In this document: piece by piece, positions 1 to 64,000 of the stretch
Layout: the number at the start of each line of letters is the position of its first letter
How positions within the stretch are numbered: position 1 is the first letter of the stretch
Origin: Candidatus Parcubacteria bacterium
Lineage (GTDB): Bacteria > Patescibacteriota > Patescibacteriia > Patescibacteriales > UBA12075
Length of the DNA stretch: 64,000 nt
Direction of reading: 5' to 3'
Assembly (NCBI GenBank): GCA_963814275.1
Contig: CAWFCE010000001.1
Location: forward strand, 131,307-195,306
Notes under the pieces: generated by a model
Seen by the model: only the letters and a program-made list of their open reading frames with translations
Database searches by the model: none
What the model was told of the DNA's origin: nothing
Position numbers and translations under genes: made by a program

Positions 1-431
1 TCGGCATCAATACCGCCATCGTCCAGGGAGCGCAGAATATTGGGTTTGCCATTCCGGTAAATGAGGCCAGGAACGTGTATGACAGCGTCCTGCAATACGG
101 CCGGATCGTCAGGCCGTGGCTGGGAGTGCGCTATATACCGGTTAACCAGGACCTGGCCGACCAGAACCAGTTGAGCGTCAATTACGGCGCGCTCATAGTG
201 CGGGGAGATACTACGGCAGACTTGGCTGTCATTCCCGGTTCGCCGGCTGACAAGGCAGGCCTTAAAGAAAACGATATTATACTCGAAGTAGACGGCCAGA
301 AACTTGATGAAAACCATCCTTTGTCCAGTATAATCGGCCAGCATAAGCCCGGCGACACGGTCAAACTGAAAATTTTATCCCAGGGACAGGAAAAAACCGT
401 GTCAATAAAACTCGAAGAAATGCAATCATAA
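1..431 (+). CDS. HtrA/DegP-family serine protease, C-terminal part (5' end lies outside the window)
   Basis: Frame is open from nt 3. The translation GINTAIVQGAQNIGFAIPVN matches the end of a trypsin-like domain. A PDZ-like segment follows (PGSPADKAGLKENDIILEVDGQKL). Stop TAA at 429-431. Confidence 0.8.
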   Translation, partial: GINTAIVQGAQNIGFAIPVNEARNVYDSVLQYGRIVRPWLGVRYIPVNQDLADQNQLSVNYGALIVRGDTTADLAVIPGSPADKAGLKENDIILEVDGQKLDENHPLSSIIGQHKPGDTVKLKILSQGQEKTVSIKLEEMQS

Positions 432-495
432 ATGACGGATAAACACGAATTGTATACGAATTTACACTAATCACAAATAAATAAAATCGATTGAA

Positions 496-530
496 AAGAC
501 AGCTGGCTTTCCCGCCAACTGTCTTTTTGT
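496..530 (+). terminator. Rho-independent terminator candidate after the protease gene
   Basis: Stem aagacagctgg (496-506) pairs with ccaactgtctt (515-525) with one mismatch, followed by tttttgtt. Confidence 0.6.
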
Positions 531-610
531 TCGCTTAAATGGGTGTGGTCCTGATTTTGCGAAAGAATCAGGACCGCAGTCATTTATAAGTAAATAGGCT
601 TGGTAATGAA

Positions 611-639
611 TTGCCAAACTTTTTTTGATATGTTAAAAT
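611..639 (+). promoter_or_regulatory. Sigma-70-like promoter candidate for the ABC-2 operon
   Basis: TTGCCA (611-616), a 17-nt spacer, then TAAAAT (634-639), about 33 nt upstream of the ATG at 672. Confidence 0.45.
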
Positions 640-671
640 TATAGTAGTTTTTATTTAATATAAGTTAAAAT

Positions 672-1466
672 ATGCGAAAGTATTGGGCAGTATTTCGATT
701 AAGCTTCGCCCGGATCATGGCTTACCGTTTCAATTTCCTGCTGGGCCGGCTGCGGAATGTGGTCGTGATGCTGCTATTGTTCTATGTCTGGCGGTCCCTC
801 ACTCTGAAAACAGGCTCTTTTGCCGGCTACACGGAGGCCGAACTTGTGGCTTACGTTTTTGGCATCAATATCCTGCGCTCGGTCATCTTCGGCGCCCAGT
901 CGCGCGATGTGGCTCATGAGATCAACCAGGGATATTTTTCCAAATATCTGGCCCAGCCGGTGAATTATTTTTGGTTCAATTGGTTCCGGGAGCTGGCCCA
1001 GCGATCGGTGAATACGTTGGCGGCGGTAGTGGAAGTTTCGCTTTTTGTTTTGATCCTGCGGGTAGATATTTTTACGCAAAGCAGCCGGCTCTTATTGGCT
1101 GCGTGCCTGTTGTCAATTATTTTGGCGGCGTTACTCTATTCGGTCATTTCCTATGCTGTCAGTCTGCTGGCTTTCTGGTCGCGCGAAGCGATGGGGCCGC
1201 GCTTCCTGTTCGAATGGATCCTGGAATCCGCCTCCGGCGCTTATTTCCCCCTCAACATCCTTTCCCCATTCTGGTTTGCCGTTCTTTCACGGTTGCCCTT
1301 CTTCTACCTCCTGTATCTCCCCATCAGCATTTATTTGGGCAGATACGGGTGGCCGCAAATAATGCTCGGATTGACCTGGCAGTTGTTTTGGCTGGTCGGA
1401 TTCAGCCTGCTTACGAAGGTGATCTGGGATAAGGGTTTGGAGCGTTATAGCGGCGAAGGGGCGTGA
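672..1466 (+). CDS. ABC-2 family transporter permease (pair 1, subunit A)
   Basis: 264-aa polytopic membrane protein. It is homologous in layout to the 3214 and 5770 ORFs (MxKYW start, SGAYFP-type motif, C-terminal GLxxY tail) and lies in an operon with an ABC ATPase. Confidence 0.75.
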   Translation: MRKYWAVFRLSFARIMAYRFNFLLGRLRNVVVMLLLFYVWRSLTLKTGSFAGYTEAELVAYVFGINILRSVIFGAQSRDVAHEINQGYFSKYLAQPVNYFWFNWFRELAQRSVNTLAAVVEVSLFVLILRVDIFTQSSRLLLAACLLSIILAALLYSVISYAVSLLAFWSREAMGPRFLFEWILESASGAYFPLNILSPFWFAVLSRLPFFYLLYLPISIYLGRYGWPQIMLGLTWQLFWLVGFSLLTKVIWDKGLERYSGEGA

Positions 1467-1542
1467 CAGATTTCGAATTATGGATGTTGAATGTCGGATA
1501 ATTTTAACCATAACGCTTTTCTGAAAAAATAATCAAGCGATT

Positions 1543-2328
1543 ATGAAAAAATATCTTAAGGTTTGGAAGCAGCTTAGTGTTTGCGCAATCGGATCATATC
1601 TATCCAACCGGATCGATTCTTTGAGCTATTTTTTGGGTAAGCTGGTCCGCTTCGGTTTTTTCCTGCTTTTGATCGTTTCCATCTTCCGCCATACCGATAA
1701 TTTGGCCGGCTACGGAAAATATGCAGTGATCTTATTCTTCCTGACATTCAACCTGATGGATGTCCTGCCCCAGGCTTTCTTCCGCGGCATATACCTTTTT
1801 CGCGACGATGTCCGGAAAGGCAACTTCGATTTTATCCTGGCTAAGCCGGTCAGTCCGCTTTTTTATTCCCTGACCAGGCTGACCGATCTTCTTGATATGC
1901 TTTTTCTCTTACCCACCATTGCCCTGATAGTTTACACTGTTTTGAAGCTTCCCGATGCCGTAACAGCCGTGAACATCGCGTCTTATGTGGGCTTTGTCCT
2001 GATCGGCATGCTGATTCTCGTCGGTATCCATATTTTGTCCGCCGTGATCACTGTCTGGACGCTGGAAAGCGAAAATTTCGTCTGGTTCTACCGCGAATCC
2101 ATGACCATCGGCCGCTTTCCCCCGGAAATTTACAGCCCGGTTGTCCAGGTTATTTTTACTTATTTCATGCCCGTAATCATAATTATCGCTTTTCCGGCCA
2201 AGGCTCTGCTGGGAATGTTGTCCGCGACAAATATCATACTGGCATTAATTTACAGTATTTTATTTTTTTCAACCGCGGTATTTCTGTGGCGTTTAAGCCT
2301 CAAGCATTACCAAAGCGCCTCGAGCTAG
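1543..2328 (+). CDS. ABC-2 family transporter permease (pair 1, subunit B)
   Basis: 261-aa polytopic membrane protein, paralogous in layout to the 3969 and 6525 ORFs, directly downstream of subunit A. Confidence 0.75.
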   Translation: MKKYLKVWKQLSVCAIGSYLSNRIDSLSYFLGKLVRFGFFLLLIVSIFRHTDNLAGYGKYAVILFFLTFNLMDVLPQAFFRGIYLFRDDVRKGNFDFILAKPVSPLFYSLTRLTDLLDMLFLLPTIALIVYTVLKLPDAVTAVNIASYVGFVLIGMLILVGIHILSAVITVWTLESENFVWFYRESMTIGRFPPEIYSPVVQVIFTYFMPVIIIIAFPAKALLGMLSATNIILALIYSILFFSTAVFLWRLSLKHYQSASS

Positions 2329-2330
2329 GA

Positions 2331-2431
2331 TTCCACTTGGCTTTACCTGCCTGCCGGCAGGCAGGGCCGAAGGTTCGCCAGGCTTCCACTTGGCTTCAGC
2401 CGAAGGTTCGCCAGGCTTTAGCCTGGTACAT
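2331..2431 (+). repeat. Family-2 palindromic repeat cluster, left-end (LE) type
   Basis: ttccacttggcttta, the 20-bp perfect palindrome cctgcctgccggcaggcagg (2346-2365), gccgaaggttcgccaggc units, and terminal hairpin ccaggc-ttta-gcctgg (2411-2426). Confidence 0.9.
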
Positions 2432-2463
2432 AACAAAGCGCAACAAAATTAAAATCGCAAAAA

Positions 2464-3057
2464 ATGCCCCATTACGCCCATTTGAAAAACGGCCCCGCAT
2501 ATTGGCCCGATGACGCCATTTATTTTCTGACCGACTCAACATTCATGCATTTCCCGTATTTTGATTCGCCCGAACAAAAGCAGATCGTTTTAAACCAGAT
2601 CAAAAAGATAAATAAATTATTAAGTATCCCTTTTTCCGCATTTAGTATTTCGAAAAATCATTATCATTTAAAATTTTATTTGGACAAGGGAGTTAAGCTC
2701 AATAAAGTAAAACAATATTTGCGAGGTGGAATTTCTTATGAATACAATAAAAGATTCGAAAAACCCTACCGGGAAATGTGGCAAACCCTGAAAACAGTAA
2801 TTGTCACGTCAGAAAGCATGGATTGGAAAGTGGCCGGATATATAATCGGTAATTTGATAAAACATCGGGAAGTCAGCACCTTTAACGACTTGATGGAAAA
2901 TGAGTATTCAAGTTTTTGGTATATGGCCGGTAAATACGGTTATGAGGAAATGGTAAGCTTGGTCAGGGAGATAATCGAAATAGATGAAAGCAGGGAAGGT
3001 GAGGTGGATTTACAGAAATTGAGCGGTTTAAATGTAAAGAAGTTTGTGAATAGATAG
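2464..3057 (+). CDS. Divergent RAYT-like / IS200-type HUH (Y1) transposase-family protein, copy 1
   Basis: Motifs occur in RAYT order: AIYFLT strand, HUH-like NHYHLKF, MWQ (RAYT has WQxRF), YIIGNLIKH (RAYT has YIxxNPVKH, the catalytic Tyr region) and EYSSF. The gene is bracketed by inverted repeat clusters. Confidence 0.6.
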   Translation: MPHYAHLKNGPAYWPDDAIYFLTDSTFMHFPYFDSPEQKQIVLNQIKKINKLLSIPFSAFSISKNHYHLKFYLDKGVKLNKVKQYLRGGISYEYNKRFEKPYREMWQTLKTVIVTSESMDWKVAGYIIGNLIKHREVSTFNDLMENEYSSFWYMAGKYGYEEMVSLVREIIEIDESREGEVDLQKLSGLNVKKFVNR

Positions 3058-3082
3058 TTATTTTTTGGGTGAATTTTACGGT

Positions 3083-3163
3083 GTATGAGGCTAAAGCCTC
3101 AACGACCTTCGGCCCTGCCTGCCGGCAGGCAGGTAAAGCCAAGTGGAAGCCTCAACGACCTTT
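3083..3163 (-). repeat. Family-2 palindromic repeat cluster, right-end (RE) type (inverted relative to LE)
   Basis: Hairpin tgaggc-taaa-gcctca (3086-3101), then accttcggc, palindrome 3114-3133, then taaagccaagtggaagcctcaacgaccttt. This is the reverse complement of the LE modules. Confidence 0.9.
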
Positions 3164-3213
3164 GACTAATGCGGAACGGAAGATATCCGATAATAACCTT
3201 TTGACTTTATCAC

Positions 3214-4011
3214 ATGAAAAAGTACTGGACCATTATCAACAATGAATTCCAGCGGCAGTTTACCTACCGGGCGAATATCCTGGCTTTTGTGCTGGGTAAT
3301 TTCGTCAATTTAATATCCTTGGTAGTGGTTTGGTACGCGGCTTACCGAAGCGTTGAATCGGTCGGCGGTTACAGCTTCCGGGAGATGATGACCTATGTCG
3401 TGGTTGGCTGGGTGATCTTGTTCATGACCAACAACTACGGCTTCGAATCGATCGTTTCCCGCGACATTCTGCTCGGCACGATGTCCAATTTCCTGACCAA
3501 GCCGATCTCTTATCTGCGCTACACCTTTGCCCGCTCCATCGGCCGGGTAATGGTGGCCTTTATGGTTGTGATCCTGCAGAGCGTTGCCTATATTTTATTA
3601 TTTCACGGTTTTCTCGTATTTCGCTTGGATTTTTTCGGCTCGATCGTGTTCTGCCTGATGCTGGCCATGAGCTTTGTCATCAAAATATTTTTCGCTATCC
3701 TGGTCGGCTTGATCGCTTTCTGGACGATCGATGTTTCGGGCGTGCAGACGGCCGCCAATGTCATCATCCGCTTTTTTTCCGGCGCCTACTTCCCGGTCAA
3801 CCTGCTGCCCGCCGCTTTCGTCAATGTCAGCCTGGCCCTGCCCTTCGTCTATACCCATTATGTCCCGACCCAGTTCTTTATCGGTAAGATCGATCTGCGC
3901 GGGGCGTTATACGGGGTCTTGGTGCAGTTTATCTGGCTAATCATTTTATATATCATCGTGAAATACATATGGAAAATCGGCCTCAAGAAATACGAAAGCG
4001 TCGGTATCTGA
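3214..4011 (+). CDS. ABC-2 family transporter permease (pair 2, subunit A, copy 1)
   Basis: 265-aa polytopic membrane protein with FSGAYFP motif and C-terminal GLKKYESVGI. Its translation is identical to the 5770 ORF. Confidence 0.8.
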   Translation: MKKYWTIINNEFQRQFTYRANILAFVLGNFVNLISLVVVWYAAYRSVESVGGYSFREMMTYVVVGWVILFMTNNYGFESIVSRDILLGTMSNFLTKPISYLRYTFARSIGRVMVAFMVVILQSVAYILLFHGFLVFRLDFFGSIVFCLMLAMSFVIKIFFAILVGLIAFWTIDVSGVQTAANVIIRFFSGAYFPVNLLPAAFVNVSLALPFVYTHYVPTQFFIGKIDLRGALYGVLVQFIWLIILYIIVKYIWKIGLKKYESVGI

Positions 4012-4811
4012 CATTCGCGCGGAAGATCATCGCGGTTAGCCGCAACGAATGGCTGAAAGCTTTTTTTTACCGGGTAAGTATCTTGTCCTTTCGCCTCGGG
4101 GAATTCGTGCAAGTGGCTTTCAATGTAATAATATGGACGGCCATCTTCCGCTCCGCGGCCGAAGTGGGCGGTTATGATTATCCGCAAATGATGACCTATA
4201 TCGTGGTCGGTTATTTGTTTGCCCTTTTGAGCGACAACTATGTCTATGAAGCCAATATATCACGCTTGATCCACGATGGGCGCCTTTCCAATATCATGGT
4301 AAAACCGATATCATTTCTCGGCTATATCGTGTCCGCCGCCCTGGGCCGGGTGAGCGTAACGATCTTTTCCTCGTCCTTTATGCTGCTGCCGATCATAATA
4401 TTTTGGAACCGGCTGTTGCCGCCCAGCGGTTTCTTGCCCGTCTTGATCATTCTGGCCATTTTGATCATCAGTTATTTCGTCAAACTCTTCCTGTCGATCC
4501 TAATCGGCATGATCGCGTTCTGGTTCATCCAGGTTTCCGGCTTCCAGTCGTCTTTCCGGCAACTGGAAAAAATGCTTTCCGGCTCTTATTTCCCGATCAA
4601 CATCCTGCCGTTAATTTACGTTAAGATCAGCCTGTTTTTCCCCTTTGCCTATACGTTTTTCGTGCCAATGCAGATCTATCTGGGCAAGATGGGTATTTTG
4701 GAAGGATTTATAAGCATCGGTGTAATATCCGCCTGGCTTCTTGCGCTTTATGGTATAATTAAATTGGTTTATAAAATGGGTTTAAAGAAATACGAAAGCG
4801 TCGGTATTTGA
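3969..4811 (+). CDS. ABC-2 family transporter permease (pair 2, subunit B, copy 1)
   Basis: 280-aa polytopic membrane protein. ATG 3969 is the only ATG/GTG/TTG upstream of the conserved RRYL N-terminus, which gives a 43-nt overlap with the upstream gene and suggests translational coupling. Confidence 0.75.
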   Translation: MENRPQEIRKRRYLTFARKIIAVSRNEWLKAFFYRVSILSFRLGEFVQVAFNVIIWTAIFRSAAEVGGYDYPQMMTYIVVGYLFALLSDNYVYEANISRLIHDGRLSNIMVKPISFLGYIVSAALGRVSVTIFSSSFMLLPIIIFWNRLLPPSGFLPVLIILAILIISYFVKLFLSILIGMIAFWFIQVSGFQSSFRQLEKMLSGSYFPINILPLIYVKISLFFPFAYTFFVPMQIYLGKMGILEGFISIGVISAWLLALYGIIKLVYKMGLKKYESVGI

Positions 4812-4830
4812 TAAATAATAAATGCATCCT

Positions 4831-4987
4831 CCACTTGGCTTTAGCGTTCGTCCGGGCTTACGCCAAAGACCGAAGGTTCGCCAGGCTTCCACTTGGCTTT
4901 ACCTGCCTGCCGGCAGGCAGGGCCGAAGGTTCGCCAGGCTTCCACTTGGCTTCAGCCGAAGGTTCGCCAGGCTTTAGCCTGGTACAT
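4831..4987 (+). repeat. Family-2 repeat cluster, extended LE type (copy-1/copy-2 junction)
   Basis: Three ccacttggctt units, palindrome 4902-4921, terminal hairpin ccaggctttagcctgg. The last 101 nt equal 2331-2431. Confidence 0.9.
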
Positions 4988-5019
4988 AATAAAGCGCAAC
5001 AAAATTAAAATCTCAAAAA

Positions 5020-5613
5020 ATGCCCCATTACGCCCCTTTGAAAAACAGCCCCACATATTGGCCCGATGACGCCATCTATTTTCTGACCGACTCAACATTC
5101 ATGCATTTCCCGTATTTTGATTCGTCCGAGCAAAAGCAAATCGTTTTAAACCAGATCAAAAAGATAAATAAATTATTGAGTATCCCTTTTTCCGCATATA
5201 GTATTTCGAAAAATCATTATCATTTAAAATTTTATTTGGATAAGGGAGTTAAGCTCAATAAAGTAAAACAATATTTGCGGGGTGGAATTTCTTATGAATA
5301 CAATAAAAGATTCGAAAAACCCTACCGGGAAATGTGGCAAACCCTGAAAACAGTAATTGTCACGTCAGAAAGCATGGATTGGAAAGTGGCCGGATATATA
5401 ATCGGTAATTTGATAAAACATCGGGAAGTCAGCACCTTTAACGACTTGATGGAAAATGAGTATTCAAGTTTTTGGTATATGGCCGGTAAATACGGTTATG
5501 AGGAAATGGTAAGCTTGGTCAGGGAGATAATCGAAATAGATGAAAGCAGGGAAGGTGAGGTGGATTTACAGAAATTGAGCGGTTTAAATGTAAAGAAGTT
5601 TGTGAATAGATAG
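5020..5613 (+). CDS. Divergent RAYT-like HUH protein, copy 2
   Basis: 197 aa. It differs from copy 1 at five residues (H6P, G10S, A12T, P35S, F59Y) plus several synonymous changes, all in the 5' third. Confidence 0.6.
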   Translation: MPHYAPLKNSPTYWPDDAIYFLTDSTFMHFPYFDSSEQKQIVLNQIKKINKLLSIPFSAYSISKNHYHLKFYLDKGVKLNKVKQYLRGGISYEYNKRFEKPYREMWQTLKTVIVTSESMDWKVAGYIIGNLIKHREVSTFNDLMENEYSSFWYMAGKYGYEEMVSLVREIIEIDESREGEVDLQKLSGLNVKKFVNR

Positions 5614-5638
5614 TTAATTTTTGGGTAAATTTTACGGT

Positions 5639-5719
5639 GTATGAGGCTAAAGCCTCAACGACCTTCGGCCCTGCCTGCCGGCAGGCAGGTAAAGCCAAGT
5701 GGAAGCCTCAACGACCTTT
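5639..5719 (-). repeat. Family-2 repeat cluster, RE type (copy 2)
   Basis: Same sequence as 3083-3163, shifted by 2,556 nt. Palindrome at 5670-5689. Confidence 0.9.
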
Positions 5720-5769
5720 GGCTAATGCGGAACGGAAGATATCCGATAATAACCTTTTGACTTTATCAC

Positions 5770-6567
5770 ATGAAAAAGTACTGGACCATTATCAACAATG
5801 AATTCCAGCGGCAGTTTACCTACCGGGCGAATATCCTGGCTTTTGTGCTGGGTAATTTCGTCAATTTAATATCCTTGGTAGTGGTTTGGTACGCGGCTTA
5901 CCGAAGCGTTGAATCGGTCGGCGGTTACAGCTTCCGGGAGATGATGACCTATGTCGTGGTTGGCTGGGTGATCTTGTTCATGACCAACAACTACGGCTTC
6001 GAATCGATCGTTTCCCGCGACATTCTGCTCGGCACGATGTCCAATTTCCTGACCAAGCCGATCTCTTACCTGCGCTACACCTTTGCCCGCTCCATCGGCC
6101 GGGTAATGGTGGCCTTTATGGTTGTGATCCTGCAGAGCGTTGCCTATATTTTATTATTTCACGGTTTTCTCGTATTTCGCTTGGATTTTTTCGGCTCGAT
6201 CGTGTTCTGCCTGATGCTGGCCATGAGCTTTGTCATCAAAATATTTTTCGCTATCCTGGTCGGCTTGATCGCTTTCTGGACGATCGATGTTTCGGGCGTG
6301 CAGACGGCCGCCAATGTCATCATCCGCTTTTTTTCCGGCGCCTACTTCCCGGTCAACCTGCTGCCCGCCGCTTTCGTCAATGTCAGCCTGGCCCTGCCCT
6401 TCGTCTATACCCATTATGTCCCGACCCAGTTCTTTATCGGTAAGATCGATCTGCGCGGGGCGTTATACGGGGTCTTGGTGCAGTTTATCTGGCTAATCAT
6501 ATTATATATCATCGTGAAATACATATGGAAAATCGGCCTCAAGAAATACGAAAGCGTCGGTATCTGA
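5770..6567 (+). CDS. ABC-2 family transporter permease (pair 2, subunit A, copy 2)
   Basis: Protein identical to the 3214..4011 product. Confidence 0.8.
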   Translation: MKKYWTIINNEFQRQFTYRANILAFVLGNFVNLISLVVVWYAAYRSVESVGGYSFREMMTYVVVGWVILFMTNNYGFESIVSRDILLGTMSNFLTKPISYLRYTFARSIGRVMVAFMVVILQSVAYILLFHGFLVFRLDFFGSIVFCLMLAMSFVIKIFFAILVGLIAFWTIDVSGVQTAANVIIRFFSGAYFPVNLLPAAFVNVSLALPFVYTHYVPTQFFIGKIDLRGALYGVLVQFIWLIILYIIVKYIWKIGLKKYESVGI

Positions 6568-7367
6568 CATTCGCGCGGAAGATCATCGCGGTTAGCCGCA
6601 ACGAATGGCTGAAAGCTTTTTTTTACCGGGTAAGTATCTTGTCCTTTCGCCTCGGGGAATTCGTGCAAGTGGCTTTCAATGTAATAATATGGACGGCCAT
6701 CTTCCGCTCCGCGGCCGAAGTGGGCGGTTATGATTATCCGCAAATGATGACCTATATCGTGGTCGGTTATTTGTTTGCCCTTTTGAGCGACAACTATGTC
6801 TATGAAGCCAATATATCACGCTTGATCCACGATGGGCGCCTTTCCAATATCATGGTAAAACCGATATCATTTCTCGGCTATATCGTGTCCGCCGCCCTGG
6901 GCCGGGTGAGCGTAACGATCTTTTCCTCGTCCTTTATGCTGCTGCCGATCATAATATTTTGGAACCGGCTGTTGCCGCCCAGCGGTTTCTTGCCCGTCTT
7001 GATCATTCTGGCCATTTTGATCATCAGTTATTTTGTCAAACTCTTCCTGTCGATCCTGATCGGCATGATCGCGTTCTGGTTCATCCAGGTTTCCGGCTTC
7101 CAGTCGTCTTTCCGGCAACTGGAAAAAATGCTTTCCGGCTCTTATTTCCCGATCAACATCCTGCCGTTAATTTACGTTAAGATCAGCCTGTTTTTCCCCT
7201 TTGCCTATACGTTTTTCGTGCCAATGCAGATCTATCTGGGCAAAATGAGTATTGGGGAGGGTTTTGTGAGTATCGGTGTAATATCCGCCTGGCTTCTTGC
7301 GCTTTATGGTATAATTAAATTGGTTTATAAAATGGGTTTAAAGAAATACGAAAGCGTCGGTATTTGA
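6525..7367 (+). CDS. ABC-2 family transporter permease (pair 2, subunit B, copy 2)
   Basis: 280 aa. It differs from copy 1 only near the C-terminus (KMSIGEGFVSIGV versus KMGILEGFISIGV). Confidence 0.75.
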   Translation: MENRPQEIRKRRYLTFARKIIAVSRNEWLKAFFYRVSILSFRLGEFVQVAFNVIIWTAIFRSAAEVGGYDYPQMMTYIVVGYLFALLSDNYVYEANISRLIHDGRLSNIMVKPISFLGYIVSAALGRVSVTIFSSSFMLLPIIIFWNRLLPPSGFLPVLIILAILIISYFVKLFLSILIGMIAFWFIQVSGFQSSFRQLEKMLSGSYFPINILPLIYVKISLFFPFAYTFFVPMQIYLGKMSIGEGFVSIGVISAWLLALYGIIKLVYKMGLKKYESVGI

Positions 7368-7386
7368 TAAATAATAAATGCATCCT

Positions 7387-7539
7387 CCACTTGGCTTTAG
7401 CGTTCGTCCGGGCTTACGCCAAAGACCGAAGGTTCGCCAGGCTTCCACTTGGCTTTACCTGCCCGCCGGCAGGCAGGTAAAGCCAAGTGGAAGCCTCAAC
7501 GACCTTCGGCCCTGCCTGCCGGCAGGCAGGTAAAGCCAA
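7387..7539. repeat. Family-2 repeat cluster: LE joined directly to RE with no gene between them (empty element)
   Basis: 7443-7492 is a near-perfect 50-bp palindrome (ttccacttggctttacctgcccgcc|ggcaggcaggtaaagccaagtggaa). An RE module with a second palindrome follows (7511-7530). Confidence 0.9.
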
Positions 7540-7584
7540 TCGAACGATGTCGTATTTTTGTAGTAATTATATTATCATAATAAT

Positions 7585-8580
7585 ATGCCTATCATCGAAG
7601 TTAAAAAACTGAAGAAGACTTACGAGTACTATAAGAAACAGCCCGGATTAATGGCGTCCTTTACCGGATTGTTCAAACGGGAGAAGCTTTTTGCCGAAGC
7701 GGTCAAGGAGATCGATTTTTCGATCGAAGAAGGGGAGCTGATCGGCTTTGTCGGCCCGAACGGCGCCGGCAAGACCACCACCCTGAAAATGCTTTCCGGC
7801 ATTCTCTACCCCAGTTCCGGGGAAGCGAGGGTGCTCGGGCATACCCCCTGGGAGCGGAAGAAGGAATACCAGAAGCAGTTCGCGATCGTGATGGGGCAGA
7901 AGAACCAGCTCTGGTGGGACCTGCCGCCGATGGAAAGTTTCATCCTGAACAAGGAAATCTACGAAGTGAGCGATGAGGATTTCAGGTCCGTTATGGATGA
8001 ATTGGTCGAACTTCTGGATGTCAAGGATATCATCAACGTGCCGGTCCGGAAGCTTTCACTGGGCCAGCGGATGAAGTGCGAACTGATCGCCGCCCTTCTG
8101 CACCGCCCGAAAGTGCTGTTTCTGGACGAGCCGACCATCGGCCTGGACGTGGTGGCGCAGAAGAATATCCGCGATTTTATCCGCAAATATAACCGCGAAA
8201 AAAAGACCACCATCATCCTGACCTCGCATTATATGGAAGACATCAGGGAGCTTTGCGAGCGGATTATTATTATCGATTCCGGCAAGATCATCTATGACGG
8301 TTCGCTCAATGAAGTGATCAAAAAGTATGCTCCTTATAAAGAGCTGAAAATTACTTTTAACGGGGACGGTATTACCCGTGACCAGGCCGAACAGTACGGC
8401 AAGCTGGATAGGTTCGATCCGCATTCGATCGTTCTGCGCGTCGAGCGGGAGCGGACCAAGGAAGCGGCCGCCAGAATTCTCGCCTCCGACCTGCCGGTGG
8501 ACGACATCCTGATAGACGAGGTCGATATCCAGCGCGTGATTCGAAGGATATTCAATAGCCATCACAAGACAGTAAGCTAA
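7585..8580 (+). CDS. ABC transporter ATP-binding protein (partner of the ABC-2 permeases)
   Basis: Walker A GPNGAGKTTT, signature LSLGQRM, Walker B VLFLDEPT, and the QLWWDLP segment typical of this ATPase subfamily. Confidence 0.9.
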   Translation: MPIIEVKKLKKTYEYYKKQPGLMASFTGLFKREKLFAEAVKEIDFSIEEGELIGFVGPNGAGKTTTLKMLSGILYPSSGEARVLGHTPWERKKEYQKQFAIVMGQKNQLWWDLPPMESFILNKEIYEVSDEDFRSVMDELVELLDVKDIINVPVRKLSLGQRMKCELIAALLHRPKVLFLDEPTIGLDVVAQKNIRDFIRKYNREKKTTIILTSHYMEDIRELCERIIIIDSGKIIYDGSLNEVIKKYAPYKELKITFNGDGITRDQAEQYGKLDRFDPHSIVLRVERERTKEAAARILASDLPVDDILIDEVDIQRVIRRIFNSHHKTVS

Positions 8581-8620
8581 TTTTTGTTGTATAATAATAT
8601 TAAAGTAATATTTACCGGTT

Positions 8621-9715
8621 ATGGAAAATTTGCTCAAAAATCTGGAAAATTTGCGTGAACGGGTCAATGAAACCCGGAAGCTTTTGGATATTGACCGAAA
8701 AAAATCAAAGGTGCACGAGTTGCGATCCGAGATGAACCAGCCGGGCTTTTGGGATAACCAGGGAAAAGCGGTGGATATAAGCAAGCGGGCGGAGGATCTG
8801 GAAAAAGAAGTTAACGAGTGGCAGGATTTTTCCCGGGAAATACGCGATCTGGAGGAATTGGTGGCCGAAGCGATCAAGGAAAATGACGCTTCAATCGAAG
8901 CCGAAGCCAACGAACAATACGCCAAACTTCTCAAAAAATACGAAAAACTGGAATTTTATATATTATTCTCCGGCAAATACGACGAGAACGGCGCGATCCT
9001 TTCGATCCATGCCGGTACCGGCGGGGTTGACGCCCAGGATTGGTCGCAGCTGCTTGAACGGATGTTCCTTCGTTTTGCGGAAAAGATGAATTGGCGGACA
9101 GAGATCGTCGACCGGACGATCGGTAATGAAGCCGGCATCAAGAGCATGACCATGCGCATTCCGGGTCGCTACGCATACGGGTACCTGAAAAGCGAATCCG
9201 GCGTGCATCGGCTGGTCCGGATCAGCCCTTTTGACGCGGAGGCGATGCGCCATACTTCATTCGCCCTGGTCGAAGTGATCCCCGATCTGGACGATGCGGC
9301 GGAGATCGAGCTTAACGAGGCTGATCTGCGTATAGACGTTTTCCGCTCCTCCGGACCGGGCGGCCAGGGGGTGAATACGACTGATTCGGCCGTCCGGATC
9401 AAGCATCTGCCGACCGGCATCATAGTCACCTGCCAGAACGAGCGCAGCCAGCACCAGAACAAGGAAACCGCCATGAAGATCCTCAAGGCCAAACTGTTCA
9501 GGCTGGAAGAAGAAAAACGCGAAGCCGAAGAATTGAAACTGCGCGGGGAGGCGCAGAAGGCCGAATGGGGCAAACAGATCCGCTCCTATGTGCTGCAGCC
9601 TTACAAAATGGTCAAGGATCACCGGACTGAACATGAAACGCAGGATGTGGACGGAGTTTTGGACGGCGACCTGACAGAATTTATGGAATCATATTTGAAG
9701 TGGATAAAGAAATAA
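8621..9715 (+). CDS. prfB: Peptide chain release factor 2
   Basis: SPF tripeptide (RISPFD), GGQ motif (SGPGGQGVNTTDSAVRIKHLPTG), 364 aa. The ORF is uninterrupted, so no +1 frameshift site is present. Confidence 0.9.
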   Translation: MENLLKNLENLRERVNETRKLLDIDRKKSKVHELRSEMNQPGFWDNQGKAVDISKRAEDLEKEVNEWQDFSREIRDLEELVAEAIKENDASIEAEANEQYAKLLKKYEKLEFYILFSGKYDENGAILSIHAGTGGVDAQDWSQLLERMFLRFAEKMNWRTEIVDRTIGNEAGIKSMTMRIPGRYAYGYLKSESGVHRLVRISPFDAEAMRHTSFALVEVIPDLDDAAEIELNEADLRIDVFRSSGPGGQGVNTTDSAVRIKHLPTGIIVTCQNERSQHQNKETAMKILKAKLFRLEEEKREAEELKLRGEAQKAEWGKQIRSYVLQPYKMVKDHRTEHETQDVDGVLDGDLTEFMESYLKWIKK

Positions 9716-9815
9716 TTTTCGATTCAATAATTATTTAATTGCATTTGTTAATAATTTCATTCGGTTTTGTCCACCCGCTTTCATGTAGGCATATATTATA
9801 ATAAAAAAATATATT

Positions 9816-9848
9816 AAAACACCTTTCCTCCAAGAGGTGTTTTTATTT
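9816..9848 (+). terminator. Rho-independent terminator candidate after prfB
   Basis: aaaacacct (9816-9824) pairs with aggtgtttt (9835-9843) and runs into a T-run. It abuts the RAYT start codon. Confidence 0.55.
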
Positions 9849-10517
9849 ATGGAAATTCATGAACTAAAACATAAACGTAAATCATACAGAATGCGGGATT
9901 ACGATTATAGTTCGCCTGGTTATTATTTTGTAACAATTTGCGTCAAGAACAAAACTTGCTGTTTGGGAAAAATCGTCGCGGGAGAAGATCGGTTTATTAC
10001 CGGCGAAATCAAGTTGTCGGAATTAGGCCGAATCGTAAATGATGTTTGGCTGTCTATTCCGGAACATCATAAAGTTGTTGAATTGGCCGAGTTTGTAATT
10101 ATGCCGAATCATATCCACGGGATAATTGGCATTAATGATATGGATTTCCGTAGGGGCATTGCGCGCAATACCCCAGAACGTGGCGATCCGCAAGCACTTT
10201 GCGCCAACCACCGCCGGGGCGTAGCACGCTACGCCCCTACGAATATGGATAAACGATGTTTTATTAAACAACCATCCGGATCCTTATCAACGATAATCGG
10301 TTCATTTAAATCTGAGGAATCAAGACGAATTCATGTGCTTCCAAAATGGAAAAATTTTAGCTGGCAGAGAAATTATTATGAACATATAATCGATAGTGAA
10401 AAATCATTGGAGTACATTCGATATTATATCGAAAATAATCCGATCAAGTGGTATGAAGATATCAATAATCCTAAAAATCGATTTACCGAATATCAGATAA
10501 AATATTATTACAAATAA
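9849..10517 (+). CDS. REP-associated tyrosine transposase (RAYT, IS200-like HUH/Y1 family)
   Basis: YYFVTICV strand, HUH motif MPNHIHGII, SWQRNYYEHII, and catalytic-Tyr region YIENNPIKW. The ORF track starts at GTG 9837, but ATG 9849 is better placed behind aagagg. It contains an in-frame 93-nt REP doublet. Confidence 0.85.
   Translation: MEIHELKHKRKSYRMRDYDYSSPGYYFVTICVKNKTCCLGKIVAGEDRFITGEIKLSELGRIVNDVWLSIPEHHKVVELAEFVIMPNHIHGIIGINDMDFRRGIARNTPERGDPQALCANHRRGVARYAPTNMDKRCFIKQPSGSLSTIIGSFKSEESRRIHVLPKWKNFSWQRNYYEHIIDSEKSLEYIRYYIENNPIKWYEDINNPKNRFTEYQIKYYYK
10149..10241 (+). repeat. Family-1 REP doublet (REPIN-like), copy inside the RAYT coding sequence
   Basis: GTAG plus hairpin ggggcattgcgcgcaatacccc at the left and ggggcgtagcacgctacgcccc plus CTAC at the right. 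It is 93 nt (31 codons) and matches 10534-10626 at 92 of 93 positions. Confidence 0.95.
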
Positions 10518-10533
10518 TTATTCCCCAGGTAAT

Positions 10534-10626
10534 CGTAGGGGCATTGCGCGCAATGCCCCAGAACGTGGCGATCCGCAAGCACTTTGCGCCAACCACCGCC
10601 GGGGCGTAGCACGCTACGCCCCTACA
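10534..10626 (+). repeat. Family-1 REP doublet (REPIN-like), copy 17 nt downstream of the RAYT stop
   Basis: cgtaggggcattgcgcgcaatgcccca...ggggcgtagcacgctacgcccctaca. Two GC-rich hairpins sit in inverted orientation, each headed by GTAG. Confidence 0.95.
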
Positions 10627-10639
10627 CCGTTATAATATT

Positions 10640-12208
10640 ATGTCGAAATCGAAAATATTCTTTTATTCCTGCTTGGCCTTTATCGCCGGTATTGGCTCCG
10701 CTTCTTTTTTGCCGGAATCGGTTTTGTCTTATGAATTGCATTGGTTCGTTGCTGGAATATTGTTTTTAACCAGCGCGGCTATATTTCACAGACAAAGGAA
10801 AAACAAAGATAAGTCGGAAAATGGATTGTCTTTGGCGCCGTTATTGTTGGTCTTGGCTTTTTTCTTTTTCGGCCTGTGGCGCTATGCGTTAAGCATGCCG
10901 GTAAATTCGTCCGGGAATATTCAATACTACAACGGCTATTTTGCGGACGTTACCGGTTTGATCACGGGTGAACCGGATGTCCGCGAAGCAAGCCAGCGGC
11001 TGGAGATTACGGTGAAATCGATTGAGATAAAAGGGAAAACGGATAAGGCGCAAAAAGCGGACGGAAAACTATTGGTCGCCACAGCCCTTTATCCGCAGTA
11101 CAAATACGGCGATGTTATCAGGACAGAATGCGAACTCATGGCGCCCGAACCATTCGATGATTTTGCCTATGACCGCTATCTGGCGCGCTATAACGTTTAT
11201 GCGGTCTGTTATTATCCCAAGGTTGTTGAAACGGTCGGATCCGGTCAGGGCAATCGCTTGGTTGCCGGAGTTTTGGCGATAAAGAATAAAATGAAGCATA
11301 TTCTCAATAGGGGGCTGGACGAATTACCGGCGTCATTGGCGCGGGCAATGCTTCTGGGCGATAAGCGCGGCTTGCCTGAAGATGTCCGTGAAGCGTTTTC
11401 GTGCGCGGGTTTGAGCCATTTGGCGGCCATTTCCGGAATGCATATCAGTATTATCTCGGCAATGGTGATGACCGGGCTCATCTATCTGGGGTTCAGACGC
11501 CGGCAGGCATATTACCTGGCGACGCTTTTTCTATTGTTCTATATCATATTGATTGGTTTGCCGGCTAGCGCCATCAGGGCCGGTATTATGGGGTTTTTGG
11601 TTTTGACCGCGATGGAGCTCGGCCGATTGAACCGGGCCGTTAATTCACTGGTGCTGGCTGCGGCCGTGATGCTCTTAATGAATCCGCGGCTTCTGCGGGA
11701 CGATATCGGCTTCCAGCTTTCTTTTGCCGCGGTTGCCGGCCTGGTTTTTTTCTATCCCCTGGGCTCTGCCCTCTATCGGCGGCTGGAGGACAGGTTTTCG
11801 ATTCCCACAGCCGGCGGCGGGGTCGCGGCGATACTGCTGGTAACCATATCCGCCCAATTAGCTACCTGGCCGCTTACCGCATATTATTTTTCTTCATTCA
11901 CCTGGGTGGCGCCCATGAGCAATCTCGTTGTCCTATGGGTATTGCCGTTCTTGTTCGTTTCCTTGGTCGGAGGCTTGGTCATTGCCTTCTTTCTGCCCGG
12001 CTTCGGTTATCTCGCTCTGCTTCCCGCCCGTTTGATTTTGGATTACATAATCGCTGTGGCGAGATACGCGGCCGCTTTTGCCGGGAATAACGAATACCGG
12101 ACCGGTTGGCTGTTTGTCGCCGTATATTACGCATTATTCGGGATTCTTTGGATATCAATGCCGATGTTAAAAAAAATTTTTCTTCGTAATCGCCTTTTTC
12201 CCGGTTAA
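10640..12208 (+). CDS. comEC: ComEC/Rec2-family DNA internalisation channel protein (no C-terminal metallo-beta-lactamase domain)
   Basis: Polytopic 522-aa protein with the competence-domain signature RAMLLGDKRGLPEDVREAFSCAGLSHLAAISGMHISII. It ends without an HxHxDH domain. Confidence 0.85.
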   Translation: MSKSKIFFYSCLAFIAGIGSASFLPESVLSYELHWFVAGILFLTSAAIFHRQRKNKDKSENGLSLAPLLLVLAFFFFGLWRYALSMPVNSSGNIQYYNGYFADVTGLITGEPDVREASQRLEITVKSIEIKGKTDKAQKADGKLLVATALYPQYKYGDVIRTECELMAPEPFDDFAYDRYLARYNVYAVCYYPKVVETVGSGQGNRLVAGVLAIKNKMKHILNRGLDELPASLARAMLLGDKRGLPEDVREAFSCAGLSHLAAISGMHISIISAMVMTGLIYLGFRRRQAYYLATLFLLFYIILIGLPASAIRAGIMGFLVLTAMELGRLNRAVNSLVLAAAVMLLMNPRLLRDDIGFQLSFAAVAGLVFFYPLGSALYRRLEDRFSIPTAGGGVAAILLVTISAQLATWPLTAYYFSSFTWVAPMSNLVVLWVLPFLFVSLVGGLVIAFFLPGFGYLALLPARLILDYIIAVARYAAAFAGNNEYRTGWLFVAVYYALFGILWISMPMLKKIFLRNRLFPG

Positions 12209-12432
12209 AAATTATCAAAAGCGCCCCCTCTCATCAACTCATAAAAAATAGCCGGAAAATATTTGAACTGCTTTAATTTATTTTTAACGTGTAATATGAT
12301 ATTATATAAATGATAACAGAAATCAGAATTAATATCTTTGCTAAGGTATTTGAATTGATTTAAGAAGTAATAAACACGACAAGTTGAACCGGAACAATCC
12401 GATTTACCAAACGTTCTTTCATAAATTTTTTG

Positions 12433-12712
12433 ACGGGCGTGAGCCGCATGTGGCTCGTGCCCCGAGAAAGCTTCACCAAAGCTTTTACAAGAGTTGGATC
12501 AAATTGTCAGTTCGGTTTTACCGCGTTTCTGATATCTTACAAGAAGTATCAGGATAGGAGCACAGGGGAAAATCTGATTCTTGTCTCAAACTATCGGATA
12601 CGGCATGTATCTAATTAATTTGACTAGGAGTCGGCCGCTAAACAACCTTTAGCAGCACCCATTGGATCGAGCCAATTCTTGATAAGCACCAACTGGTGAA
12701 GCTTTTTTGGTA
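12433..12712 (+). ncRNA. Candidate structured RNA of unknown class
   Basis: 11-bp hairpin with 2 G-U pairs (12435-12445 / 12452-12462). Long-range helix gaaagcttcacc (12466-12477) pairs with ggtgaagctttt (12695-12706), extended by agttgg/ccaact and atcaa/ttgat. It ends in a T-run, and no convincing ORF is present. Confidence 0.3.
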
Positions 12713-12873
12713 CTCCTACGAATTACGAATTATTGCGAATATACTAGTACTATTCTTAATGTCTTGCCGCATAGCCAGCCTGTTTGTTTACAAAATCAAA
12801 TATATTTACTAAGATAAAGATACTAAGTTGAGCTTAGTTTTTTTTGTTTTTTTAAGGGAAGACAAATAAACCA

Positions 12874-12944
12874 CGGGATATAGTATAGTGGTAGTACGCG
12901 TGCATGGGGTGCATGTAGTGGCGGTTCGATTCCGCCTATCCCGA
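12874..12944 (+). tRNA. tRNA-Pro (anticodon GGG)
   Basis: Hand-folded cloverleaf. Acceptor cgggata/tatcccg (C1:G72, typical of bacterial tRNA-Pro), D arm gtat-agtggta-gtac, anticodon arm cgtgc-atGGGgt-gcatg with G37, T arm ggcgg-ttcgatt-ccgcc, discriminator A. CCA is not encoded. Confidence 0.9.
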
Positions 12945-12950
12945 CATAAT

Positions 12951-12980
12951 AAAAAATACTGATTAAAATCAGTATTTTTT
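12951..12980. terminator. Bidirectional terminator hairpin between tRNA-Pro and the convergent 13015 gene
   Basis: atactgat-taaa-atcagtat flanked by an A-run upstream and a T-run downstream. Confidence 0.7.
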
Positions 12981-13014
12981 GTTTATAATAAATTAATTTT
13001 TAACAGTAAAATAT

Positions 13015-13803
13015 TCAATCGTCATTATCGGCCTGATATACTTCCGGAAATTTTTCTTCGATAATTTTTTCCAATTTTTTCCGCCAACGCTTGAAATGCG
13101 CCTGGCTTAGCGGACTGACGATGTGGCGGCCTTGCAGTTCGTTCAATTTGCCGCTCCGTTCGCTGGCGTTAACGCCGGTGTCGACGAAAAATACCCGGCG
13201 TCCATATTTGTCCGGTTCATTCGCGATTACAATATTGCTCGAATAGCGGGGATCGGATAGCACGGCGCCCAGTCTGGCGCGCAAGTTTCCGGATTCAGGG
13301 GTCCACATGAAATCCGGTTTATGAGCCTTATTTTTACGGGATTCTTTAAGGATTTTTGTGCCGGCGTCGCAGAGTTCCAGCAGTTCTTTGACGACCTCGG
13401 GGTCGCGATAAAGATCTTCGTCTTTGACCCGGTCGATGCGCTCGCCGTCGATAAAAGGCTGGATGTTATATGACCGGGGTTTATCATCCTCCGTTTCCCT
13501 GGCTTTGAAATAAAGCGTATCAGGAACGAATTTGCCGAAAGCGGGGCAGTTTTTCAGAAATTCATAAAATTCCCGGCTTTTGGCCATTTCTTTATCATCG
13601 GCGAAATCGTGCCTGAGGGATTGCTTTAAGGCAATCGTTTTCTCCTCGCTTTTCTTGTTTAACACTTTGGTTTTCCGGATCGTCGATTCATTGCCCTCGG
13701 CGAAATTTTCTGATTCGATTTGTTTAAGCGGCAACGTATTATTCTCCGGTACGGGGGTCTTTGCTATTTCCTCATTGATTGGGTTAATTTTTTCGAAATT
13801 CAT
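13015..13803 (-). CDS. Hypothetical protein (possibly an atypical kinase-like fold)
   Basis: 262-aa ORF between a terminator and an AT-rich upstream region. The segments IQPFIDGERI and NIVIANEPDKYGRRVFFVDTG faintly resemble kinase hinge and catalytic/DxG regions. No firm family assignment. Confidence 0.6.
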   Translation of the reverse strand: MNFEKINPINEEIAKTPVPENNTLPLKQIESENFAEGNESTIRKTKVLNKKSEEKTIALKQSLRHDFADDKEMAKSREFYEFLKNCPAFGKFVPDTLYFKARETEDDKPRSYNIQPFIDGERIDRVKDEDLYRDPEVVKELLELCDAGTKILKESRKNKAHKPDFMWTPESGNLRARLGAVLSDPRYSSNIVIANEPDKYGRRVFFVDTGVNASERSGKLNELQGRHIVSPLSQAHFKRWRKKLEKIIEEKFPEVYQADNDD

Positions 13804-13941
13804 AAATAGTCAGGTAGTAAGTCCTTATATTTATTATATCATTCCGTTTTGGGCGTGTAAAACAGACGAATATTCTTTGATAAATTCGGAGTAATAGTAA
13901 AGTCTATGGGCAATTGTTAATTAAAAAAAAGGAGGATGCCA

Positions 13942-14157
13942 ATGGATATGATTGCCGGCATCGTCGATTTGGATGGATTAAGCAGCAAACGGCTCCTTGC
14001 TGAAATATCGGAAAGGATCGAAATATTGGAGAAAACGAAATCAATTATTTATTTCTTATTACCGAAAGACATAAGAAAAGAACTAAGCCGTCCGGTATCG
14101 CAATTGAATTTGGATCGGCGCCTGAACAATGCATTGAGCGATCATTCGCCACGCTAG
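13942..14157 (+). CDS. Hypothetical small protein (same frame stays open for 32 more codons after its TAG)
   Basis: Strong SD aggagg (13929-13934) sits 7 nt before ATG 13942. The track start at 13936 is too close to the SD. Confidence 0.45.
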   Translation: MDMIAGIVDLDGLSSKRLLAEISERIEILEKTKSIIYFLLPKDIRKELSRPVSQLNLDRRLNNALSDHSPR

Positions 14158-14322
14158 AGAAAAATATTGGATACTCTGGATTTACTGACGGAGAGCAATG
14201 AAAGGATTGTCAGGAGAACGAAGATCGGGGAGAAAGGACGCGGAAAAGATTAAACCTGGAAAAAGGAGACACAAAAAAATTGACCAGTATGGCGAAGGGG
14301 AGATAAGCTATTGTCATGAACT

Positions 14323-14371
14323 AAGCAGCAGCTAATACAGAATTTTACCGTAGCTGCTGCTTTTATTTTTT
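14323..14371 (+). terminator. Rho-independent terminator
   Basis: aagcagcagcta (14323-14334) pairs with tagctgctgctt (14351-14362), followed by ttttatttttt. Confidence 0.75.
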
Positions 14372-14460
14372 ATCAATATATATTATTTTGCCCAATGTTA
14401 TTCGGTGAGCTATAATATAATAGTAAAGTAACACAACGAGGCAATAATAACTGTAAATAT

Positions 14461-15255
14461 ATGGGTAAAGGGAAGGCGATATTGGTCGGCACGGCCGCGA
14501 CCGTAGTCGTGGCCGGCGGCTTGGTCTATGCCACGCTGGACCGGTGGTTTTCGGACGAACCGGCTCCTCCGGCAGATTCGGAACAGGTCGGTCCCGGCTC
14601 GGGTGATGAGCTTGGTCCGGGAGAAACCCCTACCGGGGATAATCTGGACCGGGGGAATGGTCCCGGAGAGTTCGGCCCCGGCTCCGGCGATGAACTAAAA
14701 CCGGGAGAAACCCCCACGGGCGATAATCTTGACCGGGGCAACGGTCCCGGCGAATTCGGCCCCGGCTCCGGCGAAGAACTTCCCGCGGATGAACCGACAG
14801 GCCCCGGCTCCGGCGATGAACTAAAACCGGGAGAAACCCCCACGGGCGATAATCTTGACCGGGGCAACGGTCCCGGCGAATTTGGCCCCGGCTCCGGCGA
14901 AGAACTTCCCGCGGATGAACCGACAGGCCCCGGCTCCGGCGATGAGATCAGCTTCGAGTCGGTAACCAAGGGTTCCTGCAATACGATCGATGACGCCAGC
15001 ACCTGTCTCGATTATATCGGTTCGTACTTCGGAACCTTGGAAAATATGAAATTGCACTGCGCCGGCAGCGGCACTTTTTCTTCGAAGCCGTGTCCGCGAC
15101 CGGCTGTCGGCGGCTGCCATATCGGCGCCAATACCGCGAACGAATTGATCACCTGGCATTACGATTACGGCGGTGACCCCTTTAACTCCGAAGTCGTTCC
15201 GTATGCCGCCATGGCCTGTAACGCGAGCCCTTATGCGACCTGGATAGCAAATTAG
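14461..15255 (+). CDS. Membrane-anchored/secreted repeat protein with Cys-rich C-terminal domain
   Basis: N-terminal hydrophobic segment, then GPGSGDELKPGETPTGDNLDRGNGPGEF / GPGSGEELPADEPT repeats, then a roughly 100-aa C-terminal domain with 6 Cys. Confidence 0.75.
   Translation: MGKGKAILVGTAATVVVAGGLVYATLDRWFSDEPAPPADSEQVGPGSGDELGPGETPTGDNLDRGNGPGEFGPGSGDELKPGETPTGDNLDRGNGPGEFGPGSGEELPADEPTGPGSGDELKPGETPTGDNLDRGNGPGEFGPGSGEELPADEPTGPGSGDEISFESVTKGSCNTIDDASTCLDYIGSYFGTLENMKLHCAGSGTFSSKPCPRPAVGGCHIGANTANELITWHYDYGGDPFNSEVVPYAAMACNASPYATWIAN
14590..14925 (+). repeat. In-gene tandem repeat (84-nt unit, then two near-identical 126-nt units at 14674-14799 and 14800-14925)
   Basis: Codons 72-113 and 114-155 encode the same 42 residues with nearly identical DNA. 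Confidence 0.9.
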
Positions 15256-15272
15256 ATTTTTTCGATAAAATT

Positions 15273-15306
15273 AAACCACCCCTCGATAACGACGGGGTGG
15301 TTTTTC
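15273..15306. terminator. Bidirectional terminator between convergent genes
   Basis: accacccc (15275-15282) pairs with ggggtggt (15294-15301), with an A-rich 5' flank and a T-run 3' flank. Confidence 0.7.
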
Positions 15307-15321
15307 GTTTGACCAGAAAAT

Positions 15322-15801
15322 TCAATCCAAGACCCATTCCGGATTATTAGCCTTTAATTCAGCCAAAGCGTGTTCGAAGGAACAATTCTGTTGCCGTTTT
15401 ACGGCCAAATAAAGCGCGGCCGCATATTGGGGGCTTAGTTCCAGGCAGATAGCGCCAAAAGCGAATGCGCCCAACTTAGCCAACACCGAACAATACGCAC
15501 CGATTTTGTCAAAATCGATTCTTCTTCCCGGTGCCATAAACTTTCTTCTATGAAACAAACACTTAACATCGACTGCCGCCTTTTTCCAATTGCCATGTAT
15601 TCCGTACTGGTCGGCCACTAATAACGCAATAGTGGTATCACTGTCATTCGTCGGTTGTCCCGATTTTTCTGCGTTAAAAAAATCCTCCTTTCTGTCCAAT
15701 GTTTGCCATACTTCTGCCAATTGCCCGTGATTTAATTTCAATTTTTTTTCCACTTGCCCCCTCTTTTCTGTTGCGTGTTTATTTGTATTTAATGATAACA
15801 A
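15322..15801 (-). CDS. Hypothetical protein
   Basis: 159-aa ORF bounded by the terminator and an AT-rich divergent promoter region. No recognisable motifs. Confidence 0.55.
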   Translation of the reverse strand: MLSLNTNKHATEKRGQVEKKLKLNHGQLAEVWQTLDRKEDFFNAEKSGQPTNDSDTTIALLVADQYGIHGNWKKAAVDVKCLFHRRKFMAPGRRIDFDKIGAYCSVLAKLGAFAFGAICLELSPQYAAALYLAVKRQQNCSFEHALAELKANNPEWVLD

Positions 15802-16023
15802 CTAAAAATAAGAATATTATGAAAAATATTTTCCATGAAAATGCTTTTCCGATAGATACGGCAATTTGCCAATTGTCCGCCTTTTTTATTTAATTTTTAT
15901 AATGAAAACTAAACATATTTAAAAACTAATGGGAGAAAATGGAAATCTATAAAATCGCCAAATATGGCGGTTTTTGTTATAATTAAAACAAATGAGATAT
16001 TTAATTCATAAAATAAAAATATT

Positions 16024-16443
16024 ATGGAAAATCAGTTAAAAAAAGTAAAAACTTGGCACGAGGAGCATGCCCTGCGCCTGTCGTCACCGCAGAAAATGGC
16101 CGATAAGCTGGCCAACTTGATCGGATCGTGGTATTATATCGTTTTCCAGACGGTTATGATCATTGTCTGGATGACAGCAAATGTGTTTGCTACCATAAAC
16201 CGCTGGGATCCGTATCCTTTTATTCTTTTGAACCTGCTTTTTTCCACCCAAGCTGCCTATGCCGCGCCAATTATCATGATGGCGCAAAACCGGCAGAATG
16301 AGCGCGACCGGTTCCAGGCCCACGATGATTACGTCACTAACGTGCGGGCCAAAGAGGAAATTGAAGAATTGCAGCAGTCACTCTCGCGGATCGAGAACGA
16401 GAAACTGAACCAGATATTGGAGATTTTGAAAAATAAGGCATAA
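16024..16443 (+). CDS. DUF1003-family membrane protein
   Basis: Two TM segments and the conserved stretch WDPYPFILLNLLFSTQAAYAAPIIMMAQNRQ. Confidence 0.7.
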   Translation: MENQLKKVKTWHEEHALRLSSPQKMADKLANLIGSWYYIVFQTVMIIVWMTANVFATINRWDPYPFILLNLLFSTQAAYAAPIIMMAQNRQNERDRFQAHDDYVTNVRAKEEIEELQQSLSRIENEKLNQILEILKNKA

Positions 16444-16548
16444 AAAATTTAGAAATTAGGATTTAGAAATTGTTAAGGTGAATATTTATGTTTTTGGTAA
16501 AATAATCCTAGCAAACGTTTGAGGAATAAAACCATAAGGAAACTATAT

Positions 16549-17997
16549 ATGTATCGCATCCCCGCAACCATTTTGCTTATTTTGGCGCAGGTTTTTATGT
16601 TTCCCGGTGTCTCATTGGGGGTCAGCGGGCTTGATTCGGCCGTGGCCGGACGGATCGTGCTGCAAGTGGAGCAGAACGGCGAAGCCTGGTATGTCAGCCC
16701 CGATACGCTTGAGCGCTATTACCTCGGCCGTCCGGCCGATGCATTCGCGCTAATGCGCGAACAGGGGATCGGCATTACCGGCGCCAACCTGGCGAGGCTG
16801 CCGATCGGCATACTCGGGTCCGGACAGCCGGACAGCGACGGCGACGGATTGGCGGATAATTTGGAACAGGCATTATCGCTGGATCCGCTTAAACCGGACA
16901 GCGACAGCGATGGTTTTTCCGACGCGGTAGAAGTTTTGAACGGACATGATCCGCGGGGCAGCGGCGTATTTCCGATCGACCGGAATTTCGCGCGTGTCCA
17001 GGCCGGACATATATTTTTGGCGGTCGAGGGACACGGCGAAGCCTGGTATCTGAACCCGGCCGACGGCCGGCGTTATTACCTGGGCCGGCCGGCCGATGCA
17101 TTCGCGGCAATGCGCCAGTTGGGGCTCGGTATTACGGACCGCAATCTGGCGGCGATACGGATGAATCGCGCCCCTCAAGTGGCGGGCGAAATGAGCGTGC
17201 CGGAATATGTAACCAACGCTGCGGAGATCGATCTGCGCCAGCTCGAATTCTATATCATGGAACTGGTCAACCATGAACGCCTGAATGCCGGTGAGAAAGC
17301 GCTCAAATGGAATAGCGACCTGGCTAATGTCGCCCGGGAGCACAGCGCTAATCTGGCGGCGGAAAACGACGGTTTTACCGGCTATGACCGCTCCTGCGAT
17401 TATCCGATCATCCACCATGAGGGCAGGGATTTTGGGCCGTATAACGCCGACCGCCTGGCCGAGCGCGGCGTCCATTATTATAGCCGCGCCGGAGAAAATA
17501 TCGCCCTGGTATCGGCGGCCAGTATTACCGTGCGCGCCAGAGAGGATGATCCGGTACTTGCCGAATTGGATGAATGTCCCGGCGAACGTGAATTATTGGA
17601 TAATAATTTCCGTTCTGCTTTGGACGGTTTTGAAGATGTCGGCGACAAAATAGGCTTGATAGCCAAGGAAACTGCGCTGCGGGAGAACCTTTACCGCGGA
17701 CGAAGCACGGTAACGGTAGCAGACACCGAATGGTTCAGTGAGCTTGCTATCGCCAGGGACACGGTCAAAGGCTGGATGGACAGTCCGGGCCACCGCGAGA
17801 ATATATTAACAGCCGACTATGACGAAACCGGTGTCGGAGCCGCTTACGTAAACGGCTACGTCATTACTACCCAATCATTCATTACCCGCGCCGATTGCGG
17901 CTTTGAAGACGGGCCATGCTGCGAAAAATCCGGCTATCGGCCATATTGCTTTGTGCCGCTGAATGCGAGCCAGGATATACTGTGCGCAACGAAATGA
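16549..17997 (+). CDS. Secreted protein with CAP/SCP (YkwD-like) domain, Asp-rich calcium-binding-type repeats and a duplicated ~55-aa N-terminal module
   Basis: Signal-like N-terminus from ATG 16549 (SD aagga 8 nt upstream; the track start is TTG 16519). Also DSDGDGLADN/DSDSDGFSD, the duplicated GEAWY..YYLGRPADAF module, and CAP motifs NxxR...GWMDSPGHRENIL. Confidence 0.75.
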   Translation: MYRIPATILLILAQVFMFPGVSLGVSGLDSAVAGRIVLQVEQNGEAWYVSPDTLERYYLGRPADAFALMREQGIGITGANLARLPIGILGSGQPDSDGDGLADNLEQALSLDPLKPDSDSDGFSDAVEVLNGHDPRGSGVFPIDRNFARVQAGHIFLAVEGHGEAWYLNPADGRRYYLGRPADAFAAMRQLGLGITDRNLAAIRMNRAPQVAGEMSVPEYVTNAAEIDLRQLEFYIMELVNHERLNAGEKALKWNSDLANVAREHSANLAAENDGFTGYDRSCDYPIIHHEGRDFGPYNADRLAERGVHYYSRAGENIALVSAASITVRAREDDPVLAELDECPGERELLDNNFRSALDGFEDVGDKIGLIAKETALRENLYRGRSTVTVADTEWFSELAIARDTVKGWMDSPGHRENILTADYDETGVGAAYVNGYVITTQSFITRADCGFEDGPCCEKSGYRPYCFVPLNASQDILCATK

Positions 17998-18301
17998 AAC
18001 TGATAAAAAACAAGTCACCAGAATTTTTCCAAATAAATCTCAATATTCAAAATATCAAATTCAAAACATGTTATTTATTGAAATAGTTTTGAAAAGTATT
18101 GCATAAGTATTATGGCAGATTTAGTAATTACAATATTTGGAATTTAGTGCTGAATCGTAACATTTAACAAATTCAAACAGAAAGTAAAAATGCCAACCGG
18201 ATTAATTCCAATGTTAATTTATTTTAATATGGGCTAGTATCTGGCGCCATCGGATAAATGAAATAGATTTGAAATTAATATATTATTAACCCCATTACAA
18301 T

Positions 18302-19696
18302 ATGATTAATAATAATTATTTAACAATTGAATATATGGAAAATAATAATGACCTGATAGAAAAGCCCCTACCGGGGCTTATTCGCATGATCGCCCTGCCG
18401 GCATCGATCGGCTTTTTTTTCAATACCATGTACAACGTGGTCGATACTTATTATGCCGGTTTGGTCTCTACCCAGGCGCTGGCCGCCCTTTCCCTGTCTT
18501 TTCCGGTGTTTTTTGTGATCATCGCTCTGGGGTCGGGGATAGCCACCGGTTCCGCCGCCCTGATCGCCAACAGCCTGGGGTCAGGACAACGCGCCGAAGC
18601 GCAAAAATACGCTACCCAGGCGGTGGCTTTTTCTGTTTTTGTCGGTGTAATATTGACCATTTGCGGCCTGCTGTCCGCGCCGTATCTGCTCCGGATATTG
18701 GGCGCGAGTGGTGATTATCTGGCCATCGCTTACCAGTATCTGAAAATAATATTATTGGGCGGGGTGTTTTTTATGCTTAATTTCGTGATCAATTCGGCGT
18801 TGAACGCCCAGGGCGATACCCGGACTTTCCGTAATGTATTGATCGCGGGATTTCTATTGAACCTTGCATTGGACCCTTGGTTCATCTATGGCGGTTTCGG
18901 CCTGCCGCGCCTGGGAGTGGCCGGGGTAGCTTGGGCCACTTTCCTGATCGAGCTCTTAAGCGCTTTTTATATGGGGTATCGGGCGACCAAAACCGGCATA
19001 CTTTGCCGTGATTGCCTTAAGTTCCTCCGTCCGGATATAAAATACTTCCGCGAAATCGCCCGGCAAGGATTCCCCGCCTCACTCAACATGATGACCGTTG
19101 CGATCGGCATTTTCATAATTACTTATTTCGTAGCTCCTTACGGCCAGGAAGCAGTCGCTGCCTACGGCGTGGCTACCCGGATCGACCAGATTGCCCTGCT
19201 GCCGACGATCGGCCTCAATATTGCGGTATTGACCCTGGTCGGACAGAATAACGGCGCCCGGCGCCACCGCCGCGCCGAAGAAGCATACCGCTTGGGGATG
19301 AAATACGGATTTTGGATTGTCGTTGTCGGCGCCGGCCTGGTCTTTCTTTTCCCCCGCTGGGTATTATTGCCGTTTTCCCGCGATCCGGCGGTTATCGATA
19401 TCGGCCGGGTTTATCTCCGGATATCCTCTTTGATGTATTTTGCCTATATGATGATGTATATATCGGTGTCGGCTTTGCAGGGCCTTAAGCGTCCGATGTA
19501 CGCGGTGTGGATCGGACTGTACCGCCAGATCGCATTGCCGGCCCTGCTTTTTCCGCTGTTAGCGGTTAGTTTGGGCTGGGGCATCCTGGGTGTCTGGTGG
19601 GGGATATTTATGGTCAATTGGTCCGGCGCCTTGTTTACCGTCTGGTATGTCCGGCGCCGTTTCGGGCAAATGCGGCCGGCAGAATCATCCTCTTGA
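18302..19696 (+). CDS. MATE-family efflux transporter
   Basis: 12-TM protein with N-terminal LPASIGFFFNTMYNVVDTYYAG. The start could instead be ATG 18335 (MENNND). Confidence 0.85.
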   Translation: MINNNYLTIEYMENNNDLIEKPLPGLIRMIALPASIGFFFNTMYNVVDTYYAGLVSTQALAALSLSFPVFFVIIALGSGIATGSAALIANSLGSGQRAEAQKYATQAVAFSVFVGVILTICGLLSAPYLLRILGASGDYLAIAYQYLKIILLGGVFFMLNFVINSALNAQGDTRTFRNVLIAGFLLNLALDPWFIYGGFGLPRLGVAGVAWATFLIELLSAFYMGYRATKTGILCRDCLKFLRPDIKYFREIARQGFPASLNMMTVAIGIFIITYFVAPYGQEAVAAYGVATRIDQIALLPTIGLNIAVLTLVGQNNGARRHRRAEEAYRLGMKYGFWIVVVGAGLVFLFPRWVLLPFSRDPAVIDIGRVYLRISSLMYFAYMMMYISVSALQGLKRPMYAVWIGLYRQIALPALLFPLLAVSLGWGILGVWWGIFMVNWSGALFTVWYVRRRFGQMRPAESSS

Positions 19697-19761
19697 ATTT
19701 TTGAAATTATGGGTTTGCTTTTAAAATAAAAAGTGCTATTCTGGAGCCAGATAGCGCTTTT

Positions 19762-20565
19762 ATGTATTACCGGAAAAGAAAAAAGAATTATCCGTTTTTT
19801 TGGGCATTGCCCGTTCTGGCAATCGGTGTTTTTGTCTGGGCCACGAATTTGAGCATCAATGACTCCGAGCCGGCGGCTATTTTGCCGCCAGACCGGAATA
19901 ATCCCGAAATATCGGCAACATCCAGCCAGGAATTTTTTCTTCCCGAAAACTCGAACTTGCCGCCCATAGCCGAAGATACCGCCGAATTTGTCGACCTGGC
20001 AGTGCCTTTTAGTTCCCAGGCCCCGTTCGGCGAATGGAGCGATACCCGCCAACAGGACGGCTGTGAAGAAGCGAGCGCTTTGATGGCGGTTTACTGGGCG
20101 CGCGGGCTGGACCTGGCGCCGGAAGAAGCCAAAGCGGTTATTTTGGAAATAAGCGATTGGGAAGAGAAAAATTACGGCTCGTATGTCGATACCTCCGCGG
20201 ACGACACGGCCGGGCGGATAATCAGGGGTTATTTCGGTTTTGAAAATTTCACTGTCAAACACGATATTGCCCGGGAAGATATTATCAGGGAGTTGGAGCA
20301 GGGGAACGCCGTGATCGTGCCGGCTGACGGCCAGGCCCTGGGCAACCCGCATTTTACCGCGCCCGGTCCGGAACGCCACAACCTCCTGATCCGCGGCTAT
20401 GATCCGGATACCAACGAGTTCATCACCAATGACCCGGGCACGCGCTTCGGCGAGGGCTACCGTTACGACGAAAACATATTATTTAATGCCATACGCGACT
20501 ACCCGACCGGCGACCACCAACCGATGTTAGTTAAAAAGAAAAATATGATCGTGGTCGGCAAATGA
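19762..20565 (+). CDS. Membrane-anchored C39-like (papain-fold) peptidase-domain protein
   Basis: N-terminal TM segment, then VPFSSQAPFGEWSDTRQQDGCEEASALM, the pattern of Peptidase_C39_2-type domains. Assigned from memory of the family and not searched. Confidence 0.55.
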   Translation: MYYRKRKKNYPFFWALPVLAIGVFVWATNLSINDSEPAAILPPDRNNPEISATSSQEFFLPENSNLPPIAEDTAEFVDLAVPFSSQAPFGEWSDTRQQDGCEEASALMAVYWARGLDLAPEEAKAVILEISDWEEKNYGSYVDTSADDTAGRIIRGYFGFENFTVKHDIAREDIIRELEQGNAVIVPADGQALGNPHFTAPGPERHNLLIRGYDPDTNEFITNDPGTRFGEGYRYDENILFNAIRDYPTGDHQPMLVKKKNMIVVGK

Positions 20566-20675
20566 GTTTGACGGGATATAAGTTTTGTATTATATTACTT
20601 ACAAACAACGAAATATTTTTATAAAATATAATCAATGCTCAGCAATACCCGAAACTGAAAAAGGAGGGCTAATCA

Positions 20676-20948
20676 ATGGAAAATTCCTATTCGACAGTTG
20701 AGCTTGCCAAACAAACTCGGAAATTTGCTCTCCGCCTCGCCATGTTTTTCTCTGGCACGAAAGAGATTAATAATGGCCACCGGGCGATTGTCCGGCAACT
20801 ACAAATTCATGCGTATGCATTGCGCAAAGGCGCAATGACTTTTACGGAGGCGGGCCTGAAGATTGAAAAAAATACCGGACTCGATATCTGTGAGTACTTT
20901 CCGCAAGGCCTCAAATCGGCTTGTCGTTTTCTCAAGCTTATGTATTAG
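20676..20948 (+). CDS. Hypothetical protein
   Basis: 90-aa ORF with SD aaaggaggg 8 nt upstream of the ATG. Confidence 0.5.
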   Translation: MENSYSTVELAKQTRKFALRLAMFFSGTKEINNGHRAIVRQLQIHAYALRKGAMTFTEAGLKIEKNTGLDICEYFPQGLKSACRFLKLMY

Positions 20949-21014
20949 GTGAACAAGCCAATTTTTTTCAATCCGCTTGAGGGTTATCACGGTTTAATGC
21001 CACGATAGCCCTTT

Positions 21015-21254
21015 TTATTTTTCTTTTTTATGCCATTTGTCCCTGGCTTTTTTAAGTCCAAATGCGCCGGCCAGAAGAGCGACAGCGCCGGCCAGAGCTA
21101 CGATAACCTTTTTTTTGGTCTTGTCATCGACTTTATCGTATTTCGTTTTCGCGTCTTTGAAAAGCGACTTCAGTTCGGCTCCGGTCTGTTTGAAATTTTC
21201 CTGCCAGTCGGATTTTTTTTGATCGTTCGATTTGTCGGATTTTTTCGTGGTCAT
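21015..21254 (-). CDS. Hypothetical Lys-rich small membrane protein
   Basis: 79 aa with one TM segment (VIVALAGAVALLAGAFGL) flanked by K/D-rich segments. Confidence 0.5.
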   Translation of the reverse strand: MTTKKSDKSNDQKKSDWQENFKQTGAELKSLFKDAKTKYDKVDDKTKKKVIVALAGAVALLAGAFGLKKARDKWHKKEK

Positions 21255-21493
21255 AATAAAGTATTATTTTTTTAAACTTTCATTATAAGTATAATAACAA
21301 TATATTAATTTAATGTTAATTTTGCCGAAAAATAAAATAAAAATTGTTTTTTCAGAGAGATTGAATTTTTTAATTATATACTAATTATACTGCGATATAA
21401 TTCATGGAAATAAGATTGTAATGTAATAATAGAATAATAATTACCGTTATTCACAAAAAACAATAACTTAAATATAAACAAAGGAGAATAAAA

Positions 21494-21694
21494 ATGAATT
21501 GTGGACTAGGAGGACATAGAGACCCGCAAAATCAAAGGCATTCGAAATATTACCGGGAAGTAGATGAAACATATCGGAAACTTTATCCAAACACCAAAAC
21601 AAGCGGTTTCGAGACAGGAGGAGACGGAGACGTGACAACGGTGCTTGCTAATATCCAGAAATGCCGAAAGTTATCAGACGCCCCTTCTTACTGA
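21494..21694 (+). CDS. Hypothetical small protein
   Basis: 66 aa, SD aaaggag 8 nt upstream, terminator 47 nt downstream. Confidence 0.5.
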   Translation: MNCGLGGHRDPQNQRHSKYYREVDETYRKLYPNTKTSGFETGGDGDVTTVLANIQKCRKLSDAPSY

Positions 21695-21740
21695 GCAAAC
21701 CGTTTCGCTCATTTGACAAATTTTAAGCATTATTTGAATT

Positions 21741-21777
21741 AAAGCCCGATGATTTGATATTCGGGCTTTATTTTTTT
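21741..21777 (+). terminator. Rho-independent terminator
   Basis: aaagcccga (21741-21749) pairs with tcgggcttt (21761-21769), then a T-run. Confidence 0.75.
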
Positions 21778-21915
21778 ATTCGGGATTATTTGCAAGATTT
21801 GTTTTATGATTGGATCAAATTTTTTGGCCAGTAAAAATGTAAGCAGCCTAGCGGGGGACTTGCTTTTTTCATTTATTTTTAGTAAAATACAGCCGAATCG
21901 AATTAACGATACTTC

Positions 21916-23313
21916 ATGGTTATACTTATTTTACAATCGCTTAAATTCATAAAAAATAGGTTCAATAAGCTGACCAGCTCGCAGCGCAGCCAATTTCTAT
22001 TGAATTACAGCTGGAACAACTACAGGTTAAGGGCTATGGTTATTGCCGCGTTTTTATCCCTGGTCGCGCTGACCTGGTTCGATGAGATATTCGACCTGCC
22101 CCACCTGATATTCGGGCATAAAATTAGCGAACTCAATTGGCCGGAAGCCATAATCGAAACGGTAGTTATCGTCATAGTTGGCGGCTTGCTGTTAATGCGA
22201 TTAACTTTTATATTGTACAAGCTGAAGAGCGCGGAGGCGGAGCTTAATAAGTTCCGCCTGGCGGTGGAAAAAGCATCCGACCATATCGTGATCACCGACC
22301 CGGAGGGCATGATAGTTTACGCCAATCAGGCGGTCGAGAAGATAACCGGCTACAGTCCGAAGGAAATCGTCGGCAAAAAAGCGGGCGGCCGGGAGCTCTG
22401 GGGCGGTTTGATGGGCAAGGAAGTATACAGGAATCTATGGCGGACCATAAAAGAAAAAAAAGAGCCTTTTATCGGCGAATTCCGCAACCGCCGGAAGGAC
22501 GGAACCGAATATGACGCCGAAGGCCATATCTATCCCATCCTCGATGACCGCGGCCGGATAATATATTTCGCCGGCCTGGAAATCGATATTTCGGAACTGA
22601 AACGCCTGGAGCAGGCCAAATCGGAATTCGTCTCCCTGGCTTCGCACCAGCTGCGCACCCCTTTGACCAGCATCAGTTTGTCCCTGGACCTGCTCCTGCG
22701 GGGGTCGGACGGCGAATTGAACGAGGGGCAGACCCGGGCATTGAAGGAAATATACCAGGATATCGCCAGTACTTCGGAATTGGTGCAGGCGCTCCTGAAT
22801 TTATCGCGGATCGATATGGGTACTTTCAAGGCGGAACCCGAGATATTATCGCCAAAAACGATCGCCGAAGAAGTCATTACCGCGGTCGGCCCGCAGATGG
22901 ATAACAAAGCACAAATTTTGCAGCGGGATTACGATGAATCACTTTCTCCGGTTTCGATGGACCGCAACGTCCTCCGCATTATTTTGCAAAATCTCATATC
23001 GAACGCGGTCAAATATACTTCTACGGGCGGCCGTATCAAGGTCGGCCTCAAACTGCGGTCGAATAATCTGCTGATCGAAGTGGCCGATACCGGCATCGGC
23101 ATCCCCCGAGCCGAACAGGACAAGATGTTCACGAAATTTTTCCGGGCGCACAATACCGCCGGACTGAATGTCGACGGCACGGGCATCGGCCTCAACCTCA
23201 CCAAAACAATTATCGAAGCAACCGGCGGCAGGATCTGGTTCGAATCGGAAGAAGGGCGAGGCACCACCTTCTTCGTAAAGATACCGGTCGGATTGATCGA
23301 TAACGGAAGATAA
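21916..23313 (+). CDS. Sensor histidine kinase (TM + PAS + HisKA + HATPase_c)
   Basis: PAS-like ASDHIVITDPEGMIVYANQAVEKITGY, H-box FVSLASHQLRTPLTSI, N box NLISNAVKYT, G boxes DTGIGI and GTGIGL. Confidence 0.9.
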   Translation: MVILILQSLKFIKNRFNKLTSSQRSQFLLNYSWNNYRLRAMVIAAFLSLVALTWFDEIFDLPHLIFGHKISELNWPEAIIETVVIVIVGGLLLMRLTFILYKLKSAEAELNKFRLAVEKASDHIVITDPEGMIVYANQAVEKITGYSPKEIVGKKAGGRELWGGLMGKEVYRNLWRTIKEKKEPFIGEFRNRRKDGTEYDAEGHIYPILDDRGRIIYFAGLEIDISELKRLEQAKSEFVSLASHQLRTPLTSISLSLDLLLRGSDGELNEGQTRALKEIYQDIASTSELVQALLNLSRIDMGTFKAEPEILSPKTIAEEVITAVGPQMDNKAQILQRDYDESLSPVSMDRNVLRIILQNLISNAVKYTSTGGRIKVGLKLRSNNLLIEVADTGIGIPRAEQDKMFTKFFRAHNTAGLNVDGTGIGLNLTKTIIEATGGRIWFESEEGRGTTFFVKIPVGLIDNGR

Positions 23314-23315
23314 AG

Positions 23316-23346
23316 AAACCCGCTTCCAGATGAAGCGGGTTTTTTG
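23316..23346 (+). terminator. Rho-independent terminator
   Basis: acccgcttc (23318-23326) pairs with gaagcgggt (23332-23340), then ttttt. Confidence 0.8.
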
Positions 23347-23386
23347 GTATTGGATCGGCATTACGCCGACATTATCGGGGCATCTT

Positions 23387-23761
23387 TCATTTTTGATGTC
23401 CGGTTTTTTTCTTTATGTCCGGTTTCGCCTCCCCGGCTGCTCGGAGTGTGCGCAGATACGCTCTTGCCTCCCCAGGTTTTAGCCAATTAGGAACGGGGGA
23501 TAATCCATAGTCATAGAAAAAACTAATGACCATGCGTAGGAAGAATTTTGATGTGTCTTGGGCGCGGGGATGTCTGCATTCGATCAGACGGCGGGGTTTT
23601 TTGCTCATGGTCTTTTTGTCCAATTCGTCCGGATACGGATATGCTTGGCAGGAAATATCGTTTTTGTTAAAGGCCGAATCGATATTTAGAAATTCCCCCA
23701 AGCTTTTGGCGGCAGATTCCGGAAGCACCAAATAACGATGTGTAAATTTGATTTTGTTCAT
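23387..23761 (-). CDS. Hypothetical protein
   Basis: 124 aa from ATG (complement of 23759-23761), preceded by aaagggag 7 nt upstream. The longer TTG start at 23818 has no usable SD. Confidence 0.5.
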   Translation of the reverse strand: MNKIKFTHRYLVLPESAAKSLGEFLNIDSAFNKNDISCQAYPYPDELDKKTMSKKPRRLIECRHPRAQDTSKFFLRMVISFFYDYGLSPVPNWLKPGEARAYLRTLRAAGEAKPDIKKKTGHQK

Positions 23762-23861
23762 GATCTTCACTCCCTTTTCGTTTGATATGTATGCCCAATT
23801 TATCTTTTTTAAGAACAAATTATTTGAATGTTAACTCCCTCCTTTTTAACTGCCGAAATTT

Positions 23862-23895
23862 AAAAGCCGCCCCGGTATCACCGGGGCGGCTTTTG
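23862..23895. terminator. GC-rich hairpin with A/T flanks (bidirectional terminator candidate)
   Basis: aagccgccccgg (23864-23875) pairs with ccggggcggctt (23881-23892). Confidence 0.55.
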
Positions 23896-24221
23896 GCAGT
23901 ATTTGAATCGATACTTTATGCGGAAACGCAACTATGCCAAACAGCCCCGGCAAAAACGGGATTATTATTAATCTGATCTTGGCGCGCTATATAGTTGAAA
24001 TGGATCATACAAAAATAGTAGCAATATTAATAAAGACTGTCAAAACGATTTTAAAAATTGACCGACTTTAGCAATATTTGATAGAATGATAGATATAGCT
24101 CGTTTGTCGGTTGATAATCGGTTTATTCGATAAAACAGCATTATTGGATCCGGTGAGAAAAATTGGAAATTGCGAGATAAAAGAAGATAAGTTGTAAGAA
24201 AATATCTAAGCTGAAGTTTAT

Positions 24222-24446
24222 ATGAAATTAAGCAGCCACGTGAAGCGATCCTGGGCAGTTTGCGGTTATTGGGTGGTAATCATGCTTTTTTGGCTTTTTC
24301 TGTCCAATGCCATCGCGGCCATAAGCGGTGAAGAAGAAAAAAGGTTTTATGTATTGTTCATTTTCATGTTTTATACAGCGCCGATGCCCTTGTTTTACTC
24401 CGTGATCGTAACTATTTCCTCCCTTATCTGGCCGCCCCGGGAATAG
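24222..24446 (+). CDS. Hypothetical small membrane protein
   Basis: 74 aa with two predicted TM segments. No clear SD. Confidence 0.3.
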   Translation: MKLSSHVKRSWAVCGYWVVIMLFWLFLSNAIAAISGEEEKRFYVLFIFMFYTAPMPLFYSVIVTISSLIWPPRE

Positions 24447-24587
24447 TGGCATGGATACAATCACCGTAAGTTGTTAAATGTTGTTAATTGCGATATTATT
24501 TGAATAGGACCATAACATTTTAAATTATTTTATTCCAATCTAGTTTATACGCCTAAAAGGAAAAACGTCCTTATCGGCCATTATACT

Positions 24588-25154
24588 ATGAGCGAAAACC
24601 AAGAACTAAAGAAAATCCCGGACGGGTATAGCACCGAAATAATCGTTTGGCACGGCGATATTACCACGTTAGGGCTTGATGCCATCGTCAATGCCACAGA
24701 CGAGCAATTTTCCGGAGGCAGCGGAGTCGATGCCGCTATACATCGGGCGGCCGGGACAAAACTGGAAGAGGAGTGCAAAGAGATAAAGGACTTCCACACC
24801 GGCGGAGCGGTAATAACAAAAGGCTATAAGCTGCCGGCAAAGCATTTGATACACACTATCGGTCCGAAATACGGAAGTGAGAACGGCATGGAGGATGTAC
24901 TGTTGGCCAATTGCTATCGAAATTGTTTACGCCTGGCATTCGAGCATAATTTGCGTACAATCGCGTTCCCTAATATTTCTACCGGAATATACCGCTACCC
25001 CAAGGAAGAGGCGACGGAAATCGCGTTCAATACCGTATGGGAGTGGGTCAGGTCGCATAAATTCTATAATTTCGAAAAAATATATTTTGTATCTTATACC
25101 GAAGAGGATTTTGGCCTGAATGAGTTCTTTTTCCGGCAGTTTGAGTTTGTTTGA
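24588..25154 (+). CDS. Macro-domain protein (ADP-ribose / O-acetyl-ADP-ribose hydrolase family)
   Basis: IVWHGDITTLGLDAIVNATDEQFSGGSGVDAAIHRAAG, then HTIGPKY and FPNISTGIY, which are classic macro-domain motifs. Confidence 0.85.
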   Translation: MSENQELKKIPDGYSTEIIVWHGDITTLGLDAIVNATDEQFSGGSGVDAAIHRAAGTKLEEECKEIKDFHTGGAVITKGYKLPAKHLIHTIGPKYGSENGMEDVLLANCYRNCLRLAFEHNLRTIAFPNISTGIYRYPKEEATEIAFNTVWEWVRSHKFYNFEKIYFVSYTEEDFGLNEFFFRQFEFV

Positions 25155-25283
25155 TAAAAGAAACCGAGTTTCAATAAATTATGTGGATAGTCTTTTCATA
25201 AGGTTTTATTGATAACTATTTTTTAGCAAGCAGAAAACAGGCAATTCGAATAATATTTAAGCAAGATGAAATAATAATAAACT

Positions 25284-25889
25284 ATGGTTTACTATATTGC
25301 CGGAGGGATTATAATCGTTGTCGCCGGATATTTTTTTACCAGATTCGTATTTGATGTCCTGTTGCGCGGTTTCGCTCCGATCCTGCCTTCCCGGCCCTGG
25401 GTGGTCGAGCAGATCATGCGCGAGTTGTCGATAGAAAAACCCAAACCGGTTTTTCTGGCATTGAGTACCGGCCGTTCCGGCTTTTTCCATGCCCTGGAAA
25501 AAGAATTCCCCGATGCCGCCATGGTCGGCATCGAGCCCAGCCTGTTTCCTTATATCGTCGCCAGGATCCAGGCCATGGTGCGATATACGCGGATCAAGAT
25601 CATCCGCCAGCCGGTCCACCGGGTGAATGTCCGCCAGGCGGATTTTATTTATTGCCATCTTTATCCCGATTCAATGCACGGGCTGGGGAAGAAGTTGAAA
25701 TTTGAATGCCGTCCGAATACTATCATTTTGAGCGCCGGCTTCAATATCGCTGACTTAGAGATCAAAAAGACCATCCCCCTGGAGGATAGGCGCGGTAAAT
25801 TAGATTGGTTGAGCAAGAACCAAAAATTATTTCAATCGAAGAAGAAAAAGTATAAGAAGGAAAATAAAGCGTTTATTTATGTAATATGA
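25284..25889 (+). CDS. Membrane-anchored methyltransferase-like protein (degenerate SAM motif), Lys-rich tail
   Basis: N-terminal TM segment. The layout resembles a class I MTase core (VFLALSTGRSGFF ... VGIEPS ... ADFIYCH), but motif I is atypical. Confidence 0.4.
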   Translation: MVYYIAGGIIIVVAGYFFTRFVFDVLLRGFAPILPSRPWVVEQIMRELSIEKPKPVFLALSTGRSGFFHALEKEFPDAAMVGIEPSLFPYIVARIQAMVRYTRIKIIRQPVHRVNVRQADFIYCHLYPDSMHGLGKKLKFECRPNTIILSAGFNIADLEIKKTIPLEDRRGKLDWLSKNQKLFQSKKKKYKKENKAFIYVI

Positions 25890-25946
25890 AATTCAAGCCT
25901 TGTCGCTGTTTACGTACCGAAAAGCATGTTTTTGCATATACTCCGG

Positions 25947-26027
25947 CTTTACCGCCGATTATTCGCCGATTATTACGCTGATCTTACCTGCCTACCGGCA
26001 GGCAGGCGCGGATAATTCGCTATCGAT
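25947..26027 (-). repeat. Family-2b palindromic element
   Basis: The reverse complement reads atcgat..ccgcgcctgcctgccggtaggcaggt..atcagcg..cggcggtaaag, matching 59750-59823. Palindrome at 25987-26006. Confidence 0.85.
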
Positions 26028-26140
26028 TTTAATCCCACTACGCTAATATTCCGCGTGCAGAGCGGCCACTCCGAAGAATCACTCGCGGCCCGCCGCAATA
26101 GTGAATTCTGTGTATTTTATTAATATTCAAATAAATTAAA

Positions 26141-26419
26141 TTGCCTATGAGTACAAAAAAACATTTTAGCGATGAGGAGGCGAAAGCGATCGGCGAACAA
26201 CTGGGAATCAATTGGGATAAGTTCGCTGTCGAACAATTCCGCCGCGGCATGGACGTTGAGCTTGAGCATGGCGTGGTTGATCCGCACACCAACGTCTCCA
26301 ATGACGATCCGCTGACCACAGGCAAAATCGCCCTGGCCCACCTGAACGAGTTTCCCGATTACTATGACCGTTTGGATAAAATGGAGAATGAAGCGGAAGC
26401 CTACTGGGAAGGCAAATAG
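26141..26419 (+). CDS. Small conserved hypothetical protein (ELEHG / HLxExPDYY motifs)
   Basis: 92-aa ORF followed by a terminator. The motif pair GMDVELEHG and AHLNEFPDYYDRL recalls a small DUF family. Confidence 0.6.
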   Translation: MPMSTKKHFSDEEAKAIGEQLGINWDKFAVEQFRRGMDVELEHGVVDPHTNVSNDDPLTTGKIALAHLNEFPDYYDRLDKMENEAEAYWEGK

Positions 26420-26434
26420 ATTCAAAATATATCC

Positions 26435-26472
26435 AAAGTCCGCCGCCGGATACCCGGTAGCGGACTTTTTTT
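26435..26472 (+). terminator. Rho-independent terminator
   Basis: aagtccgc ... gcggactt stem followed by ttttttt. Confidence 0.75.
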
Positions 26473-26664
26473 GGCCAACGGAAACTTTGCCCGACAAGTA
26501 TTCCAGCCGTAATTATTTATAAAAAATTTATTTTTTCCATATATTTTCATTATTTTAAATTAATTGCCTTCGGTTATAATCTAGTGGCGGGTAGATCCCG
26601 GTTCAGCCGGAATACGAATCAGGATTAAATCCCGATACTTTTCCCGGTATTAATAAGAATTAAC

Positions 26665-26701
26665 GTTCGAATGGATTATTGCGTTCTTAATCCGTTCGAA
26701 C
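26665..26701 (+). promoter_or_regulatory. 14-bp leader hairpin ending 10 nt before the start codon of the LTD gene
   Basis: gttcgaatggatta (26665-26678) pairs with taatccgttcgaac (26688-26701). 13 Watson-Crick pairs plus one U-G wobble, which is only valid on the + strand transcript. Confidence 0.4.
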
Positions 26702-26711
26702 CGGAACGATT

Positions 26712-28031
26712 ATGGGAAAAAAGAAGATTATTTCCGTCGTCGCTGTATGGCGGACTGGTGCTTATTCGATTTTGGCCGCCATCGCCGTTTTTTGTATTCC
26801 GCTAGCCGTGTCGGCCGCCATCGCCGGCCACGCGGTCGTAAATGAACTGCGGATCGAGGGTGCTTCCGGAGCGGACGATGATTGGGTGGAGCTGTATAAT
26901 CCGACCGCGTCCGCTATCCCCTTAAGCGGCTGGAGCCTGCAGAAATTCAGCGCCGGCGGTTCGACCAAGTATGTCCAGCCTTTGGCAGGTACTTTGCCGG
27001 CCGGGGGTTATTTTCTGGTCGTACGCGATGGCGCCGATACGGCGCAAAGCCTGAAAGACAAGGCCGATCTCCTGGCAGACGATTCCTTTTCCCTGGCAGC
27101 CGATAATGTCGTCTATCTGGTGAACGGTAGCGATGCGATCCTGCCGGCCAGCCCGGACGCGAGCATAATCGATTATGTCGGTTTCGGCAGTGCTTCATTC
27201 CACGAGGGTGCCGCTGCCCCCGCTGTCAGTACCGGTAAGAGCTTAAGCCGGGTGCCGGATGGCGAGGATACAGACGATAATTTTGCCGACTTTGCCCTGC
27301 TTGCCGCGCCGACGCCGCAGAATTCAGGATTGAACGGAAACGAGGGCAATGACCTGACCGGTACTGTCCTGGTGACGGTCACGCCGGATATCGACCCGGT
27401 CCGGTCGGTCACGGCGGTCGGGGCGACAATCGTATTCCGGGTCAATACCGACGGTACGGCCATAGTGGAATACGGGCCGGATGATGCTTATGGCAGCCAG
27501 AGCGCGGAAACAGCGGTTGTCGCCAATAGCGATGTAAGCGTCGATCTCTATGGCCTGTCCTGCGGCCAGGTATACCATTACCGCATCAACGCGGCCAATG
27601 CCGGCAATAGCTCTGCGGATTCGACAGCGGACGCGGAATTTGCCACCCTGCCCTGCGGGATCAGTATCGACGCGCTGACGATGACACGGCCGGGAGCGCG
27701 GGCGAATGACGATTACGCGGCCGGTTGGGAGTGGCGCTTCGACATCACCGTATGGGACCTGTCCGAAACCGGATTGAAAATGGAATTCGGTCCCTGGTCG
27801 GGGCCAATGCCGGTCGATGCCGGGGGAAATATGCGCTATAGCGTCGATAATGGCGCGAGCTGGATCGAGATCGCGGACAATGGCGCTTATCCCGCAAACG
27901 GCGCCGCCATCGGTACGATCGATACTTCGGCCGCCGCCGGCCGCCAGCTGTCGATACTGGTGCAGATGAAAGTGCCGCCGGGGACTTTGGCCGGAAATTA
28001 CGGCACAACTTACGGCATCGAGACCGAATAA
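26712..28031 (+). CDS. Secreted lamin-tail-domain (LTD) protein
   Basis: Signal/TM N-terminus, then VVNELRIEGASGADDDWVELYNPTASAIPLSGWSL, the LTD signature. Confidence 0.75.
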   Translation: MGKKKIISVVAVWRTGAYSILAAIAVFCIPLAVSAAIAGHAVVNELRIEGASGADDDWVELYNPTASAIPLSGWSLQKFSAGGSTKYVQPLAGTLPAGGYFLVVRDGADTAQSLKDKADLLADDSFSLAADNVVYLVNGSDAILPASPDASIIDYVGFGSASFHEGAAAPAVSTGKSLSRVPDGEDTDDNFADFALLAAPTPQNSGLNGNEGNDLTGTVLVTVTPDIDPVRSVTAVGATIVFRVNTDGTAIVEYGPDDAYGSQSAETAVVANSDVSVDLYGLSCGQVYHYRINAANAGNSSADSTADAEFATLPCGISIDALTMTRPGARANDDYAAGWEWRFDITVWDLSETGLKMEFGPWSGPMPVDAGGNMRYSVDNGASWIEIADNGAYPANGAAIGTIDTSAAAGRQLSILVQMKVPPGTLAGNYGTTYGIETE

Positions 28032-28043
28032 AATTAACTGAAT

Positions 28044-28676
28044 ATGACCAAACCGATAACCAGGAAAATCGTTATAATATTAATCTCCGTTTTTCTGCCT
28101 GTTTCCGTGCTGGCCCGCTCGGAGATCACGGGCTATATCAGTACCGATCCGGCGCGTCCGGCCGAAAGGATCGATGCCGGGGCGCAGGATAATAACGGCA
28201 TGGATGATACATCCCGCGCCGAAGACAGGGGCCCCGTATCCGGGGGCGGGGGAGCGGGCATCTTGTTTGCCGAACGGGAGAAAAGCGCTGGCCAGAATCC
28301 GGAAAGAGAAAACGCGGCCGCCGGCAGCCGGCCGGTGGTGCTGGGTTATGACCGCCTGCCGGGCAATACTCTGGTGCGCGACGAGAATGGCCGGATATAC
28401 GTGATTATGGATGCCATCAAAAAAGTGATATGGAACCTCAATGAACTCCGGCAATACCGGGGTGAGCCGATCCTTGATCTGCCCGACAGCGAACTCGCGG
28501 AATATCCGACACGCCGTTTTTATGACCACGCGCTTGTCAGGCGCATCGGTGACGAGAAGGTCTATGCCGTGGCCATGGGGGTGAAAAAACACGTGAAAAG
28601 CCTGGCGGAGCTGTCCCGCGATTATTTCCTTGAGGAAATCCACAATATTATGGCAGAGGAATTTTCCTTATATTGA
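28044..28676 (+). CDS. Hypothetical secreted protein
   Basis: 210 aa with signal-like N-terminus, 12 nt after the LTD gene. Confidence 0.6.
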   Translation: MTKPITRKIVIILISVFLPVSVLARSEITGYISTDPARPAERIDAGAQDNNGMDDTSRAEDRGPVSGGGGAGILFAEREKSAGQNPERENAAAGSRPVVLGYDRLPGNTLVRDENGRIYVIMDAIKKVIWNLNELRQYRGEPILDLPDSELAEYPTRRFYDHALVRRIGDEKVYAVAMGVKKHVKSLAELSRDYFLEEIHNIMAEEFSLY

Positions 28677-28717
28677 GAGAACGGCCGCGACTTTGCGAGA
28701 TTTTGCCGTAAATTATA

Positions 28718-28750
28718 GAAACCGGGCCAAAATGGCCCGGTTTCTTTAAT
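28718..28750 (+). terminator. Rho-independent terminator
   Basis: gaaaccgggcc (28718-28728) pairs with ggcccggtttc (28734-28744), then tttaatt. Confidence 0.7.
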
Positions 28751-28814
28751 TCAATTATAAGAATGATCCAATATAATAAAAACAGGAAATAATCGTAAAT
28801 GTGAAAAAAATCTT

Positions 28815-29486
28815 ATGAAACAAGCAAAACTGGATTTATTAAAAGAAAATAATAACGGTAATGGCGGAAAATGGGTGCTTCTCGGGACTTTCATAGTGAT
28901 CGTATTGATGCTGGGTGGCGTGGCGGTCATTTGGTACGGCCAAACAGGCCGCTTGGGCGGAATCAGCGCGTCCAGTATCGATCGCCTGGCCGATCTGCCA
29001 ACCGGCCAATTCCCGGCTAATGATAGCGCAGGCCGGGTGGCAGGTGTCAGCGCAACCGATACGCCGCCGTTGAAAGTGAATGATCCGTCCGCCGCTACGG
29101 GCACGAACGCGAGTGGTACGCCGCAGTTGACGGATCAGGAAAAAGCGGATATCGAGGCCAAGCTTAAGCAGCAACAGGAGGAATTGAACACCCAGGCGAA
29201 AGAGCTGGGCAAGAATGTCGTGACGATTTTCGCCCGTGATTATGAATTTTCCAAAAAGGAAATTCACGTGAAGAAAGGGGATAAGGTCAAGGTTATTCTG
29301 GCCAGCCTGGGCGGCAGTCATGACTGGGTGCTGGAAGGATACGATGTCCGCACCTCGATCGTAAGTTCCGGACAGGGCACTTCGGTCGAATTTACAGCCG
29401 ACAAAGCCGGTACTTTCACGTTCTATAGCAGCGTCGATGACCAGCGGTCGAAAGGGATGGTAGGTGAGTTCATTGTGGAAGAATAA
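28815..29486 (+). CDS. Membrane-anchored cupredoxin-like domain protein
   Basis: TM segment, low-complexity linker, and a C-terminal ~95 aa (YEFSKKEIHVKKGDKVKVIL...GTFTFYSS...GMVGEFIV) with a cupredoxin-like beta-sandwich pattern. Copper ligands are not obvious. Confidence 0.5.
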   Translation: MKQAKLDLLKENNNGNGGKWVLLGTFIVIVLMLGGVAVIWYGQTGRLGGISASSIDRLADLPTGQFPANDSAGRVAGVSATDTPPLKVNDPSAATGTNASGTPQLTDQEKADIEAKLKQQQEELNTQAKELGKNVVTIFARDYEFSKKEIHVKKGDKVKVILASLGGSHDWVLEGYDVRTSIVSSGQGTSVEFTADKAGTFTFYSSVDDQRSKGMVGEFIVEE

Positions 29487-29579
29487 AATCCGAAAATTTT
29501 AATTGCTAATGTCTAGTTGCTAATAGTGATTAATAAATTTTGCTTAATGAAACTTAAGGGGCAAAAGCGCTCTTTGGTT

Positions 29580-29948
29580 ATGCAAAATAAATTGACACCT
29601 GAACAAAAAAAGATAATATTCGGGAAAGGGACGGAGGCGCCTTTTAGCGGGAAGTATGTGCATCATCACGAAGACGGAACCTATGTTTGCGCCGCCTGCG
29701 GCAGTGAATTGTTCTCTTCGGAGATGAAATTCGATTCGCAGAGCGGCTGGCCGAGTTTTTTTGATGTGGCCAATTCCGGATCGGTTAAGCTCGATCGGGA
29801 CCTAAGCCAGGGAATGGACCGCGTGGAAGTAAGCTGCGCGCGCTGCGGCGGCCATTTGGGCCATGTATTCGATGACGGTCCGGCGCCGACCAATAAGCGC
29901 TACTGCATAAACTCTGCGTCGCTTGATTTTAAAAGAAAAAAAGGTTAA
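29580..29948 (+). CDS. msrB: Peptide-methionine (R)-S-oxide reductase
   Basis: GTEAPFSGKY, CAACGSELF, GWPSFF, CARCGGHLGHVFDDGP, RYCINS. Start ATG 29580 (MQNKLTPEQ) is preferred over the TTG at 29517. Confidence 0.9.
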   Translation: MQNKLTPEQKKIIFGKGTEAPFSGKYVHHHEDGTYVCAACGSELFSSEMKFDSQSGWPSFFDVANSGSVKLDRDLSQGMDRVEVSCARCGGHLGHVFDDGPAPTNKRYCINSASLDFKRKKG

Positions 29949-30006
29949 AATACAGGCAGGATATTAAATGTTTTTTCAATTACAAATCGGGCAAGGGAGG
30001 AAGGCC

Positions 30007-30186
30007 ATGGAAGAACAGATAAAAAACGACATTGACCCAATCGATCCAGGATGCCACGACAAAATTATCGAAAATGACTACGACGGCCAATTGCCCCGGA
30101 CTGTTTGGGGCAAATTAAAATTAGCCTTTTGGGTGCTGCTGATCGTTATTTGCATCCACTACATTTCTTTGTATCCTTTCTTTTAA
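30007..30186 (+). CDS. Hypothetical small membrane protein
   Basis: SD gggagg 5 nt before ATG 30007. One C-terminal TM segment. Confidence 0.4.
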   Translation: MEEQIKNDIDPIDPGCHDKIIENDYDGQLPRTVWGKLKLAFWVLLIVICIHYISLYPFF

Positions 30187-30221
30187 CCGTGGTTTAAGCC
30201 GCCCGGCATAGCATTGCGCTC

Positions 30222-30971
30222 ATGACCGGGCCTTTTTATATTATGCTTTTATCATGCGATCAATTGAAGCGCGATTTGCGGAAATTGGCCGATCCGAAAC
30301 AAGCGGCCGTATCACGGCGTTTTTTCAAGACCGGTCCGGGGGAATACGGCGAGGGCGATATTTTTTTGGGCATTAAGGTGCCGATTCAGCGCCAGGTCGC
30401 GAAGAATTACCTCGATCTGCCGCTTATCGACCTTTCCCGGCTGCTACATTCATCGATTCATGAGCATCGGCTGGTCGCGTTGTTGGTCTTGTGCCTGAAA
30501 TACCGGGATGATGCCGCCGATCCGACTAAGTCGAAACAGTACTACGATTTTTATATTGGCCATATAAAGCGGATCAATAATTGGGATTTGGTGGATGTAT
30601 CGGCGCCTAATATAGCCGGTAACTATTTGCGGGGAAAAAGCCGCGCACCCCTTTTCCGTATGGCCCGGTCGAATGACCTTTGGCCGCGGCGCATCGCGAT
30701 GGTAGCCACCCTCGCTTTTATCCGGGATAATGACTATAGCGACGCATTGCGGATCGCCCGTATCCTGCTTCACGACAAAGAAGACCTTATCCATAAAGCC
30801 GGCGGTTGGATGCTGAGGGAGATCGGCAAACGCGACCAGGCAGTCGAAGAATCTTTTTTGAAGAAATATAGCCGGGAAATGCCGCGCACTATGCTGCGCT
30901 ACGCGATCGAAAGGTTTCCGGAGGATAAACGCCGTTTGTATTTAGATCCCAAGACAATCAAAAAACAATAA
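30222..30971 (+). CDS. DNA alkylation repair protein (AlkC/AlkD-like HEAT-repeat glycosylase family)
   Basis: LADPKQAAVSRRFFKTGPGEYGEGDIFLGIKVP, NNWDLVD, WPRR.A, and WMLRE. This pattern is typical of the DNA_alkylation family. Confidence 0.7.
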   Translation: MTGPFYIMLLSCDQLKRDLRKLADPKQAAVSRRFFKTGPGEYGEGDIFLGIKVPIQRQVAKNYLDLPLIDLSRLLHSSIHEHRLVALLVLCLKYRDDAADPTKSKQYYDFYIGHIKRINNWDLVDVSAPNIAGNYLRGKSRAPLFRMARSNDLWPRRIAMVATLAFIRDNDYSDALRIARILLHDKEDLIHKAGGWMLREIGKRDQAVEESFLKKYSREMPRTMLRYAIERFPEDKRRLYLDPKTIKKQ

Positions 30972-31038
30972 ACAACGCTTTGCCGGAAGTTCCAGGCCAA
31001 TGTTGTCATAAGGGCCATTTTTGGCTACAATATAGTAA

Positions 31039-31722
31039 ATGGATACCAAGAAAAAACCTAAGGCGATATACCTGGCTGCCCTGGCCATAGGAATCGCAGG
31101 GGCAGCGGCTATATACTTTTTTCTCGATATAGTGGAAGTGACCGTCCCGCATAGCGATGCTTTGCCGATCCAGGCGATATTCGGCGATAAGATCGTCTAT
31201 ACTACCGCGCAGGACATCGATACCGCGGAGATCCGCGCGGATTGCGATGACCGGGGAGGAAGTTTTAACGAGTGCGGATCGGTCTGCCCCAATGACGAGG
31301 CGTCATGCGTCGACACCTGCGCCTATACCTGCGAATTGGACGAAGCGTCAAGGCAGAATCCCAATATGGCGACAGTACCGGAACAATTCACCGCCCAGAC
31401 CGCGGCGCTCAAGCCCTCTGACGGATCGGCAAATCAGGGCATCGCCACCAGGGATTATGATGGTAGTTCGTTCATCCATACCCTGACCGCCAAACTGCCG
31501 CCGCCAGCGGACGGCAGCCGGTACGCCGGCTGGCTGATAGACGATAATGACCGCGTGATATGGACGGGCGCGCTGGACCGTTCCGGCGGCGGTTACGCGC
31601 TTACCTATACTTCCACGCAAGATTTGCGGCCATACGGGAATGTTTTGATATCCCTGGAAAAGATTGGGGAAAAGACAGACAGGCCGGGGATGGATATAAT
31701 GCTTAGTGGCGTTTTTAAGTAA
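31039..31722 (+). CDS. Hypothetical membrane-anchored protein
   Basis: 227 aa with N-terminal TM segment, a Cys-rich segment and a C-terminal beta-rich region. Confidence 0.6.
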   Translation: MDTKKKPKAIYLAALAIGIAGAAAIYFFLDIVEVTVPHSDALPIQAIFGDKIVYTTAQDIDTAEIRADCDDRGGSFNECGSVCPNDEASCVDTCAYTCELDEASRQNPNMATVPEQFTAQTAALKPSDGSANQGIATRDYDGSSFIHTLTAKLPPPADGSRYAGWLIDDNDRVIWTGALDRSGGGYALTYTSTQDLRPYGNVLISLEKIGEKTDRPGMDIMLSGVFK

Positions 31723-31865
31723 TATTTTTTGATTGGTCTGTCCGGGGATAATATATTTGATATTGTTTATGGAAATTTGAAATGGGCAGCATAAAATTGG
31801 AATTTTAGTTTTTGATTACCGGGCCAATCCCTAATATCGAGTTGCCAGTTTCCAGTATCGTAAAT

Positions 31866-32510
31866 ATGAAAAAAATCGTAATCATTTTATCTTTGCTGTT
31901 TGTCGTGATTTTTGTCGGCTTATTCATGATGGTGTCGGTCATATTACCCGACATCATTCCGGTATTGAAGCGGCAGAAGAATCCAGCATCTTTATCGGAC
32001 AAAACCTTTTTAACGGATAGCGGCGATATGGACGATCCGGAAACGGATTCAAGGGCGCCGGTCACGGTCGATTTGCCCGATATGAACAGTTATATAAGTA
32101 GCCCGCTGACGATTTCCGGTACCGCACCGGGCGTTTGGTTTGTCGATAACGGATTCCCGGTAAATCTCCTGGACGGAACCGGCCGCCGGCTTGCTCTTGG
32201 TTCCGCCCGCCCGGAAGGAGTCTGGAGCAAGGATTCCCTGGTGCCGTTTACGGCTGAATTGGAGTTCGTGCCGCCGGCCACGGAAGACGGATCCCTGGTC
32301 TTCTCGTCTGCCGCCGTCCAGAACGGGAATGAAAGCGACAGTCGATATAGCGTTACAGTGCATTTTGCCGAAACCACTGCCCAAGCCGGCGAAACGTGCC
32401 AGATTGACTCTGACTGCCAGGTCCCGCCTGCCTTTGCCTTGCGCTCGAACTGTCCGTATGAAGCGAAATGCCTTTATGAAAAATGCACGGTGGTTTGCGA
32501 ATTGAAATAG
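31866..32510 (+). CDS. Membrane-anchored Gmad2-type Ig-like domain protein with Cys-rich C-terminus
   Basis: Start ATG 31866 (MKKIVIILSLLF). SPLTISGTAPGVWFVDNGFPVNLLDGTGRRL...FTAELEF resembles the Gmad2 Ig-like fold also seen in the 49710 ORF. Confidence 0.6.
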   Translation: MKKIVIILSLLFVVIFVGLFMMVSVILPDIIPVLKRQKNPASLSDKTFLTDSGDMDDPETDSRAPVTVDLPDMNSYISSPLTISGTAPGVWFVDNGFPVNLLDGTGRRLALGSARPEGVWSKDSLVPFTAELEFVPPATEDGSLVFSSAAVQNGNESDSRYSVTVHFAETTAQAGETCQIDSDCQVPPAFALRSNCPYEAKCLYEKCTVVCELK

Positions 32511-32542
32511 CACATTCTATAGCACATTCTATAGCACATTCC
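32509..32542 (+). repeat. 12-bp tandem repeat (agcacattctat, 2.8 copies) overlapping the stop codon
   Basis: Direct reading of 32509-32542. Confidence 0.9.
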
Positions 32543-32604
32543 GCTAAAATATTTGCCCCGAATTAGGATTCGACAAATTTGCGATAATTTTTAAGGATAT
32601 ATAT

Positions 32605-32770
32605 CTGCCATCCTGGAGGCCGCAGGCCGATAGGACCCCGTGCCATATAGCACCGTTCAAGAATTACCGCGGATTAATTAAACGCGCCACCCTGCAATAT
32701 CCCGGGCAATACAACGCCCGTCGCACGCGCGTCGGGGTCCTATCGTCCCTCCGGGACTCCAGGAAGCCAG
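32605..32770 (+). mobile_element. Family-3 TIR-bounded non-coding element (MITE/REPIN-like), copy A
   Basis: The 5' end ccatcctggaggccgcaggccgataggaccccg faces the 3' end cggggtcctatcgtccctccgggactccaggaag. The first ~85 nt match the reverse complement of 36290-36381. Confidence 0.6.
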
Positions 32771-32968
32771 GTGGAAACAGCAGATCATCCCGAATACCCG
32801 GATCCAGGGCGGGGGTATTGATAAGCTAATCCGGATTTTCCGGATTTTTTGTTTGGGAAAATCACAAAGACGTAAATTATAAATTAAGTAGGATTTGACA
32901 TTAAATATTGCCTGGAAATAGATTTTATTGTATTATTAAACAAAATTTAATATGGTAATAAGCGGCCT

Positions 32969-34636
32969 ATGAGCAGGAAAACTTTATATATAATTATCGG
33001 TTTGGTAATTGTTGCATTTGGGGCGCTTTGGTGGCGCTACGCCGGCGGAAATGTTTTTGCGGTCAATACGGTGATGAGCAAAGATTATACCATTGCCACC
33101 GGCGATAAAGCGACGATTAAGGACGGAGCAGTCTTGACTATCCAGGGGGATCTGTCGGTAAATGGCGAAATCAATTGCCAAAACGGGCCGATCCGCCTCG
33201 TGGTAAACGGCAATGTCCGGATAAACGGAAAAATGGACTGCGACCGGGGAAATTTGCTGGCAGACGGCGACATTGGAGCCGGGATCGTGATAGTCGCCCG
33301 GGGCGGGCTGACTCTGGCGCCGGAAGCGTTACTGGAAACCAACGGCCATGTCATCATCGTCGATCAATACGAGAATATACCGCAAAGCCGGACGGAAATA
33401 GATGAATTATACGATTCTGTCGCACGGGACAGGGGTAACGGCAACCGGGTCGGGCCTTTTGTCCCGGCCGAATCGGAAGGATTGCCGCAAATCGGCCTTT
33501 TGGATAAGCCGGCTGAATACGGAATTGAGACGGCACCAGCTACCCGTTATTTTTCATTTGGTATACCGGCCGCGCTGGCTGCCGGCGGCCCGATCAATTT
33601 AGGCGGCCGTATGGTTATCGATACCCCGCCAGCCGGAATCAAGCCCTTGGTCGTGCTGCAGGCGCTCAATGTTCCCTCTATCGGTTTGTCCCAGTTCGAA
33701 CTCGTCGGGCCGGATAGCCGTGACGGCAAAGACGATATCGGCGAAAATTGCCGGGCGACAGGGGCTGACGGTCAGGACAGCCTGCGCCTGCTGGTGGAGG
33801 CGCCGATCGTGATCATTAACGGTTTCGACCTTAGTCTGGGCCAAGCCGGCAACGGCGGCAAAGCGGAGACAAAAAAGGATTGCCCGGACGCAATCGCCCG
33901 CGGCGGTACGGGCGGACAGAGCGGCAATTTCAAGATCGTCGGCGGCAAAACCCTGGATATCAGCGGCGGTTTTCTGATCGATCCGGGCCAGGCCGGCAAC
34001 GGCGGCGAAGCGCTTGCTTATGGCAAAGACGGCGATATGGGGGAGGCGGGGGGAAACGCGATCGCAATCGGCGGCGAAACGGAAAATAACCGTAAAGCCG
34101 TGCGGCTGGTCGGCTCGGTCGGCGGGATCGATAATTTGGCGATCGGCAGCATGTCCGGCGGCAGCGGCGGCGATGCCCGGGCCGAAGGCGGCAGCGGCGG
34201 CAGCGGCGAAGCTTGCCGAAGGGGCGGCAACGGCGGCGATGCCCGGGCCGAAGGCGGCAGCGGCGGATCAGCCTGGATATACCTGAGGGGCGGAGGGATA
34301 TCGCGGACCGAAGATGCCAGGGATACCGGCGGCAGCGGCGGATCGGTAAGCGCGAACGGCGGCAGCGGCGGTGACGGCGGCGCTTGCGATGGGGTAAGTC
34401 CCGGCGGTAACGGCAGAAATGGCGGCGCAAGCGAGGTCGTACCCGGTTTGGCCGGATTGGGACAGTATCAAAGCGGCAATGGCGGAGCGGTTACCGGCAA
34501 TGCCGGCGGAGACGGCGGAGACGGCGGCAATGGTTGTCCGCCAGGGCAGGGCGGGACTGCCGGCCAAGGAGATCCGGCCGGCAAGGATGGACTTCCCGGA
34601 AACGATATCTGCCAGGAGGCCGAACCCGCGGAATAA
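32969..34636 (+). CDS. Membrane-anchored Gly-rich repeat protein (beta-helix-like N-terminal half, GGxGG-rich C-terminal half)
   Basis: 555 aa with N-terminal TM segment. Repeated GGDARAEGGSGGSG blocks are encoded by direct DNA repeats about 66 nt apart (around 34165 and 34231). Confidence 0.7.
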   Translation: MSRKTLYIIIGLVIVAFGALWWRYAGGNVFAVNTVMSKDYTIATGDKATIKDGAVLTIQGDLSVNGEINCQNGPIRLVVNGNVRINGKMDCDRGNLLADGDIGAGIVIVARGGLTLAPEALLETNGHVIIVDQYENIPQSRTEIDELYDSVARDRGNGNRVGPFVPAESEGLPQIGLLDKPAEYGIETAPATRYFSFGIPAALAAGGPINLGGRMVIDTPPAGIKPLVVLQALNVPSIGLSQFELVGPDSRDGKDDIGENCRATGADGQDSLRLLVEAPIVIINGFDLSLGQAGNGGKAETKKDCPDAIARGGTGGQSGNFKIVGGKTLDISGGFLIDPGQAGNGGEALAYGKDGDMGEAGGNAIAIGGETENNRKAVRLVGSVGGIDNLAIGSMSGGSGGDARAEGGSGGSGEACRRGGNGGDARAEGGSGGSAWIYLRGGGISRTEDARDTGGSGGSVSANGGSGGDGGACDGVSPGGNGRNGGASEVVPGLAGLGQYQSGNGGAVTGNAGGDGGDGGNGCPPGQGGTAGQGDPAGKDGLPGNDICQEAEPAE

Positions 34637-34749
34637 TATCTCTAAAATTCCTAGATTATAATTTAGGATTTTAAAAGTCTTTAAAATGAATATCGTTCGT
34701 ATTTGATATATCAGCGTAATTAAGTAATAAGCATATTTATAGGCCATAG

Positions 34750-34770
34750 TCGCCCTCCGGCGATTTTTTT
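34750..34770 (+). terminator. Short terminator candidate
   Basis: tcgcc-ctcc-ggcga followed by ttttttt. Confidence 0.5.
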
Positions 34771-34813
34771 GTTATAATTATTATGCCTTTCGTTAAAATT
34801 TCAAAAAGGATTT

Positions 34814-35422
34814 ATGCTGAAAGACAAATATAATATCTGGGAAAACATCAAGGCCGGGATCAATGCCACCCTGCCGATCCTGATTCTGGTCGCCCTCCTG
34901 TCCTGGGGGGTTAAATTGATATTCAAACTGATCCAGCCTTTCGTCGTATTAATGGCGCCGCGGGCTCAGGACCAAACCGTATTCGTAAAAACCGCAGCTC
35001 TCATTTTGGTGCTGTTTATCGTATTTTTGGTCGGCTTGCTTCTTCGTACCCCGCGCGGCCGCCGCCGCTTCGCCCGGGTGGAAACGAAGCTTTTCATGAT
35101 CCTGCCCGGTTATAGCCTAATTAAAGAAGTATTTCTGCAATTGATCGGCACTAAAAAAATGCCGTTTTCCCGGGTGGCCCTGGTCAATCCGTACGGCAAT
35201 GCCACGCGCCAGATAGGTTTTATCACCGATGAGCATGCCGATGGCAGTTTTTCCGTATTTGTCCCCACCGGGCCGAATCCCACTTCCGGAAATATTTTCA
35301 TCCTTTCCCCGAGCCAGGTCCGGCCGATCGATGTACCGGTCGAACAAGTAATGAAGGCGATCATCGGTTGCGGCCTGGGCAGCGGAAGCGTGGTGGGCGG
35401 CAGGAAAAAAGAAGAATATTGA
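34814..35422 (+). CDS. DUF502-family membrane protein
   Basis: Two TM segments, PGYSLIKEVF, and FVPTGPNPTSGNIF, which are characteristic DUF502 motifs. Confidence 0.65.
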   Translation: MLKDKYNIWENIKAGINATLPILILVALLSWGVKLIFKLIQPFVVLMAPRAQDQTVFVKTAALILVLFIVFLVGLLLRTPRGRRRFARVETKLFMILPGYSLIKEVFLQLIGTKKMPFSRVALVNPYGNATRQIGFITDEHADGSFSVFVPTGPNPTSGNIFILSPSQVRPIDVPVEQVMKAIIGCGLGSGSVVGGRKKEEY

Positions 35423-35575
35423 AGCGACTGGATACTTTGTTACCATTTTCGGCCCGATTCGTTATATTATTTATAACGACTTTTTTATTTTAGCGAATTA
35501 TTGTATGCTTAAGGCAAGGGATAAGCGGGCAATAGCCGCCAGTCGAAAGCCCTTATATATTAAGTTCGCACTAAC

Positions 35576-36136
35576 ATGGAAACAATTGAAATCAAGGCGA
35601 TCGAAGCCTGTCAGGCTGGCCAGCTAGATAAGTTCGGCCTGCTTTACGACAAGTATATCAAAAAGATATACGATTTTGTGTTTTATCGGACGGGGCACAA
35701 AGAAACCGCCGAAGATATCGTGAGCCATGTATTTCTGAAAGCAATCGGAAAGATCGGCGGATTTCAGATGGGCGAAGGCACATTCCAGGCCTGGCTCTAC
35801 CGGATCGCCCGCAATGCGGTAATCGACCATTACCGCACCGCCAAACAGCACGATAATCTCGATGACCATGCCGGTTTGGCCGGCAGCGGCGACGCGGACG
35901 GTGAAATCGATGCCAGGGAAAAACTTAAGGAGATCCGGAATTATCTGGCCAAGTTGAGCCCCGAACAGCGGGATATCATCACGATGCGGGTATGGCAGGA
36001 GATGAGCTACGCGGAAATCGCCGAGATCATGGGCAAAAGCGAAGCCAGCTGCAAGATGATGTATTCACGGACTATCACCAAATTAAGGGAAGAAGTACCG
36101 CTGATTATTCTCGTTTTATTTTTATTACAAAATTAG
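35576..36136 (+). CDS. ECF-type RNA polymerase sigma-70 family factor
   Basis: Region 2 (FGLLYDKYIKKIYDFVFYRTGHKETAEDIVSHVFLKA, FQAWLYRIARNAVIDHYR) and region 4 (EQRDIITMRVWQEMSYAEIAEIMGKSEASCKMMYSR). Confidence 0.9.
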   Translation: METIEIKAIEACQAGQLDKFGLLYDKYIKKIYDFVFYRTGHKETAEDIVSHVFLKAIGKIGGFQMGEGTFQAWLYRIARNAVIDHYRTAKQHDNLDDHAGLAGSGDADGEIDAREKLKEIRNYLAKLSPEQRDIITMRVWQEMSYAEIAEIMGKSEASCKMMYSRTITKLREEVPLIILVLFLLQN

Positions 36137-36229
36137 CCAGATCGCGAATTCATGAATCCGATCAAGCCAGCCTGCTCGCATGGTAATTCCGCAATTCAAT
36201 ATAACCATATTTAAGCGGTTGCATTGTTC

Positions 36230-36381
36230 CTGTCATCCTGGAGCCCCCGCAGGGGCGCGTACGGCCAAACCGCGGTTACCCGCGAATATCATTTTGTGGC
36301 GCGTTAAATTAATCGGTGGTAATTATTGAACGGTGCAAAGTGGCACGGGGTCCTTTCGGCCTGCGGCCTCCAGGATGACAG
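36230..36381 (-). mobile_element. Family-3 TIR-bounded non-coding element, copy B (inverted relative to copy A)
   Basis: Perfect 14-bp terminal inverted repeat ctgtcatcctggag / ctccaggatgacag, extending imperfectly to about 24 bp. It lies between the sigma gene and the downstream membrane-protein gene. Confidence 0.7.
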
Positions 36382-36474
36382 AAATGTATTGGCAGTAAAT
36401 TTGCTAGCTTTAATGATTACTATATTTATTAAGTTACCTTTTCAATCATTGTCCGTTATATAAGGCAGAACCAT

Positions 36475-38124
36475 ATGAACAATAATATAAATAAAATCCT
36501 CGAGGATCTGTATGGGATCGATCCCGATTTAGCTAAACACGAAGAAGAATTACGAAAAATAATCGAGAAACTGCTGGCTACCCGGCCGAATGTGCAAATG
36601 GACGATGAATTCGTGGCTGCCTTGCGCCGCGAAGTCATGGCCAAAGCCGAGGCGCTTTCGCTTCAGGACGGGAAACCGGCGAGTATGCTCGCGCAATTTA
36701 TGAATATCAATAAATTCGCGTTCGCAGTTGCGGGCGCGGTGATAACCCTGATAATCGTCATTCCGGTGATGAATTATCTCAACCACCCCGCCTCGACCGC
36801 GAACCTGGCGGCCGTAACGGATAGCCTGTCCGGGCAGTCGAAGGAGAAGATCGCCCGGTTAAGCGCCGATGCTTTCGGCCCGCTCATGCCACCCGGCACC
36901 GATGCCACCCCGGCACCGGCTGACGATTCAGCCGCCTTGACGCAGGGGAATGCCGTTGCCGCGCCGGAGATGGCCTTCGGATTGGGCGGTGGCGGAGGTT
37001 CGGCCGTTCCGGGCAAAGCGATAATGCCGCCCTATGAATGGGTTAATTACGAATACAGCTATGTCGGCGATGATCTGACGGCGCCGGAAGGAACACTGCC
37101 GGTATACCGGCGCAATGTGAGCCAAAGCACTGCTGCCAACCTGGGCAGCCTGGTGGGCGGCGCTGATCTGCCGGCTGTTAATTTCAGCCAATTCAGCAAT
37201 TTACAGCTCTCGAATATGACTGTCAACGAAGATCGGGACAACGGTTATTCCCTTTATTTCAATTTTCTTGATGGTATGGTCAATATCGATATGGAATGGG
37301 ACCGTTGGCCCCAGCCGATGAGAGAGTGCAAGGATCAGGCCTGCTATGACAGCTATCGCCTTCAGCCAAGCGATGTTCCGGCTGACAGCGAACTGGTCGC
37401 GATTGCCGGTTCGTTCCTTGATTCTTACGGCATCGATATGTCCAATTACGGCGCCGGACAGGTGCGCAGTGACTGGCGTGTTATGTATGATATGGCCGCG
37501 GACAAAAGCGCAGCCTATATACCGGACATGGTAACGGTAGTTTATCCGTTGATCATCGAAGGCCAGACAGCTTACGATGAGTCGGGCTATGCCAACGGGA
37601 TGAATGTCAATATAAATATCCGGGACAAGAAAGTGGCGAATGTGAACGGCCTCAAGACTCTGGGCTTTGACCGCTCCGACTATATTATGGAAACCGATAT
37701 GGGACGGATCAGAAAACTGGCGGAAAACGGCGGCAACCCCTGGCCGCTTGGCAGCAGCGAAGGGGCAAAGACAGTAACGGTAAAACTGGGTACGCCCGCC
37801 CAGGAGCTGGTCTGGTACTGGCGCTACAATTCATCGAACGGAAGAGGGGAAGAAATGTACGTGCCCGCCCTGGTGTTCCCGATATTGAATAAAGCAGACG
37901 TACCCAATCTGTACCGTGACAATATCGTCGTGTTCCTGGCCAAAGAGATCCTGGATGAGCGTGGTGGGGAGGGGGCGGCTGGCATGCCGGAACCGATGCC
38001 GCTCATAATGCGCGAAGGCGCGGCGGTCTCAGCGCCGGCGACTGGCACGGTCGACGGCGGAGCCGTCATGCCATCAATTCCACTCGGTGTGTCAGATGAT
38101 AATTCAATAAATGCGACAGAGTAG
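36475..38124 (+). CDS. Single-pass membrane protein, possible anti-sigma partner of the ECF sigma factor
   Basis: 549 aa with a ~75-aa cytoplasmic N-terminus, one TM segment (FAFAVAGAVITLIIVIPVM) and a large extracytoplasmic domain. The role is inferred from position only. Confidence 0.65.
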   Translation: MNNNINKILEDLYGIDPDLAKHEEELRKIIEKLLATRPNVQMDDEFVAALRREVMAKAEALSLQDGKPASMLAQFMNINKFAFAVAGAVITLIIVIPVMNYLNHPASTANLAAVTDSLSGQSKEKIARLSADAFGPLMPPGTDATPAPADDSAALTQGNAVAAPEMAFGLGGGGGSAVPGKAIMPPYEWVNYEYSYVGDDLTAPEGTLPVYRRNVSQSTAANLGSLVGGADLPAVNFSQFSNLQLSNMTVNEDRDNGYSLYFNFLDGMVNIDMEWDRWPQPMRECKDQACYDSYRLQPSDVPADSELVAIAGSFLDSYGIDMSNYGAGQVRSDWRVMYDMAADKSAAYIPDMVTVVYPLIIEGQTAYDESGYANGMNVNINIRDKKVANVNGLKTLGFDRSDYIMETDMGRIRKLAENGGNPWPLGSSEGAKTVTVKLGTPAQELVWYWRYNSSNGRGEEMYVPALVFPILNKADVPNLYRDNIVVFLAKEILDERGGEGAAGMPEPMPLIMREGAAVSAPATGTVDGGAVMPSIPLGVSDDNSINATE

Positions 38125-38150
38125 TATCCGATAGTAGATTTAGCATATTG

Positions 38151-38188
38151 AATCCCGCTCCGGTATAACCGGAGCGGGATTTATTTTA
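38151..38188 (+). terminator. Rho-independent terminator
   Basis: aatcccgctccgg (38151-38163) pairs with ccggagcgggatt (38169-38181), then tattttacgg. Confidence 0.7.
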
Positions 38189-38203
38189 CGGTATTTTACT
38201 GCC

Positions 38204-38293
38204 CGTTGGGGCATTGCGCGCAATACCCCAACCGTGGCGGCGCCATCGGGCCGCATCAACCACGGCCGGGGCGTAGCACGCTACACCACTACG
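38204..38293 (+). repeat. Family-1 REP doublet, diverged copy
   Basis: cgttggggcattgcgcgcaataccccaa ... ggggcgtagcacgctacaccactacg. Both terminal hairpins are recognisable. The head is GTTG instead of GTAG, and the central ~35 nt is replaced. Confidence 0.85.
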
Positions 38294-38378
38294 ACATTAG
38301 GCTCAATAATTTTGAAAAATTTACTGATTATATAGATAATGATTTTTATAATCAGTCAAAATATGTTATAATATAATC

Positions 38379-40088
38379 ATGACCGATTCGATTTTCATAG
38401 ATGTGAGCTTGGTGCTGGCGATTGCCATCGGCATCGCTTTTTTGGTGCAGCTTTTCAAGCAGCCGCTCATTATCGCTTATATCCTGACCGGCATCGTGAT
38501 CGGACCGGTGTTTTTGAATTTGATCGATTCTAGCCAGCAGTACTTTGACGTTTTCGCCAAGCTGGGAGTGATACTCCTTCTTTTTCTTGTCGGGTTGGGG
38601 CTTAATATCGACTACCTGCGGCAGATCGGCAAAGTGGCGGCCGTGACCGGCACGGGCCAGGCGATCTTTACCTCGTTTTTCGGCTTTATGATCCTGTCGC
38701 TTTTGGGTTTTTCCCATACCGCTTCCGTCTATTTGGCGATATCAATCACTTTTTCCTCCACCATCATTATCACGAAGCTATTGTCCGATAAGCGGGAACA
38801 GCGCACCGTCTACGGCCGTTATACGATCGGATTGATGCTCATTCAGGATATAATCGCGATCATTCTGCTGATTCTTCTGCCCTCGGTCGGATCGGGCGAA
38901 CCGATCATTTCCTCGCTTCTTCTGCTCCTGGTTAAGATCGTCATTCTTCTGGCCCTGGTGTATTTCCTGTCGCGGGTGCTTTTGCCGGTGATCCTCGAAA
39001 AAGTGGCCGAATCTACCGAATTTCTCCTCATCTTCACCTTGTCCTGGTGTTTCGCGGTCGCCGGACTGGCCGCCTGGTCCGGCCTTACCCTTGAGGTAGG
39101 GGCGGTTATCGCCGGCCTTTCGCTCGGTTCGTCAATCTACCGGACAGAGATCTCCAGCCGCATCCGTCCGATCCGCGATTTTTTTATTGCCCTGTTTTTT
39201 ATTATTCTCGGGTCGCAGATGCATGTTACCGATTTCTTCTCGGTATTCATTCCCAGCATCATCATTTCCCTGTTCGTACTGGTCGGCAATCCGATGATCC
39301 TTTATCTGTTGTTCCGATTCCTTAAGTTCACGCGCAAAACCAGCTTCCTGGCCGGTATGACGGCCGCCCAGGTAAGCGAATTCGGTTTCGTTTTTCTCTT
39401 TATGGCCAGCCAACTGGGCTATGTGGACGGCGATATCCTCTCCACTTTCACGATCGTCGCCCTGGTGACGATCTTCTTCTCTTCCTATATGATCACCTAC
39501 AATTCGGAAATATACCGTTTTATGGAACCGTTTTTCCGCATATTCGGACCGGATAAGCACCACAGCATCAAAGAAGAAACCGAAACTTATGACGTCCTGG
39601 TCTTCGGCTATCATCGCCTGGGCTGGAAGATCTGCGAGGCCTTAAAGGAAATGGAAGTAAGCTTCGCGGTTGTTGATTTCGATCCGATGGCGATCAAGAA
39701 GCTCCAGATCCGGCGTATCCCGTATTTCTTCGGAGATTCCACTGAGATCGATTTTCTTTGCGAGCTGCCCATCGACCAGACCAAGATGGTCATCTCCACC
39801 CTGCCGCGCGCCGATGACCAATTATCGATAATCAAGCATATCCGCCTGACCAACAAGAAGACTCTGATCATCGCGAATCTTTCCCATTCCAAATTCCTCG
39901 ACGACCTGTATCAGGCGGGCGCGGATTATATTATGATGCCGCACCTTTTGTCCGGCCAGTGGATGGGCAACCTCCTCAAACACAACAACTGGGACCGGAA
40001 GATGTTCGAGGAACTGACGAAAAAACAAAAAGAGGAACTGAAACTGCGCTTTACCTTGGGTGATCTGGCGAAGAACAAAAGTTTGTAG
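38379..40088 (+). CDS. CPA2-family cation:proton antiporter with C-terminal TrkA-N/RCK domain (Kef-like)
   Basis: About 11 TM segments with Na_H_exchanger-type motifs, then a Rossmann-like VLVFGYHRLGWKICEAL domain. Confidence 0.8.
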   Translation: MTDSIFIDVSLVLAIAIGIAFLVQLFKQPLIIAYILTGIVIGPVFLNLIDSSQQYFDVFAKLGVILLLFLVGLGLNIDYLRQIGKVAAVTGTGQAIFTSFFGFMILSLLGFSHTASVYLAISITFSSTIIITKLLSDKREQRTVYGRYTIGLMLIQDIIAIILLILLPSVGSGEPIISSLLLLLVKIVILLALVYFLSRVLLPVILEKVAESTEFLLIFTLSWCFAVAGLAAWSGLTLEVGAVIAGLSLGSSIYRTEISSRIRPIRDFFIALFFIILGSQMHVTDFFSVFIPSIIISLFVLVGNPMILYLLFRFLKFTRKTSFLAGMTAAQVSEFGFVFLFMASQLGYVDGDILSTFTIVALVTIFFSSYMITYNSEIYRFMEPFFRIFGPDKHHSIKEETETYDVLVFGYHRLGWKICEALKEMEVSFAVVDFDPMAIKKLQIRRIPYFFGDSTEIDFLCELPIDQTKMVISTLPRADDQLSIIKHIRLTNKKTLIIANLSHSKFLDDLYQAGADYIMMPHLLSGQWMGNLLKHNNWDRKMFEELTKKQKEELKLRFTLGDLAKNKSL

Positions 40089-40176
40089 ATCGTAGATCGG
40101 GGATCTGGTAAGGCAATAATGTTTTGCGAGAGCAGGGTTTTCCCTGTTTTTTATTCCATAAATTCTTACGGTAAGG

Positions 40177-40205
40177 TTGACAAAATTGCTTATATTTGCT
40201 ATACT
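40177..40205 (+). promoter_or_regulatory. Near-consensus sigma-70 promoter upstream of ftsK
   Basis: TTGACA (40177-40182), a 17-nt spacer, then TATACT (40200-40205). Confidence 0.6.
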
Positions 40206-40219
40206 GTATATATAAACTT

Positions 40220-40254
40220 AAAATACCCCTCACAATAATGTGGGGGGTATTTTG
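40220..40254 (+). promoter_or_regulatory. Leader hairpin plus U-run directly downstream of the promoter (attenuator or short transcript candidate)
   Basis: aaaatacccc (40220-40229) pairs with ggggtatttt (about 40245-40254), then ggtttatttt. Confidence 0.35.
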
Positions 40255-40353
40255 GTTTATTTTCGGCCTACCCAGCCGTTATTAATTCTTCGCCTTGGTT
40301 GTTTTTTTATTTGTTCTTCATACACAAAAAACGATCAAAAAGAAACGATAAAT

Positions 40354-42525
40354 ATGTTCTTCGTAAAAACAAAAAGAAAAAGCAAAAAAAAGCTCCGGTT
40401 ATGGCCGAGTTGGCTGCGGCCTGAGTTCAGTGTGTCCCACGAAGCCCGGCAGGGGGTCTGGATCCTTATATCGGTGATGTCCGCGATAGCGTTCGCCTTG
40501 AGCTTTGCCGGACGGGCCGGCGAAGCGGGTATGGCGGTGAACAAAATTTTTACACAGCTTCTGGGCAACGGAAAATGGGTATTGCCGGCCATGCTCGGTC
40601 TCTCGGCCACGGGCCTGAACCGGGAAGAAGAAAGGAATTTCAATAGCGCGAATCTGATCGGGCTGTTTTTATTTTTGGACTGTTTTTCTTCGCTGGCGTA
40701 TTTTTTCGCCCTGGAAGCGGGCGGCGGGATCATCGGCAGGCATACCGTCGAATGGCTCTTGCCGTATGTCGGTCCGGCTGTGGCGGCGGCGCTGTTTTCG
40801 GCCGGAATGATCATTTCGATATTGCTTTTTCTGGAAATCAGCTTGGGCAGATTGATGGGTAAAGATAGCTTGATCTTCATATTTTTGCGATTTTGCCTGG
40901 GGATAGCCTTAATCCCATTTTTGAGAAAGGAATCGGAAATGATCCGTAAACAAGAAACGGGCGAAAAGGACGAAACGGATGAAGCCGACACAAATGACAG
41001 AAAAACGGTCATAAAAGAGTATGATATCGAAGATGACGAGGGGGAAGACGGCACGCGCGAGGATAGCCACGGAAATGATAGCGGACAAAGAGCGACCGAA
41101 ACGAAAAGCAATGGAATTTTGTCGTTGAACATCTGGCCGCGAAGCGGCATTCAAATAAATTTCCCGCCTGATCTGTTGAAAAACAAACCCAAGCGGCCGA
41201 CCAGCGGCAACATCGGCCGCAATCAAGATGTGATCAGGCGGACCCTGAATGAATTCGGCATTCCGGTCGCGATGGGCGAAGTACGGGTGGGCCCGACGGT
41301 GACGCAATATACTTTCAAGCCAATCAAGGGCATACCGGTAGCCAGGATCAAGTCCTTGTCCGATGACCTTGCCATGGAGCTGGCCCTGCATCCGGTGCGG
41401 ATCGAAGCGCCGATCCCCGGTAAGTCGCTTATCGGGCTGGAAGTGCCGAATCAGACAAAAGTACTGGTCAGCCTGAAGGAAATAATCCAATCGAAAAAAT
41501 TCCGAACTCGCAAAAGCAATACGATGATCGCCCTGGGGCGGGACGTAACCGGCAATATCTGGCTTTCGGACCTGGCCAAAATGCCGCACCTGCTTATCGC
41601 CGGCGCCACCAATAGCGGCAAATCGATTTTTCTCCACTCCCTGATCACTTCACTGTTGTACCAAAATAATCCCGATGACCTTAAATTGATCCTGATCGAT
41701 GTCAAGCAGGTGGAATTGAATGTTTATAACGATTTGCCGTATTTGATCACGCCGGTCATTACCGAAAATAAGCGGGCGATAAGGGCCCTGTCGTGGTGCC
41801 TCAATGAAATGGACCGCCGCCTTGAAATACTCAGCGATGCCCGGTGCCAGAATATCCAGGAATATAATAAGCGGAAAACGCGGATGCCGTACTTGGCGGT
41901 CGTGGTGGACGAATTGGGGGATATCATGTCTACGTCCAAGAAGGAGGCGGAAGCGGCGATTATCCGCCTGGGGCAAAAAGCCCGGGCGGCCGGCATCCAT
42001 CTGATATTGGCGATGCAGCGTCCGAGCGTCGATATCCTTTCCGGCTTGATCAAAGCCAATATGCCCGGACGGATATCTTTCCAGGTGACATCCAGCATCA
42101 ATTCCAAGACTATACTGGATTTTACCGGGGCGGAAAAGCTGATCGGCCGGGGCGATATGCTCTATATCGATTCCGGCCTTTCCAAACCGGTGCGGATCCA
42201 GGGGGCCTACGCGGGCAAAGACGAGGTAACAGCCGTGGTTAAGTATGCCAAAGCCCAGGCTGGCCGGGCCAGGTATGTAGAAGATATAGCGGGGGAGAAT
42301 CCCGGGCAATTAAGCATAACAGATGCCGATGAGGTAGACGATGAGCTTTTGGAAAAAGCCAAAGAAATAATTTTCGAATATAACAAGGCCTCTGCCACGA
42401 TGCTGCAAAGCCGGCTTTCGATCGGCTACCCCCGGGCGAACCGAATCCTGGACATATTGGAGAAACAGGGGATAGTCGGCCCCAGTATCCAGAACAAGCC
42501 GCGCGCGGTTTTGGCCGAGAGATAA
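40354..42525 (+). CDS. ftsK: FtsK/SpoIIIE-family DNA translocase
   Basis: N-terminal TM region, acidic linker, Walker A GATNSGKS, Walker B VVVDEL, and a C-terminal gamma (winged-helix) domain ATMLQSRLSIGYPRANRILDILEKQGIVG. Start taken at ATG 40354. Confidence 0.9.
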   Translation: MFFVKTKRKSKKKLRLWPSWLRPEFSVSHEARQGVWILISVMSAIAFALSFAGRAGEAGMAVNKIFTQLLGNGKWVLPAMLGLSATGLNREEERNFNSANLIGLFLFLDCFSSLAYFFALEAGGGIIGRHTVEWLLPYVGPAVAAALFSAGMIISILLFLEISLGRLMGKDSLIFIFLRFCLGIALIPFLRKESEMIRKQETGEKDETDEADTNDRKTVIKEYDIEDDEGEDGTREDSHGNDSGQRATETKSNGILSLNIWPRSGIQINFPPDLLKNKPKRPTSGNIGRNQDVIRRTLNEFGIPVAMGEVRVGPTVTQYTFKPIKGIPVARIKSLSDDLAMELALHPVRIEAPIPGKSLIGLEVPNQTKVLVSLKEIIQSKKFRTRKSNTMIALGRDVTGNIWLSDLAKMPHLLIAGATNSGKSIFLHSLITSLLYQNNPDDLKLILIDVKQVELNVYNDLPYLITPVITENKRAIRALSWCLNEMDRRLEILSDARCQNIQEYNKRKTRMPYLAVVVDELGDIMSTSKKEAEAAIIRLGQKARAAGIHLILAMQRPSVDILSGLIKANMPGRISFQVTSSINSKTILDFTGAEKLIGRGDMLYIDSGLSKPVRIQGAYAGKDEVTAVVKYAKAQAGRARYVEDIAGENPGQLSITDADEVDDELLEKAKEIIFEYNKASATMLQSRLSIGYPRANRILDILEKQGIVGPSIQNKPRAVLAER

Positions 42526-42572
42526 TAAAGGAGGCAAAAGTTACGACGCCGAATTTTCTGCCTGGACAATAT

Positions 42573-42599
42573 CGTAGGGGCTCAGTATCCTGAGCCCTA
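42573..42599 (+). repeat. Possible single family-1-like REP (GTAG + hairpin)
   Basis: gtaggggctcag-tatc-ctgagccctag. The GTAGGGGC head is the same as family 1 but the stem sequence differs. Confidence 0.4.
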
Positions 42600-42760
42600 G
42601 TGCCAGCACGACCCAAGACGATTAAACTACGATAGGATTTAGAACCGCGTATTTAGCGTTAAAGGATATTAGCGTGCGGTATCCAGGTTGCCCAAACCCT
42701 GCGGACGGGACTATAAATTAAACCGGCAACCCTGCAGGATTGCCGCTGGATAAAATATGA

Positions 42761-42786
42761 AAAGAGGCCTTAGGCCTCTTTTTTGT
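42761..42786. terminator. Bidirectional terminator between convergent genes
   Basis: aagaggcct (42762-42770) pairs with aggcctctt (42772-42780), with A-run and T-run flanks. Confidence 0.75.
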
Positions 42787-42809
42787 ATTTTTGACAGTTA
42801 TCGGATCAA

Positions 42810-43919
42810 CTATTTATTTTTCAACGTGAAAACGGCGATTTCGTTACTGGAGCCGGTTCGGACCGGCGGGCCCCAGGTGCCGGTACCGGTCGATGTATAA
42901 ATCGCGTAATTGCCGTCCCGGTGCAGGCCGGTATGGTATGGTCCGAAGATCAGGCGCGTGAAGATGCCGAGTGGCCAGATCTGGCCGTCGTGGGTGTGGC
43001 CGGAAAGCTGCAAAGATACGCCGGCTCGCTTCGCTTTGTCGATTTGCGAAGGTGTGTGATTCAGCAGGATGAGCGGACCGGCGGTCGCTATCCGGTCGAG
43101 AAAGCCGTCCGTACGTCCGGCAGCCAAGGGGCCGGGATAATCCATCCCGGCAATGGTCAGGCCGTCGATCGAGACAGTTTCGTCCCGCAGATATCGGACC
43201 GTAGTGTTATTGAGCGCCTTTTCGACTTTGTCCGCGCCGACGTAGGTTTCATGGTTGCCGTTTATGAAATAAGTGCCTTTTTTCGCTTTGAGCAGATTGA
43301 GCGGCAGGGCGAACCGGTCGAGATCGGGGCCGGTGCCGTCAAAAAAATCACCGGTGATCGCCACTATATCCGGCTGGAGCCGGTTTATCTGGGTGATTAA
43401 CCGGTTGAGATAATCAACCCGGTTCAGGACGCCCAAATGGATATCGGAAACTTGGACTATCCGTTTATTCTCCCAAGCTGAAGGCAAATTCTGGATTATG
43501 ATATCGTATTGTCTGAGTTTGAATTTCGTGTCGTTCCAGACCCCGTAACCGGTGGCAAGTACCGCGGCCCCCAAAAGCAGCGAGGCAATCATCCGAACGG
43601 GTAAAGCCAAAGACAAAAGGCTGCCGGCTAAAATAACTAGCCAGCCGGCCATTGCCGCCATCAGCAGGTAAACGACCGTTCCCCACCAAAGGGCAGAAAC
43701 AAAATAAAAAGCGGTCGTAACGGTGTTGTCGGCGTATCGGGTCAATACTGAAGCGAGTATGAAACTGGCCGCCAGAAATAGCAGTACTATCAGAATTATA
43801 CGTTTTAAGCCCGGATCGGTTATCCGAAAAAAACGCGTATAAGAGGCATAAAGAAAATAATGCACACCGATAATGATAATCAGGGCGATAATAATGAAAA
43901 TCATAAATTTCCAGGCCAT
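42810..43919 (-). CDS. Membrane-bound metallophosphoesterase (YkuE-like)
   Basis: About 4 N-terminal TM segments, then VQVSDIHLG, ITGDFFDG, GNHE and SGHTHDGQI calcineurin-like motifs. Confidence 0.85.
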   Translation of the reverse strand: MAWKFMIFIIIALIIIIGVHYFLYASYTRFFRITDPGLKRIILIVLLFLAASFILASVLTRYADNTVTTAFYFVSALWWGTVVYLLMAAMAGWLVILAGSLLSLALPVRMIASLLLGAAVLATGYGVWNDTKFKLRQYDIIIQNLPSAWENKRIVQVSDIHLGVLNRVDYLNRLITQINRLQPDIVAITGDFFDGTGPDLDRFALPLNLLKAKKGTYFINGNHETYVGADKVEKALNNTTVRYLRDETVSIDGLTIAGMDYPGPLAAGRTDGFLDRIATAGPLILLNHTPSQIDKAKRAGVSLQLSGHTHDGQIWPLGIFTRLIFGPYHTGLHRDGNYAIYTSTGTGTWGPPVRTGSSNEIAVFTLKNK

Positions 43920-44094
43920 ATGGCAAATATTGGTTAAAATCCGAAATTTAAATGGGTTCAGGAATGTTTATTGGTTTTATAAAATAATTATAGCCTGAAA
44001 TTAATATTTCGGAAACCGCTTGCAAAAATATTTTACGAAACTCGTAATTTATTGTACAATAAAAACAATAATACTAAATCATTTATTTCCGATT

Positions 44095-45255
44095 ATGAGG
44101 TTTTTTCTTCATCTCTCCGACCGCATTTTGCTATTGATGATTTCGTTTGCGAGCATATTCGTCTTAATCAGCGCCTATTTCCTGCGCGGCTCGGTGATCG
44201 GCATTTTGCTATTCGGCGGCTTCGTGTATGTTTTGTCTTTCATCGCTACTTACCTGATGAGCCACAGTTTTTCCCGCCGGATAGTCAGTTTGACTTTCAA
44301 GGTGCAGGAAATAGCGGCGGGAAACCTGTTCAAGCGCCTGGGCCGGCAGAATAATGACGAGATCGGCCAGCTGACCAACGCCCTGAACGAACTGATGGGC
44401 CGGCTTCAGACCGGCGTCGCCCAAGACGTATCGAAACACCGGGAACTTAACCAGGCCAAAACCGATTTCGTCACTATCGCTTCCCATCAATTGCGGACGC
44501 CGTTATCGATCATCAAGTGGTACGTCGATTATCTGGTAATGGGTGACGCGGGACCGCTGAACGAAGAACAGGAAAAATACCTGAAAGAAGTCTACAAAAG
44601 CAATGAGCGGCTGATCGAATTGGTAAACGCGCTATTGGATGTGTCGCGCATCGATGTCGGCACCTTTTGCATCGACCCCGAACCGACCGATATTATCGAG
44701 CGGGCCGAAGCGGCTTTGAAGCCCTTTGCCGCGGAAATCGAAGCGAAGAAAATCAACATGATCAAGGAATATGACGATTTTCCGCCGCTATCGCTCGATC
44801 CGCGGCTGACGAAAATGATCTTCGCCAACATAATTTCCAATGCCGTCAAATACACCCCGGAAAACGGCACCATCAAGATAGTCATCAAAAAAACGGAACA
44901 TGATATTTTTATCAAGGTTTCCGATTCCGGGATCGGCATCCCCCGCGAAGAGCAACCGAAGATGTTCACTAAATTGTTCCGCGGCGGGAATGCCAAAAAG
45001 CTCGAATCGGTCGGTACCGGCCTGGGATTGTATATCGTCAAAGCGATAATCGAAAAATCCGGCGGTAAGATCTGGTTCCATTCCCCGTCATTGGAGCTGC
45101 TCCTGAATTCGGGACAGAAAGACGCCGATGTTCCGCTGGATAAGCGTAATCGGGGCACCACGATCAATATAACCATACCCCTGAAGGGAATGAGGGGCAA
45201 ACCGGGCACGAAAAAATTGTCCGGGATCGAATACCCGGCTTATCGCCATAAGTAG
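44095..45255 (+). CDS. Sensor histidine kinase (TM + HAMP + HisKA + HATPase_c)
   Basis: Start ATG 44095 (MRFFLHL). HAMP-like AAGNLFKRLGRQNNDEIGQLTNALNEL, H-box FVTIASHQLRTPLSII, NAVKYT, DSGIGI and GTGLGL. Confidence 0.9.
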   Translation: MRFFLHLSDRILLLMISFASIFVLISAYFLRGSVIGILLFGGFVYVLSFIATYLMSHSFSRRIVSLTFKVQEIAAGNLFKRLGRQNNDEIGQLTNALNELMGRLQTGVAQDVSKHRELNQAKTDFVTIASHQLRTPLSIIKWYVDYLVMGDAGPLNEEQEKYLKEVYKSNERLIELVNALLDVSRIDVGTFCIDPEPTDIIERAEAALKPFAAEIEAKKINMIKEYDDFPPLSLDPRLTKMIFANIISNAVKYTPENGTIKIVIKKTEHDIFIKVSDSGIGIPREEQPKMFTKLFRGGNAKKLESVGTGLGLYIVKAIIEKSGGKIWFHSPSLELLLNSGQKDADVPLDKRNRGTTINITIPLKGMRGKPGTKKLSGIEYPAYRHK

Positions 45256-45290
45256 GGATTATTTTATAACTCATTATAAATTAAAATCAT

Positions 45291-45674
45291 ATGGACAAAA
45301 AGAGAATATTAATCGTCGAAGACGAGGCTGCCATGGTCGATGCTTTGGGGAAAAAATTCGAGAAGGAAGGTTTCCAGGTTTACAAGTCGCATGACGGCGA
45401 AGAGGGGCTCAGTATGGCCGAGCGCGAGCATCCCGATCTGATCATGCTCGATATTATCATGCCGAAAGTCGACGGCCTTGAGTTTCTCCGCCGTATCCGC
45501 CAGGACCAGAAATGGGGGGCCGAGGTGCCGGTCATTATGCTTACGAATTTAAGCGACGCGGACAATGTCAGTGAAGCGGCCAAATACGGCGTATTCGATT
45601 TTTTGGTGAAAACCGATTGGCGGCTCGAAGATGTGGTCCAGCTGGTCAAACAAAAACTTTATATCAATATATAA
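45291..45674 (+). CDS. Single-domain response regulator (receiver only)
   Basis: ILIVEDE, phospho-acceptor context DLIMLDIIMPKVDG, and a conserved Lys region VFDFLVKT. No output domain. Confidence 0.9.
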   Translation: MDKKRILIVEDEAAMVDALGKKFEKEGFQVYKSHDGEEGLSMAEREHPDLIMLDIIMPKVDGLEFLRRIRQDQKWGAEVPVIMLTNLSDADNVSEAAKYGVFDFLVKTDWRLEDVVQLVKQKLYINI

Positions 45675-45734
45675 TCCGATTTTAATATTTAATTGATAGC
45701 CTTTAACCAGGTTAATAGCGCAATTATTTTTTAT

Positions 45735-45836
45735 ATGATTATTGATACCACCAAAGTCGGCATCAGTTTCCTGAAGATTTTCGCGATTCAATTCGTTGTG
45801 CTGGTATTGGTGGTAACGCTTCTGGAAGTAATCTGA
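45735..45836 (+). CDS. Possible 33-aa hydrophobic peptide
   Basis: ATG 45735 to TGA 45834-45836, MIIDTTKVGISFLKIFAIQFVVLVLVVTLLEVI. No clear SD and below the ORF-track cutoff. Confidence 0.2.
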   Translation: MIIDTTKVGISFLKIFAIQFVVLVLVVTLLEVI

Positions 45837-45883
45837 TGAGGACGGTGTCAGGCGCCGGCCGCAGAGGCCGGGCAAGCACAAAT

Positions 45884-46417
45884 ATGGATATTTTACGAAT
45901 CATAGTCGGTCCGCTCGAGGAGAATTGCTATCTGTTGGTCTCCGGCGGAACTACGGCGGTGATCGATCCCGGCGCCGAGCCGGAAAGAATAGTCGCCGCT
46001 TTCCCGAAAGATCTGAAGCCGCTCGATTATATCATCAACACCCATTATCATGCCGACCATACGGGCGCCAATATGGCCGTTAAAAAATCCCTGGGCGGCG
46101 AATTGATGATCCACCACCGGGAAAAACCTTACCTGCAATTCACTCCCGACCGCTGGCTCATGGATAATGACCTGCTCCTGATCGGCGGGCAAAATTGGCA
46201 GGTCATACCGACCCCCGGCCATACGCCGGGGAGTTTTTGTTTAATGGGGCCAACGGCGGTATTCAGCGGCGATACGTTATTCGCGGACGGAATCGGACGC
46301 ACCGACTTGCCGGGCGGTTCAGAGCCCGCGATGCAAAGTTCTTTGGCTTTACTAAATAAATCCATCAGACCGGGAATGACGGTATATCCCGGCCACGGAG
46401 CATCTTTTACCGCCTGA
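45884..46417 (+). CDS. MBL-fold metallo-hydrolase (glyoxalase II-like)
   Basis: Start ATG 45884 (MDILRIIVGPLEENCYLL). HYHADHTG (HxHxDH), TPGHTPGS and GDTLF motifs. Confidence 0.85.
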   Translation: MDILRIIVGPLEENCYLLVSGGTTAVIDPGAEPERIVAAFPKDLKPLDYIINTHYHADHTGANMAVKKSLGGELMIHHREKPYLQFTPDRWLMDNDLLLIGGQNWQVIPTPGHTPGSFCLMGPTAVFSGDTLFADGIGRTDLPGGSEPAMQSSLALLNKSIRPGMTVYPGHGASFTA

Positions 46418-46497
46418 CACTAGCGATCCTGCCCCTCCCCCCGGGAGAGGGCAATGTCCGCATATCCGGCCTTGCTTTGGGCCATTATTGGAATATT

Positions 46498-46773
46498 ATG
46501 AATAAACACCTGGCTATAAAAATATCCGGACGGGTTCAGGGAGTGTGGTTTCGGGAGCAGACGAAAAGAAAAGCGCTTGAACTGGGCATTACCGGCTTCG
46601 TGCGCAATGAAGACGACGGTTCGGTTTTTATCGAGGCGGAAGGCGGCGATGCTCCGCTCAGCGATTTTCTCGCCTGGTGCCGCCAGGGTCCGCCCCTGGC
46701 AGTGGTCGAGAATGTGGAAGAAATTTACAGCGACGAATTGATGGGGTACGGGACATTCGACGTGGCTTACTGA
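46498..46773 (+). CDS. acyP: Acylphosphatase
   Basis: ISGRVQGVWFREQTKRKALELGITGFVRNEDDGSVFIEAEG matches the acylphosphatase signature. Start ATG 46498 is preferred over TTG 46477. Confidence 0.85.
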   Translation: MNKHLAIKISGRVQGVWFREQTKRKALELGITGFVRNEDDGSVFIEAEGGDAPLSDFLAWCRQGPPLAVVENVEEIYSDELMGYGTFDVAY

Positions 46774-46854
46774 TATTTTCACCGCTATTGTCATTTCGGC
46801 CCATATCTACGCTCTGATTTCCGCTTGCCAGACTGCCGGCATTATCAGGCAATC

Positions 46855-46880
46855 AAAAAACCCGGGTATTCCCGGGTTTA
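46855..46880. terminator. Bidirectional terminator between acyP and rpmB
   Basis: aaacccggg (46858-46866) pairs with cccgggttt (46871-46879), with an A-run on one side and T-rich sequence on the other. Confidence 0.7.
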
Positions 46881-46917
46881 TGTGTTTCGGTCTATGATAA
46901 GCAGGGTCGATCGCCGC

Positions 46918-47091
46918 CTATTTCAATTTCACCATGGTCTTGATGCACCTGGTGCACAAAAGCATTTTCTTTCCGTCGACATGCTTGGTCTGCAAATTGA
47001 TATTTTGACGGCGAATGGTCTTGATGTTGGAGTGTGAACGCCGCGCTCCTTTGGTCGAACCGCGCTCGCACAAATCACATTGCTTTGCCAT
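46918..47091 (-). CDS. rpmB: 50S ribosomal protein L28 (57 aa, below the ORF-track cutoff)
   Basis: Hand translation of the minus strand gives MAKQCDLCERGSTKGARRSHSNIKTIRRQNINLQTKHVDGKKMLLCTRCIKTMVKLK*. This has the L28 pattern (MAK.C..C.....G...SHS...T.R...NLQ) with CxxC...CxxC. Confidence 0.85.
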   Translation of the reverse strand: MAKQCDLCERGSTKGARRSHSNIKTIRRQNINLQTKHVDGKKMLLCTRCIKTMVKLK

Positions 47092-47469
47092 ATATTACAT
47101 TAAGTATCAGAAGACTAAAAGGCTTTCGGCGGGTTCAAGCCACTTTATGTGTCCGTCCGCGCCCCGGCCGTAATTAGCCCTGTTTATTTATCCGATTAAT
47201 ACAAAATTAATGCTAACATGTTTTGCTAATAAATGCAAGCTATGATATAGTTATAATAATAAAATAACCGTTTTTTAATATGTTATTTATTTTTTTTTAG
47301 CTGAATGATCCTTTTGAAGTAAATATATTATTTAGACAAAAGATGGCCGACAGCGGAAAACAGCCTTAAAATATATTCCTGCTCTCTGCTATTATGTTGA
47401 TATTAATAATAAATTTATCCGATATCATTATTGTATAATTAAAGCATAGTTAATACGCAATAATTAGTT

Positions 47470-48099
47470 ATGAATATACAATTCCTCATATTTCAGGTGC
47501 TGGTGCTGGTGTTTTCGGCAATTATCCACGAATACATGCACGGCTGGATGGCGGACCAACTGGGCGATCCGACCGCGAAGATGTCCGGGCGGCTGACCTT
47601 GAACCCCCTGCCTCATATCGATCCTATCGGCTCGATCTTTTTGCCTGCTTTATTGATCTTGACCAACGCCGGTTTTGTTTTTGGCTGGGCCAAGCCGGTG
47701 CCCTATAATCCCTATAATCTGCGCGATGCCAAATACGGCGGCGCCAAAGTGGCGCTCGCCGGACCATTGGCGAATTTCATAACTGCGCTTTTTTTCGGTT
47801 TGATATTAAGGTTCATGTCCGGCCTGAATCCGACCCTGATGGTTCTGTTCGCCTATATCGTCTGGATCAACCTGCTACTTATGCTTTTTAATTTAGTCCC
47901 GATACCGCCCATGGACGGCTCCAAGATCCTGATGCCGTTCCTGCCCGCCAGCCTCCAATCCGGTTATGCCAGCCTGGAAAGATTCGGCATGATCCTGGTA
48001 ATGGTTTTCGTGCTGATTGGTTTTTCACTCTTAACTCCTTTGATCTATTGGTTTTTTAACATGATTGTCGGCCACTCATTCGCGTCTTTTTTCCTTTGA
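47470..48099 (+). CDS. Site-2 protease (M50) family membrane metalloprotease
   Basis: HEYMHG (HExxH) in the first TM segment and NLVPIPPMDGSKIL (the NxxPxxxxDG motif). Confidence 0.75.
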   Translation: MNIQFLIFQVLVLVFSAIIHEYMHGWMADQLGDPTAKMSGRLTLNPLPHIDPIGSIFLPALLILTNAGFVFGWAKPVPYNPYNLRDAKYGGAKVALAGPLANFITALFFGLILRFMSGLNPTLMVLFAYIVWINLLLMLFNLVPIPPMDGSKILMPFLPASLQSGYASLERFGMILVMVFVLIGFSLLTPLIYWFFNMIVGHSFASFFL

Positions 48100-48371
48100 T
48101 TACGAATTTACGAATCTTACCACGAATAGCGCAAATAATTGAGCGGTAAGACGGGCTATCCGGCTATTATTTTTTATACTTTTCCGACGGAATAATAATG
48201 ACTAAACGCTAAGATATAAAATGCCCATGGGCGCTAGCTGCTGTTTAGTGTTTACTGTTGTCTGTTTACGGAATAATTAATGCTATTATTAGAGGAAAAT
48301 ATATTATTTATCCCAATTAATTGCCGATTGGATCAGGCAATTTTCATCCGGCTTGACTATTAACATTTATT

Positions 48372-48400
48372 TTGCTAAAGTAATATAGCAAACGTAAAAT
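48372..48400 (+). promoter_or_regulatory. Promoter candidate for the str operon
   Basis: TTGCTA (48372-48377), a 17-nt spacer, then TAAAAT (48395-48400), about 110 nt upstream of rpsL. Confidence 0.4.
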
Positions 48401-48510
48401 AATTAATCCCTTTTTAAAGGGGTTGTTTTTGTTAAATGCATAAAAGAAGGCGAAACAAAACGGAGTGTTTCGCTAATTGTAATAAATATTTTATCGTGTT
48501 TAATTAATTT

Positions 48511-48930
48511 ATGCCAACTATCAATCAGCTTGTCCGCAAGGGCAGAATACAAACAAAAGTTAAGAGCAAATTTCCGGCATTGCAGACCACTTTGGATACT
48601 TTGCATCGCAAAAGGACCGAACTGAGGCGTGGCGCTCCGTTCAAACGCGGTGTATGCCTTAAAGTAACGACTACCACCCCGAAGAAACCGAACTCGGCGT
48701 TGCGCAAGATCGCCCGCGTGCGCTTGTCCAACGGGATGGAGGTAACCGCTTATATTCCGGGCGAAGGCCATAATCTGCAGGAACACTCGATCGTTTTGGT
48801 TAAGGGCGGCCGCACCAAGGATCTGCCAGGTGTCCGCTATAAGGTTATCCGGGGCGTTTATGATACCCAGGGAGTTGCGGCGCGAAAACAGTCGCGCAGC
48901 CGCTACGGAACCAAGATGGAGAAAAAATAA
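48511..48930 (+). CDS. rpsL: 30S ribosomal protein S12
   Basis: [12 protein letters not shown]..., [40 protein letters not shown]. It carries an extra segment between PAL and KRGVC. Confidence 0.97.
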
Positions 48931-49091
48931 TTGAATATAATCCGAATCCGCAAATCGTTTCCCCGGCCATAGGCTGATCCGCCGCTGGCGGAGAATATTA
49001 CGAATATTTACATACGGCCAATTCGATTCGGAACATACGGATTAAATAATATAAGCGTTTTAAATCATCTAAAGCATTAGGATTATAAAAT

Positions 49092-49559
49092 ATGAGAGGA
49101 AAACCAGCGCCAAAAAGGAAAATATCCGGCGATAGCAAGTATAATGATTTTGATGTCGCCAAATTCATCAATTACGTGATGTTTGACGGCAAAAAGAGCG
49201 TTGCCCAGCAGGTGGTATACGGGGCTTTTGATATTATCAAGGATCGCACGAAACAGGATCCGCGGCACATATTCAATAAAGCGTTGAAACGGATATCGCC
49301 TTTGGTCGAAGTGCGCGGCCGGCGTATCGGCGGCGCCAATTACCAGATACCGTATCAGGTACGGGGAGAACGCCGTTTTTCACTCGGTTGCCGCTGGCTG
49401 ATCGAAGCGGCGCGGAGCCACAAAGGCTCGCCGATGGCGAAGAAACTTGCGGATGAGATCATCGCCGCCTCCGAAGGAGAAGGCAACGCGGTAAAGAAAA
49501 AAGAACTGGTCCACAAAATGGCGGAAGCCAACAAGGCCTTCGCGCATTTCGCACGGTAA
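49092..49559 (+). CDS. rpsG: 30S ribosomal protein S7
   Basis: KFINYVMFDGKKSVAQQVVY..., VEVRGRRIGGANYQIPYQV, and KMAEANKAFAHFAR at the C-terminus. Confidence 0.97.
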   Translation: MRGKPAPKRKISGDSKYNDFDVAKFINYVMFDGKKSVAQQVVYGAFDIIKDRTKQDPRHIFNKALKRISPLVEVRGRRIGGANYQIPYQVRGERRFSLGCRWLIEAARSHKGSPMAKKLADEIIAASEGEGNAVKKKELVHKMAEANKAFAHFAR

Positions 49560-49709
49560 TTATATTACGAATGGGAAGGCGGCAGTTAACCGGCCGGTCA
49601 TCGAACATCCGAATGCCCCGAATAGTTTTTTGTCCGAATGGGGAGGAGTATGTCAGCAACTCCCGGCGGCATATTAACTGCTGCGAATAATTAATATCTG
49701 AATTAAATA

Positions 49710-50306
49710 ATGTCAGGTTGTTTGAAAAATCAAAACGGTTCGGCCTTAGTTGGCGTTTTACTGGCTGTTATTATCATAGCTGCCCTTGTTTACGGGGGCA
49801 TGTTTTATTGGGGGAAAACGAATCAGGATAAATCGGACGTGCCCGGTTTGGACGAAACAGCGGGAATCGAAAATCCAGCCCGGGTCAATTCTCCCGCCGG
49901 CGCGCTCGATGCCCTCGCAAAGGCCAAAGAAGATATTAAAGAAACAAATCAGATTACAGAAAACAGAAAGCAGATAACGGACCAAATAATGGGAATCAGC
50001 CCGGATAATCTGGAGATATCCAGTGTTAAGGCCGGGGACATCATCTATAGCCCGGTTACCATTAAGGGTACGGGATTGGCAGTTGACAATATGCTGGTCG
50101 TGGAATTGCGTAACCTGGAGCACGGGACTATGGTCATGGAACCGGTAGAGATCAAAGCCGACAAAGGCAAGAGTGGCCCCTTTCAGGTCACTTTGGGCTT
50201 TGAGTTCAATAATACCGCAGAAGGATATATCGCGGTTTACGAACGGGCAATCGACGGTTCGGAAATGAATCTGGTGGAAATCCCGGTAAAATTCGGGAAA
50301 AATTGA
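49710..50306 (+). CDS. Membrane-anchored Gmad2-type Ig-like domain protein
   Basis: N-terminal TM segment, linker, then GDIIYSPVTIKGTGLAVDNMLVVELRNLEHGT...GPFQVTLGFEF. Located between rpsG and fusA. Confidence 0.65.
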   Translation: MSGCLKNQNGSALVGVLLAVIIIAALVYGGMFYWGKTNQDKSDVPGLDETAGIENPARVNSPAGALDALAKAKEDIKETNQITENRKQITDQIMGISPDNLEISSVKAGDIIYSPVTIKGTGLAVDNMLVVELRNLEHGTMVMEPVEIKADKGKSGPFQVTLGFEFNNTAEGYIAVYERAIDGSEMNLVEIPVKFGKN

Positions 50307-50406
50307 AAATAAAATATTTCGACTTTCATAATTATACGAATTAATTCAATACTCAGACGGCATATATTACTGCAATCTGCTGTCTGTTATCAGTTATCTA
50401 AATACT

Positions 50407-52491
50407 ATGCCACGACAATATTCATTGGATAAAATCAGGAATATAGGAATAATGGCCCATATCGACGCCGGCAAAACCACCTTTACCGAGCGGGTGCTTT
50501 TTTATACCGGCAAGAAGCATAAGATCGGCGAAGTACACGAAGGGGCGGCGGAGATGGACTGGATGGAACAGGAAAAGGAGCGCGGGATCACCATCACTTC
50601 GGCGGCTACTACCTGTTTCTGGAAAGACCACCGCATCAACATCATCGATACTCCCGGCCATGTCGATTTTACGGTCGAAGTGGAGCGCAGTTTGCGCGTA
50701 TTGGACGGCGCAGTCGCGGTATTCGACGGCTCCCAGGGGGTCGAGCCGCAATCCGAGACAGTCTGGCGCCAAGCCGACAAATATCATGTGCCGCGGATCT
50801 GTTTCGTCAACAAGATGGACAAAATGGGCGCGGATTTTTATATGTCGCTTGATTCGATCAAGACGCGATTGAACGATAAAGCGGTCGCTTTTCAGCTGCC
50901 GCTCGGACAGGAATCGACAATGCACGGCGTCATCGATCTTTTGACGGAAAAAGCTTATGAATTCCAGGGCAATTTCGGCGAAAAGGTCATTGAAATACCG
51001 ATACCTGACGATATGAAAGAAAAAGTCGCGGAACACCGAAGCGTTATGATAGAGCGCATCGTCGAAAATGACGAAGCGGTTATGGAAAAATATTTGAACG
51101 GAGAAACGGTTTCGATCGAAGAATTGAAGCGCGCGACCCGGATCGGGGTTAATGGTTCGCAGCTGTTCCCGGTATTTACCGGTACCGCTTTGCAGAATAT
51201 GGGAGTACAGCTGGTGCTGGACGCGGTTGTCGATTATCTGCCTTCGCCTATCGAAGTGCCGGCTATCGTCGGCCACGACACCAAGGATCCGGAAAAAACG
51301 ATCGAAGTCACCGCCGTGGACGATGCCCCTTTTGCCGGATTGGCTTTTAAGATTGCGACTGACCCGTATGTCGGTAAATTGTGCTTTGTCCGCGTATATC
51401 AGGGTATCCTGAAATCCGGTTCGTATGTCCTGAACTCCTCTACCGGCAACAAGGAAAGGATCGGCCGTTTGGTGCGGATGCATGCCAATCACCGCGAAGA
51501 AGTGAACGAGATATATTCCGGCGACATTGCCGCCGTAATCGGACTCAAGAATACGGTTACCGGCAATACTTTGTGCGACGAAGGACGCCAGGTGCTATTG
51601 GAATCGATCACTTTCCCTGAACCGGTAATAAAGATCGCGGTCGAACCCAAGACCAAGGCCGATCAGGAAAAAATGGGTGTTGCGCTCCAAAAATTGGCGG
51701 AGGAAGACCCGACATTCCGGGTCGAAACCGATGAAGAAACCAATCAGACCCTTATATCAGGCATGGGCGAGCTGCATCTGGAAATTATCGTTGACCGCAT
51801 GAAACGCGAGTTCAGTGTTGAGGCGAACATCGGCAAGCCGCAGGTCAGCTATCGTGAAACGATCAAGAAATCGGCGGAAGCGGAAGGCAAATACATCAAA
51901 CAATCGGGAGGCCGCGGCCAATACGGGCATTGCTGGCTCCGAGTCGAACCCCAGCCGGACGCGGGAAACGAATTTGTCGATGAGATCAAGGGCGGGGTCA
52001 TACCCAGGGAATATCTTCCCGCCGTGCAAAAAGGCGTTGAGGAAGCGTCGACCCAGGGCGTTTTGGCCGGTTATCCGATCGTCGATATCAAAACCGCCGT
52101 TTACGACGGTTCATACCATGAAGTGGATTCATCCGAAGCAGCTTTCAAGATGGCGGCGATCTTCGGGTTCAAGGATGCTTGCCGCAAGGCCGAGCCGATC
52201 CTTCTGGAGCCGATTATGAAAGTAGAGGTTACCACGCCTGAAGACTATATGGGCAATATCGTCGGTGACCTGAGCAGCAAACGCGGCCAGATCGAACAGA
52301 TGACCGACCGGGCGAATATCAAAGTCATCGATGCTATGGTGCCGCTTAAGGAAATGTTCGGCTACGCGACATCACTGCGCTCCATGAGCCAGGGACGGGC
52401 CAATTATTCGATGGAATTCCACCATTACGCGGAGGTGCCGAAGAGTATAGCCGAAGAAATCATCGGGGAAGATGCTAAAAAAACCCGTTAA
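50407..52491 (+). CDS. fusA: Translation elongation factor G
   Basis: [29 protein letters not shown] and the full five-domain length (694 aa). Confidence 0.98.
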
Positions 52492-52583
52492 TCCGTCCGG
52501 ATGGCAAGAAATCCCGAATAGACCGTATTGACGGTTAAATACATTTTTTATACAATACAAGCGTAATATATAAGCATTGTCAT

Positions 52584-53066
52584 ATGCATAATCAGCTACA
52601 AAGAGCGATTACATTGGCCCGCAAAACCGGCGACCGGCTGATCGTGTACGATTTGAACCGGCGGGAGGAGCCATTTGTGGTAATGAGCCTGTCCGAATAC
52701 GAGAAATTGGTAGTGGAAAAGAGTGAAGTACGCGGCTTGACAGAAAACGAACTTCTTGATAAAATAAATCGCGATATCGCGATTTGGCACAGCGAACAGG
52801 AAAGCCGTATAGAGACCGGTAAAGCCAATAATTACAATACGGAACGGCCGACTTTCGAACGGCCGCGGGAATTTTCTTCTGTGCGGGAAATAATGGATGA
52901 AACCGACTATATCACGGAAGCATTATCGAAAAACGAAGCGCTTAGGGAGCGTAATTTTGACACTAACATCGGGAAGCGCCGCAACCACTGGATTATTCCC
53001 GAAGACCGGAAAGAGGGCGCGGAAGAAATAATCGAAGAAGACCGGCAGTATTTGGAAGAAATTTAA
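52584..53066 (+). CDS. Hypothetical acidic protein
   Basis: 160-aa ORF between fusA and tuf. No recognisable motifs. Confidence 0.55.
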   Translation: MHNQLQRAITLARKTGDRLIVYDLNRREEPFVVMSLSEYEKLVVEKSEVRGLTENELLDKINRDIAIWHSEQESRIETGKANNYNTERPTFERPREFSSVREIMDETDYITEALSKNEALRERNFDTNIGKRRNHWIIPEDRKEGAEEIIEEDRQYLEEI

Positions 53067-53406
53067 ATTCGTAAAGACAACGACTTAGGCTGAATTACGA
53101 TTGTGTATTTAATTAATGCGTAAAATTACTGTAGGGAAATTAGAAATTGGAAATTAGGCTTTTACCGATAATTGAATTTCCAATTTCCAGTTTCAAATCT
53201 CCGAAAGTGCCAGCATGAATATGGCCGAAAAGATGATTAGTTGCCGATAAACCATATAATAAGCAAAAAATTTTAAATATAAAATAAAATTCATAATTAA
53301 TTAATTTGCATACGGCTGGTTTCCCGGCTAACCGGGAAAAAAACTCCGTCTATATCAATTAAAGCGATTTTAAGCTTATTAGGCGGGGGCCGTAACCAGA
53401 CGAAAC

Positions 53407-54594
53407 ATGGCGGAAAAATTTGAACGCACAAAACCCCACGTTAATGTGGGGACAATTGGTCATGTTGACCACGGAAAGACCACGCTTACGGCCGCGATAT
53501 TGAAAGTTTTGGAAGCCAAAGGCTTCAAGGCTTCCCACAAAAATGTCGATCAGATCGACGCAGCGCCGGAAGAAAAAGAGCGGGGTATCACGATTGCTAC
53601 CGCGCACGTGGAATATGAATCGGAAAAGCGCCACTATGCACACGTTGACTGTCCCGGCCATGCCGATTATGTCAAGAACATGATCACCGGCGCGGCGCAA
53701 ATGGACGGCGCGATATTGGTCGTGGCGGCAACTGACGGCCCGATGCCGCAAACCAGGGAACACATCGTTTTGGCGCGCCAGGTCGGCGTACCGGAAATTG
53801 TGGTGTTTCTGAATAAATGCGATATGGTGGAAAACAAGGAATTGATCGACCTGGTCGAAGAAGAGATTCGTGATCTTCTGAAGAAATACGAATTCGACGG
53901 CGATAAAACCAAAATCATCCGCGGTTCAGCCCTGAAGGCGCTGGAAAACCCGGCCGGCGAAGACGCCCAGGCGATTATGGACCTCATTACCGCAGTTGAC
54001 GAGGCAATTCCCGAACCGGTTCGCGATGTCGACCACCCCTTCCTGATGCCGATCGAAGACGTGTTCTCGATCGAGGGACGCGGTACGGTGGTTACCGGCA
54101 GGATCGAACGGGGCGTCATCAAGGTCAATGAAGAAGTCGAGATAATCGGCTTGCGCGATACCGCCAAGACCGTTGTGACCGGCATTGAAATGTTCAATAA
54201 GTCGCTGGATGAAGGCCGGGCGGGCGATAACGCGGGCTTGCTTCTGCGCGGCGTGAAGAAGGATGAGGTAGAGCGCGGCCAGGTATTGGCCAAGCCGGGT
54301 ACCGTCACTCCGCACACCGAATTCGAGTCCGAAGTATTGATCCTGTCCAAAGAAGAAGGTGGACGGCATAAACCGTTTTTCAAAGGCTATAAGCCGCAAT
54401 TCTATATCCGTACCACTGACGTTACCGGTGAGGTCGAACTCCCGGAAGGAACGGAAATGGTTATGCCCGGCGATACGGTGAACCTGAAGGTCAAACTGAT
54501 CAGTCCTGTTGCCTTGGAAGAAAAACAGCATTTTGCGATCCGCGAAGGCGGACGCACCGTGGGAGCGGGAGTTATTACCAAAATTATCAAATAA
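53407..54594 (+). CDS. tuf: Translation elongation factor Tu
   Basis: [31 protein letters not shown] and NKCD, 395 aa. Confidence 0.98.
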
Positions 54595-54603
54595 ATACTT
54601 TTT

Positions 54604-54628
54604 GAGCCCCCGTTTTTACGGGGGCTTT
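54604..54628 (+). terminator. Hairpin after tuf (terminator candidate, weak U-run)
   Basis: agcccccg (54605-54612) pairs with cgggggct (54619-54626), then ttgg. Confidence 0.45.
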
Positions 54629-54854
54629 GGAGTGCTTATTTGTATATAATTTCACGTTTATATTAATGCCAGCCATTACCTGACAGATACCTTTTTACTA
54701 TCATTTGCGAAATAAAATTATTTGATATTGAAAATTGAGAAATGTGTTATTACCCCGTTTACGGCAGACAAAATTGTTGAAATCGAAGAAAGGACAATTA
54801 TGCAAACAATAGAGAAATTCTAATATAATTAAATCATTATAACCACAACCCAAA

Positions 54855-55211
54855 ATGTCAGAAAAAACCACTACCGCCGCCAAACCCAAGGCGTCAAGCG
54901 ATGAGTTCAAGCAAAAAATAAGGATCAAGATCAAGGCTTTTGATCACAAAATTATCGACCAGTCGACCCGTACGATAATCGATACGGCCAACCGGAGCGG
55001 CGCGCAGGTATTCGGTCCGATCCCGTTGCCGACGGAGAAGAAAAAATACACGGTGAACCGGTCGACTTTCGTGCACAAAAACGCGCGTGATCAATATGAG
55101 ATGCGTATTCATAAACGCCTGATCGATATCGTCGATCCGTCAGCTAAGACCATAGAAGATTTAACCAACCTTAGCTTGCCGGCCGGCGTCGATATCGAGA
55201 TCAAAATGTGA
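54855..55211 (+). CDS. rpsJ: 30S ribosomal protein S10
   Basis: [17 protein letters not shown]..., [28 protein letters not shown]. About 15 extra N-terminal residues if ATG 54855 is used. Confidence 0.95.
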
Positions 55212-55273
55212 TCATTGGCTTTTATTTAAAATTAGCCAATATTTGATAATTTTATATTATTATTTCCCGGGTA

Positions 55274-55302
55274 TTGCTTTTTTTGTTATTATAAGTTATA
55301 AT
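55274..55302 (+). promoter_or_regulatory. Internal promoter candidate in the rpsJ-rplC spacer
   Basis: TTGCTT (55274-55279), a 17-nt spacer, then TATAAT (55297-55302). Confidence 0.45.
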
Positions 55303-55501
55303 CCCATTATCAATTAGCAGCCGCTATAATATTTTTCCGGCAACTCTGTAATTGGCCAGGCCAATATGCATTTAAGAAAGTACCGGAAGATGAATGGCGA
55401 GCGACAGGAAATAATCACAACAAAATAATCGCCAAAATTTAAATTCGCGTACTGGCTGGTTTTTGTTGTAACCGGCTTTTTGTTTTTCGGGAGGATTAGC
55501 C

Positions 55502-55569
55502 GCAAATCTGCAAATCAAAATACGAATTCCCGAATATCGTAATTCGTATGAAAACTTGTAGATTTGCGT
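55502..55569 (+). promoter_or_regulatory. Nested leader hairpin upstream of rplC
   Basis: Outer stem cgcaaatctgcaa (55502-55514) pairs with ttgtagatttgcg (55557-55569): 12 Watson-Crick pairs plus 1 G-U that is valid only on the + strand. Inner stem atacgaatt (55521-55529) pairs with aattcgtat (55542-55550). Confidence 0.45.
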
Positions 55570-55623
55570 AAAGTAAATTTTAAAAATCACTAACATACAA
55601 TTGGAAAATAGCATTATTTAGAT

Positions 55624-56409
55624 ATGAAATTCATAGTTGGAGAAAAAATTGATATGACCCAGGTTTGGCAGGGCGAAAAGGTGGTGGCTGTTACCCGCGT
55701 AAAGGCCGGCCCCTGCACTGTTGTCCAGGTCAAGACCGAGGATAACGACGGGTACCAATCGGTTCAGATCGGGTATGGCGTGAGAAAAGAAAAAAATATC
55801 AAAAAACCGCAAAAGGGGCATATGAAAGGACTGGGCAATTTCCGCTATTTGCGGGAATTTGAGCTGGGTTCGGAAGATCTGAAAGCGGGCGACGTGATAG
55901 AGGCCGCGACATTTGCGGCCGGAGACAAGATCCAGGTAACGGCGATCAGCAAAGGAAAGGGTTTCCAGGGTGTGGTCAGGCGGCATGGTTTCAAGGGTTC
56001 CAAAAAAACGCATGGCAATAAAGACCAGCTGAGAATGTCCGGCTCGGTCGGCGCAACCGGCCCGGCCCACGTCTTCAAAGGCACCCGGATGGGCGGACGG
56101 ATGGGCGGCGACCGTGTGACGACCAAAAATCTTGAAATTGTTGAAGTGAATACCGCTGACGGTATTATATCGATCAAGGGAGCGGTTCCCGGCGCGCGAA
56201 ACGGCCTGGTGATGGTATCCGGCGAAGGGGAGTTGTCTGTTACCGTTTCCGCGAAATCAAATGCTCAGGACCAGCCGGCAACCGCGGCTCCGGAAAAAGA
56301 GGCTCCGGAAAAAGAACCGGCGAAAGACAGCGGCGCCAAAGGCACGAATACGGAAAAAGAGGCCGCATCCAATGTTGAAAACCAAACAGCCGAGAAAAGT
56401 GAAAAGTAA
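55624..56409 (+). CDS. rplC: 50S ribosomal protein L3 (with ~55-aa low-complexity C-terminal extension)
   Basis: GEKIDMTQVW, GKGFQGVVRRHGF, and KGTRMGGRMG. The tail is rich in A/E/K/P/T. Confidence 0.95.
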   Translation: MKFIVGEKIDMTQVWQGEKVVAVTRVKAGPCTVVQVKTEDNDGYQSVQIGYGVRKEKNIKKPQKGHMKGLGNFRYLREFELGSEDLKAGDVIEAATFAAGDKIQVTAISKGKGFQGVVRRHGFKGSKKTHGNKDQLRMSGSVGATGPAHVFKGTRMGGRMGGDRVTTKNLEIVEVNTADGIISIKGAVPGARNGLVMVSGEGELSVTVSAKSNAQDQPATAAPEKEAPEKEPAKDSGAKGTNTEKEAASNVENQTAEKSEK

Positions 56410-56424
56410 TTTACTATCAAAATT

Positions 56425-57156
56425 ATGCCAGTAAAAGTTAACATACACAACCAGAACGGAGAAGTAACCGGCGAAGCTTCTTTGAACGCCAAAGTATTCG
56501 CCGTCAAGCCGAATTCATCCTTGGTGCATCAGGCATACGTTACCCAGATGGCTAATGAGCGGCAGGTATTGGCCCACACCAAAGATCGGAGCGAAGTACG
56601 CGGCGGCGGGAAAAAACCATGGCGGCAAAAAGGAACCGGACGGGCCCGGGCGGGGTCAAGCCGGTCGCCGATATGGATCGGCGGCGGTGTCACTTTCGGA
56701 CCGACCAAGGATAGGAATTTCAAAAAACAGATCAACCGCAAAATGAAGCAAAAGGCAATTTGCATGGTATTGTCCGATAAGGCCGTCCAGCATCAGCTGG
56801 CGGTTTTGGACGGCTTGGTTGTCAATGAATACAAAACGAAGGCAGTAGGCGGTATATTGAAAAATATCGAACAGGGTTCTTTTTCACCGAAGGCCAAAGT
56901 GGTATCCGCCGACAATAAAGAGAAGGCTAAAAAACCGAAAAAAGAACCGTCCGCACCGGTGAAGCCCGCAAGCAAACGGAGCATTCTGCTGATTAACGAT
57001 AATAAGAGTGAAACGGCAAAATATTCGGCGCGCAACCTGGCCGGGGTCAAGATGATCAACATCGAAAATGTCAATATCGTCGATTTGCTTACATACCGGA
57101 ATGTAGTTATCACCCGAGGCGCCGTGAGCATACTGGAAGAACGGTACGGCGCGTAG
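56425..57156 (+). CDS. rplD: 50S ribosomal protein L4 (with Lys-rich internal insertion)
   Basis: SEVRGGGKKPWRQKGTGRARAGSSRSPIWIGGGVTFGP. The inserted segment is KAKVVSADNKEKAKKPKKEPSAPVKPASK. Confidence 0.95.
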   Translation: MPVKVNIHNQNGEVTGEASLNAKVFAVKPNSSLVHQAYVTQMANERQVLAHTKDRSEVRGGGKKPWRQKGTGRARAGSSRSPIWIGGGVTFGPTKDRNFKKQINRKMKQKAICMVLSDKAVQHQLAVLDGLVVNEYKTKAVGGILKNIEQGSFSPKAKVVSADNKEKAKKPKKEPSAPVKPASKRSILLINDNKSETAKYSARNLAGVKMINIENVNIVDLLTYRNVVITRGAVSILEERYGA

Positions 57157-57187
57157 TTTTCATAAATAAACCTAACATCATTGAGAT

Positions 57188-57673
57188 ATGGGAATATTCA
57201 GTAAAAAAAATACAGACCAGAAGCCAACGCCAGCCGCCGGCAAAAAAGCGCCGGCCAAGGAAAAGGCAGATAAGGCCGCATCGGCCAAGGCAAGCGCTCC
57301 GATGAAAAAGCTTTATCAGGACAGCGCGGTTAAGTCTCCGAAAGAAACAGGCTCGAAGAAAGCCGAGACTGTTGCCGTGAATAAACGGGGCAATGCTTAC
57401 CGGATCCTGGTAAAACCGCTGATTACGGAAAAAGCCGCCAATGTCGGAACGGAAAATAAATACGTGTTTGCGGTCCAGTCTGGCGCGAACAAGATCGAGA
57501 TTGCCAAAGCAATCAATGATGTATACGGGGTCAAGCCGACTGCCGTCAATGTTCTGTCTGTCGGCGGCAAAAAGGTTCGTTACGGGCGCCGTTTTGGACA
57601 ACGCAAGGATTGGAAGAAGGCGATCGTAACCCTGCCAGCCGGCAAAACCATAAACATCTACGAAGGAGTCTGA
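57188..57673 (+). CDS. rplW: 50S ribosomal protein L23 (with ~65-aa Lys/Ala-rich N-terminal extension if ATG 57188 is used)
   Basis: Core: YRILVKPLITEKA...KYVFAVQSGANKIEIAKAINDVYGVKP...KKAIVTL. An internal ATG at codon 39 is an alternative start. Confidence 0.9.
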   Translation: MGIFSKKNTDQKPTPAAGKKAPAKEKADKAASAKASAPMKKLYQDSAVKSPKETGSKKAETVAVNKRGNAYRILVKPLITEKAANVGTENKYVFAVQSGANKIEIAKAINDVYGVKPTAVNVLSVGGKKVRYGRRFGQRKDWKKAIVTLPAGKTINIYEGV

Positions 57674-57683
57674 TAATTTTCGT

Positions 57684-57787
57684 TTCTTCCACTCGGCTTC
57701 ACCTGCCTGCCGGCAGGCAGGGCCGAAGGTCCGTCAGGCTTCCACTTGGCTTCAGCCGAAGGTCCGCCAGGCTTTAGCCTGGTACAT
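57684..57787 (+). repeat. Family-2 repeat cluster, LE type, solo copy in the rplW-rplB spacer
   Basis: ttccactcggcttcacctgcctgccggcaggcagggccgaaggtccgtcaggcttccacttggcttcagccgaaggtccgccaggctttagcctggtacat. It closely resembles 2331-2431, differing at a handful of positions. Confidence 0.9.
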
Positions 57788-57866
57788 GTTGAAAACCCCC
57801 CGATTAAAGCCAAGAAGAAAGCACATGTGATGAATTGAATTAAAAATAGAAGAAATAATATATAAT

Positions 57867-58709
57867 ATGGGAGTGAAACAAGTAAAACCGAATACTGCCG
57901 CTTTAAGACAAGCTACGTTTGACGATTTTTCCGATATTACCAAAAGCAGCCCGGAGAAACGGCTGACTATCGCGAAAAAGCGTATCAGCGGGCGCAACGC
58001 GCAAGGCAAGATAACCGTCAGGCATCGCGGCGGCGGAGAGAAGCGCCGTATCCGTTTGGTCGATTTCAAGCGCGACAAATACGATATTCCCGCAGTGGTC
58101 GTTTCGATCGAATATGACCCGAACCGGGGAGCGCGTGTTGCTTTGTTGAATTACAAGGATGGTGAAAAGCGTTATATCATTGCACCGGTCGGTTTGGCTG
58201 TAAAGGATAGCGTGCTTAGCTCCAGGAAAAAAATCGATATCAAGCAGGGCAATACCATGCCGATTAAATACATACCGGCGGGAGTTGCCGTTTATAATGT
58301 CGAGATCGAACAGGGCCGCGGCGGCAGGGTCGCGCGCGGAGCCGGTAATGCCGTATATGTAATGGGCGTGGAAGGGAAAATGGCCCAGGTCAAAATGCCG
58401 TCAGGCGAGATCCGGCTGATCAAGAAAGAATGCCTGTGTACCGTCGGCCAGGTAAGCAACCCCGACAAAAGGCATATCACGCTGGGTAGCGCCGGACGGA
58501 TGCGCCATCTTGGTTTCCGCCCGACCGTACGCGGCACCGCTATGAATCCGATCGACCATCCGCATGGCGGCGGTGAAGGCAAACAATCGATCGGTATGAA
58601 ACATCCCAAAACACCTTGGGGCAAACCGGCGCTGGGAGTAAAAACCAGAAAGCTCAAAAAATCCAGCAACCGCCTGATCATTAAGCGGCGCGGCCGCAAA
58701 CGCCGGTAA
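57867..58709 (+). CDS. rplB: 50S ribosomal protein L2
   Basis: GRNAQGKITVRHRGGG, ALLNYKDGEKRYIIAP, and PTVRGTAMNPIDHPHGGGEG. Confidence 0.97.
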   Translation: MGVKQVKPNTAALRQATFDDFSDITKSSPEKRLTIAKKRISGRNAQGKITVRHRGGGEKRRIRLVDFKRDKYDIPAVVVSIEYDPNRGARVALLNYKDGEKRYIIAPVGLAVKDSVLSSRKKIDIKQGNTMPIKYIPAGVAVYNVEIEQGRGGRVARGAGNAVYVMGVEGKMAQVKMPSGEIRLIKKECLCTVGQVSNPDKRHITLGSAGRMRHLGFRPTVRGTAMNPIDHPHGGGEGKQSIGMKHPKTPWGKPALGVKTRKLKKSSNRLIIKRRGRKRR

Positions 58710-58779
58710 AGCCAATAATTTAAAATAACCATTTTAGAAAAGCGAAAACATCGATAACACTAATAAGTATTTAAATAAT

Positions 58780-59067
58780 ATGTCGAGAAGTCTTAAAAAA
58801 GGACCTTACGTAAACGAACGTCTGATCAAGAAGATAAAAGACCTGAAACCGGGTGATAAACGGGTGATAAATACCTGGGACCGTTCCTGCTCCATCACCC
58901 CTGAGATGGTTGGTTTTACTATCGGCGTCCATAACGGCAGAAAGCATTTACCCGTATATGTAGTGGAAAATATGGTCGGCCATAAGCTGGGCGAGTTTTC
59001 TCCTACCCGCAAATTCTTAGGCCACGGGGGCAAGATGGCCAAAGACCAGGCGAAATCAAGCAGCTAG
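58780..59067 (+). CDS. rpsS: 30S ribosomal protein S19
   Basis: [11 protein letters not shown]..., [25 protein letters not shown], and [11 protein letters not shown]. Confidence 0.97.
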
Positions 59068-59130
59068 TGAAGGATGCGCCAGGTGTGGCCAAGCCATAAT
59101 AATAGATCATAGATTTTAATATCGAGTACT

Positions 59131-59715
59131 ATGGAAGTAAAAGCCAATATAAAACATATCAGGATGTCGCCGCGAAAAGTTCGGTCGGTAGTGAACGTTA
59201 TCCGTGGGATGAAAACCGGGGAAGCGCTCGATCAGCTGAATTTTATCAATAAGCTGGCGGCTAAACCGATCATCAAGCTGATCAGCTCGGCGCAGGCAAA
59301 CGCGGAACATAATTTTGAATTGAAAAAGGATAATTTGTATATTAAGGAAATAACCGTTAACGAAGGGCCAACCCTGAAGCGCTGGCAGCCGCGCGCCCGC
59401 GGCCGGGCGACTCCGATCAGGAAACGGACCAGCCATATCGATCTGGTATTGGGTGAATTGGTCGAAAGCGGCAAGACCGGCCCCAAGAAACAGGCAGTGG
59501 CGGCGCCGGTCAAGCTGGATGAGCGGCCGAAGGAGGCGGAAGGGGTGAAAATCGCCGATAAGAAAGACAAAGAGAAAAGCGAAGCAGAAACAAGTGCCGA
59601 AAAAGGCAAAAAAATAGCCGATCCCAGAATGGAAGGACGCGGCCAGCATACGAAGATCGAAGGCAAAGGCCAAAAAGGCTTTATGGGCAAGATGTTCCGC
59701 CGCAAAAGCGGCTAA
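59131..59715 (+). CDS. rplV: 50S ribosomal protein L22 (with ~80-aa Lys/Glu-rich C-terminal extension)
   Basis: Core: RMSPRKVRSVVNVIRG...ANAEHN...VNEGPTLKRWQPRARGRATPIRKRTSHI. The extension runs from about nt 59467. Confidence 0.95.
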   Translation: MEVKANIKHIRMSPRKVRSVVNVIRGMKTGEALDQLNFINKLAAKPIIKLISSAQANAEHNFELKKDNLYIKEITVNEGPTLKRWQPRARGRATPIRKRTSHIDLVLGELVESGKTGPKKQAVAAPVKLDERPKEAEGVKIADKKDKEKSEAETSAEKGKKIADPRMEGRGQHTKIEGKGQKGFMGKMFRRKSG

Positions 59716-59749
59716 TCGATTTTTGCGGATTACCGGTTTTTATACATAA

Positions 59750-59823
59750 ATCGATTATCAGCGTTAAATCCGCGCCTGCCTGCCGGTAGGCAGGTGGCAA
59801 TAGGCGTAAAATCAGCGGTAAAG
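59750..59823 (+). repeat. Family-2b palindromic element in the rplV-rpsC spacer
   Basis: atcgattatcagcgttaaatccgcg, then cctgcctgccggtaggcagg (59775-59794), then tggcaataggcgtaaaatcagcggtaaag. Confidence 0.85.
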
Positions 59824-59894
59824 ACATTCTTAAGAGAACCAATATTTATTACGAAATAACGTATTACAAGACTAAGCGATAAATATTCAGATAT

Positions 59895-60587
59895 ATGGGA
59901 AAGAAAATAAATCCAAAAATATTCCGTATCAGCGTGACCAAACAATGGCCTTCGAAATGGTTCGATGAAGGCCAGGATTATGCGCGAAAAGTTGAACAGG
60001 ATGTCAGCACCCGGCGTTTTATCTTGCGTGAATTGCGCGAGGCCGGAGTCGATCGGGTGGAAATCGAGCGCAGCGCCAATAAGATCAGCGTCGGCGTTTA
60101 TACCGCCAAACCCGGACTGATCATCGGCCGGGGCGGAACCGGTGTCGATGAGCTGAAAAAGAAGATCCATGATAAATTCCTCAAGAATTACAAACCAGGC
60201 GACATAAATATAAATATTTACGAGGTAGACCGCCCGAATCTTAGCGCCCAGATAATCACCCAGTCGATGATATTGGATATTGAGAAAAGAATGCCTTTTC
60301 GCAGAGTAATGAAGCAGGCATTGTCCCGGATCGAAAGAGCAGGGGCCCTGGGAGCCAAAATCGTAGTCAGCGGACGCCTGAACGGGGCGGAAATCGCCCG
60401 CACCGAAATGCTGTCCAGCGGTAAGGTACCGCTTCACACCCTGCGCGCGGATATCGATTATGCCCGCGGCGCGGCGCGCACCACTTACGGGGCGATCGGT
60501 TTAAAAGCCTGGATATACAAGGGCGATAAATTCGTCAAGGAAACGGAACAGAAGGGGGAGGTAGTAGGTAAAAAACCGCGAAGATAA
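59895..60587 (+). CDS. rpsC: 30S ribosomal protein S3
   Basis: MGKKINPKIFR..., the KH domain IIGRGG, and GRLNGAEIARTE. Confidence 0.97.
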   Translation: MGKKINPKIFRISVTKQWPSKWFDEGQDYARKVEQDVSTRRFILRELREAGVDRVEIERSANKISVGVYTAKPGLIIGRGGTGVDELKKKIHDKFLKNYKPGDININIYEVDRPNLSAQIITQSMILDIEKRMPFRRVMKQALSRIERAGALGAKIVVSGRLNGAEIARTEMLSSGKVPLHTLRADIDYARGAARTTYGAIGLKAWIYKGDKFVKETEQKGEVVGKKPRR

Positions 60588-60612
60588 TTATCATTAGACA
60601 AACAGTTCACAT

Positions 60613-61017
60613 ATGTTAATGCCAAAGAAAACTAAATATCGCAAGTCCCACAAGGGTAACCGCGGCGGAAAGGCAACCCGCCGGATTGCCGTGAGCTACG
60701 GCAGTTATGGCCTCAAAACCATGGAACCCCATTGGGTGACTTCCCGCCAGATCGAGGCCGCCCGCCGGGTAATGACCCGCTACACCAAGCGCGGCGGAAA
60801 AGTCTGGATCAGGATTTTCCCGGATAAGCCGGTAACGAAGAAGGGCGGAGAAATCCCGATGGGCAAAGGCAAGGGCGCGGTCGATCATTATGTCGCGGTG
60901 GTAAAGCCGGGGATGGTAATGTTCGAAATGGACGGCATTACCGTGGAGATGGCCAAGAAGGCAATGGAATCGGCTGCCCAGAAGCTCCCGGTCAAATGCA
61001 AATTTGTCGTAAGATAA
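60613..61017 (+). CDS. rplP: 50S ribosomal protein L16
   Basis: [29 protein letters not shown], and [15 protein letters not shown]. The start is ATG 60613 or 60619. Confidence 0.97.
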
Positions 61018-61038
61018 TATTATTTTATAATCATATAT

Positions 61039-61302
61039 ATGGAGTTAAAGGAATTAAAAAAGAAGAATAAGGGTGAGTTGCATAAGATCCTGTCGGAAAC
61101 ACGGGAGAAGCTGCGCGACCTGCGGTTCAAAGACGCGAATAAGCAGCTTAAAGATATTCGCCAGATTCGCGGCGTGCGGAGAACTATCGCCCAGGTTTTG
61201 ACTTTGCTCAATACCGGAGACTCCAAGGAAGCGGACAAGACGGCAGGAGGCGCCCAGGCAGAGGTTAATTCCGAAACTGCGGGAGATGCCGCTAAATCAT
61301 AA
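61039..61302 (+). CDS. rpmC: 50S ribosomal protein L29 (with ~25-30-aa C-terminal extension)
   Basis: ELKELKKKNKGELHKILSETREKLRDLRFK...IRGVRRTIAQVLT, then an acidic/Ala-rich tail. Confidence 0.9.
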   Translation: MELKELKKKNKGELHKILSETREKLRDLRFKDANKQLKDIRQIRGVRRTIAQVLTLLNTGDSKEADKTAGGAQAEVNSETAGDAAKS

Positions 61303-61321
61303 TTTTAGCATTTAAATACAT

Positions 61322-61603
61322 ATGGCTGAAAAAACAATAGTACAAGAAAAATCATCGCCCGAACCCCAAACCATTATCAAGAAAAAGTTCAAAGGAGTGG
61401 TCGTAGGCGATAAGATGGACAAAACGATCGTAGTCCGCATTGACCGGGTGAAGCGACATCCCAAGTATAATAAGCGCTATACGGTCAGCCGGAACTATAA
61501 GGTCCATGACGAAAAGAACCAATTCCACGAAGGCGACCAGGTTCAGTTCATCGAATGCCGGCCGTTGTCCAAGGACAAGCGCTGGCGGGTGATTTACAGC
61601 TAA
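61322..61603 (+). CDS. rpsQ: 30S ribosomal protein S17
   Basis: KKKFKGVVVGDKMDKTIVVRIDRVKRHPKYNKRY...YKVHDEKNQFHEGDQVQFIECRPLSKDKRW. Confidence 0.96.
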   Translation: MAEKTIVQEKSSPEPQTIIKKKFKGVVVGDKMDKTIVVRIDRVKRHPKYNKRYTVSRNYKVHDEKNQFHEGDQVQFIECRPLSKDKRWRVIYS

Positions 61604-61703
61604 AAGTTTATAAAATTCATAAAGTAAAAAGTTTCTAAAGCAGTAAGCAGCGGTGTAGCAGGCGACTTTATAAACTTTCAACTTTATAAACTTATTACTT
61701 AAT

Positions 61704-62075
61704 ATGATACAGGTACAGACAAAATTGAAAGTCGCGGATAATTCCGGCGCGCGCATCGTAATGTGCATTAAAGTGCTGGGCGGTTACAAAAAGCGCTATT
61801 GCCGCATTGGCGAAGTATTTACCGCCGCGGTCAAAGACGCGACCCCGCATACGGCGATCAAAAAAGGCGATGTGGTGCATTGCGTCCTGGTCCGGACGAA
61901 AAAAGAGATCAGACGGGACGATGGGACCTATCTTCGCTTTGACGAAAACGCCTGCGTGGTCCTGGATAAGGAAAAAAAGGAGCCCCGCGGCACCCGCATC
62001 TTCGGACCGATCGCCCGCGAAGTACGCCGCCAGGGATATTTCAAGATCGCATCGCTCGCCCCGGAGGTCCTGTAA
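61704..62075 (+). CDS. rplN: 50S ribosomal protein L14
   Basis: [26 protein letters not shown]...RFDENACVV...[13 protein letters not shown]...IASLAPEVL. Confidence 0.98.
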
Positions 62076-62111
62076 ATTTCAAATTATATCGTTATATAAA
62101 TTCGTAATCAT

Positions 62112-62438
62112 ATGAATATAAAAAAGGGAGACAAAGTAAAGATATTGGCCGGCAAGGATAACGGCAAAACGGGCAAAGTGCTGCAGGTTTTTTCGACGCG
62201 CCGCAAGGCGAGCATCGAAGGCTTGAACCTGCTGATCAAGCATATGCGACCGCGCCGGCAAGGGGAAAAAGGGCAACGGATAGAATTTCCCGCGCCGATG
62301 GATGTCTCCAATATGATCCTGGTTTGCCCCAAATGCGGGAAACCGTCGCGGACCAGGCACAAAACCGTAAAGTCGGAGAAGACCGGTAAGCAGAAAAAAT
62401 ACCGGGTGTGCGTCAAATGTAAACAAACGATTGATTAG
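62112..62438 (+). CDS. rplX: 50S ribosomal protein L24 (C-terminal CxxC...CxxC variant)
   Basis: KOW motif IKKGDKVKILAGKDNGKTGKV. The C-terminus contains CPKCG and CVKC. Confidence 0.93.
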   Translation: MNIKKGDKVKILAGKDNGKTGKVLQVFSTRRKASIEGLNLLIKHMRPRRQGEKGQRIEFPAPMDVSNMILVCPKCGKPSRTRHKTVKSEKTGKQKKYRVCVKCKQTID

Positions 62439-62540
62439 GCAATAGGCATTTAGGCAATAGGCAGTAGGCTGTAGGGCAAAGACATTGCTTTCCGCCTACC
62501 AACCTACCCGCCTACCAACCTACCCGCCTACCAACCTAGT
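62436..62540 (+). repeat. Spacer repeat: taggc-rich arm (62436-62478) facing three tandem 16-bp units cgcctaccaacctacc (62493-62539)
   Basis: Units at 62493-62508, 62509-62524 and 62525-62539. The left arm is an imperfect complement (gtagg/cctac pairings). Confidence 0.85.
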
Positions 62541-62542
62541 AT

Positions 62543-63088
62543 ATGAGACTACAAGAACAATACAAAAAGAAGATAATGCCGGAACTGAGGAAGCAGTTCG
62601 GCTTCAAGAACGATTTCGAGGTGCCGATACTCAAGAAAGCGGTGGTTAATGTCGGATTCGGACGGCACTATAAGGAAAAACAATATATCGATTCCGTTGT
62701 TTTGGGATTGACCCGCATAACCGGACAAAAGCCGATCCTGACCAAGGCGAAAAAGGCCATATCGGCGTTTAAGATCAGGGAAGGGATGATAATCGGCGCG
62801 ACGGTTACGCTGCGCGGGAAACGGATGTATGATTTTATCGAAAAGTTGATAAATATAACCTTCCCCCGGGTGCGCGATTTCCGCGGCATTAGCGATAAGG
62901 GTATCGACCGGAATGGCAACATCACCATTGGTTTTCACGAGTATTTGCCGTTCCCGGAGATCAAGGCGGACGAAGTGGAGAATGTATTCGGCCTGGAGAT
63001 CTGCCTGCACACATCCGCCCGGAACAGGGAAGAGGGATTGGCAATGCTGACTTTGCTGGGTTTACCATTTAAAAAAGATAACAAATAG
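62543..63088 (+). CDS. rplE: 50S ribosomal protein L5
   Basis: RLQEQYKKKIMPELRKQFGFKN..., ITGQKP, FKIREGM.IGATVTLRG..MY.F..KL, and PRVRDFRG. Confidence 0.97.
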   Translation: MRLQEQYKKKIMPELRKQFGFKNDFEVPILKKAVVNVGFGRHYKEKQYIDSVVLGLTRITGQKPILTKAKKAISAFKIREGMIIGATVTLRGKRMYDFIEKLINITFPRVRDFRGISDKGIDRNGNITIGFHEYLPFPEIKADEVENVFGLEICLHTSARNREEGLAMLTLLGLPFKKDNK

Positions 63089-63097
63089 CATAAAAAC

Positions 63098-63283
63098 ATG
63101 GCTAGAAAAGCAATGATCGCGAAAGCGAAAAGAACACCGAAGTTTTCCACGCGGAAGATCCGCCGTTGTTGGCGCTGCGGCCGTATTCACGGCTATATGC
63201 GCGACTTCGATCTGTGCCGGATTTGCTTTCGGGAATTGGCGGAAAATGGCGATTTACCGGGGGTAACACGATCATCCTGGTAG
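63098..63283 (+). CDS. rpsN: 30S ribosomal protein S14, short zinc-binding (type Z) form
   Basis: 61 aa with [23 protein letters not shown] (CxxC...CxxC) and a C-terminal W. Confidence 0.95.
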
Positions 63284-63384
63284 ATCAGTATAATTTTACG
63301 TATAAATCGTTAATAATTTCAGTTCATAAACCGCTGTTAATAATAATTCAATAATTTTATTGACACATAATTTATTTGACACGT

Positions 63385-63798
63385 ATGACAGATCCAATTG
63401 CTGACATGCTAACAAGAATACGCAACGCCTCCCTGGTGAAGAAACATGAGGTGCTTTTGCCGATGAGTAAAGTGAAATACGAAATTGCCAAATTAATGAA
63501 GCAAGAGGGGCTGATCCTGGACGTCGAAGTACTCAAAAATCCCGGCAAAAAGAACAATAGCTCCGTTTTTGACGAACTGAAGCTGGTTTTAAAGTATAAA
63601 AAAAGCGGCCGCTCTTATATTAATAATCTGAAGCGCATCAGCAAGCCCGGCTTGCGGGTTTATGCGAAGAGCGACAAATTGCCGCGGGTATTGAATAATC
63701 TGGGGATTGCCATAATTTCCACCCCGGAAGGGCTGATGACGAATAAAATGGCCAGGAAAAAGGGCTTGGGCGGGGAAATCATCTGCGAAATATACTAG
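63385..63798 (+). CDS. rpsH: 30S ribosomal protein S8
   Basis: [15 protein letters not shown]..., [21 protein letters not shown], and [14 protein letters not shown] 63385 is preferred over the TTG at 63376. Confidence 0.97.
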
Positions 63799-63850
63799 TT
63801 TAAATTTATTTATAAGTAGAATATTTTCGTTCGACACGTATAATCACACA

Positions 63851-63914
63851 ATAATTATCCGCGTTGAATCCGCGCCTGCCGGCAGGCAGTAATCTGCGTT
63901 AAATCGGCGGTTAA
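63851..63914 (+). repeat. Family-2b palindromic element (short palindrome variant) in the rpsH-rplF spacer
   Basis: ataattatccgcgttgaatccgcg, then cctgccggcagg (63875-63886), then cagtaatctgcgttaaatcggcggttaag. Confidence 0.8.
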
Positions 63915-63985
63915 GCTGTGGTTAAATAAATAAACTTAAATAACGAAAGTAGCAGACAAGAGATTGTTCTCATGTCAGAATACAT

Positions 63986-64000
63986 ATGTCACGATTAGGA
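63986..64000 (+). CDS. rplF: 50S ribosomal protein L6, first five codons only (continues beyond the window)
   Basis: ATG TCA CGA TTA GGA gives MSRLG, the usual L6 start, in the expected position after rpsH. Confidence 0.6.

Follow-up and report, generated by a model that had tools for sequence, protein, structure and literature searches.

The ABC-2 transporter operon of the 64-kb window (the whole stretch of DNA that was analysed) probably carries a real segmental tandem duplication, which would have arisen by unequal exchange between directly oriented REP-like modules. The operon was ordered as permA-permB, two copies of one unit, a REP doublet and an ATPase gene. Each unit consisted of a REP cluster, a 197-aa RAYT-like HUH/Tyr gene, a second REP cluster, permC and permD. 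The copies were arranged head to tail, one short repeat was present at the left end, at the join and at the right end, and the join itself was a hybrid.

Organization of the operon

All genes of the operon were located on the + strand. Its first ABC-2 permease pair, permA (672–1466; PF06182 ABC2_membrane_6, 79.5 bits) and permB (1543–2328; same domain, 132 bits), was present as single copies outside the duplication. The left REP cluster of copy 1 (J1, 2324–2431, +) overlapped the permB stop codon TAG (2326–2328). It was followed by the RAYT-like gene (2464–3057, 197 aa), the inverted right REP cluster (3086–3166, +), permC (3214–4011; PF06182, 84.6 bits) and permD (3969–4811; PF06182, 73.4 bits), the last two genes overlapping by 43 nt. 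Beyond the join region (J2, 4829–4987, +; direct repeat D6 and the list of differences), copy 2 contained an intact RAYT-like gene of 197 aa (5020–5613), the right REP cluster (5642–5722, +; repeats D2, D7 and I1), permC (5770–6567) and permD (6525–7367). The REP doublet without a gene (J3, 7385–7539, no strand assigned; repeats I11, I14 and D2, and folding) and a single-copy ABC ATPase (7585–8580; PF00005, 93.3 bits) completed the operon.

Self-comparison of the window at an offset of 2,556 nt revealed that 2324–4921 recurred at 4880–7477, which corresponds to one complete unit and 42 nt of a third. The edges of homology were sharp (2324 on the left, 7477 on the right), with approximately 36 mismatches per 50 nt in the flanks of 2324–4921, a random level of identity. 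The first-pass annotation had described the recurrence of 2331–4886 with every ORF offset by exactly 2,556 nt, and both the offset comparison and the coordinates of the three ORF pairs bore this out; all three ORFs were undamaged in each copy. The second copy differed from 2331–4886 at 29 positions, all of them substitutions (98.9% identity, no indels), against about 25 in an earlier count made by eye. The 42-nt direct repeat D6 occurred three times, with starts at 2324, 4880 and 7436 and a spacing of 2556 nt.

REP clusters and the hybrid junction

The modules of J1 were, in order, TTCCAC, hairpin B with a 20-nt palindrome (CCTGCCTGCCGGCAGGCAGG) in its loop, GGTTCGCC, a second unit and hairpin A (CCAGGC-TTTA-GCCTGG). 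In the right cluster, hairpin A' (TGAGGC-TAAA-GCCTCA) was followed by hairpin B' with the palindrome in its loop, GTGGAA and a partial further unit. Inverted repeat I5, in which 2327–2385 pairs with 3094–3152, provided 59-nt arms of 90% complementarity, and such arms bracketed each copy of the RAYT-like gene in the window.

J2 was composed of a degenerate unit and the left REP cluster of copy 2, and every module in it was left-end-oriented; repeat and folding analysis found no right-end-type module in J2. Comparison with the other two junctions revealed a mosaic. J2 was J3-like at 4882, at 4886 and over its whole left flank (4811–4886 equals 7367–7442), and J1-like at 4908 and across its whole right flank. 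The 42-nt direct repeat common to J1 and J3 was 93% identical (3 mismatches). J2 agrees with J3 as far as 4886 and with J1 from 4908 onward, which places the exchange within 21 nt of this repeat (crossover interval TTCCACTTGGCTTTACCTGCC, 4887–4907, +; from the list of differences and D6). With left-end-oriented modules on both of its sides, J2 points to direct repeats as the exchange partners, as opposed to a right-end/left-end transposon joint; it is in line with unequal exchange or template switching involving such repeats and does not match a transposon dimer. Breakpoints inside the palindromic REP clusters and unequal recombination had been proposed earlier, and this part of the proposal is supported by the mosaic and its 21-nt switch; the HUH-mediated alternative offered with it, as a conventional left-end/right-end reaction, is not favoured.

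In J3, left-end-type units were joined to right-end-type units through the palindrome. The near-perfect 50-bp palindrome reported at 7443–7492 exists, with one mismatch, and forms the core of an 84-nt inverted repeat (7426–7509), which as single-stranded DNA folds into a hairpin of -50.2 kcal/mol (z = -10.3). The LE-RE junction without a gene had been read as created along with this palindrome. J3 is instead a REPIN-like doublet, the pre-existing downstream partner of the exchange.

The parental operon would accordingly be expected to read permA-permB-[J1 left REP cluster]-RAYT-like gene-[right REP cluster]-permC-permD-[J3 REP doublet]-ATPase. Unequal exchange between sister chromosomes within the 21 identical nt of the J1/J3 repeat would add a second block of RAYT-like gene, REP cluster, permC and permD head to tail and yield the hybrid J2, and both copies would be present in the cell. 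Short-homology recombination or replication template switching, aided by the hairpin-forming repeats, may have been the route. The homology used (at most 35 nt, leaving aside one mismatch) is short for RecA-dependent exchange, which counts against this reconstruction.

Beyond the locus itself, the 64-kb window contained one cognate REP cluster. This solo left cluster, including the palindrome (57686–57787, +; sequence match and folding), was located in the spacer directly upstream of rplB, without an adjacent RAYT-like gene. As the left cluster also occurs alone, the REP clusters would be dispersed repeats and a possible source of portable homology.

Differences between the two copies

The permC proteins of the two copies were 100% identical and the permD proteins 98.9% identical, the latter differing as GILEGFI versus SIGEGFV. 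The RAYT-like proteins were 97.5% identical and differed by H6P, G10S, A12T, P36S and F60Y. Checking of the translations agreed with the first-pass annotation on the permD motif and on the five amino-acid changes. Its observation that the differences cluster at the edges was also real: 13 of them were located in 2434–2724 (291 nt, 95.5% identity; permutation p ~5e-4) and nine in 4688–4715 (28 nt, 68% identity; p <5e-5). The 1,963 nt between these patches contained seven differences (99.64% identity), and copy-to-copy comparison of 2331–2433 and 4716–4886 found none. The 29 differences were mostly synonymous (pN/pS 0.18, p ~1e-4) and carry a signature of purifying selection.

This pattern looks like variation among functional alleles of separate strains, which counts against a duplication. 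A real duplication is compatible with the patchy differences only if alleles were imported later, if both copies were under long-term selection, or if the core underwent gene conversion. Another explanation is that the genome holds one unit and that two strain variants were strung together by an assembler crossing a REP node twice. The low pN/pS and the recombination-like patches are as expected for between-strain alleles. The sequence evidently comes from a metagenome-derived Patescibacteria contig; the homologues are all MAG or metagenome proteins. The 90% protein cluster of the two RAYT-like copies had two members, both from the 457,738-nt source contig, and the protein clusters showed neither variant in any independent assembly. 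On the other side, the artefactual junction would have been bridged by only 21 matching nt within a 42-nt repeat that has 3 mismatches, and the k-mers or overlaps behind final contigs are normally longer. The breakpoints fall exactly on a pre-existing direct repeat, as a biological exchange predicts, and 2.5-kb repeats of 99% identity are usually collapsed, and not usually expanded, by assemblers. We therefore consider an assembly artefact unlikely and retain the real duplication.

The RAYT-like protein and its hairpins

The RAYT-like protein scored below the cut-offs of both domain models, with 22.5 bits against 23 for Pfam PF01797 (Y1_Tnp) and 34.6 bits against 80 for NCBIfam NF047646 (REP_Tyr_transpos), and a precomputed PF01797 match was present in only part of 89 homologues. 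Alignment of 46–47 homologues revealed that N65, H66, H68, W106, Q107, Y126 and N130 were invariant. The HuH motif of the family reads NH[YL]H, in agreement with class 2 TnpAY1, and the WQ motif (W106, Q107) corresponds to that given for TnpAY1 subclasses 2.4–2.7 in PMC6006769. The tyrosine motif was G-Y-I-I-G-N-L-x-K-H, in which position 131 is an invariant leucine among the 46–47 homologues where the class 2 signature Y-x3-N-P (Quentin et al. 2018, PMC6006769) has proline. The AF2 model (pLDDT 89.9, pTM 0.87) had its top Foldseek match in the PDB with 4er8_A, E. coli TnpA-REP (E 1.1e-6; TM 0.72 on the target, rmsd 3.1 A over 154 columns), at an E value about 1000-fold better than those of IS608 and ISDra2 TnpA (E ~1e-3). 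Sequence identity to TnpA-REP was approximately 14%, and a profile search of PDB sequences with the family gave zero matches. The label RAYT-like is fair in view of the HxH, WQ and Tyr residues invariant in 46 homologues, the best fold match to 4ER8 and the inverted hairpin flanks.

The family was found only in Patescibacteria. Its genes occupied intergenic spacers in unrelated operons, among them pheS-pheT and UDP-glucose dehydrogenase/epimerase. The copy number was low and the paralogues had diverged in the MAG GCA_974770705.1, where P0005 and P0021 were 71% identical. In the window, tblastn detected no RAYT-like copy besides the duplicated pair, and the sole near-identical pair was the one within the segmental duplication. 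The argument that RAYTs are usually single-copy, and a duplicated one hence notable, is accordingly weak: the extra copy rode along in the duplication, and diverged paralogues exist elsewhere.

At eight loci, hairpins with C-TTTA-G or C-TAAA-G loops showed an 82-fold enrichment up to 300 nt from the gene (42 in 5.4 kb near the gene versus 16 in 168.6 kb). Their orientation was biased, the ratio of TTTA to TAAA loops being 11:7 upstream and 6:18 downstream (Fisher p 0.027, the counts being non-independent as the hairpins are arrayed). The loop, rather than the foot, was the most conserved hairpin element. A GTGG or GTAG adjoining hairpin B' was conserved as well (GCCAAGTGGAA in the window, CTCGGTAGAAA in locus L004 and CTCGGTGGAAA in locus L001) and, where it reads GT[AG]G, lies on the 3' side of the hairpin. 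The REP clusters form a REPtron-like system, in which the 197-aa TnpA-REP-fold HUH/Tyr protein lies between inverted hairpins with a conserved CTTTAG/CTAAAG loop beside a TTCCAC/GTGGAA motif.

The protein may cleave and join single-stranded REP DNA in a sequence-specific manner. The duplication, and perhaps also the gene-less J3 joint, could then be strand-transfer products, made when the protein cut single-stranded DNA at equivalent sites of two REP units and rejoined it across sister strands. In favour of this, the family shows no variation at the catalytic HxH and Tyr, its fold matches that of TnpA-REP in complex with a REP hairpin, and E. coli TnpA-REP cuts REP DNA in vitro according to the summary in PMC6006769. 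Moreover, the crossover interval includes the conserved TTCCAC motif together with GGCTTTA, which makes up the 5' arm and the loop of hairpin B, and the J3 joint lies exactly at the palindrome within the hairpin-B loop. However, the product cannot be told from that of a homology-driven exchange, and J2 unites two left-end-oriented units, unlike the right-end/left-end joint that an excised circle or dimer of the IS200/IS605 type should have. Formation by the enzyme is quite unlikely in our estimate, and unequal exchange between the repeats remains the preferred reading.

Relatives of the operon

Relatives display pre-states or component states of the locus, including a gene-free state (L014) and an alternative placement (L009). 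L014 has permB-permC-permD-ATPase without a RAYT-like gene, and L008 has permA-permB-ATPase. In L009, permA-D are followed by a REP cluster, the RAYT-like gene and a further REP cluster, the gene standing after permD. The permA/permB orthologues of these three loci were 52–65% identical, and the permC/permD orthologues of L009 keep the identical overlap. The window ATPase was 78% identical to that of L014, which directly follows permD.

Comparison with known systems

The protein shares an HUH/Y1 fold with TnpA of IS200/IS605 elements such as IS608 and ISDra2, and subterminal hairpins likewise lie beside the gene. In Table 1 of PMC6006769, IS200/IS605 subclass 1.1 is given with DH[VI]H, Y-x3-Q, high copy number at ~99% identity and frequent tnpB. 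Here, by contrast, the motifs were NH[YL]H and Y-x3-N, the hairpins of the two sides were mostly in opposite orientation, and the window contained neither a tnpB-sized ORF adjacent to the gene nor dispersed near-identical copies. It is highly improbable that the left end, RAYT-like gene, permC, permD and right-end hairpin moved together as an IS200/IS605-like composite transposon or dimer that reinserted adjacently, even with the whole 2.6-kb block bracketed by REP-type hairpins and the occurrence of family genes in spacers such as pheS-pheT and UDP-glucose dehydrogenase/epimerase suggesting mobility. The motifs differ, tnpB is absent, and the rest of the window contains no near-identical copies. 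Moreover, unit 1 ends at J2 without a right-end-oriented module, and permC/permD are ancestral neighbours of permA/permB in L014 and L009, which lack the RAYT-like gene at that position.

The closest system in structure is the REPtron of E. coli TnpA-REP (4ER8), which likewise has HxH, WQ and a single Tyr with N at +4, inverted hairpin repeats flanking the gene, gene-free repeats and diverged intragenomic paralogues; the differences lie in the low sequence identity and the scores below the Pfam and NCBIfam cut-offs. With Y-I-I-G-N-L the protein also departs from the Y-x3-N-P of class 2 TnpAY1 (PMC6006769), and Patescibacteria are not mentioned in the TnpAY1 classification of Quentin et al. 2018 (PMC6006769). 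J3 resembles REPINs and double-foot REPs in that two inverted REP units form one 84-nt intergenic hairpin without a transposase gene, but only one doublet is visible in 64 kb and its loop encloses a perfect palindrome of 20 nt. REPINs are reportedly REP doublets that fold into hairpins (Bertels & Rainey 2011). Canonical REPs carry a 5' GT[AG]G guide at the hairpin foot, unlike the CTTTAG/CTAAAG loop with a TTCCAC/GTGGAA motif seen here.

Duplication through flanking repeats is a textbook route for bacterial gene duplication. In REP-mediated duplications, the join-points reportedly lie inside pre-existing, directly oriented REPs at both ends of the segment, with homology shorter than the repeat. 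The present duplication is similarly head to tail, with its join in pre-existing direct palindromic repeats and homology below the repeat length. REP sequences as join-points of tandem duplications are documented in Shyamala, Schneider & Ames 1990 (EMBO J 9:939), as cited in PMC7661048, and PMC1428787 describes four amplification junctions with REP sequences, at which the homology again fell short of a full REP. In contrast to the enterobacterial case of 1990, the host here belongs to the Patescibacteria, the REP family is another one, and the duplicated stretch is a short one of 2.6 kb that carries the REP-associated HUH gene itself. The event is of a known kind, here in a little-studied lineage with tiny genomes.

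The tandem duplication and the differences between its copies

Self-comparison at an offset of 2,556 nt revealed an unbroken match between 2324–4921 and 4880–7477 without any indel, and identity fell abruptly to the random level beyond both edges. The duplicated unit (2331–4886) and its second copy differed by 29 substitutions (98.9% identity). Three ORFs, namely a 197-aa RAYT-like gene (X; 2464–3057 and 5020–5613) and the permease genes permC and permD, reappeared at exactly +2,556 and were intact in both copies, with identical permC proteins. The tandem duplication described in the first-pass annotation was confirmed by these data, as were the five amino acid changes encoded by the first ORF and, in the last, the replacement of GILEGFI by SIGEGFV. 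Tandem Repeats Finder reported nothing on 2000–8000.

The substitutions were unevenly spread, as had also been noted. Thirteen fell in the 291 nt of 2434–2724 (95.5% identity), seven in the 1,963 nt of 2725–4687 (99.64%) and nine in the 28 nt of 4688–4715 (68%), and none was present in 2331–2433 or 4716–4886 (100% each). By permutation, the 291-nt cluster had a p value of ~5e-4 and the 28-nt patch one of <5e-5. The pN/pS ratio of the differences was 0.18 (p ~1e-4). If the duplication is real, these patches imply later import of alleles, or long-term selection on both copies together with conversion of the core. No donor of the divergent permD patch was found when the whole window was searched, and the ancestral permD copy could not be distinguished using the orthologues from two related loci, L009 and L014.

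The main uncertainty is whether the duplication is an assembly artefact, as the low pN/pS and the patchy differences resemble alleles of different strains. Clustering at 90% placed the RAYT-like protein and permD each in a group whose sole members were the two copies of the source contig, with no independent strain allele and no member from an independent assembly. However, the join passes through just 21 identical nt and the breakpoints fall exactly on a pre-existing direct repeat, and an artefact is considered unlikely.

The transporter operon and its relatives

The genes permA (672–1466), permB (1543–2328), permC (3214–4011 and 5770–6567) and permD (3969–4811 and 6525–7367) were all assigned to the ABC-2 permease family PF06182 and an ABC ATPase was located at 7585–8580; the operon is therefore permA-permB-[X-permC-permD]x2-ATPase. 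The permC and permD proteins were 40% identical to each other and 20–28% identical to permA/permB. The permD start lies 43 nt inside permC, both in the window (3969–4011) and in L009 (11600–11642), with an N-terminal extension kept in both genomes (MENRPQEIRKRR and MESGHQTIRKRG, respectively). Judging from the two sequences, the overlap is probably real, because it is shared and the extension is conserved.

Among homologous loci from related genomes, L014, with an ATPase 78% identical, carried permB-permC-permD-ATPase without the RAYT-like gene, L008 carried permA-permB-ATPase, and more distant genomes showed the order ATPase-permA-permB. In L009, a Parcubacteria MAG, permA-permB-permC-permD was followed by a RAYT-like gene (60% identical) with a REP cluster on either side (12440–13420). 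This places the gene after permD, exactly at the position of J3, the gene-less REP doublet preceding the ATPase in the window. According to these layouts, permC and permD have long been adjacent to permA and permB, and the RAYT-like gene and its repeats sit in different operon spacers in each lineage. Naturally occurring one-copy, gene-free states thus exist. Derivation of the window from an L009-like ancestor by triplication and two deletions was rejected, because it takes three events where one is sufficient. On the 3' side of the L009 RAYT-like gene, right-type units followed by two left-type units could be seen, forming inverted doublets.

Junctions and the proposed exchange

A 42-nt direct repeat was common to three clusters: J1, the left REP cluster of copy 1 (at 2324), J2, the duplication join (at 4880), and J3 (at 7436). 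J1 departs from J2 and J3 at 2326, which is part of the permB stop codon, and at 2330, while 7464 is the sole position at which J3 departs from J1 and J2. Therefore, J2 is J3-like on its left and J1-like on its right, with the switch lying within TTCCACTTGGCTTTACCTGCC, the 21 identical nt of the crossover interval 4887–4907. Across J2, the permD 3' end is succeeded by the 42-nt repeat, GCCGAAGG and the RAYT-like gene, and all of the J2 modules are in left-end orientation. This pattern bears the signature of unequal exchange between two direct repeats. Starting from a parental order permB-J1-X-RE-permC-permD-J3-ATPase, where RE denotes the right end, a single event would give the observed structure; the probable route is template switching or unequal exchange at short homology between REP modules.

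Catalysis of the exchange by the RAYT-like protein itself would fit the presence of both a conserved motif and a hairpin arm within the crossover interval; nothing demands an enzyme, however, and J2 does not have the form of a right-end/left-end joint. This route is improbable. A composite transposon or IS dimer is strongly disfavoured: J2 contains no right-end module, for which this model was rejected, and permC and permD are ancestral at the operon site. Creation of J3 by the duplication was rejected, as J3 represents one parental repeat and exchange partner; the interpretation given in the first-pass annotation was essentially supported. The 50-nt palindrome reported at 7443–7492 is real and sits at the centre of a longer inverted repeat of 84 nt in J3 (7426–7509; folding energy −50.2 kcal/mol, z = −10.3). 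J3 consists of a left-type half of hairpin B, the 20-nt palindrome described below and a right-type half of hairpin B'. Such a form may equally be the expected remnant of an exchange between left-cluster and right-cluster palindromes, for example with deletion of a resident gene, or a REPIN-like doublet.

The REP repeat family

The clusters bracketing each RAYT-like copy were 90% complementary across 59 nt, and their modules comprise GCCGAAGGTTCGCCAGGCTT, AGGCTTCCACTTGGCTT and the palindrome. Reading against homologous loci revealed a common unit which, in left-end orientation, runs from TTCCAC through hairpin B (TTGGC-TTCA/TTTA-GCCGAA) and GGTTCGCC to hairpin A (CCAGGC-TTTA-GCCTGG). The L009 repeat follows the same plan (TTTCCAC CGGGCTTTAGCCCAG GGTTCTCA AGGCTTTAGCCT). 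Across eight loci, hairpins with C-TTTA-G or C-TAAA-G loops showed an 82-fold enrichment in the 300 nt on either side of the RAYT-like gene. Their stems vary between genomes, and TTTA loops predominate upstream of the gene, TAAA loops downstream of it. Repeats and gene together form a REPtron arrangement. A solo left REP cluster, complete with the palindrome, was located at 57686–57787 in the spacer directly upstream of rplB, co-oriented with the neighbouring genes and with no RAYT-like gene nearby; thus, the repeats are dispersed elements and not just gene flanks. Rfam gave no match on 1–12000, and in a promoter/terminator scan none of the REP clusters contained a terminator-like site.

In this genome, the hairpin-B loop holds a perfect 20-nt palindrome, CCTGCCTGCCGGCAGGCAGG. 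The same palindrome or a close variant was also present at 25987–26006, 59775–59794 and 63871–63890, away from RAYT-type units and with quite different flanks (AATCCGCG adjoining); it seems to be a module in its own right that, at RAYT-like loci, lies within the loop of hairpin B. In L007, five tandem 45-nt two-hairpin REP units (AGCAAGCTAAAGCTTACGGGAYCCTCACCTAAAGGTGGGTGGA) lie directly 3' of the RAYT-like gene (6590–6810).

The RAYT-like gene shared the orientation of both neighbours in each of the eight loci (L001, L004, L007, L009, L017, L018, L019 and the window), often inside an operon. It lay between pheS and pheT in one setting, and in two genomes it occupied the same site between UDP-glucose dehydrogenase and epimerase genes, the two RAYT-like proteins being 77% identical. 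This arrangement points to expression by read-through, insertion with strand specificity or vertical inheritance.

The 197-aa RAYT-like protein

The protein fell slightly short of the Pfam cut-off for Y1_Tnp (22.5 against 23 bits) and far short of that of the NCBIfam REP-associated tyrosine transposase model (34.6 against 80 bits). A total of 89 homologues with 43–67% identity were obtained; all taxon-named ones were Patescibacteria, and only a minority carried source names such as 'transposase'. The family is small: when 1.84 billion representatives were searched exhaustively with a profile, just 33 matched at E ≤ 1e-30, rising to 455 at E ≤ 1e-3. Alignment of 46–47 members revealed invariant N65-H66-x-H68, W106-Q107 and G125-Y126-x-x-G129-N130-L131-x-K133-H134. 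The AlphaFold model (pLDDT 89.9) had its best PDB match in 4ER8, the complex of E. coli TnpA-REP with a REP hairpin (E 1.1e-6, TM 0.72 on target, rmsd 3.1 Å), and the next matches, the IS608 and ISDra2 transposases, were ~1000-fold weaker. A PDB sequence profile search gave chance galectin matches only.

Quentin et al. 2018 (PMC6006769) place the RAYTs in class 2 of their TnpAY1 classification. The HuH (NH[YL]H) and WQ motifs fit this class, whereas its Y-x3-NP signature reads Y-x3-NL here. From its fold and motifs the protein is predicted to act like a TnpA-REP, yet it falls short on two formal criteria, the curated cut-offs and the NP signature, and is therefore labelled 'RAYT-like'. Patescibacteria and Parcubacteria are not mentioned in that classification, and a literature search for RAYTs in Patescibacteria or the Candidate Phyla Radiation found nothing relevant. 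The family stands outside the current curated models and the published classification.

A joint reading would take the 197-aa proteins as a branch of the TnpA-Y1 superfamily that is unclassified and restricted to Patescibacteria (NH[YL]H, WQ, Y-x3-N-L), with the CTAAAG-loop hairpins as cognate repeats, the enzyme having catalysed a left-end × left-end exchange that amplified host transporter genes and a palindrome-centred gene-less left-end/right-end joint. If true, the locus would document, in a natural setting, RAYT-driven rearrangement of a genome as well as REPIN formation, although the whole is considered improbable.

A second RAYT system

A second, unrelated RAYT gene (226 aa; 9837–10517, + strand) encodes NHIH, WQ and YIENNP and scored 35.4 bits against Pfam Y1_Tnp. 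Its REP occurs at 10149–10240, at 10534–10625 (99% identical to the former and directly after the stop codon) and, as a diverged copy, near 38.2 kb (~38205–38295). Removal of 93 nt makes the protein contiguous again. The gene matches subclass 2.4, in which in-frame REP insertions in tnpA-REP have already been described (PMC6006769). With its own REPs, it brings the RAYT/REP systems of the window to two different ones. In hhalign comparison with the 197-aa protein, only the HuH strand could be aligned.

Significance and comparison with known systems

Gene-family expansion is rare in reduced Patescibacteria genomes. On the favoured exchange between REP modules, the locus would provide a clean natural case in such a genome of short palindromic repeats serving as portable homology for gene duplication, with the permC/permD pair doubled beside one single-copy ATPase. 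A RAYT-like HUH protein is conserved in Patescibacteria and comes with a hairpin repeat family of its own, and hairpins A and B, the nested palindrome, J1, J2 and J3 offer defined substrates for probing RAYT-type enzymes. Compared with canonical REPs, which have a 5' GT[AG]G foot, these repeats differ in their loop-centred conservation and in the position of the GTGG/GTAG motif. Join-points of tandem duplications at REP sequences are documented by Shyamala et al. 1990, as cited in PMC7661048 (see also PMC1428787). The event is of this known kind, a REP-mediated tandem duplication in a REPtron-like setting and an unusual host, and leaves current understanding unchanged.

What the first reader, a model, noticed from the sequence alone, without database searches (positions are those of the whole stretch)
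10138..10250. A 93-nt REP doublet sits in frame inside its own RAYT gene, flanked by an 8-bp direct repeat
10149-10241 matches the REP doublet just downstream of the same gene (10534-10626) at 92 of 93 positions. The internal copy starts exactly on a codon boundary, is 31 codons long with no stop, and encodes RRGIARNTPERGDPQALCANHRRGVARYAPT. It lies between the HUH motif (HIHGII) and the helix that precedes the catalytic Tyr region. ATATGGAT occurs on both sides (10138-10145 and 10243-10250, 105 nt apart, also a multiple of 3). Removing one repeat plus the insert would restore ...GINDMDKRCF.... This looks like an insertion of the RAYT's own substrate into the RAYT coding sequence that preserved the frame. 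It could be self-targeting, a tolerated loop insertion, or a way of silencing or modulating the enzyme. Any mRNA would also carry two strong GC hairpins mid-gene.
Basis: seen in the sequence. Interest (0 to 1): 0.8.

Follow-up and report, generated by a model that had tools for sequence, protein, structure and literature searches.

The report
RAYT gene carrying its own REP
A domesticated transposase gene (RAYT/TnpAREP) in a Patescibacteria-like genome carries, in frame in a surface loop, a copy of the palindromic repeat pair that the enzyme acts on.

Summary
A 92-nt inverted REP dimer (10149-10240) lies in frame inside a RAYT gene (9849-10517). It is 91/92 identical to a dimer 16 nt past the stop codon and is bracketed by ATATGGAT repeats.

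It is not a one-off. The protein has the motifs of TnpAREP subclass 2.4 (RAYT group 4): NHIH, WQ, YIENNP. Quentin et al. 2018 (PMC6006769) already reported in-frame REPs in that subclass, between the HuH and Tyr motifs.

- My survey agrees: 59-63 of 73 homologous genes from many phyla carry a GT[AG]G-footed hairpin at that site.
- All five distinct syntenic orthologues (prfB-RAYT-comEC) carry in-frame REP sequence at the same position. In the four of the window's cassette type it is a single 28-nt 'double-foot' REP.
- The site was therefore probably already occupied. The window's dimer looks like a local replacement or expansion, exchanged with the adjacent extragenic copy.
- The 8-bp repeat is unusual (p about 0.005) and is not a family trait.
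- AlphaFold puts the insert in a low-confidence loop, and the catalytic motifs are intact.

Extra leads:
- The central segment of the gene (REP plus the neighbouring αC helix) is swapped as a cassette between near-identical genes.
- An in-frame REP in the neighbouring comEC changes type along with that cassette.

Verdict: new member of a known kind, with modest interest.

The parts
9849..10517 (+). RAYT / TnpAREP gene (222 aa from ATG 9849), subclass 2.4 / group 4
   Evidence: Pfam Y1_Tnp 1.2e-8 on the C-terminal half only. NCBIfam REP_Tyr_transpos scores 48 bits, below its cutoff. The profile hits 4ER8 TnpAREP, and Foldseek hits IS608, ISDra2 and 4ER8. Motifs NHIH, WQ and YIENNP are present.
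10110..10118 (+). HUH motif (H88-I-H90) on strand β3
   Evidence: H88 and H90 are invariant in the 41-sequence alignment. They align to E. coli PEHMHCI.
10138..10145 (+). Left copy of the 8-bp direct repeat ATATGGAT (probably native codons N-D-M-D)
   Evidence: Compare ATT AAC GAT GAT TAT in orthologue L001.
10149..10240 (+). In-frame inverted REP dimer (REPIN/BIME-like, GTAG feet outward), encoding residues 101-131
   Evidence: 91/92 identical to 10534-10625. No chance matches in shuffles. Only one of three frames is stop-free.
10150..10174 (+). REP1: GTAG foot plus hairpin GGGGCATTGCG/CGCAATACCCC, with a C·A mismatch from the A at 10170
   Evidence: DNA fold -4.8 kcal/mol, against -9.9 for the external copy. 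The same sequence sits in frame inside other RAYT genes in metagenomes.
10175..10215 (+). Spacer between the two REPs; it differs in the third genomic copy
10216..10240 (-). REP2, inverted: GTAGGGGCGTAGCGTGCTACGCCCC on the - strand. It encodes RGVARYAPT on the + strand.
   Evidence: DNA fold -10.5 kcal/mol, z = -4.4 to -4.6. The same peptide occurs in orthologues P0006, P0007 and P0011, where it is the only REP.
10242..10253 (+). 12 extra nt, AATATGGATAAA (NMDK), between the REP 3' foot and the conserved Arg codon. It contains the right copy of the 8-bp repeat (10243-10250).
   Evidence: In the type-A orthologues L001, L003, L088 and L090 the 3' foot CCCCTACG is followed directly by an Arg codon.
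10281..10334 (+). Codons of helix αC (α3), the helix that binds the REP hairpin in E. coli TnpAREP
   Evidence: AF2 helix 146-161. The role of α3 is taken from PMC8266576. This segment is swapped together with the REP in mosaic orthologues.
10362..10394 (+). WQRNYYEHIID: W/Q and neighbouring residues that contact the GTAG guide in E. coli TnpAREP. D182 replaces the usual Arg.
   Evidence: alignment. R occupies this position in 106 of 115 homologues and D occurs only here.
10425..10442 (+). Y motif YIENNP (catalytic Tyr193, by alignment to E. coli Y115)
   Evidence: The subclass 2.4 motif is YIxNNP.
10534..10625 (+). Extragenic REP dimer, 16 nt after the RAYT stop and 14 nt before the comEC start. 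It is the best-preserved copy.
38203..38294 (+). Third, diverged dimer of the same REP family (GTTG foot, different spacer); intergenic
   Evidence: Its hairpins are weak.
8621..9715 (+). prfB (RF2), the conserved upstream neighbour
   Evidence: Synteny prfB-RAYT-comEC in L001, L003, L086 and L090 (Pfam families or C-terminal RF2 sequence upstream). In L087 only RAYT-comEC is supported, and in L088 and L089 the neighbours are inferred from sequence alone. The closest named RF2 proteins are from Parcubacteria and Falkowbacteria, at 70-76% identity.
10640..12208 (+). comEC, the conserved downstream neighbour

Best explanation
**What it is.** The gene encodes a TnpAREP of subclass 2.4 (RAYT group 4), a single-copy, domesticated HUH/Y1 single-strand DNA transposase. 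It sits between prfB and comEC in a Patescibacteria-like genome.

**The family trait.** In this subclass the codons of the loop between strand β3 (HUH) and helix αC almost always hold one or more of the enzyme's own GTAG-footed REP hairpins, in frame.

**This copy.** The window holds the dimer version: two inverted REPs with a 41-nt spacer.

**Steps shown here.**
1. The dimer is a near-exact copy of the dimer just downstream of the gene.
2. Syntenic orthologues carry in-frame REP sequence at the same codon position, as a single 28-nt double-foot REP in those of the window's cassette type.
3. The encoded 31 residues lie in a low-confidence loop between well-predicted core elements.
4. The HUH, W/Q and Tyr motifs are intact.

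**Steps inferred.**
1. The site was already REP-occupied in the ancestor.
2. The present dimer arose by local exchange with the neighbouring copy. The route could be RAYT-catalysed single-strand cleavage and joining at the GTAG feet, or recombination/gene conversion. That event also left 12 extra nucleotides and the 8-bp duplication.
3. Selection on the enzyme then kept only a stop-free version whose length is a multiple of 3. One frame of three is open for this dimer. For REPs in general the GTAG foot reads as a TAG stop in one frame.
4. For the protein the segment is probably neutral padding.
5. At the DNA level it is a REP copy that cannot be lost without damaging the gene.
For: **Family assignment.**
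- Motifs NHIH, WQ and YIENNP match the published subclass 2.4 definition.
- The fold is Y1_Tnp: and Foldseek to 4ER8, IS608 and ISDra2 with E about 1e-5.

**Published precedent.** PMC6006769 states that subclass 2.4 tnpAREP genes have REPs inserted in frame between HuH and Y, in the β3/αC loop, modelled as a peripheral extension.

**Independent survey here.**
- 59 of 73 scorable homologues from genome contigs have a GT[AG]G-footed hairpin in the loop. Four more are false negatives of my script.
- 30 have a further copy in the locus, 27 of them within 1.2 kb.

**Syntenic orthologues.** L001, L003, L088 and L090 each carry one double-foot REP at the same site, with its 3' foot abutting a conserved Arg codon. 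L086, L087 and L089 carry REPs of another type at the same site, as one and a half REPs or a dimer.

**Local copying.**
- The internal and downstream dimers are 91/92 identical, while the third copy has a different spacer.
- The same arrangement recurs elsewhere. L081 has an internal 113-nt dimer 111/113 identical to a copy 418 nt upstream. L059 has 65/69.

**In-situ REP replacement does happen in this clade.** The comEC genes of L001 and L087 carry an in-frame REP at the same codon, of different type.

**Loop placement.** pLDDT is 40-53 for residues ~97-143 and >90 for the core. Removing 105 nt in silico makes the Pfam and NCBIfam alignments contiguous across HUH.
Against: - The 8-bp flanking repeat (p about 0.0045) and the 12 extra nt after the 3' foot are what a fresh insertion with target duplication would leave. 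Simple in-situ replacement does not predict them.
- No relative closer than 59% identity exists in the databases, so the ancestral state of this lineage is inferred, not observed.
- The window protein alone has Asp in place of the Arg that contacts the GTAG guide in E. coli, so full activity is not assured.
- The internal REP1 hairpin is weakened by a mismatch.
- Only three copies of the REP family are visible in 64 kb. Genome-wide copy number is unknown.
- No direct evidence shows that the RAYT catalysed the event.
Confidence: 0.75

Rival explanations
1. De novo self-insertion. A REP-free RAYT gene (…GINDMDKRCF…) was recently hit by a 97-nt REP dimer copied from just downstream. The event created an 8-bp target-site duplication and happened to preserve the frame.
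For: - The ATATGGAT repeat has p about 0.0045 in shuffles and is the longest of 52 loci.
- The 12 nt AATATGGATAAA are extra relative to all type-A orthologues.
- Precise removal restores an open frame and a contiguous domain match.
- Identity to the neighbouring copy is 91/92.
Against: - All five distinct syntenic orthologue genes already hold REP sequence at this site, as do most family members.
- HUH/Y1 transposases of the IS200/IS605 type do not make target duplications (established knowledge).
- The other two copies of the element lack flanking repeats.
- With 52 loci inspected, one 8-nt repeat is only mildly surprising.
Confidence: 0.2
2. The in-gene REP is the heritable master copy, physically linked to its recognition module. 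Under this reading the REP inside the ORF is ancestral and travels with the gene. It seeds or homogenises the extragenic REPs. Because it abuts the codons of the REP-binding helix αC, REP type and protein specificity are inherited and exchanged as one cassette. This does not exclude the best explanation.
For: **Mosaic genes.**
- P0002 vs P0010: N-terminal segment 78%, αC segment 21%, C-terminal segment 100% identity.
- P0002 vs P0009: 87 / 26 / 93.
- P0006 vs P0012: 78 / 29 / 95.
- Each swap carries a different REP type.

**Statistical and other support.**
- A partial Mantel test shows REP distance tracking the αC segment with flanks controlled (r = 0.28, p = 0.0005). The reverse test gives r = 0.07, p = 0.06.
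- The comEC in-frame REP at an orthologous codon differs between L001 and L087. In each genome it resembles the resident in-gene REP: lower stem shared in L001, central core in L087.
- The same REP read in two frames (RGTACRAPT and VGARHAVPL) goes with the same αC type.
- An exact search for REP1 finds it inside RAYT genes in 7 of 14 metagenome loci.
- L003 has only the in-gene copy in 20 kb.
- α3 (αC) contacts the REP stem in E. coli (PMC8266576).
Against: - The correlation could come from physical adjacency and shared descent alone.
- L089 has a type-A REP upstream of a type-B cassette gene.
- The direction of copying cannot be read from the sequence.
- Variable copy number, two frames and dimers alongside single REPs all show turnover rather than stasis.
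- No biochemical data exist for subclass 2.4.
Confidence: 0.3
3. Regulatory hairpin. The REPs inside the mRNA or the non-template DNA strand throttle translation or transcription of the RAYT. Alternatively they let the protein bind its own gene or message (autoregulation).
For: - REP2 and the external REP1 fold strongly (-10 kcal/mol, z about -4).
- Perfect 13-bp palindromes are kept inside coding sequence in many lineages. Protein-level selection alone would not keep them.
- A terminator directly precedes the ATG, which suggests low expression.
Against: - Ongoing REP replacement explains the perfect palindromes equally well.
- The internal REP1 here is weakened.
- There is no Rfam match.
- The whole-element fold is not better than shuffles (z = -1.5).
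- No expression data are available.
Confidence: 0.1
4. Gene decay or silencing. The insertion, together with the R-to-D change at a GTAG-contact residue, marks a RAYT that is no longer functional.
For: - The Asp at the position of E. coli R104 is unique among 115 homologues.
- The REP family is low in copy number and partly degenerate in the window.
- The relative L107 lacks the gene altogether.
Against: - The ORF is intact. All 19 invariant columns of the alignment are conserved, including HUH, W172, Q173 and N197, and the catalytic Tyr is present.
- The core is confidently folded.
- In-frame REPs are the norm in apparently functional family members.
Confidence: 0.07

Closest known systems
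TnpAREP subclass 2.4 REPtrons (Quentin, Siguier, Chandler & Fichant 2018, BMC Genomics 19:475), equal to RAYT group 4 of Bertels et al. 2017
   Same: - HuH NH[IFV]H, WQ and YIxNNP motifs.
- Long or 'double-foot' GT[AG]G REPs.
- REPs flanking the gene and also inserted in frame between HuH and Y, in the β3/αC loop.
- Variable loop length with short repeats.
- Low REP copy number.
   Different: - The host is a Patescibacteria-like lineage. The paper stresses Cyanobacteria and Bacteroidetes 'and various phyla'.
- The occupant here is a complete inverted dimer with an 8-bp flanking repeat.
- Syntenic orthologues allow a site-by-site comparison.
- Cassette mosaicism and REP-type switching at an orthologous comEC site do not appear in the passages of that paper I read.
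E. coli TnpAREP with REP/BIME (PDB 4ER8; RAYT group 2 / subclass 2.2)
   Same: - HUH/Y1 fold (Foldseek E = 1.5e-5, rmsd 4.0 Å).
- W94/Q95, E100/H101, Y115 and N119 equivalents are present.
- GTAG-footed hairpin substrate.
- Gene flanked by its REPs.
   Different: - The E. coli gene holds no REP.
- E. coli REPs have a bulged stem, whereas these are perfect palindromes.
- The window protein has Asp at the R104 position and lacks the C-terminal tail contacts.
REPINs and their RAYTs in Pseudomonas (Bertels & Rainey 2011)
   Same: - Two inverted REPs form the mobile unit.
- One RAYT per REPIN family.
- The RAYT is flanked by REPINs and inherited vertically.
   Different: - Pseudomonas REPINs are extragenic and number in the hundreds.
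- Here the copy number is low and one dimer lies inside the RAYT ORF.
In-frame intragenic REPs and Rickettsia palindromic elements (Di Nocera et al. 2013, PMC3733652; RPEs of Ogata et al.)
   Same: - Palindromic repeats, single or dimeric, inserted in frame in functional genes.
- They encode 10-30 extra residues, presumably in loops.
- An in-frame REP in comEC is seen here too, in L001 and L087.
   Different: Those host genes are unrelated to the repeat's own mobilising enzyme. Here the host gene is the cognate RAYT and the site is conserved across the family.
IS200/IS605 TnpA (IS608, ISDra2)
   Same: - Same fold and HUH/Tyr chemistry.
- Hairpin plus guide-tetranucleotide recognition on single-stranded DNA.
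- No target duplication.
   Different: - Those are autonomous insertion sequences, with the hairpins at the element ends outside the ORF.
- They are multicopy and not syntenic.

Membership tests
TnpAREP subclass 2.4 / RAYT group 4 | HuH motif NH[IFV]H | tested here: met
   NHIH at residues 87-90. Definition from Table 1 of PMC6006769.
TnpAREP subclass 2.4 / RAYT group 4 | W motif 'WQ' and Y motif 'YIxNNP' | tested here: met
   W172-Q173 and YIENNP at 193-198. 69 of 120 homologues share YIxNNP.
TnpAREP subclass 2.4 / RAYT group 4 | Y1_Tnp (HUH/Tyr) fold | tested here: met
   Pfam PF01797, 35.5 bits against a cutoff of 23. The profile hits 4ER8. The AF2 model matches IS608, ISDra2 and 4ER8.
TnpAREP subclass 2.4 / RAYT group 4 | Variable insertion between β3 and αC that contains REP sequences in frame | tested here: met
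   Residues 101-131 form a REP dimer. The HuH-to-W distance ranges from 39 to 162 aa among homologues.
TnpAREP subclass 2.4 / RAYT group 4 | Cognate REPs are long perfect palindromes with a GT[AG]G foot (or double foot) and flank the gene | tested here: met
   GTAGGGGC feet and 9-bp stems (11-nt palindromic arms). An extragenic dimer lies 16 nt after the stop codon.
TnpAREP subclass 2.4 / RAYT group 4 | 8-aa insertion at the end of αB | not tested
   The window and its close orthologues have an extra ~7 residues after 'GKIVAG' relative to most homologues. I did not map this onto αB.
NCBIfam NF047646 REP-associated tyrosine transposase (equivalog) | Whole-protein score at or above the 80-bit cutoff | tested here: not met
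   48.3 bits with the insert and 52.2 bits without it. The model covers only part of the protein, so this name cannot be assigned by that HMM.
REP dimer / REPIN / BIME | Two REPs (foot tetranucleotide plus palindrome) in inverted orientation | tested here: met
   REP1 is on the + strand at 10150-10174 and REP2 on the - strand at 10216-10240, with GTAG feet outward.
REP dimer / REPIN / BIME | Dispersed, multi-copy family in the same genome | tested here: inconclusive
   Three copies in the 64-kb window. The rest of the 457-kb contig and the genome were not available.
REP dimer / REPIN / BIME | Mobilised by the cognate RAYT | not testable with these tools
   This needs a cleavage/strand-transfer assay or population data.
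MITE-type insertion with target-site duplication | Each copy is flanked by its own direct repeat of fixed length | tested here: not met
   Only the internal copy has an 8-nt repeat. The downstream copy has 5 nt (ATTAT) and the third copy 4 nt, both at chance level. Across 52 loci the mode is 4 nt.

The most novel reading that the evidence does not exclude
The in-frame REP may be more than a passenger. It may be the protected master copy of the repeat family, kept next to the codons of the REP-binding helix αC. REP sequence and enzyme specificity would then form one exchangeable cassette. When the cassette is swapped by recombination between related genomes, the genome's other REPs are rewritten to the new type. 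The evidence here is the mosaic genes, the REP-αC partial correlation, and the comEC in-frame REP that differs between L001 and L087 in step with the RAYT cassette. This would be a built-in mechanism for co-evolution of a domesticated transposase and its repeats.
Probability: 0.25. Interest if true: 0.65.

Novelty: new member of a known kind. Interest (0 to 1): 0.3.

Why it matters
As it stands, this is one more example of a feature described in 2018, in a lineage (Patescibacteria-like) where it had not been singled out. It does not change how RAYTs are understood.

Its value is as a clean case. The gene is syntenic in several relatives, so single-REP, dimer and RAYT-less states of one locus can be compared side by side.

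The side observations could make an open question testable, namely how a domesticated transposase and its repeat family stay matched over long periods. Those observations are:
- cassette swapping of the REP plus the αC helix;
- REP-type switching at an orthologous comEC codon;
- the same REP found mostly inside RAYT genes in metagenomes.

Tried and rejected
- **Source contig.** Looking up the window's own protein returned nothing and the cluster look-up gave no names. The rest of the genome and its REP census were therefore out of reach.
- **Insert-less allele.** A metagenome scan with a 26-nt upstream flank found nothing. The test for an allele without the insert could not be done.
- **Closer relatives.** No homologue is closer than 59% identity.
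- **Known RNA families.** An Rfam scan of 9000-11500 found no family.
- **Whole-dimer fold.** Folding the 111-nt region that contains the dimer gave z = -1.5, no better than shuffles. Only the individual REP hairpins are significant.
- **Promoters and terminators.** The scan showed no enrichment. The REP dimer is not a canonical terminator.
- **Target duplication as a family signature.** Flanking repeats in 51 other loci are at chance length, so I rejected this.
- **Script undercount.** My first foot-detection script missed hairpins whose stem runs through the foot (L009, L020, L021, L027). The 59/73 figure is therefore a lower bound.
- **Assembly artefact.** Rejected, because the same architecture is seen in independent assemblies from many phyla.
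- **Catalytic Tyr.** I first placed it in NYYEH. Alignment to 4ER8 puts it in YIENNP.
Full report
**1. The observation**

The region was read directly and recomputed.

- **The ORF.** An ORF on the + strand runs from ATG 9849 (or GTG 9837) to the stop at 10515-10517. The 222-aa product from ATG 9849 matches the family N-terminal consensus. The database entry P0001 (208 aa) starts 14 residues later.
- **The internal copy.** Positions 10149-10240 are 91/92 identical to 10534-10625.
- **The frame.** The internal copy begins at codon phase 0, spans 31 codons and has no stop. It encodes RRGIARNTPERGDPQALCANHRRGVARYAPT. This is the only stop-free frame of the three, in either orientation.
- **The direct repeat.** ATATGGAT occurs at 10138-10145 and 10243-10250.
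- **Chance.** Pattern searches with shuffled controls give no chance matches.
- **The third copy.** The same searches reveal a diverged dimer at about 38203-38294. Its REP ends are conserved and its spacer differs.
- **Anatomy of the element.** It is two inverted REPs. Each has a GTAG foot and a 9-bp GC-rich stem (an 11-nt palindromic arm), and the feet point outward. A 41-nt spacer separates them.
- **Hairpin strength.** As single-stranded DNA, REP2 and the external REP1 fold at about -10 kcal/mol (z about -4). The internal REP1 is weakened to -4.8 by the A at 10170.

**2. What the gene is**

- **Sequence evidence.**
  - Pfam Y1_Tnp matches only the C-terminal half of the protein.
  - NCBIfam's REP-associated tyrosine transposase model matches partially and below its cutoff.
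  - A profile of 41 homologues finds one solved structure by sequence, E. coli TnpAREP (4ER8). The alignment pairs PNHIHGI with PEHMHCI, WQRNYYEH with WQPRFWEH, and YIENNP with YIYINP.
  - That alignment places the catalytic Tyr at Y193.
- **Structure evidence.**
  - The AlphaFold model has mean pLDDT 79.9 and a core above 90.
  - Foldseek matches it to the IS608 and ISDra2 transposases and to 4ER8.
- **Where the insert falls.**
  - Residues ~97-143, which include the whole insert, have pLDDT 40-53. They lie between the HUH strand (88-95) and helix 146-161.
  - Deleting the 105 nt in silico makes both HMM alignments run continuously across HUH.
  - The insert therefore splits the domain at a loop.

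**3. It is a family trait, and it is published**

A literature search led to Quentin et al. 2018 (PMC6006769).

- Their TnpAREP subclass 2.4 is defined by NH[IFV]H, WQ and YIxNNP. It has long or 'double-foot' GT[AG]G REPs and corresponds to RAYT group 4 of Bertels et al. 2017.
- They describe it as unique in having REP sequences inserted within the tnpAREP genes, without disrupting the frame. The site is between HuH and Y in the β3/αC loop, which they model as a peripheral extension.
- The window protein has NHIH, WQ and YIENNP.
- Di Nocera et al. 2013 (PMC3733652) document in-frame REPs in many other genes.

I checked this independently.

- In the alignment of 40 homologues, most carry RGxxxxAPT or VGAxxxxPL at this site, and some carry tandem copies.
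- In 80 genome loci from many phyla, 59 of 73 scorable genes have a GT[AG]G-footed hairpin in the loop. Four more were missed by my script.
- 30 of the 73 have another copy in the locus, 27 of them within 1.2 kb.
- Both stop-free frames are used. The third frame would read the foot as a TAG stop.
- The arrangement 'internal dimer nearly identical to an adjacent external dimer' recurs in L081 (111/113) and L059 (65/69).

**4. The locus in relatives**

- **Synteny.** The closest RAYT homologues (50-59% identity) lie at the same locus.
  - In L001, L003, L086 and L090 an RF2 gene or its C-terminal sequence lies upstream and comEC downstream, usually overlapping comEC by 4 nt.
  - In L087 only the comEC neighbour is supported.
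  - For L088 and L089 the neighbours are inferred from sequence alone.
- **Host lineage.** RF2's nearest named relatives are from Parcubacteria and Falkowbacteria, at 70-76% identity. The host is therefore probably a Patescibacteria lineage.
- **Type-A orthologues.**
  - The four orthologues of the window's αC type (L001, L003, L088, L090) carry exactly one 28-nt double-foot REP, GTAGGGGC-N12-GCCCCTAC.
  - It is in frame at the same site, and its 3' foot is followed directly by a conserved Arg codon.
- **How the window differs.**
  - It holds a full dimer.
  - It has 12 extra nt (AATATGGATAAA) between the foot and that Arg codon. These 12 nt contain the second copy of the 8-bp repeat.
- **Origin of the two REPs.**
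  - REP2 encodes RGVARYAPT, the same peptide as the sole REP of P0006, P0007 and P0011.
  - REP1 is close to the REP of L003.
- **A RAYT-less relative.** L107 (RF2 75% identical) has prfB followed directly by comEC, with no RAYT and no REP.

**5. The 8-bp repeat**

- Shuffled flanks reach 8 nt in 0.45% of trials.
- Across 52 loci (the window plus 51 others) the modal flanking repeat is 4 nt. The window's 8 nt is the maximum, and one other locus has 7.
- The window's two other copies have 5 and 4 nt.
- The repeat is real and mildly improbable, and it is derived relative to the orthologues.
- It is not a general signature, and Y1 transposases are not known to make target duplications.
- I cannot decide between three origins:
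  1. a one-off duplication during replacement;
  2. excision followed by re-insertion;
  3. slippage promoted by the palindrome.

**6. Further evidence on how the system behaves**

- **Mosaic genes.**
  - The genes in L001 (P0002) and L086 (P0010) are identical over the first ~145 nt and nearly identical over the last ~190 nt.
  - They are very different in between. The divergent part runs from upstream of HUH, through the REP and αC, to just before WQRNYYEH.
  - L087 (P0009) follows L001 up to HUH and L086 afterwards.
- **Segment identities**, as N-terminal / αC / C-terminal:

| Pair | N-terminal | αC segment | C-terminal |
|---|---|---|---|
| P0002 vs P0010 | 78% | 21% | 100% |
| P0002 vs P0009 | 87% | 26% | 93% |
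| P0006 vs P0012 | 78% | 29% | 95% |

- **REP type travels with the segment.** Each central segment type goes with its own REP type.
- **Mantel test.**
  - Across 67 loci, a partial Mantel test links REP distance to the αC segment with the flanks controlled (r = 0.28, p = 0.0005).
  - The reverse test is weak (r = 0.07, p = 0.06).
  - In E. coli, αC (α3) and the region after it contact the REP stem (PMC8266576).
- **The comEC REP.**
  - The comEC genes of L001 and L087 carry an in-frame double-foot REP at the same codon, and its sequence differs between the two genomes.
  - In each genome it resembles the REP inside the resident RAYT gene. L001 shares the lower stem and L087 shares the central core.
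  - This shows that REPs can be replaced in situ.
- **Metagenome search.** An exact search for REP1 found 14 loci. In 7 of them (5 distinct sequences) the REP lies in frame inside another RAYT gene just after HUH.
- **Limits.** These points fit the idea that the in-gene REP and its recognition helix form a linked cassette. Adjacency and shared descent could also explain the correlation. L089 is an exception, with a type-A REP upstream of a type-B gene.

**7. Caveats on function**

- The window protein is the only one of 115 homologues with Asp at the position of E. coli R104, a residue that contacts the GTAG guide.
- The internal REP1 is slightly degenerate.
- A terminator-like hairpin sits directly before the ATG, and no convincing promoter follows it.
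- Activity and expression are therefore unproven.

**8. Verdict**

This is the enzyme's own REP, in frame, in a tolerated loop.
- It is the local form of a published, family-wide trait at a site that was very probably already occupied. It is not a singular self-insertion.
- Novelty: new member of a known kind. Interest: modest.
- The cassette idea is the most novel reading that the evidence does not exclude.

Noticed in passing
window 2324-7563, 25987, 57702, 59775, ~63854: There is a second, unrelated palindromic repeat family with no GTAG foot. Its core is CCTGCCTGCCGGCAGGCAGG, with ~30-nt conserved arms. Copies bracket a 2556-bp tandem duplication (2324-4879 / 4880-7435) that repeats three ORFs of 197, 265 and 280 aa.
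   Followed up: no
L001 9110-9137; L087 2341-2368 (comEC of syntenic relatives): A 28-nt double-foot REP lies in frame in comEC at the same codon in both genomes. Its sequence differs between them, and in each it resembles the REP inside that genome's RAYT gene. L001 has GTAGGGGCGATGCGGGTATCGCCCCTAC and L087 has GTAGGGGTAATTCATGAATTACCCCTAC. The window, L003, L090 and L107 have no REP there.
   Followed up: partly
L001 8121-8738 vs L086 511-1134 vs L087 1346-1969: The RAYT genes are mosaic. The 5' and 3' ends are identical or nearly so, while the central segment (REP, αC and the loop up to WQRNYYEH) is highly divergent. The 5' breakpoints differ and the 3' breakpoint is shared.
   Followed up: partly
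L091-L104 (metagenome hits to the window's REP1): In 7 of 14 loci the exact REP1 sequence sits in frame inside a different RAYT gene (…MPNHVHFVLIISCRRGIARNAPT…). L091 adds three tandem half-REP repeats (IGNAPT x3).
   Followed up: partly
L107 5096-5224: A relative with RF2 75% identical to the window's has prfB followed directly by comEC. There is only a plain terminator in between, with no RAYT and no REP. The RAYT is therefore patchy at this locus.
   Followed up: partly
window 10392-10394 (residue D182): Asp sits at the position of E. coli TnpAREP R104, which contacts the GTAG guide. This position is Arg in 106 of 115 homologues, and Asp occurs only in this protein.
   Followed up: partly
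window 42574-42600: A GTAG-footed hairpin with a different stem, GTAGGGGCTCAGTATCCTGAGCCCTAG. It may be a single REP of another type.
   Followed up: no
L089 140-165: A slightly degenerate type-A REP (GTAGGGGCATTGCGTGCAATGTCCTA) lies between prfB and a RAYT whose internal cassette is type B. The annotated start of P0008 probably begins inside this REP, and the likely true start is MSQGGQNYKRK.
   Followed up: no
window 9816-9848: A terminator-like hairpin with a T-run ends 5 nt before the RAYT ATG, and no convincing promoter lies between them. This suggests expression only by read-through from prfB.
   Followed up: no
window 9849-9890: The database protein for this gene (P0001, 208 aa) starts at M15. 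ATG 9849 restores the conserved N-terminal motif (HKRKSYRMRDYDY, compare the consensus HxRRSIRLKxYDY).
   Followed up: yes

Follow-up and report, generated by a model that had tools for sequence, protein, structure and literature searches.

The window analysed here, a 64-kb stretch of a 457,738-bp contig from a Patescibacteria (CPR) genome, carries S10/spc operon genes on the forward strand in the canonical, unbroken order rpsJ-rplC-rplD-rplW-rplB-rpsS-rplV-rpsC-rplP-rpmC-rpsQ-rplN-rplX-rplE-rpsN-rpsH-rplF, with the identities of S10, L23, L2, L22, S3, and S8 backed by Pfam. Four spacers have the lengths given in the original prediction (rpsJ-rplC, 412 nt; rplW-rplB, 193 nt; rplV-rpsC, 179 nt; rpsH-rplF, 187 nt), and the remaining S10/spc spacers in the window measure 9 to 104 nt. 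The last three of these long spacers each hold a repeat element (Table 1), and the elements form islands of GC 0.52 to 0.64 within host spacers of GC 0.27 to 0.28 (0.64 against 0.27 at rplW-rplB; 0.53 against 0.28 at rplV-rpsC). All three copies are in the sense orientation, end 71 to 79 nt ahead of the next start codon, and are bordered on both sides by unique sequence. They fold modestly better than shuffled sequences (z -1.4 to -2.3). No T-run follows the operon hairpins, terminator-like features are absent from all elements, and an Rfam search of the elements returned no match even at E <= 1.

Table 1. Repeat elements, hairpins, and transposase genes in the 64-kb window
Feature	Position	Strand	Description
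Left-flank REP cluster, RAYT copy a	2330..2431	+	copy b equivalent 4886-4987
RAYT-like HUH/Y1 transposase gene, copy a	2464..3057	+	197 aa; 50 kb upstream of operon repeats
Right-flank REP cluster, RAYT copy a	3086..3166	-	inverted relative to left flank; copy b equivalent 5642-5722
RAYT-like gene, copy b	5020..5613	+	protein 97.5% identical to copy a; within 2556-bp tandem duplication
Gene-less REP doublet	7426..7539	.	84-nt near-perfect palindrome 7426-7509, then second palindrome unit 7511-7539
'2b' copy, inverted	25947..26027	-	between + strand non-ribosomal genes 25284-25889 and DUF5661 gene 26147-26419
Non-P-type hairpin just upstream of rplC	55501..55568	+	arms of 7-8-nt units CGCAAAT/CTGCAAAT/TACGAAT
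REP cluster, rplW-rplB spacer (originally 'solo LE-type')	57686..57787	+	three tandem REP units
REP-a	57687-57731		TTCCAC-TCGGC...GCCGA-AGGTC; 20-nt palindrome 57702-57721 nested in loop
REP-b	57740-57764		TTCCAC-TTGGC-TTCA-GCCGA-AGGTC
REP-c	about 57762-57787		CCAGGC-TTTA-GCCTGG-TACAT
'2b' mosaic, rplV-rpsC spacer	59750..59823	+	GCGTTAAATCCGCG, palindrome 59775-59794, GCGTAAAATCAGCGGTAAAG
rpsQ-rplN spacer hairpin	61604..61703	+	AAAGTT / AACTTT units; z -2.4
rplX-rplE spacer hairpin	62439..62542	+	GTAGG / CCTACC-repeat arms; z -3.0, no shuffle folded equally well
'2b' mosaic, rpsH-rplF spacer	63851..63914	+	shortened palindrome CCTGCCGGCAGGCAG, 63875-63889
Palindrome loci	2346, 3114, 4902, 5670, 7458, 7511, 25987, 57702, 59775, 63875		

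The window also contains two copies of a gene for a RAYT-like transposase. The copy a protein matches NCBIfam REP_Tyr_transpos (NF047646; E 1.5e-8) and Pfam Y1_Tnp (PF01797; E 1.3e-4) with scores of 34.6 and 22.5, below the respective curated cut-offs of 80 and 23. Its N65-H66-x-H68 and G125-Y126-x-x-G129-N130 residues (HUH; GY..GN..KH motif) are invariant across 27 homologues. A sequence-profile search of the PDB with this protein found nothing. The AlphaFold2 model of copy a (pLDDT 89.7) has as its top PDB fold match 4er8_A, the E. coli RAYT in complex with a REP hairpin (E 1.9e-6; TM 0.60/0.70; 14% identity), followed by the TnpA proteins of IS608 and ISDra2, with the IS200/IS605 TnpA class occupying ranks 2 to 40. 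By its modelled structure, with 4er8 as the nearest fold, the product is a divergent RAYT-type HUH/Y1 enzyme.

Inverted arms (2327-2385 and 3094-3152; 59 nt, 90% complementary) enclose the RAYT gene, and the left flanks of both gene copies match the rplW-rplB cluster at 95% identity across 102 nt. The unit layout of this cluster equals the family consensus derived from RAYT-homologue loci. A gene-less doublet near the RAYT genes folds as RNA at -81.6 kcal/mol (z -11.1). A palindrome core, CCTGCC(TGCC)GGCAGG(CAGG), recurs in these elements: searching the window for CCTGCCNNNNGGCAGG with at most one mismatch gave 19 overlapping matches at 10 loci, where 0.13 are expected and no shuffle reached 19. 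Every palindrome locus is extragenic, although intergenic DNA makes up 19% of the window (P ~2e-6 for 8 independent loci). That dispersed repeats have entered S10/spc spacers, as originally proposed, is thus borne out by the GC islands and by the same modules flanking a RAYT-type transposase gene in the window.

RAYT homologues in other Patescibacteria share this flank design, in which a TTC(T/C)AC tag precedes a 5- to 6-bp hairpin with covarying stems and a GGT. We surveyed 39 Patescibacteria metagenome loci with both flanks available and found the unit within 250 nt of the gene in 32, on the + strand upstream of the homologue in 28 and on the - strand downstream in 23. Unit density is 4.1 per kb close to the homologues and 0.16 per kb farther off. 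Across 51 distinct units, 87.1% of the cells of the stem are paired (shuffles, 55.5%), and the units score 0.806 for covariation against 0.208 for shuffles, with 0 of 500 shuffles reaching the observed score. Double changes occur in all five stem pairs, while slid controls give at most 45%. The nested-palindrome design also occurs at locus L036, whose RAYT is 44% identical (cTTCCAC-CCCACT-tt-CCTGCCGGCAGGCAGG-AGTGGAGGGTT), and CCTGCC/GGCAGG itself serves as a stem at L020, L024, L034, and L051.

The identity of an operon copy to the RAYT flanks, together with the design shared among homologue loci, indicates that the operon repeats are probably REP-type, BIME-like mosaics of a divergent RAYT system native to this genome. 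On this reading they belong to a familiar class of small mobile DNA, found in an uncommon host and at an uncommon location, rather than being a demonstrated regulatory device. The operon copies look like insertions, being GC islands at junctions that are shorter and palindrome-free in relatives, and do not look like regulators or terminators, given the absence of T-runs and Rfam matches. The cognate enzyme would be the 197-aa HUH/Y1 protein encoded by both gene copies. If it acts as E. coli TnpA(REP) and IS608 TnpA do, it would recognise REP hairpins folded in single-stranded DNA, cut beside them with Tyr126, and rejoin the strand at another site, seeding copies in extragenic DNA. Three copies would have landed in AT-rich S10/spc spacers already long enough for 64 to 102 extra bases, and they may have persisted because of their distance from the start codons, their lack of terminator features, and the fact that they interrupt no gene. 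We infer that the enzyme is active, that the operon copies owe their positions to it and not to recombination or gene conversion, and that they have little or no effect on operon expression.

We compared this system with the REP/BIME and RAYT systems (TnpA(REP), 'REPtrons') of E. coli, Pseudomonas, Stenotrophomonas, and Marinomonas (PMC3479197, PMC8266576, PMC5581495, PMC3116915). As in those systems, a small HUH/Y1 enzyme with a predicted fold nearest 4er8 is encoded by a gene bracketed by inverted repeat copies, a short conserved tag abuts the 5' side of a short hairpin with stem covariation across lineages, and copies are strictly extragenic and can sit between genes of one operon. Mosaic and clustered arrangements of units, as known from BIMEs, occur as well. 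However, the tag here is TTC(T/C)AC, whereas characterised REPs have GTAG, and the protein is remote from 4er8 and falls short of both family cut-offs. The units here are mostly direct tandem and overlapping, the foot of one forming the tag region of the next, and one unit carries a 20-nt perfect palindrome within its loop. Tandem duplication has given two copies of the gene, the system resides in a Patescibacterium with a small genome, and copies of the repeat lie inside the S10/spc operon. The segment 7426-7509 resembles the REPINs (REP doublets) of Pseudomonas fluorescens (PMC3116915, PMC3337134) in that two inverted REP clusters pair into a single long hairpin (z -11) near a RAYT gene, but none of the three operon copies is an inverted doublet. 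The modelled enzyme also resembles the IS200/IS605 TnpA proteins of IS608 and ISDra2 in fold class, HUH plus single Tyr chemistry, and predicted recognition of subterminal hairpins in single-stranded DNA. Those elements, in contrast, are self-mobile with different hairpins at their left and right ends, whereas the flanks here are inverted copies of a dispersed repeat with gene-less copies elsewhere.

Correia elements of Neisseria and Rickettsia palindromic elements are likewise small and palindromic, occur in compact genomes, and are co-transcribed with neighbouring genes, as the repeats described here presumably are; the likeness is one of description. Those elements are TIR-type MITEs or in-frame insertions that are not known to be linked to an HUH enzyme, unlike the repeats here, which are linked to an HUH enzyme gene.

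It is uncertain whether the RAYT of this genome also mobilises the '2b' elements, although we suspect that it moved these mosaics as well. The originally described layout of the '2b' elements holds in an alignment of three copies (73% mean column identity) as GCG(N4)ATCCGCG - palindrome - GCG(N3)AATC(N)GCGGT(A/T)AAG, a palindrome combined with GCGTTAAATC-like units. Only the palindrome is common to these elements and the RAYT-flank clusters. They could instead be a separate family that shares or captured the palindrome and was spread by another enzyme or by recombination, a reading we regard as a minority possibility. Consistent with it, the '2b' flanks carry neither the TTC(T/C)AC tag nor the GGT foot, GCGTTAAATC-like flanks are absent beside RAYT homologues at all 53 loci searched, and a third repeat family (32597-32690 and 36296-36389) contains a like module, GCGTTAAATTAATCGGTGGTAA, indicating free-standing modules that combine as mosaics. 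Nevertheless, the '2b' palindrome is the 20-mer nested in the RAYT-flank REP, with one mismatch or 4 nt shorter, CCTGCC/GGCAGG is a REP stem that recurs in the same RAYT subfamily, and the window holds no other candidate enzyme.

We examined the same junctions in six distant relatives, in which the palindrome repeats are absent. The best L23 homologues in the searched collections are 57 to 71% identical, and no close relative is among them. In these genomes the rplW-rplB spacer measures 45 to 103 nt, and the rplV-rpsC and rpsH-rplF spacers reach at most 110 nt. The long spacers of the window are therefore not merely a product of the repeats, as 91 to 123 nt remain once the elements are subtracted and distant relatives without these repeats have spacers in the ranges just given. 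Long spacers lacking the repeats in relatives, which the original prediction had named as evidence against itself, were found in part, but in four of the six (L001, L003, L058, and L060) hairpin repeats of other families occupy many of the S10/spc spacers (z -3 to -9). L059 has hairpins in few spacers only, and the L004 operon is compact, its spacers totalling 486 nt. This variability in hairpin families and occupancy favours permissive, recurrent colonisation, and the 'unusually permissive insertion' of the original prediction is better supported than its RNA-function alternatives.

The strongly folding hairpins of those four relatives also bear on whether the operon copies are exapted, that is, retained because the transcript needs stable stem-loops between cistrons, whatever their origin. 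Such stem-loops could block 3'-5' exonucleases, provide sites for RNase III-type processing, or insulate the next ribosome-binding region so that it stays unstructured, and REP-derived hairpins would here fill the role of the other hairpin repeats in relatives. Intercistronic REP hairpins stabilise mRNA or modulate translation in E. coli operons, for example at malE-malF. The elements here share with them GC-rich sense hairpins between co-transcribed cistrons without terminator T-runs, but the first stable stem lies at least 20 nt past the upstream stop codon. The rplW-rplB junction holds a hairpin in 6 of 7 genomes (the REP cluster of the window and five relatives), and long AT-rich hairpins with repeat-built arms are confined to the tuf/S10/spc region of the window, with none across 46 kb of other genes. 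The uniform sense orientation and spacing of the operon copies fit as well. Of the four palindrome loci that do not adjoin a RAYT gene, three fall in operon spacers, a category that accounts for 13.6% of comparable intergenic DNA; this nominal, post hoc enrichment (binomial P 0.009) counts against purely neutral insertion, which does not predict it. Higgins et al. 1982, as cited in PMC12306157, initially described intercistronic REPs as operon regulatory elements. Nonetheless, we consider exaptation rather unlikely. The variable occupancy among relatives argues that the hairpins are dispensable, and the occupied junctions differ by genome, apart from rpsJ-rplC and rplW-rplB. In addition, the further '2b' copy at 25947-26027 is antisense between non-ribosomal genes, the operon elements fold only modestly better than shuffles, and ribosomal proteins are required in equal amounts, so differential dosage would bring no obvious benefit.

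Their position upstream of ribosomal-protein genes and their stable hairpins might suggest conserved cis-regulatory leaders, either autogenous ribosomal-protein sites or attenuators specific to rplB, rpsC, and rplF. This is very improbable, and the multi-copy, non-ribosomal distribution effectively refutes it: the same sequences lie beside transposase, ABC-transporter, and DUF5661 genes, no relative has these elements at the same junctions, and the Rfam and terminator results above are negative. Chance similarity or a repeat-caused assembly artefact is scarcely credible, for although the contig is probably metagenome assembled and repeats can cause mis-joins, the census count far exceeds expectation, the copies differ by a few substitutions instead of being identical, and the operon order and unique flanks are intact.

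The hairpin just upstream of rplC adds to the hairpin load of the operon from outside the palindrome (P) family, and counterparts lie upstream of rplC in L001, L003, L058, and L060. An exact 20-mer of the rpsQ-rplN hairpin (61674-61693) is common to L060 spacers.

The canonical S10/spc operon occupies the last 9 kb of the window on the + strand, and Pfam matches back the identities of S10, L23, L2, L22, S3, and S8. Its long spacers had been noticed from the sequence, and the lengths given were exact (rpsJ-rplC, 412 nt; rplW-rplB, 193 nt; rplV-rpsC, 179 nt; rpsH-rplF, 187 nt). The palindrome CCTGCC(TGCC)GGCAGG(CAGG) occurs at 10 loci in the 64-kb window, all of them extragenic, and its 19 overlapping matches compare with 0.13 expected from shuffled sequence. 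Three of these loci lie in operon spacers: a REP cluster between rplW and rplB, which is 95% identical over 102 nt to the clusters upstream of two copies of a RAYT-like gene, and two "2b" elements, whose layout, together with that of a third 2b copy, is borne out by alignment. The repeats described in the original prediction are real as a whole, and its idea of colonization was correct, and a specific enzyme family, RAYT, can now be linked to it. We conclude that the operon elements probably belong to a divergent RAYT system, as REP-type repeats that entered permissive spacers.

Coordinates of the repeats, genes, and spacer features in the window and in the S10/spc loci of six distant relatives (L numbers)
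Feature	Sequence	Coordinates	Location or strand
REP cluster of the operon	window	57686-57787	rplW-rplB spacer
REP clusters of the RAYT-like genes	window	2330-2431; 4886-4987	upstream of copies a and b
2b element	window	59750-59823	rplV-rpsC spacer, +
2b element	window	63851-63914	rpsH-rplF spacer, +
2b element	window	25947-26027	-
RAYT-like gene, copies a and b	window	2464-3057; 5020-5613	
Inverted shorter cluster	window	3086-3166	downstream of copy a
Inverted arms	window	2327-2385; 3094-3152	either side of copy a
Gene-less palindrome	window	7426-7509	
Tandem duplication	window	2324-7435	
Second RAYT-like gene (region)	window	9837-10632	
GTAG-tagged doublets	window	10149-10247; 10534-10632; 38257-38299	
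94-nt inverted repeats	window	32597-32690; 36296-36389	
Gly-rich repetitive protein gene	window	32969-34636	between the 94-nt repeats
Element-to-start-codon intervals	window	57788-57866; 59824-59894; 63915-63985	
rplV end and 2b left edge	window	59705-59765	
Repeat-arm hairpins	window	53135-53202; 55501-55568; 61604-61703; 62439-62542	
Upstream-rplC block	window	55345-55490	
Upstream-rplC block	L001	8030-8195	
Upstream-rplC block	L003	7950-8100	
Upstream-rplC block	L004	1625-1765	
Upstream-rplC block	L058	6080-6240	
Upstream-rplC block	L059	6270-6435	
Upstream-rplC block	L060	5150-5345	
Terminator-like hairpin	window	55454-55477	upstream of rplC
D-Tyrosyl-tRNA deacylase gene (dtd; region)	L059	5437-6463	between rpsJ and rplC
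Duplicated small ORFs (region)	L060	6335-7103	between rplC and rplD
Shared 20-mer	window	61674-61693	rpsQ-rplN
Shared 20-mer	L060	10611-10630	rplV-rpsC

What had been called an LE-type cluster consists of three short hairpin units arranged in tandem, TTCCAC-T(T/C)GGC-[TTYA plus 20-nt palindrome]-GCCGA-AGGT, TTCCAC-TTGGC-TTCA-GCCGA-AGGT, and (GGTTCG)CC-AGGC-TTTA-GCCT-GGTACAT. Neighboring units overlap, foot onto head, and the 20-nt palindrome is nested inside the loop of the first. Such a cluster lies upstream of the first RAYT-like gene and a shorter, inverted version lies downstream; the inverted arms, 59 nt long, are 90% complementary. A gene-less 84-nt palindrome (RNA fold z, -11), composed of the two inverted clusters, comes after the tandemly duplicated block described below. 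A degenerate right-end module, TAAAGCCAAG, located 18 nt past the rplW-rplB cluster, was considered and rejected, as it aligns locally with a score of 11, no better than shuffled controls (mean, 8.8; 3.6% reach 12).

The 2b elements carry the palindrome and lack the tag and foot of the REPs that flank the RAYT-like gene. Their own flanks are direct GCG(N4)A(A/T)TC(N)GCG(G) units, one upstream and one or two downstream. An outer stem across the palindrome is rejected because these flanks are direct rather than inverted repeats, and a MITE with a target-site duplication is rejected because the direct GCGTTAAATC-like motif does not vary between insertion sites. Since the alignment shows one and the same motif at each of the three 2b loci, the motif belongs to the element rather than to a duplicated target. 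The 2b flanks were not found in any of the 53 metagenome loci with RAYT homologs described below. We read the 2b element as a mosaic of free-standing modules, comparable to a BIME, which the RAYT-like protein may or may not mobilize. The window also holds a third repeat family, a pair of 94-nt inverted repeats (88% complementary) on either side of 3.6 kb of DNA in which a Gly-rich repetitive protein is encoded; within the repeat lie a CATCCTGGAGGCCGCAGGCC module and a GCGTTAAATTAATCGGTGGTAA module, the latter resembling a 2b flank.

The first copy of the RAYT-like gene encodes a 197-aa protein that falls below the curated cutoffs of both NCBIfam REP_Tyr_transpos (NF047646; 34.6 bits, E = 1.5e-8; cutoff, 80 bits) and Pfam Y1_Tnp (PF01797; 22.5 bits, E = 1.3e-4; cutoff, 23 bits). 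Its 89 homologs (43-67% identity) come, where the organism is named, from Patescibacteria, Falkowbacteria, and Paceibacteria, with two more tagged just "bacterium." Many of them have a precomputed PF01797 match, and it is already known from public annotations that some are called transposase or RayT, one bearing the JGI name "REP element-mobilizing transposase RayT." The subfamily is small, with 31 clusters at E <= 1e-30 among 1.84 billion representatives. Across an alignment of 27 homologs (42-65% identity), the metal-binding HUH motif N65-H66-Y-H68 (N-H-x-H) and the Tyr motif G125-Y126-I-I-G129-N130-L-x-K133-H134 (G-Y-x-x-G-N-L-x-K-H), with its single catalytic tyrosine in a YxxxN-type helix, are invariant or nearly so. 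A sequence profile of the protein searched against the PDB returned nothing relevant. The AlphaFold2 model (pLDDT, 89.7) finds as its best Foldseek match in the PDB 4er8_A (E = 1.9e-6; TM, 0.60/0.70; rmsd, 2.8 over 155 columns), in which the E. coli REP-associated tyrosine transposase is in complex with a REP hairpin, followed by IS608 TnpA (E = 7.6e-4) and ISDra2 TnpA. The predicted fold is thus that of a Y1 transposase nearer to TnpA(REP) than to IS200/IS605 TnpA. By analogy with E. coli TnpA(REP) and IS608, the protein would bind the REP hairpin on single-stranded DNA, and cleavage and strand transfer would proceed through the tyrosine (PMC3479197, PMC8266576).

The two gene copies, 97.5% identical in protein sequence, both lie within one 2556-bp tandem duplication, the repeating block of which consists of cluster, ORF, inverted cluster, and two ABC-2 permease genes. 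REP clusters stand at the bounds of this duplication and its flanks are 96% identical, an arrangement that suggests REP-mediated unequal recombination rather than an assembly artifact. A second, distinct RAYT-like gene in the window (226 aa; NF047646, E = 1e-12) is accompanied by a REP doublet of the classical GTAG-tagged type, CGTAGGGGCATTGCGCGCAATGCCCC...GGGGCGTAGCACGCTACGCCCCTAC, with GTAG on the 5' side (10149-10240 and 10534-10625). A first copy of this doublet, of about 99 nt, sits in frame within that gene between the HUH and Tyr motifs, another lies just downstream of the gene, and a third is found elsewhere in the window.

We evaluated the association between repeat and enzyme in 53 metagenome loci with RAYT homologs, 39 of which have both flanks available. 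The best inverted match between the gene flanks is nearly always of one design (TTCTACCCGGCTTTAGCCGAGGGTT, TTCCACCGCCCTTTAGGGCGGGTT, TTCTACCCTGCCCATGGCAGGGGT). Because the fixed pattern TTCYAC-N16-GGT proved too rigid (3 matches), a tag-plus-hairpin search was used instead, which recovered 121 units in the 53 loci versus 22 in shuffled sequence. A unit lies within 250 nt of the RAYT gene in 32 of the 39 loci, with a + unit upstream in 28, a - unit downstream in 23, and both together in 19. Close to the gene, units are 27 times as dense as further off (4.1 versus 0.16 per kb). In 51 distinct units picked by tag and loop alone, the five stem pairs are 87.1% paired, versus 55.5% in shuffles, and the covariation score of 0.806 (versus 0.208) was matched by 0 of 500 shuffles. 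Double changes occur in all five stem pairs, and slid controls reach at most 45% pairing. The window unit TTCCAC-TTGGC-TTCA-GCCGA-AGGTT, in which one pair is G-T, does not stand out from this set. A nested palindrome also occurs beside the gene at one of the metagenome loci, L036, whose enzyme is only 44% identical (cTTCCAC-CCCACT-tt-CCTGCCGGCAGGCAGG-AGTGGAGGGTT), and the variant is thus not restricted to this genome. At several homolog loci, CCTGCC/GGCAGG is the REP stem itself.

The system resembles a REPtron in enzyme fold, catalytic motifs, inverted REP flanks, a covarying hairpin behind a conserved tag, extragenic dispersal within the window, and mosaic clusters. In characterized REPs the tetranucleotide GTAG is conserved on the 5' side of the hairpin foot (PMC8266576, PMC3733652), whereas the 5' tag of the RAYT-linked REPs here is TTC(T/C)AC, and GTAG shows up only in complementary form, on the opposite strand and 3' of the hairpin. 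Given this non-GTAG tag and the subthreshold HMM scores, it is not a plain REPtron member. A REPIN, an inverted REP pair in one long hairpin, is matched only by the gene-less palindrome, while the operon copies are direct tandem units or a single palindrome with direct flanks. To our knowledge, work on REPs and RAYTs is almost wholly confined to Proteobacteria, where they are seen as long-lived host partners inherited vertically. Our literature search found no paper linking RAYTs, REPINs, or REPs with Patescibacteria/CPR and no description of hairpin repeats, including repeat-arm hairpins, in Patescibacteria/CPR ribosomal operons. The homologs represent a coherent RAYT subfamily in ultra-small-genome Patescibacteria, with its own tag replacing GTAG, and their natural hairpin covariation is useful for understanding how HUH enzymes read their substrates.

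Without the elements, the three operon spacers of the window would measure 91, 105, and 123 nt, and the elements form islands of GC 0.52-0.64 in spacer sequence of GC 0.27-0.28, indicating that they were added to already sizeable spacers. The nearest L23 homologs in the protein database are 57-71% identical, and an L23 scan of genome contigs gave one usable relative (53%); we thus compared six distant S10/spc operons. All six have a long rpsJ-rplC interval, of 198-499 nt in five and interrupted by a dtd gene in L059, and the other spacers measure 45-103 nt (rplW-rplB), 44-100 nt (rplV-rpsC), and 1-110 nt (rpsH-rplF). The full palindrome is absent from all six operons, with one chance half-palindrome inside rplB of L060. 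The long spacers are not simply a product of the repeats, and the case set against the original prediction, relatives with equally long spacers but no repeats, holds in part. Permissive insertion, one option in the original prediction, is better supported than the functions that it also proposed.

Unexpectedly, many S10/spc spacers of four of the six relatives (L001, L003, L058, and L060) are occupied by long hairpins (z, -3 to -9), of families particular to each genome. The arms are built of 7- to 8-nt tandem units, for example (ATAAAGTT)n/(AACTTTAT)n, yYAC[AG]AAT units, and GAAGTAA/TTACTTC, and the families are dispersed within the ribosomal operon of each genome. The window, in addition to REP/RAYT-derived hairpins at three junctions, has hairpins of this periodic-arm type at others; none occurs in its 46 kb of non-ribosomal genes, where ordinary GC-stem/T-run terminators are found instead. 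In L004 the operon is compact, its spacers adding up to 486 nt, and L059 has hairpins at few junctions only. A hairpin load is thus common in the S10/spc operon of this clade, yet dispensable and variable between junctions.

The main rival to our explanation concerns the maintenance of the elements rather than their origin and holds that they were exapted as intercistronic RNA hairpins, which we consider unlikely. In its favor, hairpins recur in the operons of relatives, all three operon copies are in sense orientation, and operon spacers, with 13.6% of the comparable intergenic DNA, hold three of the four palindrome loci away from RAYT genes (post hoc P = 0.009). The operon copies also stop 71-79 nt short of the next start codon (79, 71, and 71 nt; with n = 3, coincidence is possible), and no common motif was seen by eye in these intervals. 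Against it, junction occupancy is variable, compact relatives exist, the 2b copy outside the operon sits antisense among non-ribosomal genes, and the folding z-scores of the operon elements are modest. A broader reading, which we likewise consider unlikely, would make the tuf/S10/spc spacers of this Patescibacteria clade a preferred, possibly selected niche for hairpin repeats, in which hairpins are working parts of the polycistronic mRNA and a transposase-linked repeat was recruited; they would then act in processing, stability, or insulation, replacing tight translational coupling.

A ribosomal-protein leader or autoregulatory RNA is rejected given the lack of an Rfam match, the absence of the palindrome from the relatives' junctions, and the same repeats at non-ribosomal loci; in the Rfam scan, only tRNA-Pro passed the gathering threshold, and the operon at E <= 1 gave three subthreshold chance matches. 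An internal promoter is rejected because promoter-like matches at the elements are weak, and an intrinsic terminator because the 3' flanks of the three operon elements have no T-runs and none is among the listed terminator-like sites. With neither a T-run nor an RNA-family match, the operon hairpins qualify neither as terminators nor as known leaders. A streamlined genome can carry REP elements in its most conserved and most highly expressed operon, and several relatives have other hairpin repeats there, which raises the question of whether intercistronic hairpins are tolerated passengers or functional parts of ribosomal-protein mRNAs. This lineage-wide hairpin load is the part most worth pursuing.

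Several minor features of these operons were also observed. The adjacent 2b element has a left edge (CATAAATCGATTATCAGCGTT) with 81% complementarity to the rplV 3' end (AAAGCGGCTAATCGATTTTTG), and the element could pair with the end of the upstream coding region, although the complementarity is partly trivial because ATCGAT is itself palindromic. Between rplC and rplD of L060 lie two small ORFs (78-79 aa) that are duplicates of each other and are preceded by repeated sequences. Upstream of rplC, a common block is present in all seven genomes; its parts are a motif resembling GAAAGTGCTTAAAT, another resembling GAGGTAA, and a terminator-like hairpin followed by a T-run (in the window, GGCTGGTTTTTGTTGTAACCGGCT then TTTTTGTTTTT). 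This block, which has no Rfam match, may act as an attenuator or leader, so far undescribed, for the L3-L4 genes; RNAalifold on the seven rpsJ-rplC spacers gave a poor alignment from which nothing beyond the terminator-like stem could be inferred. Lastly, the window and L060, whose L23 proteins are 55% identical, share the exact 20-mer ACTTTCAACTTTATAAACTT in spacer hairpins at different junctions, with related L060 copies at rplB-rpsS and rpsC-rplP, which suggests either a recognition unit that has been conserved or a mobile hairpin family that both genomes share.
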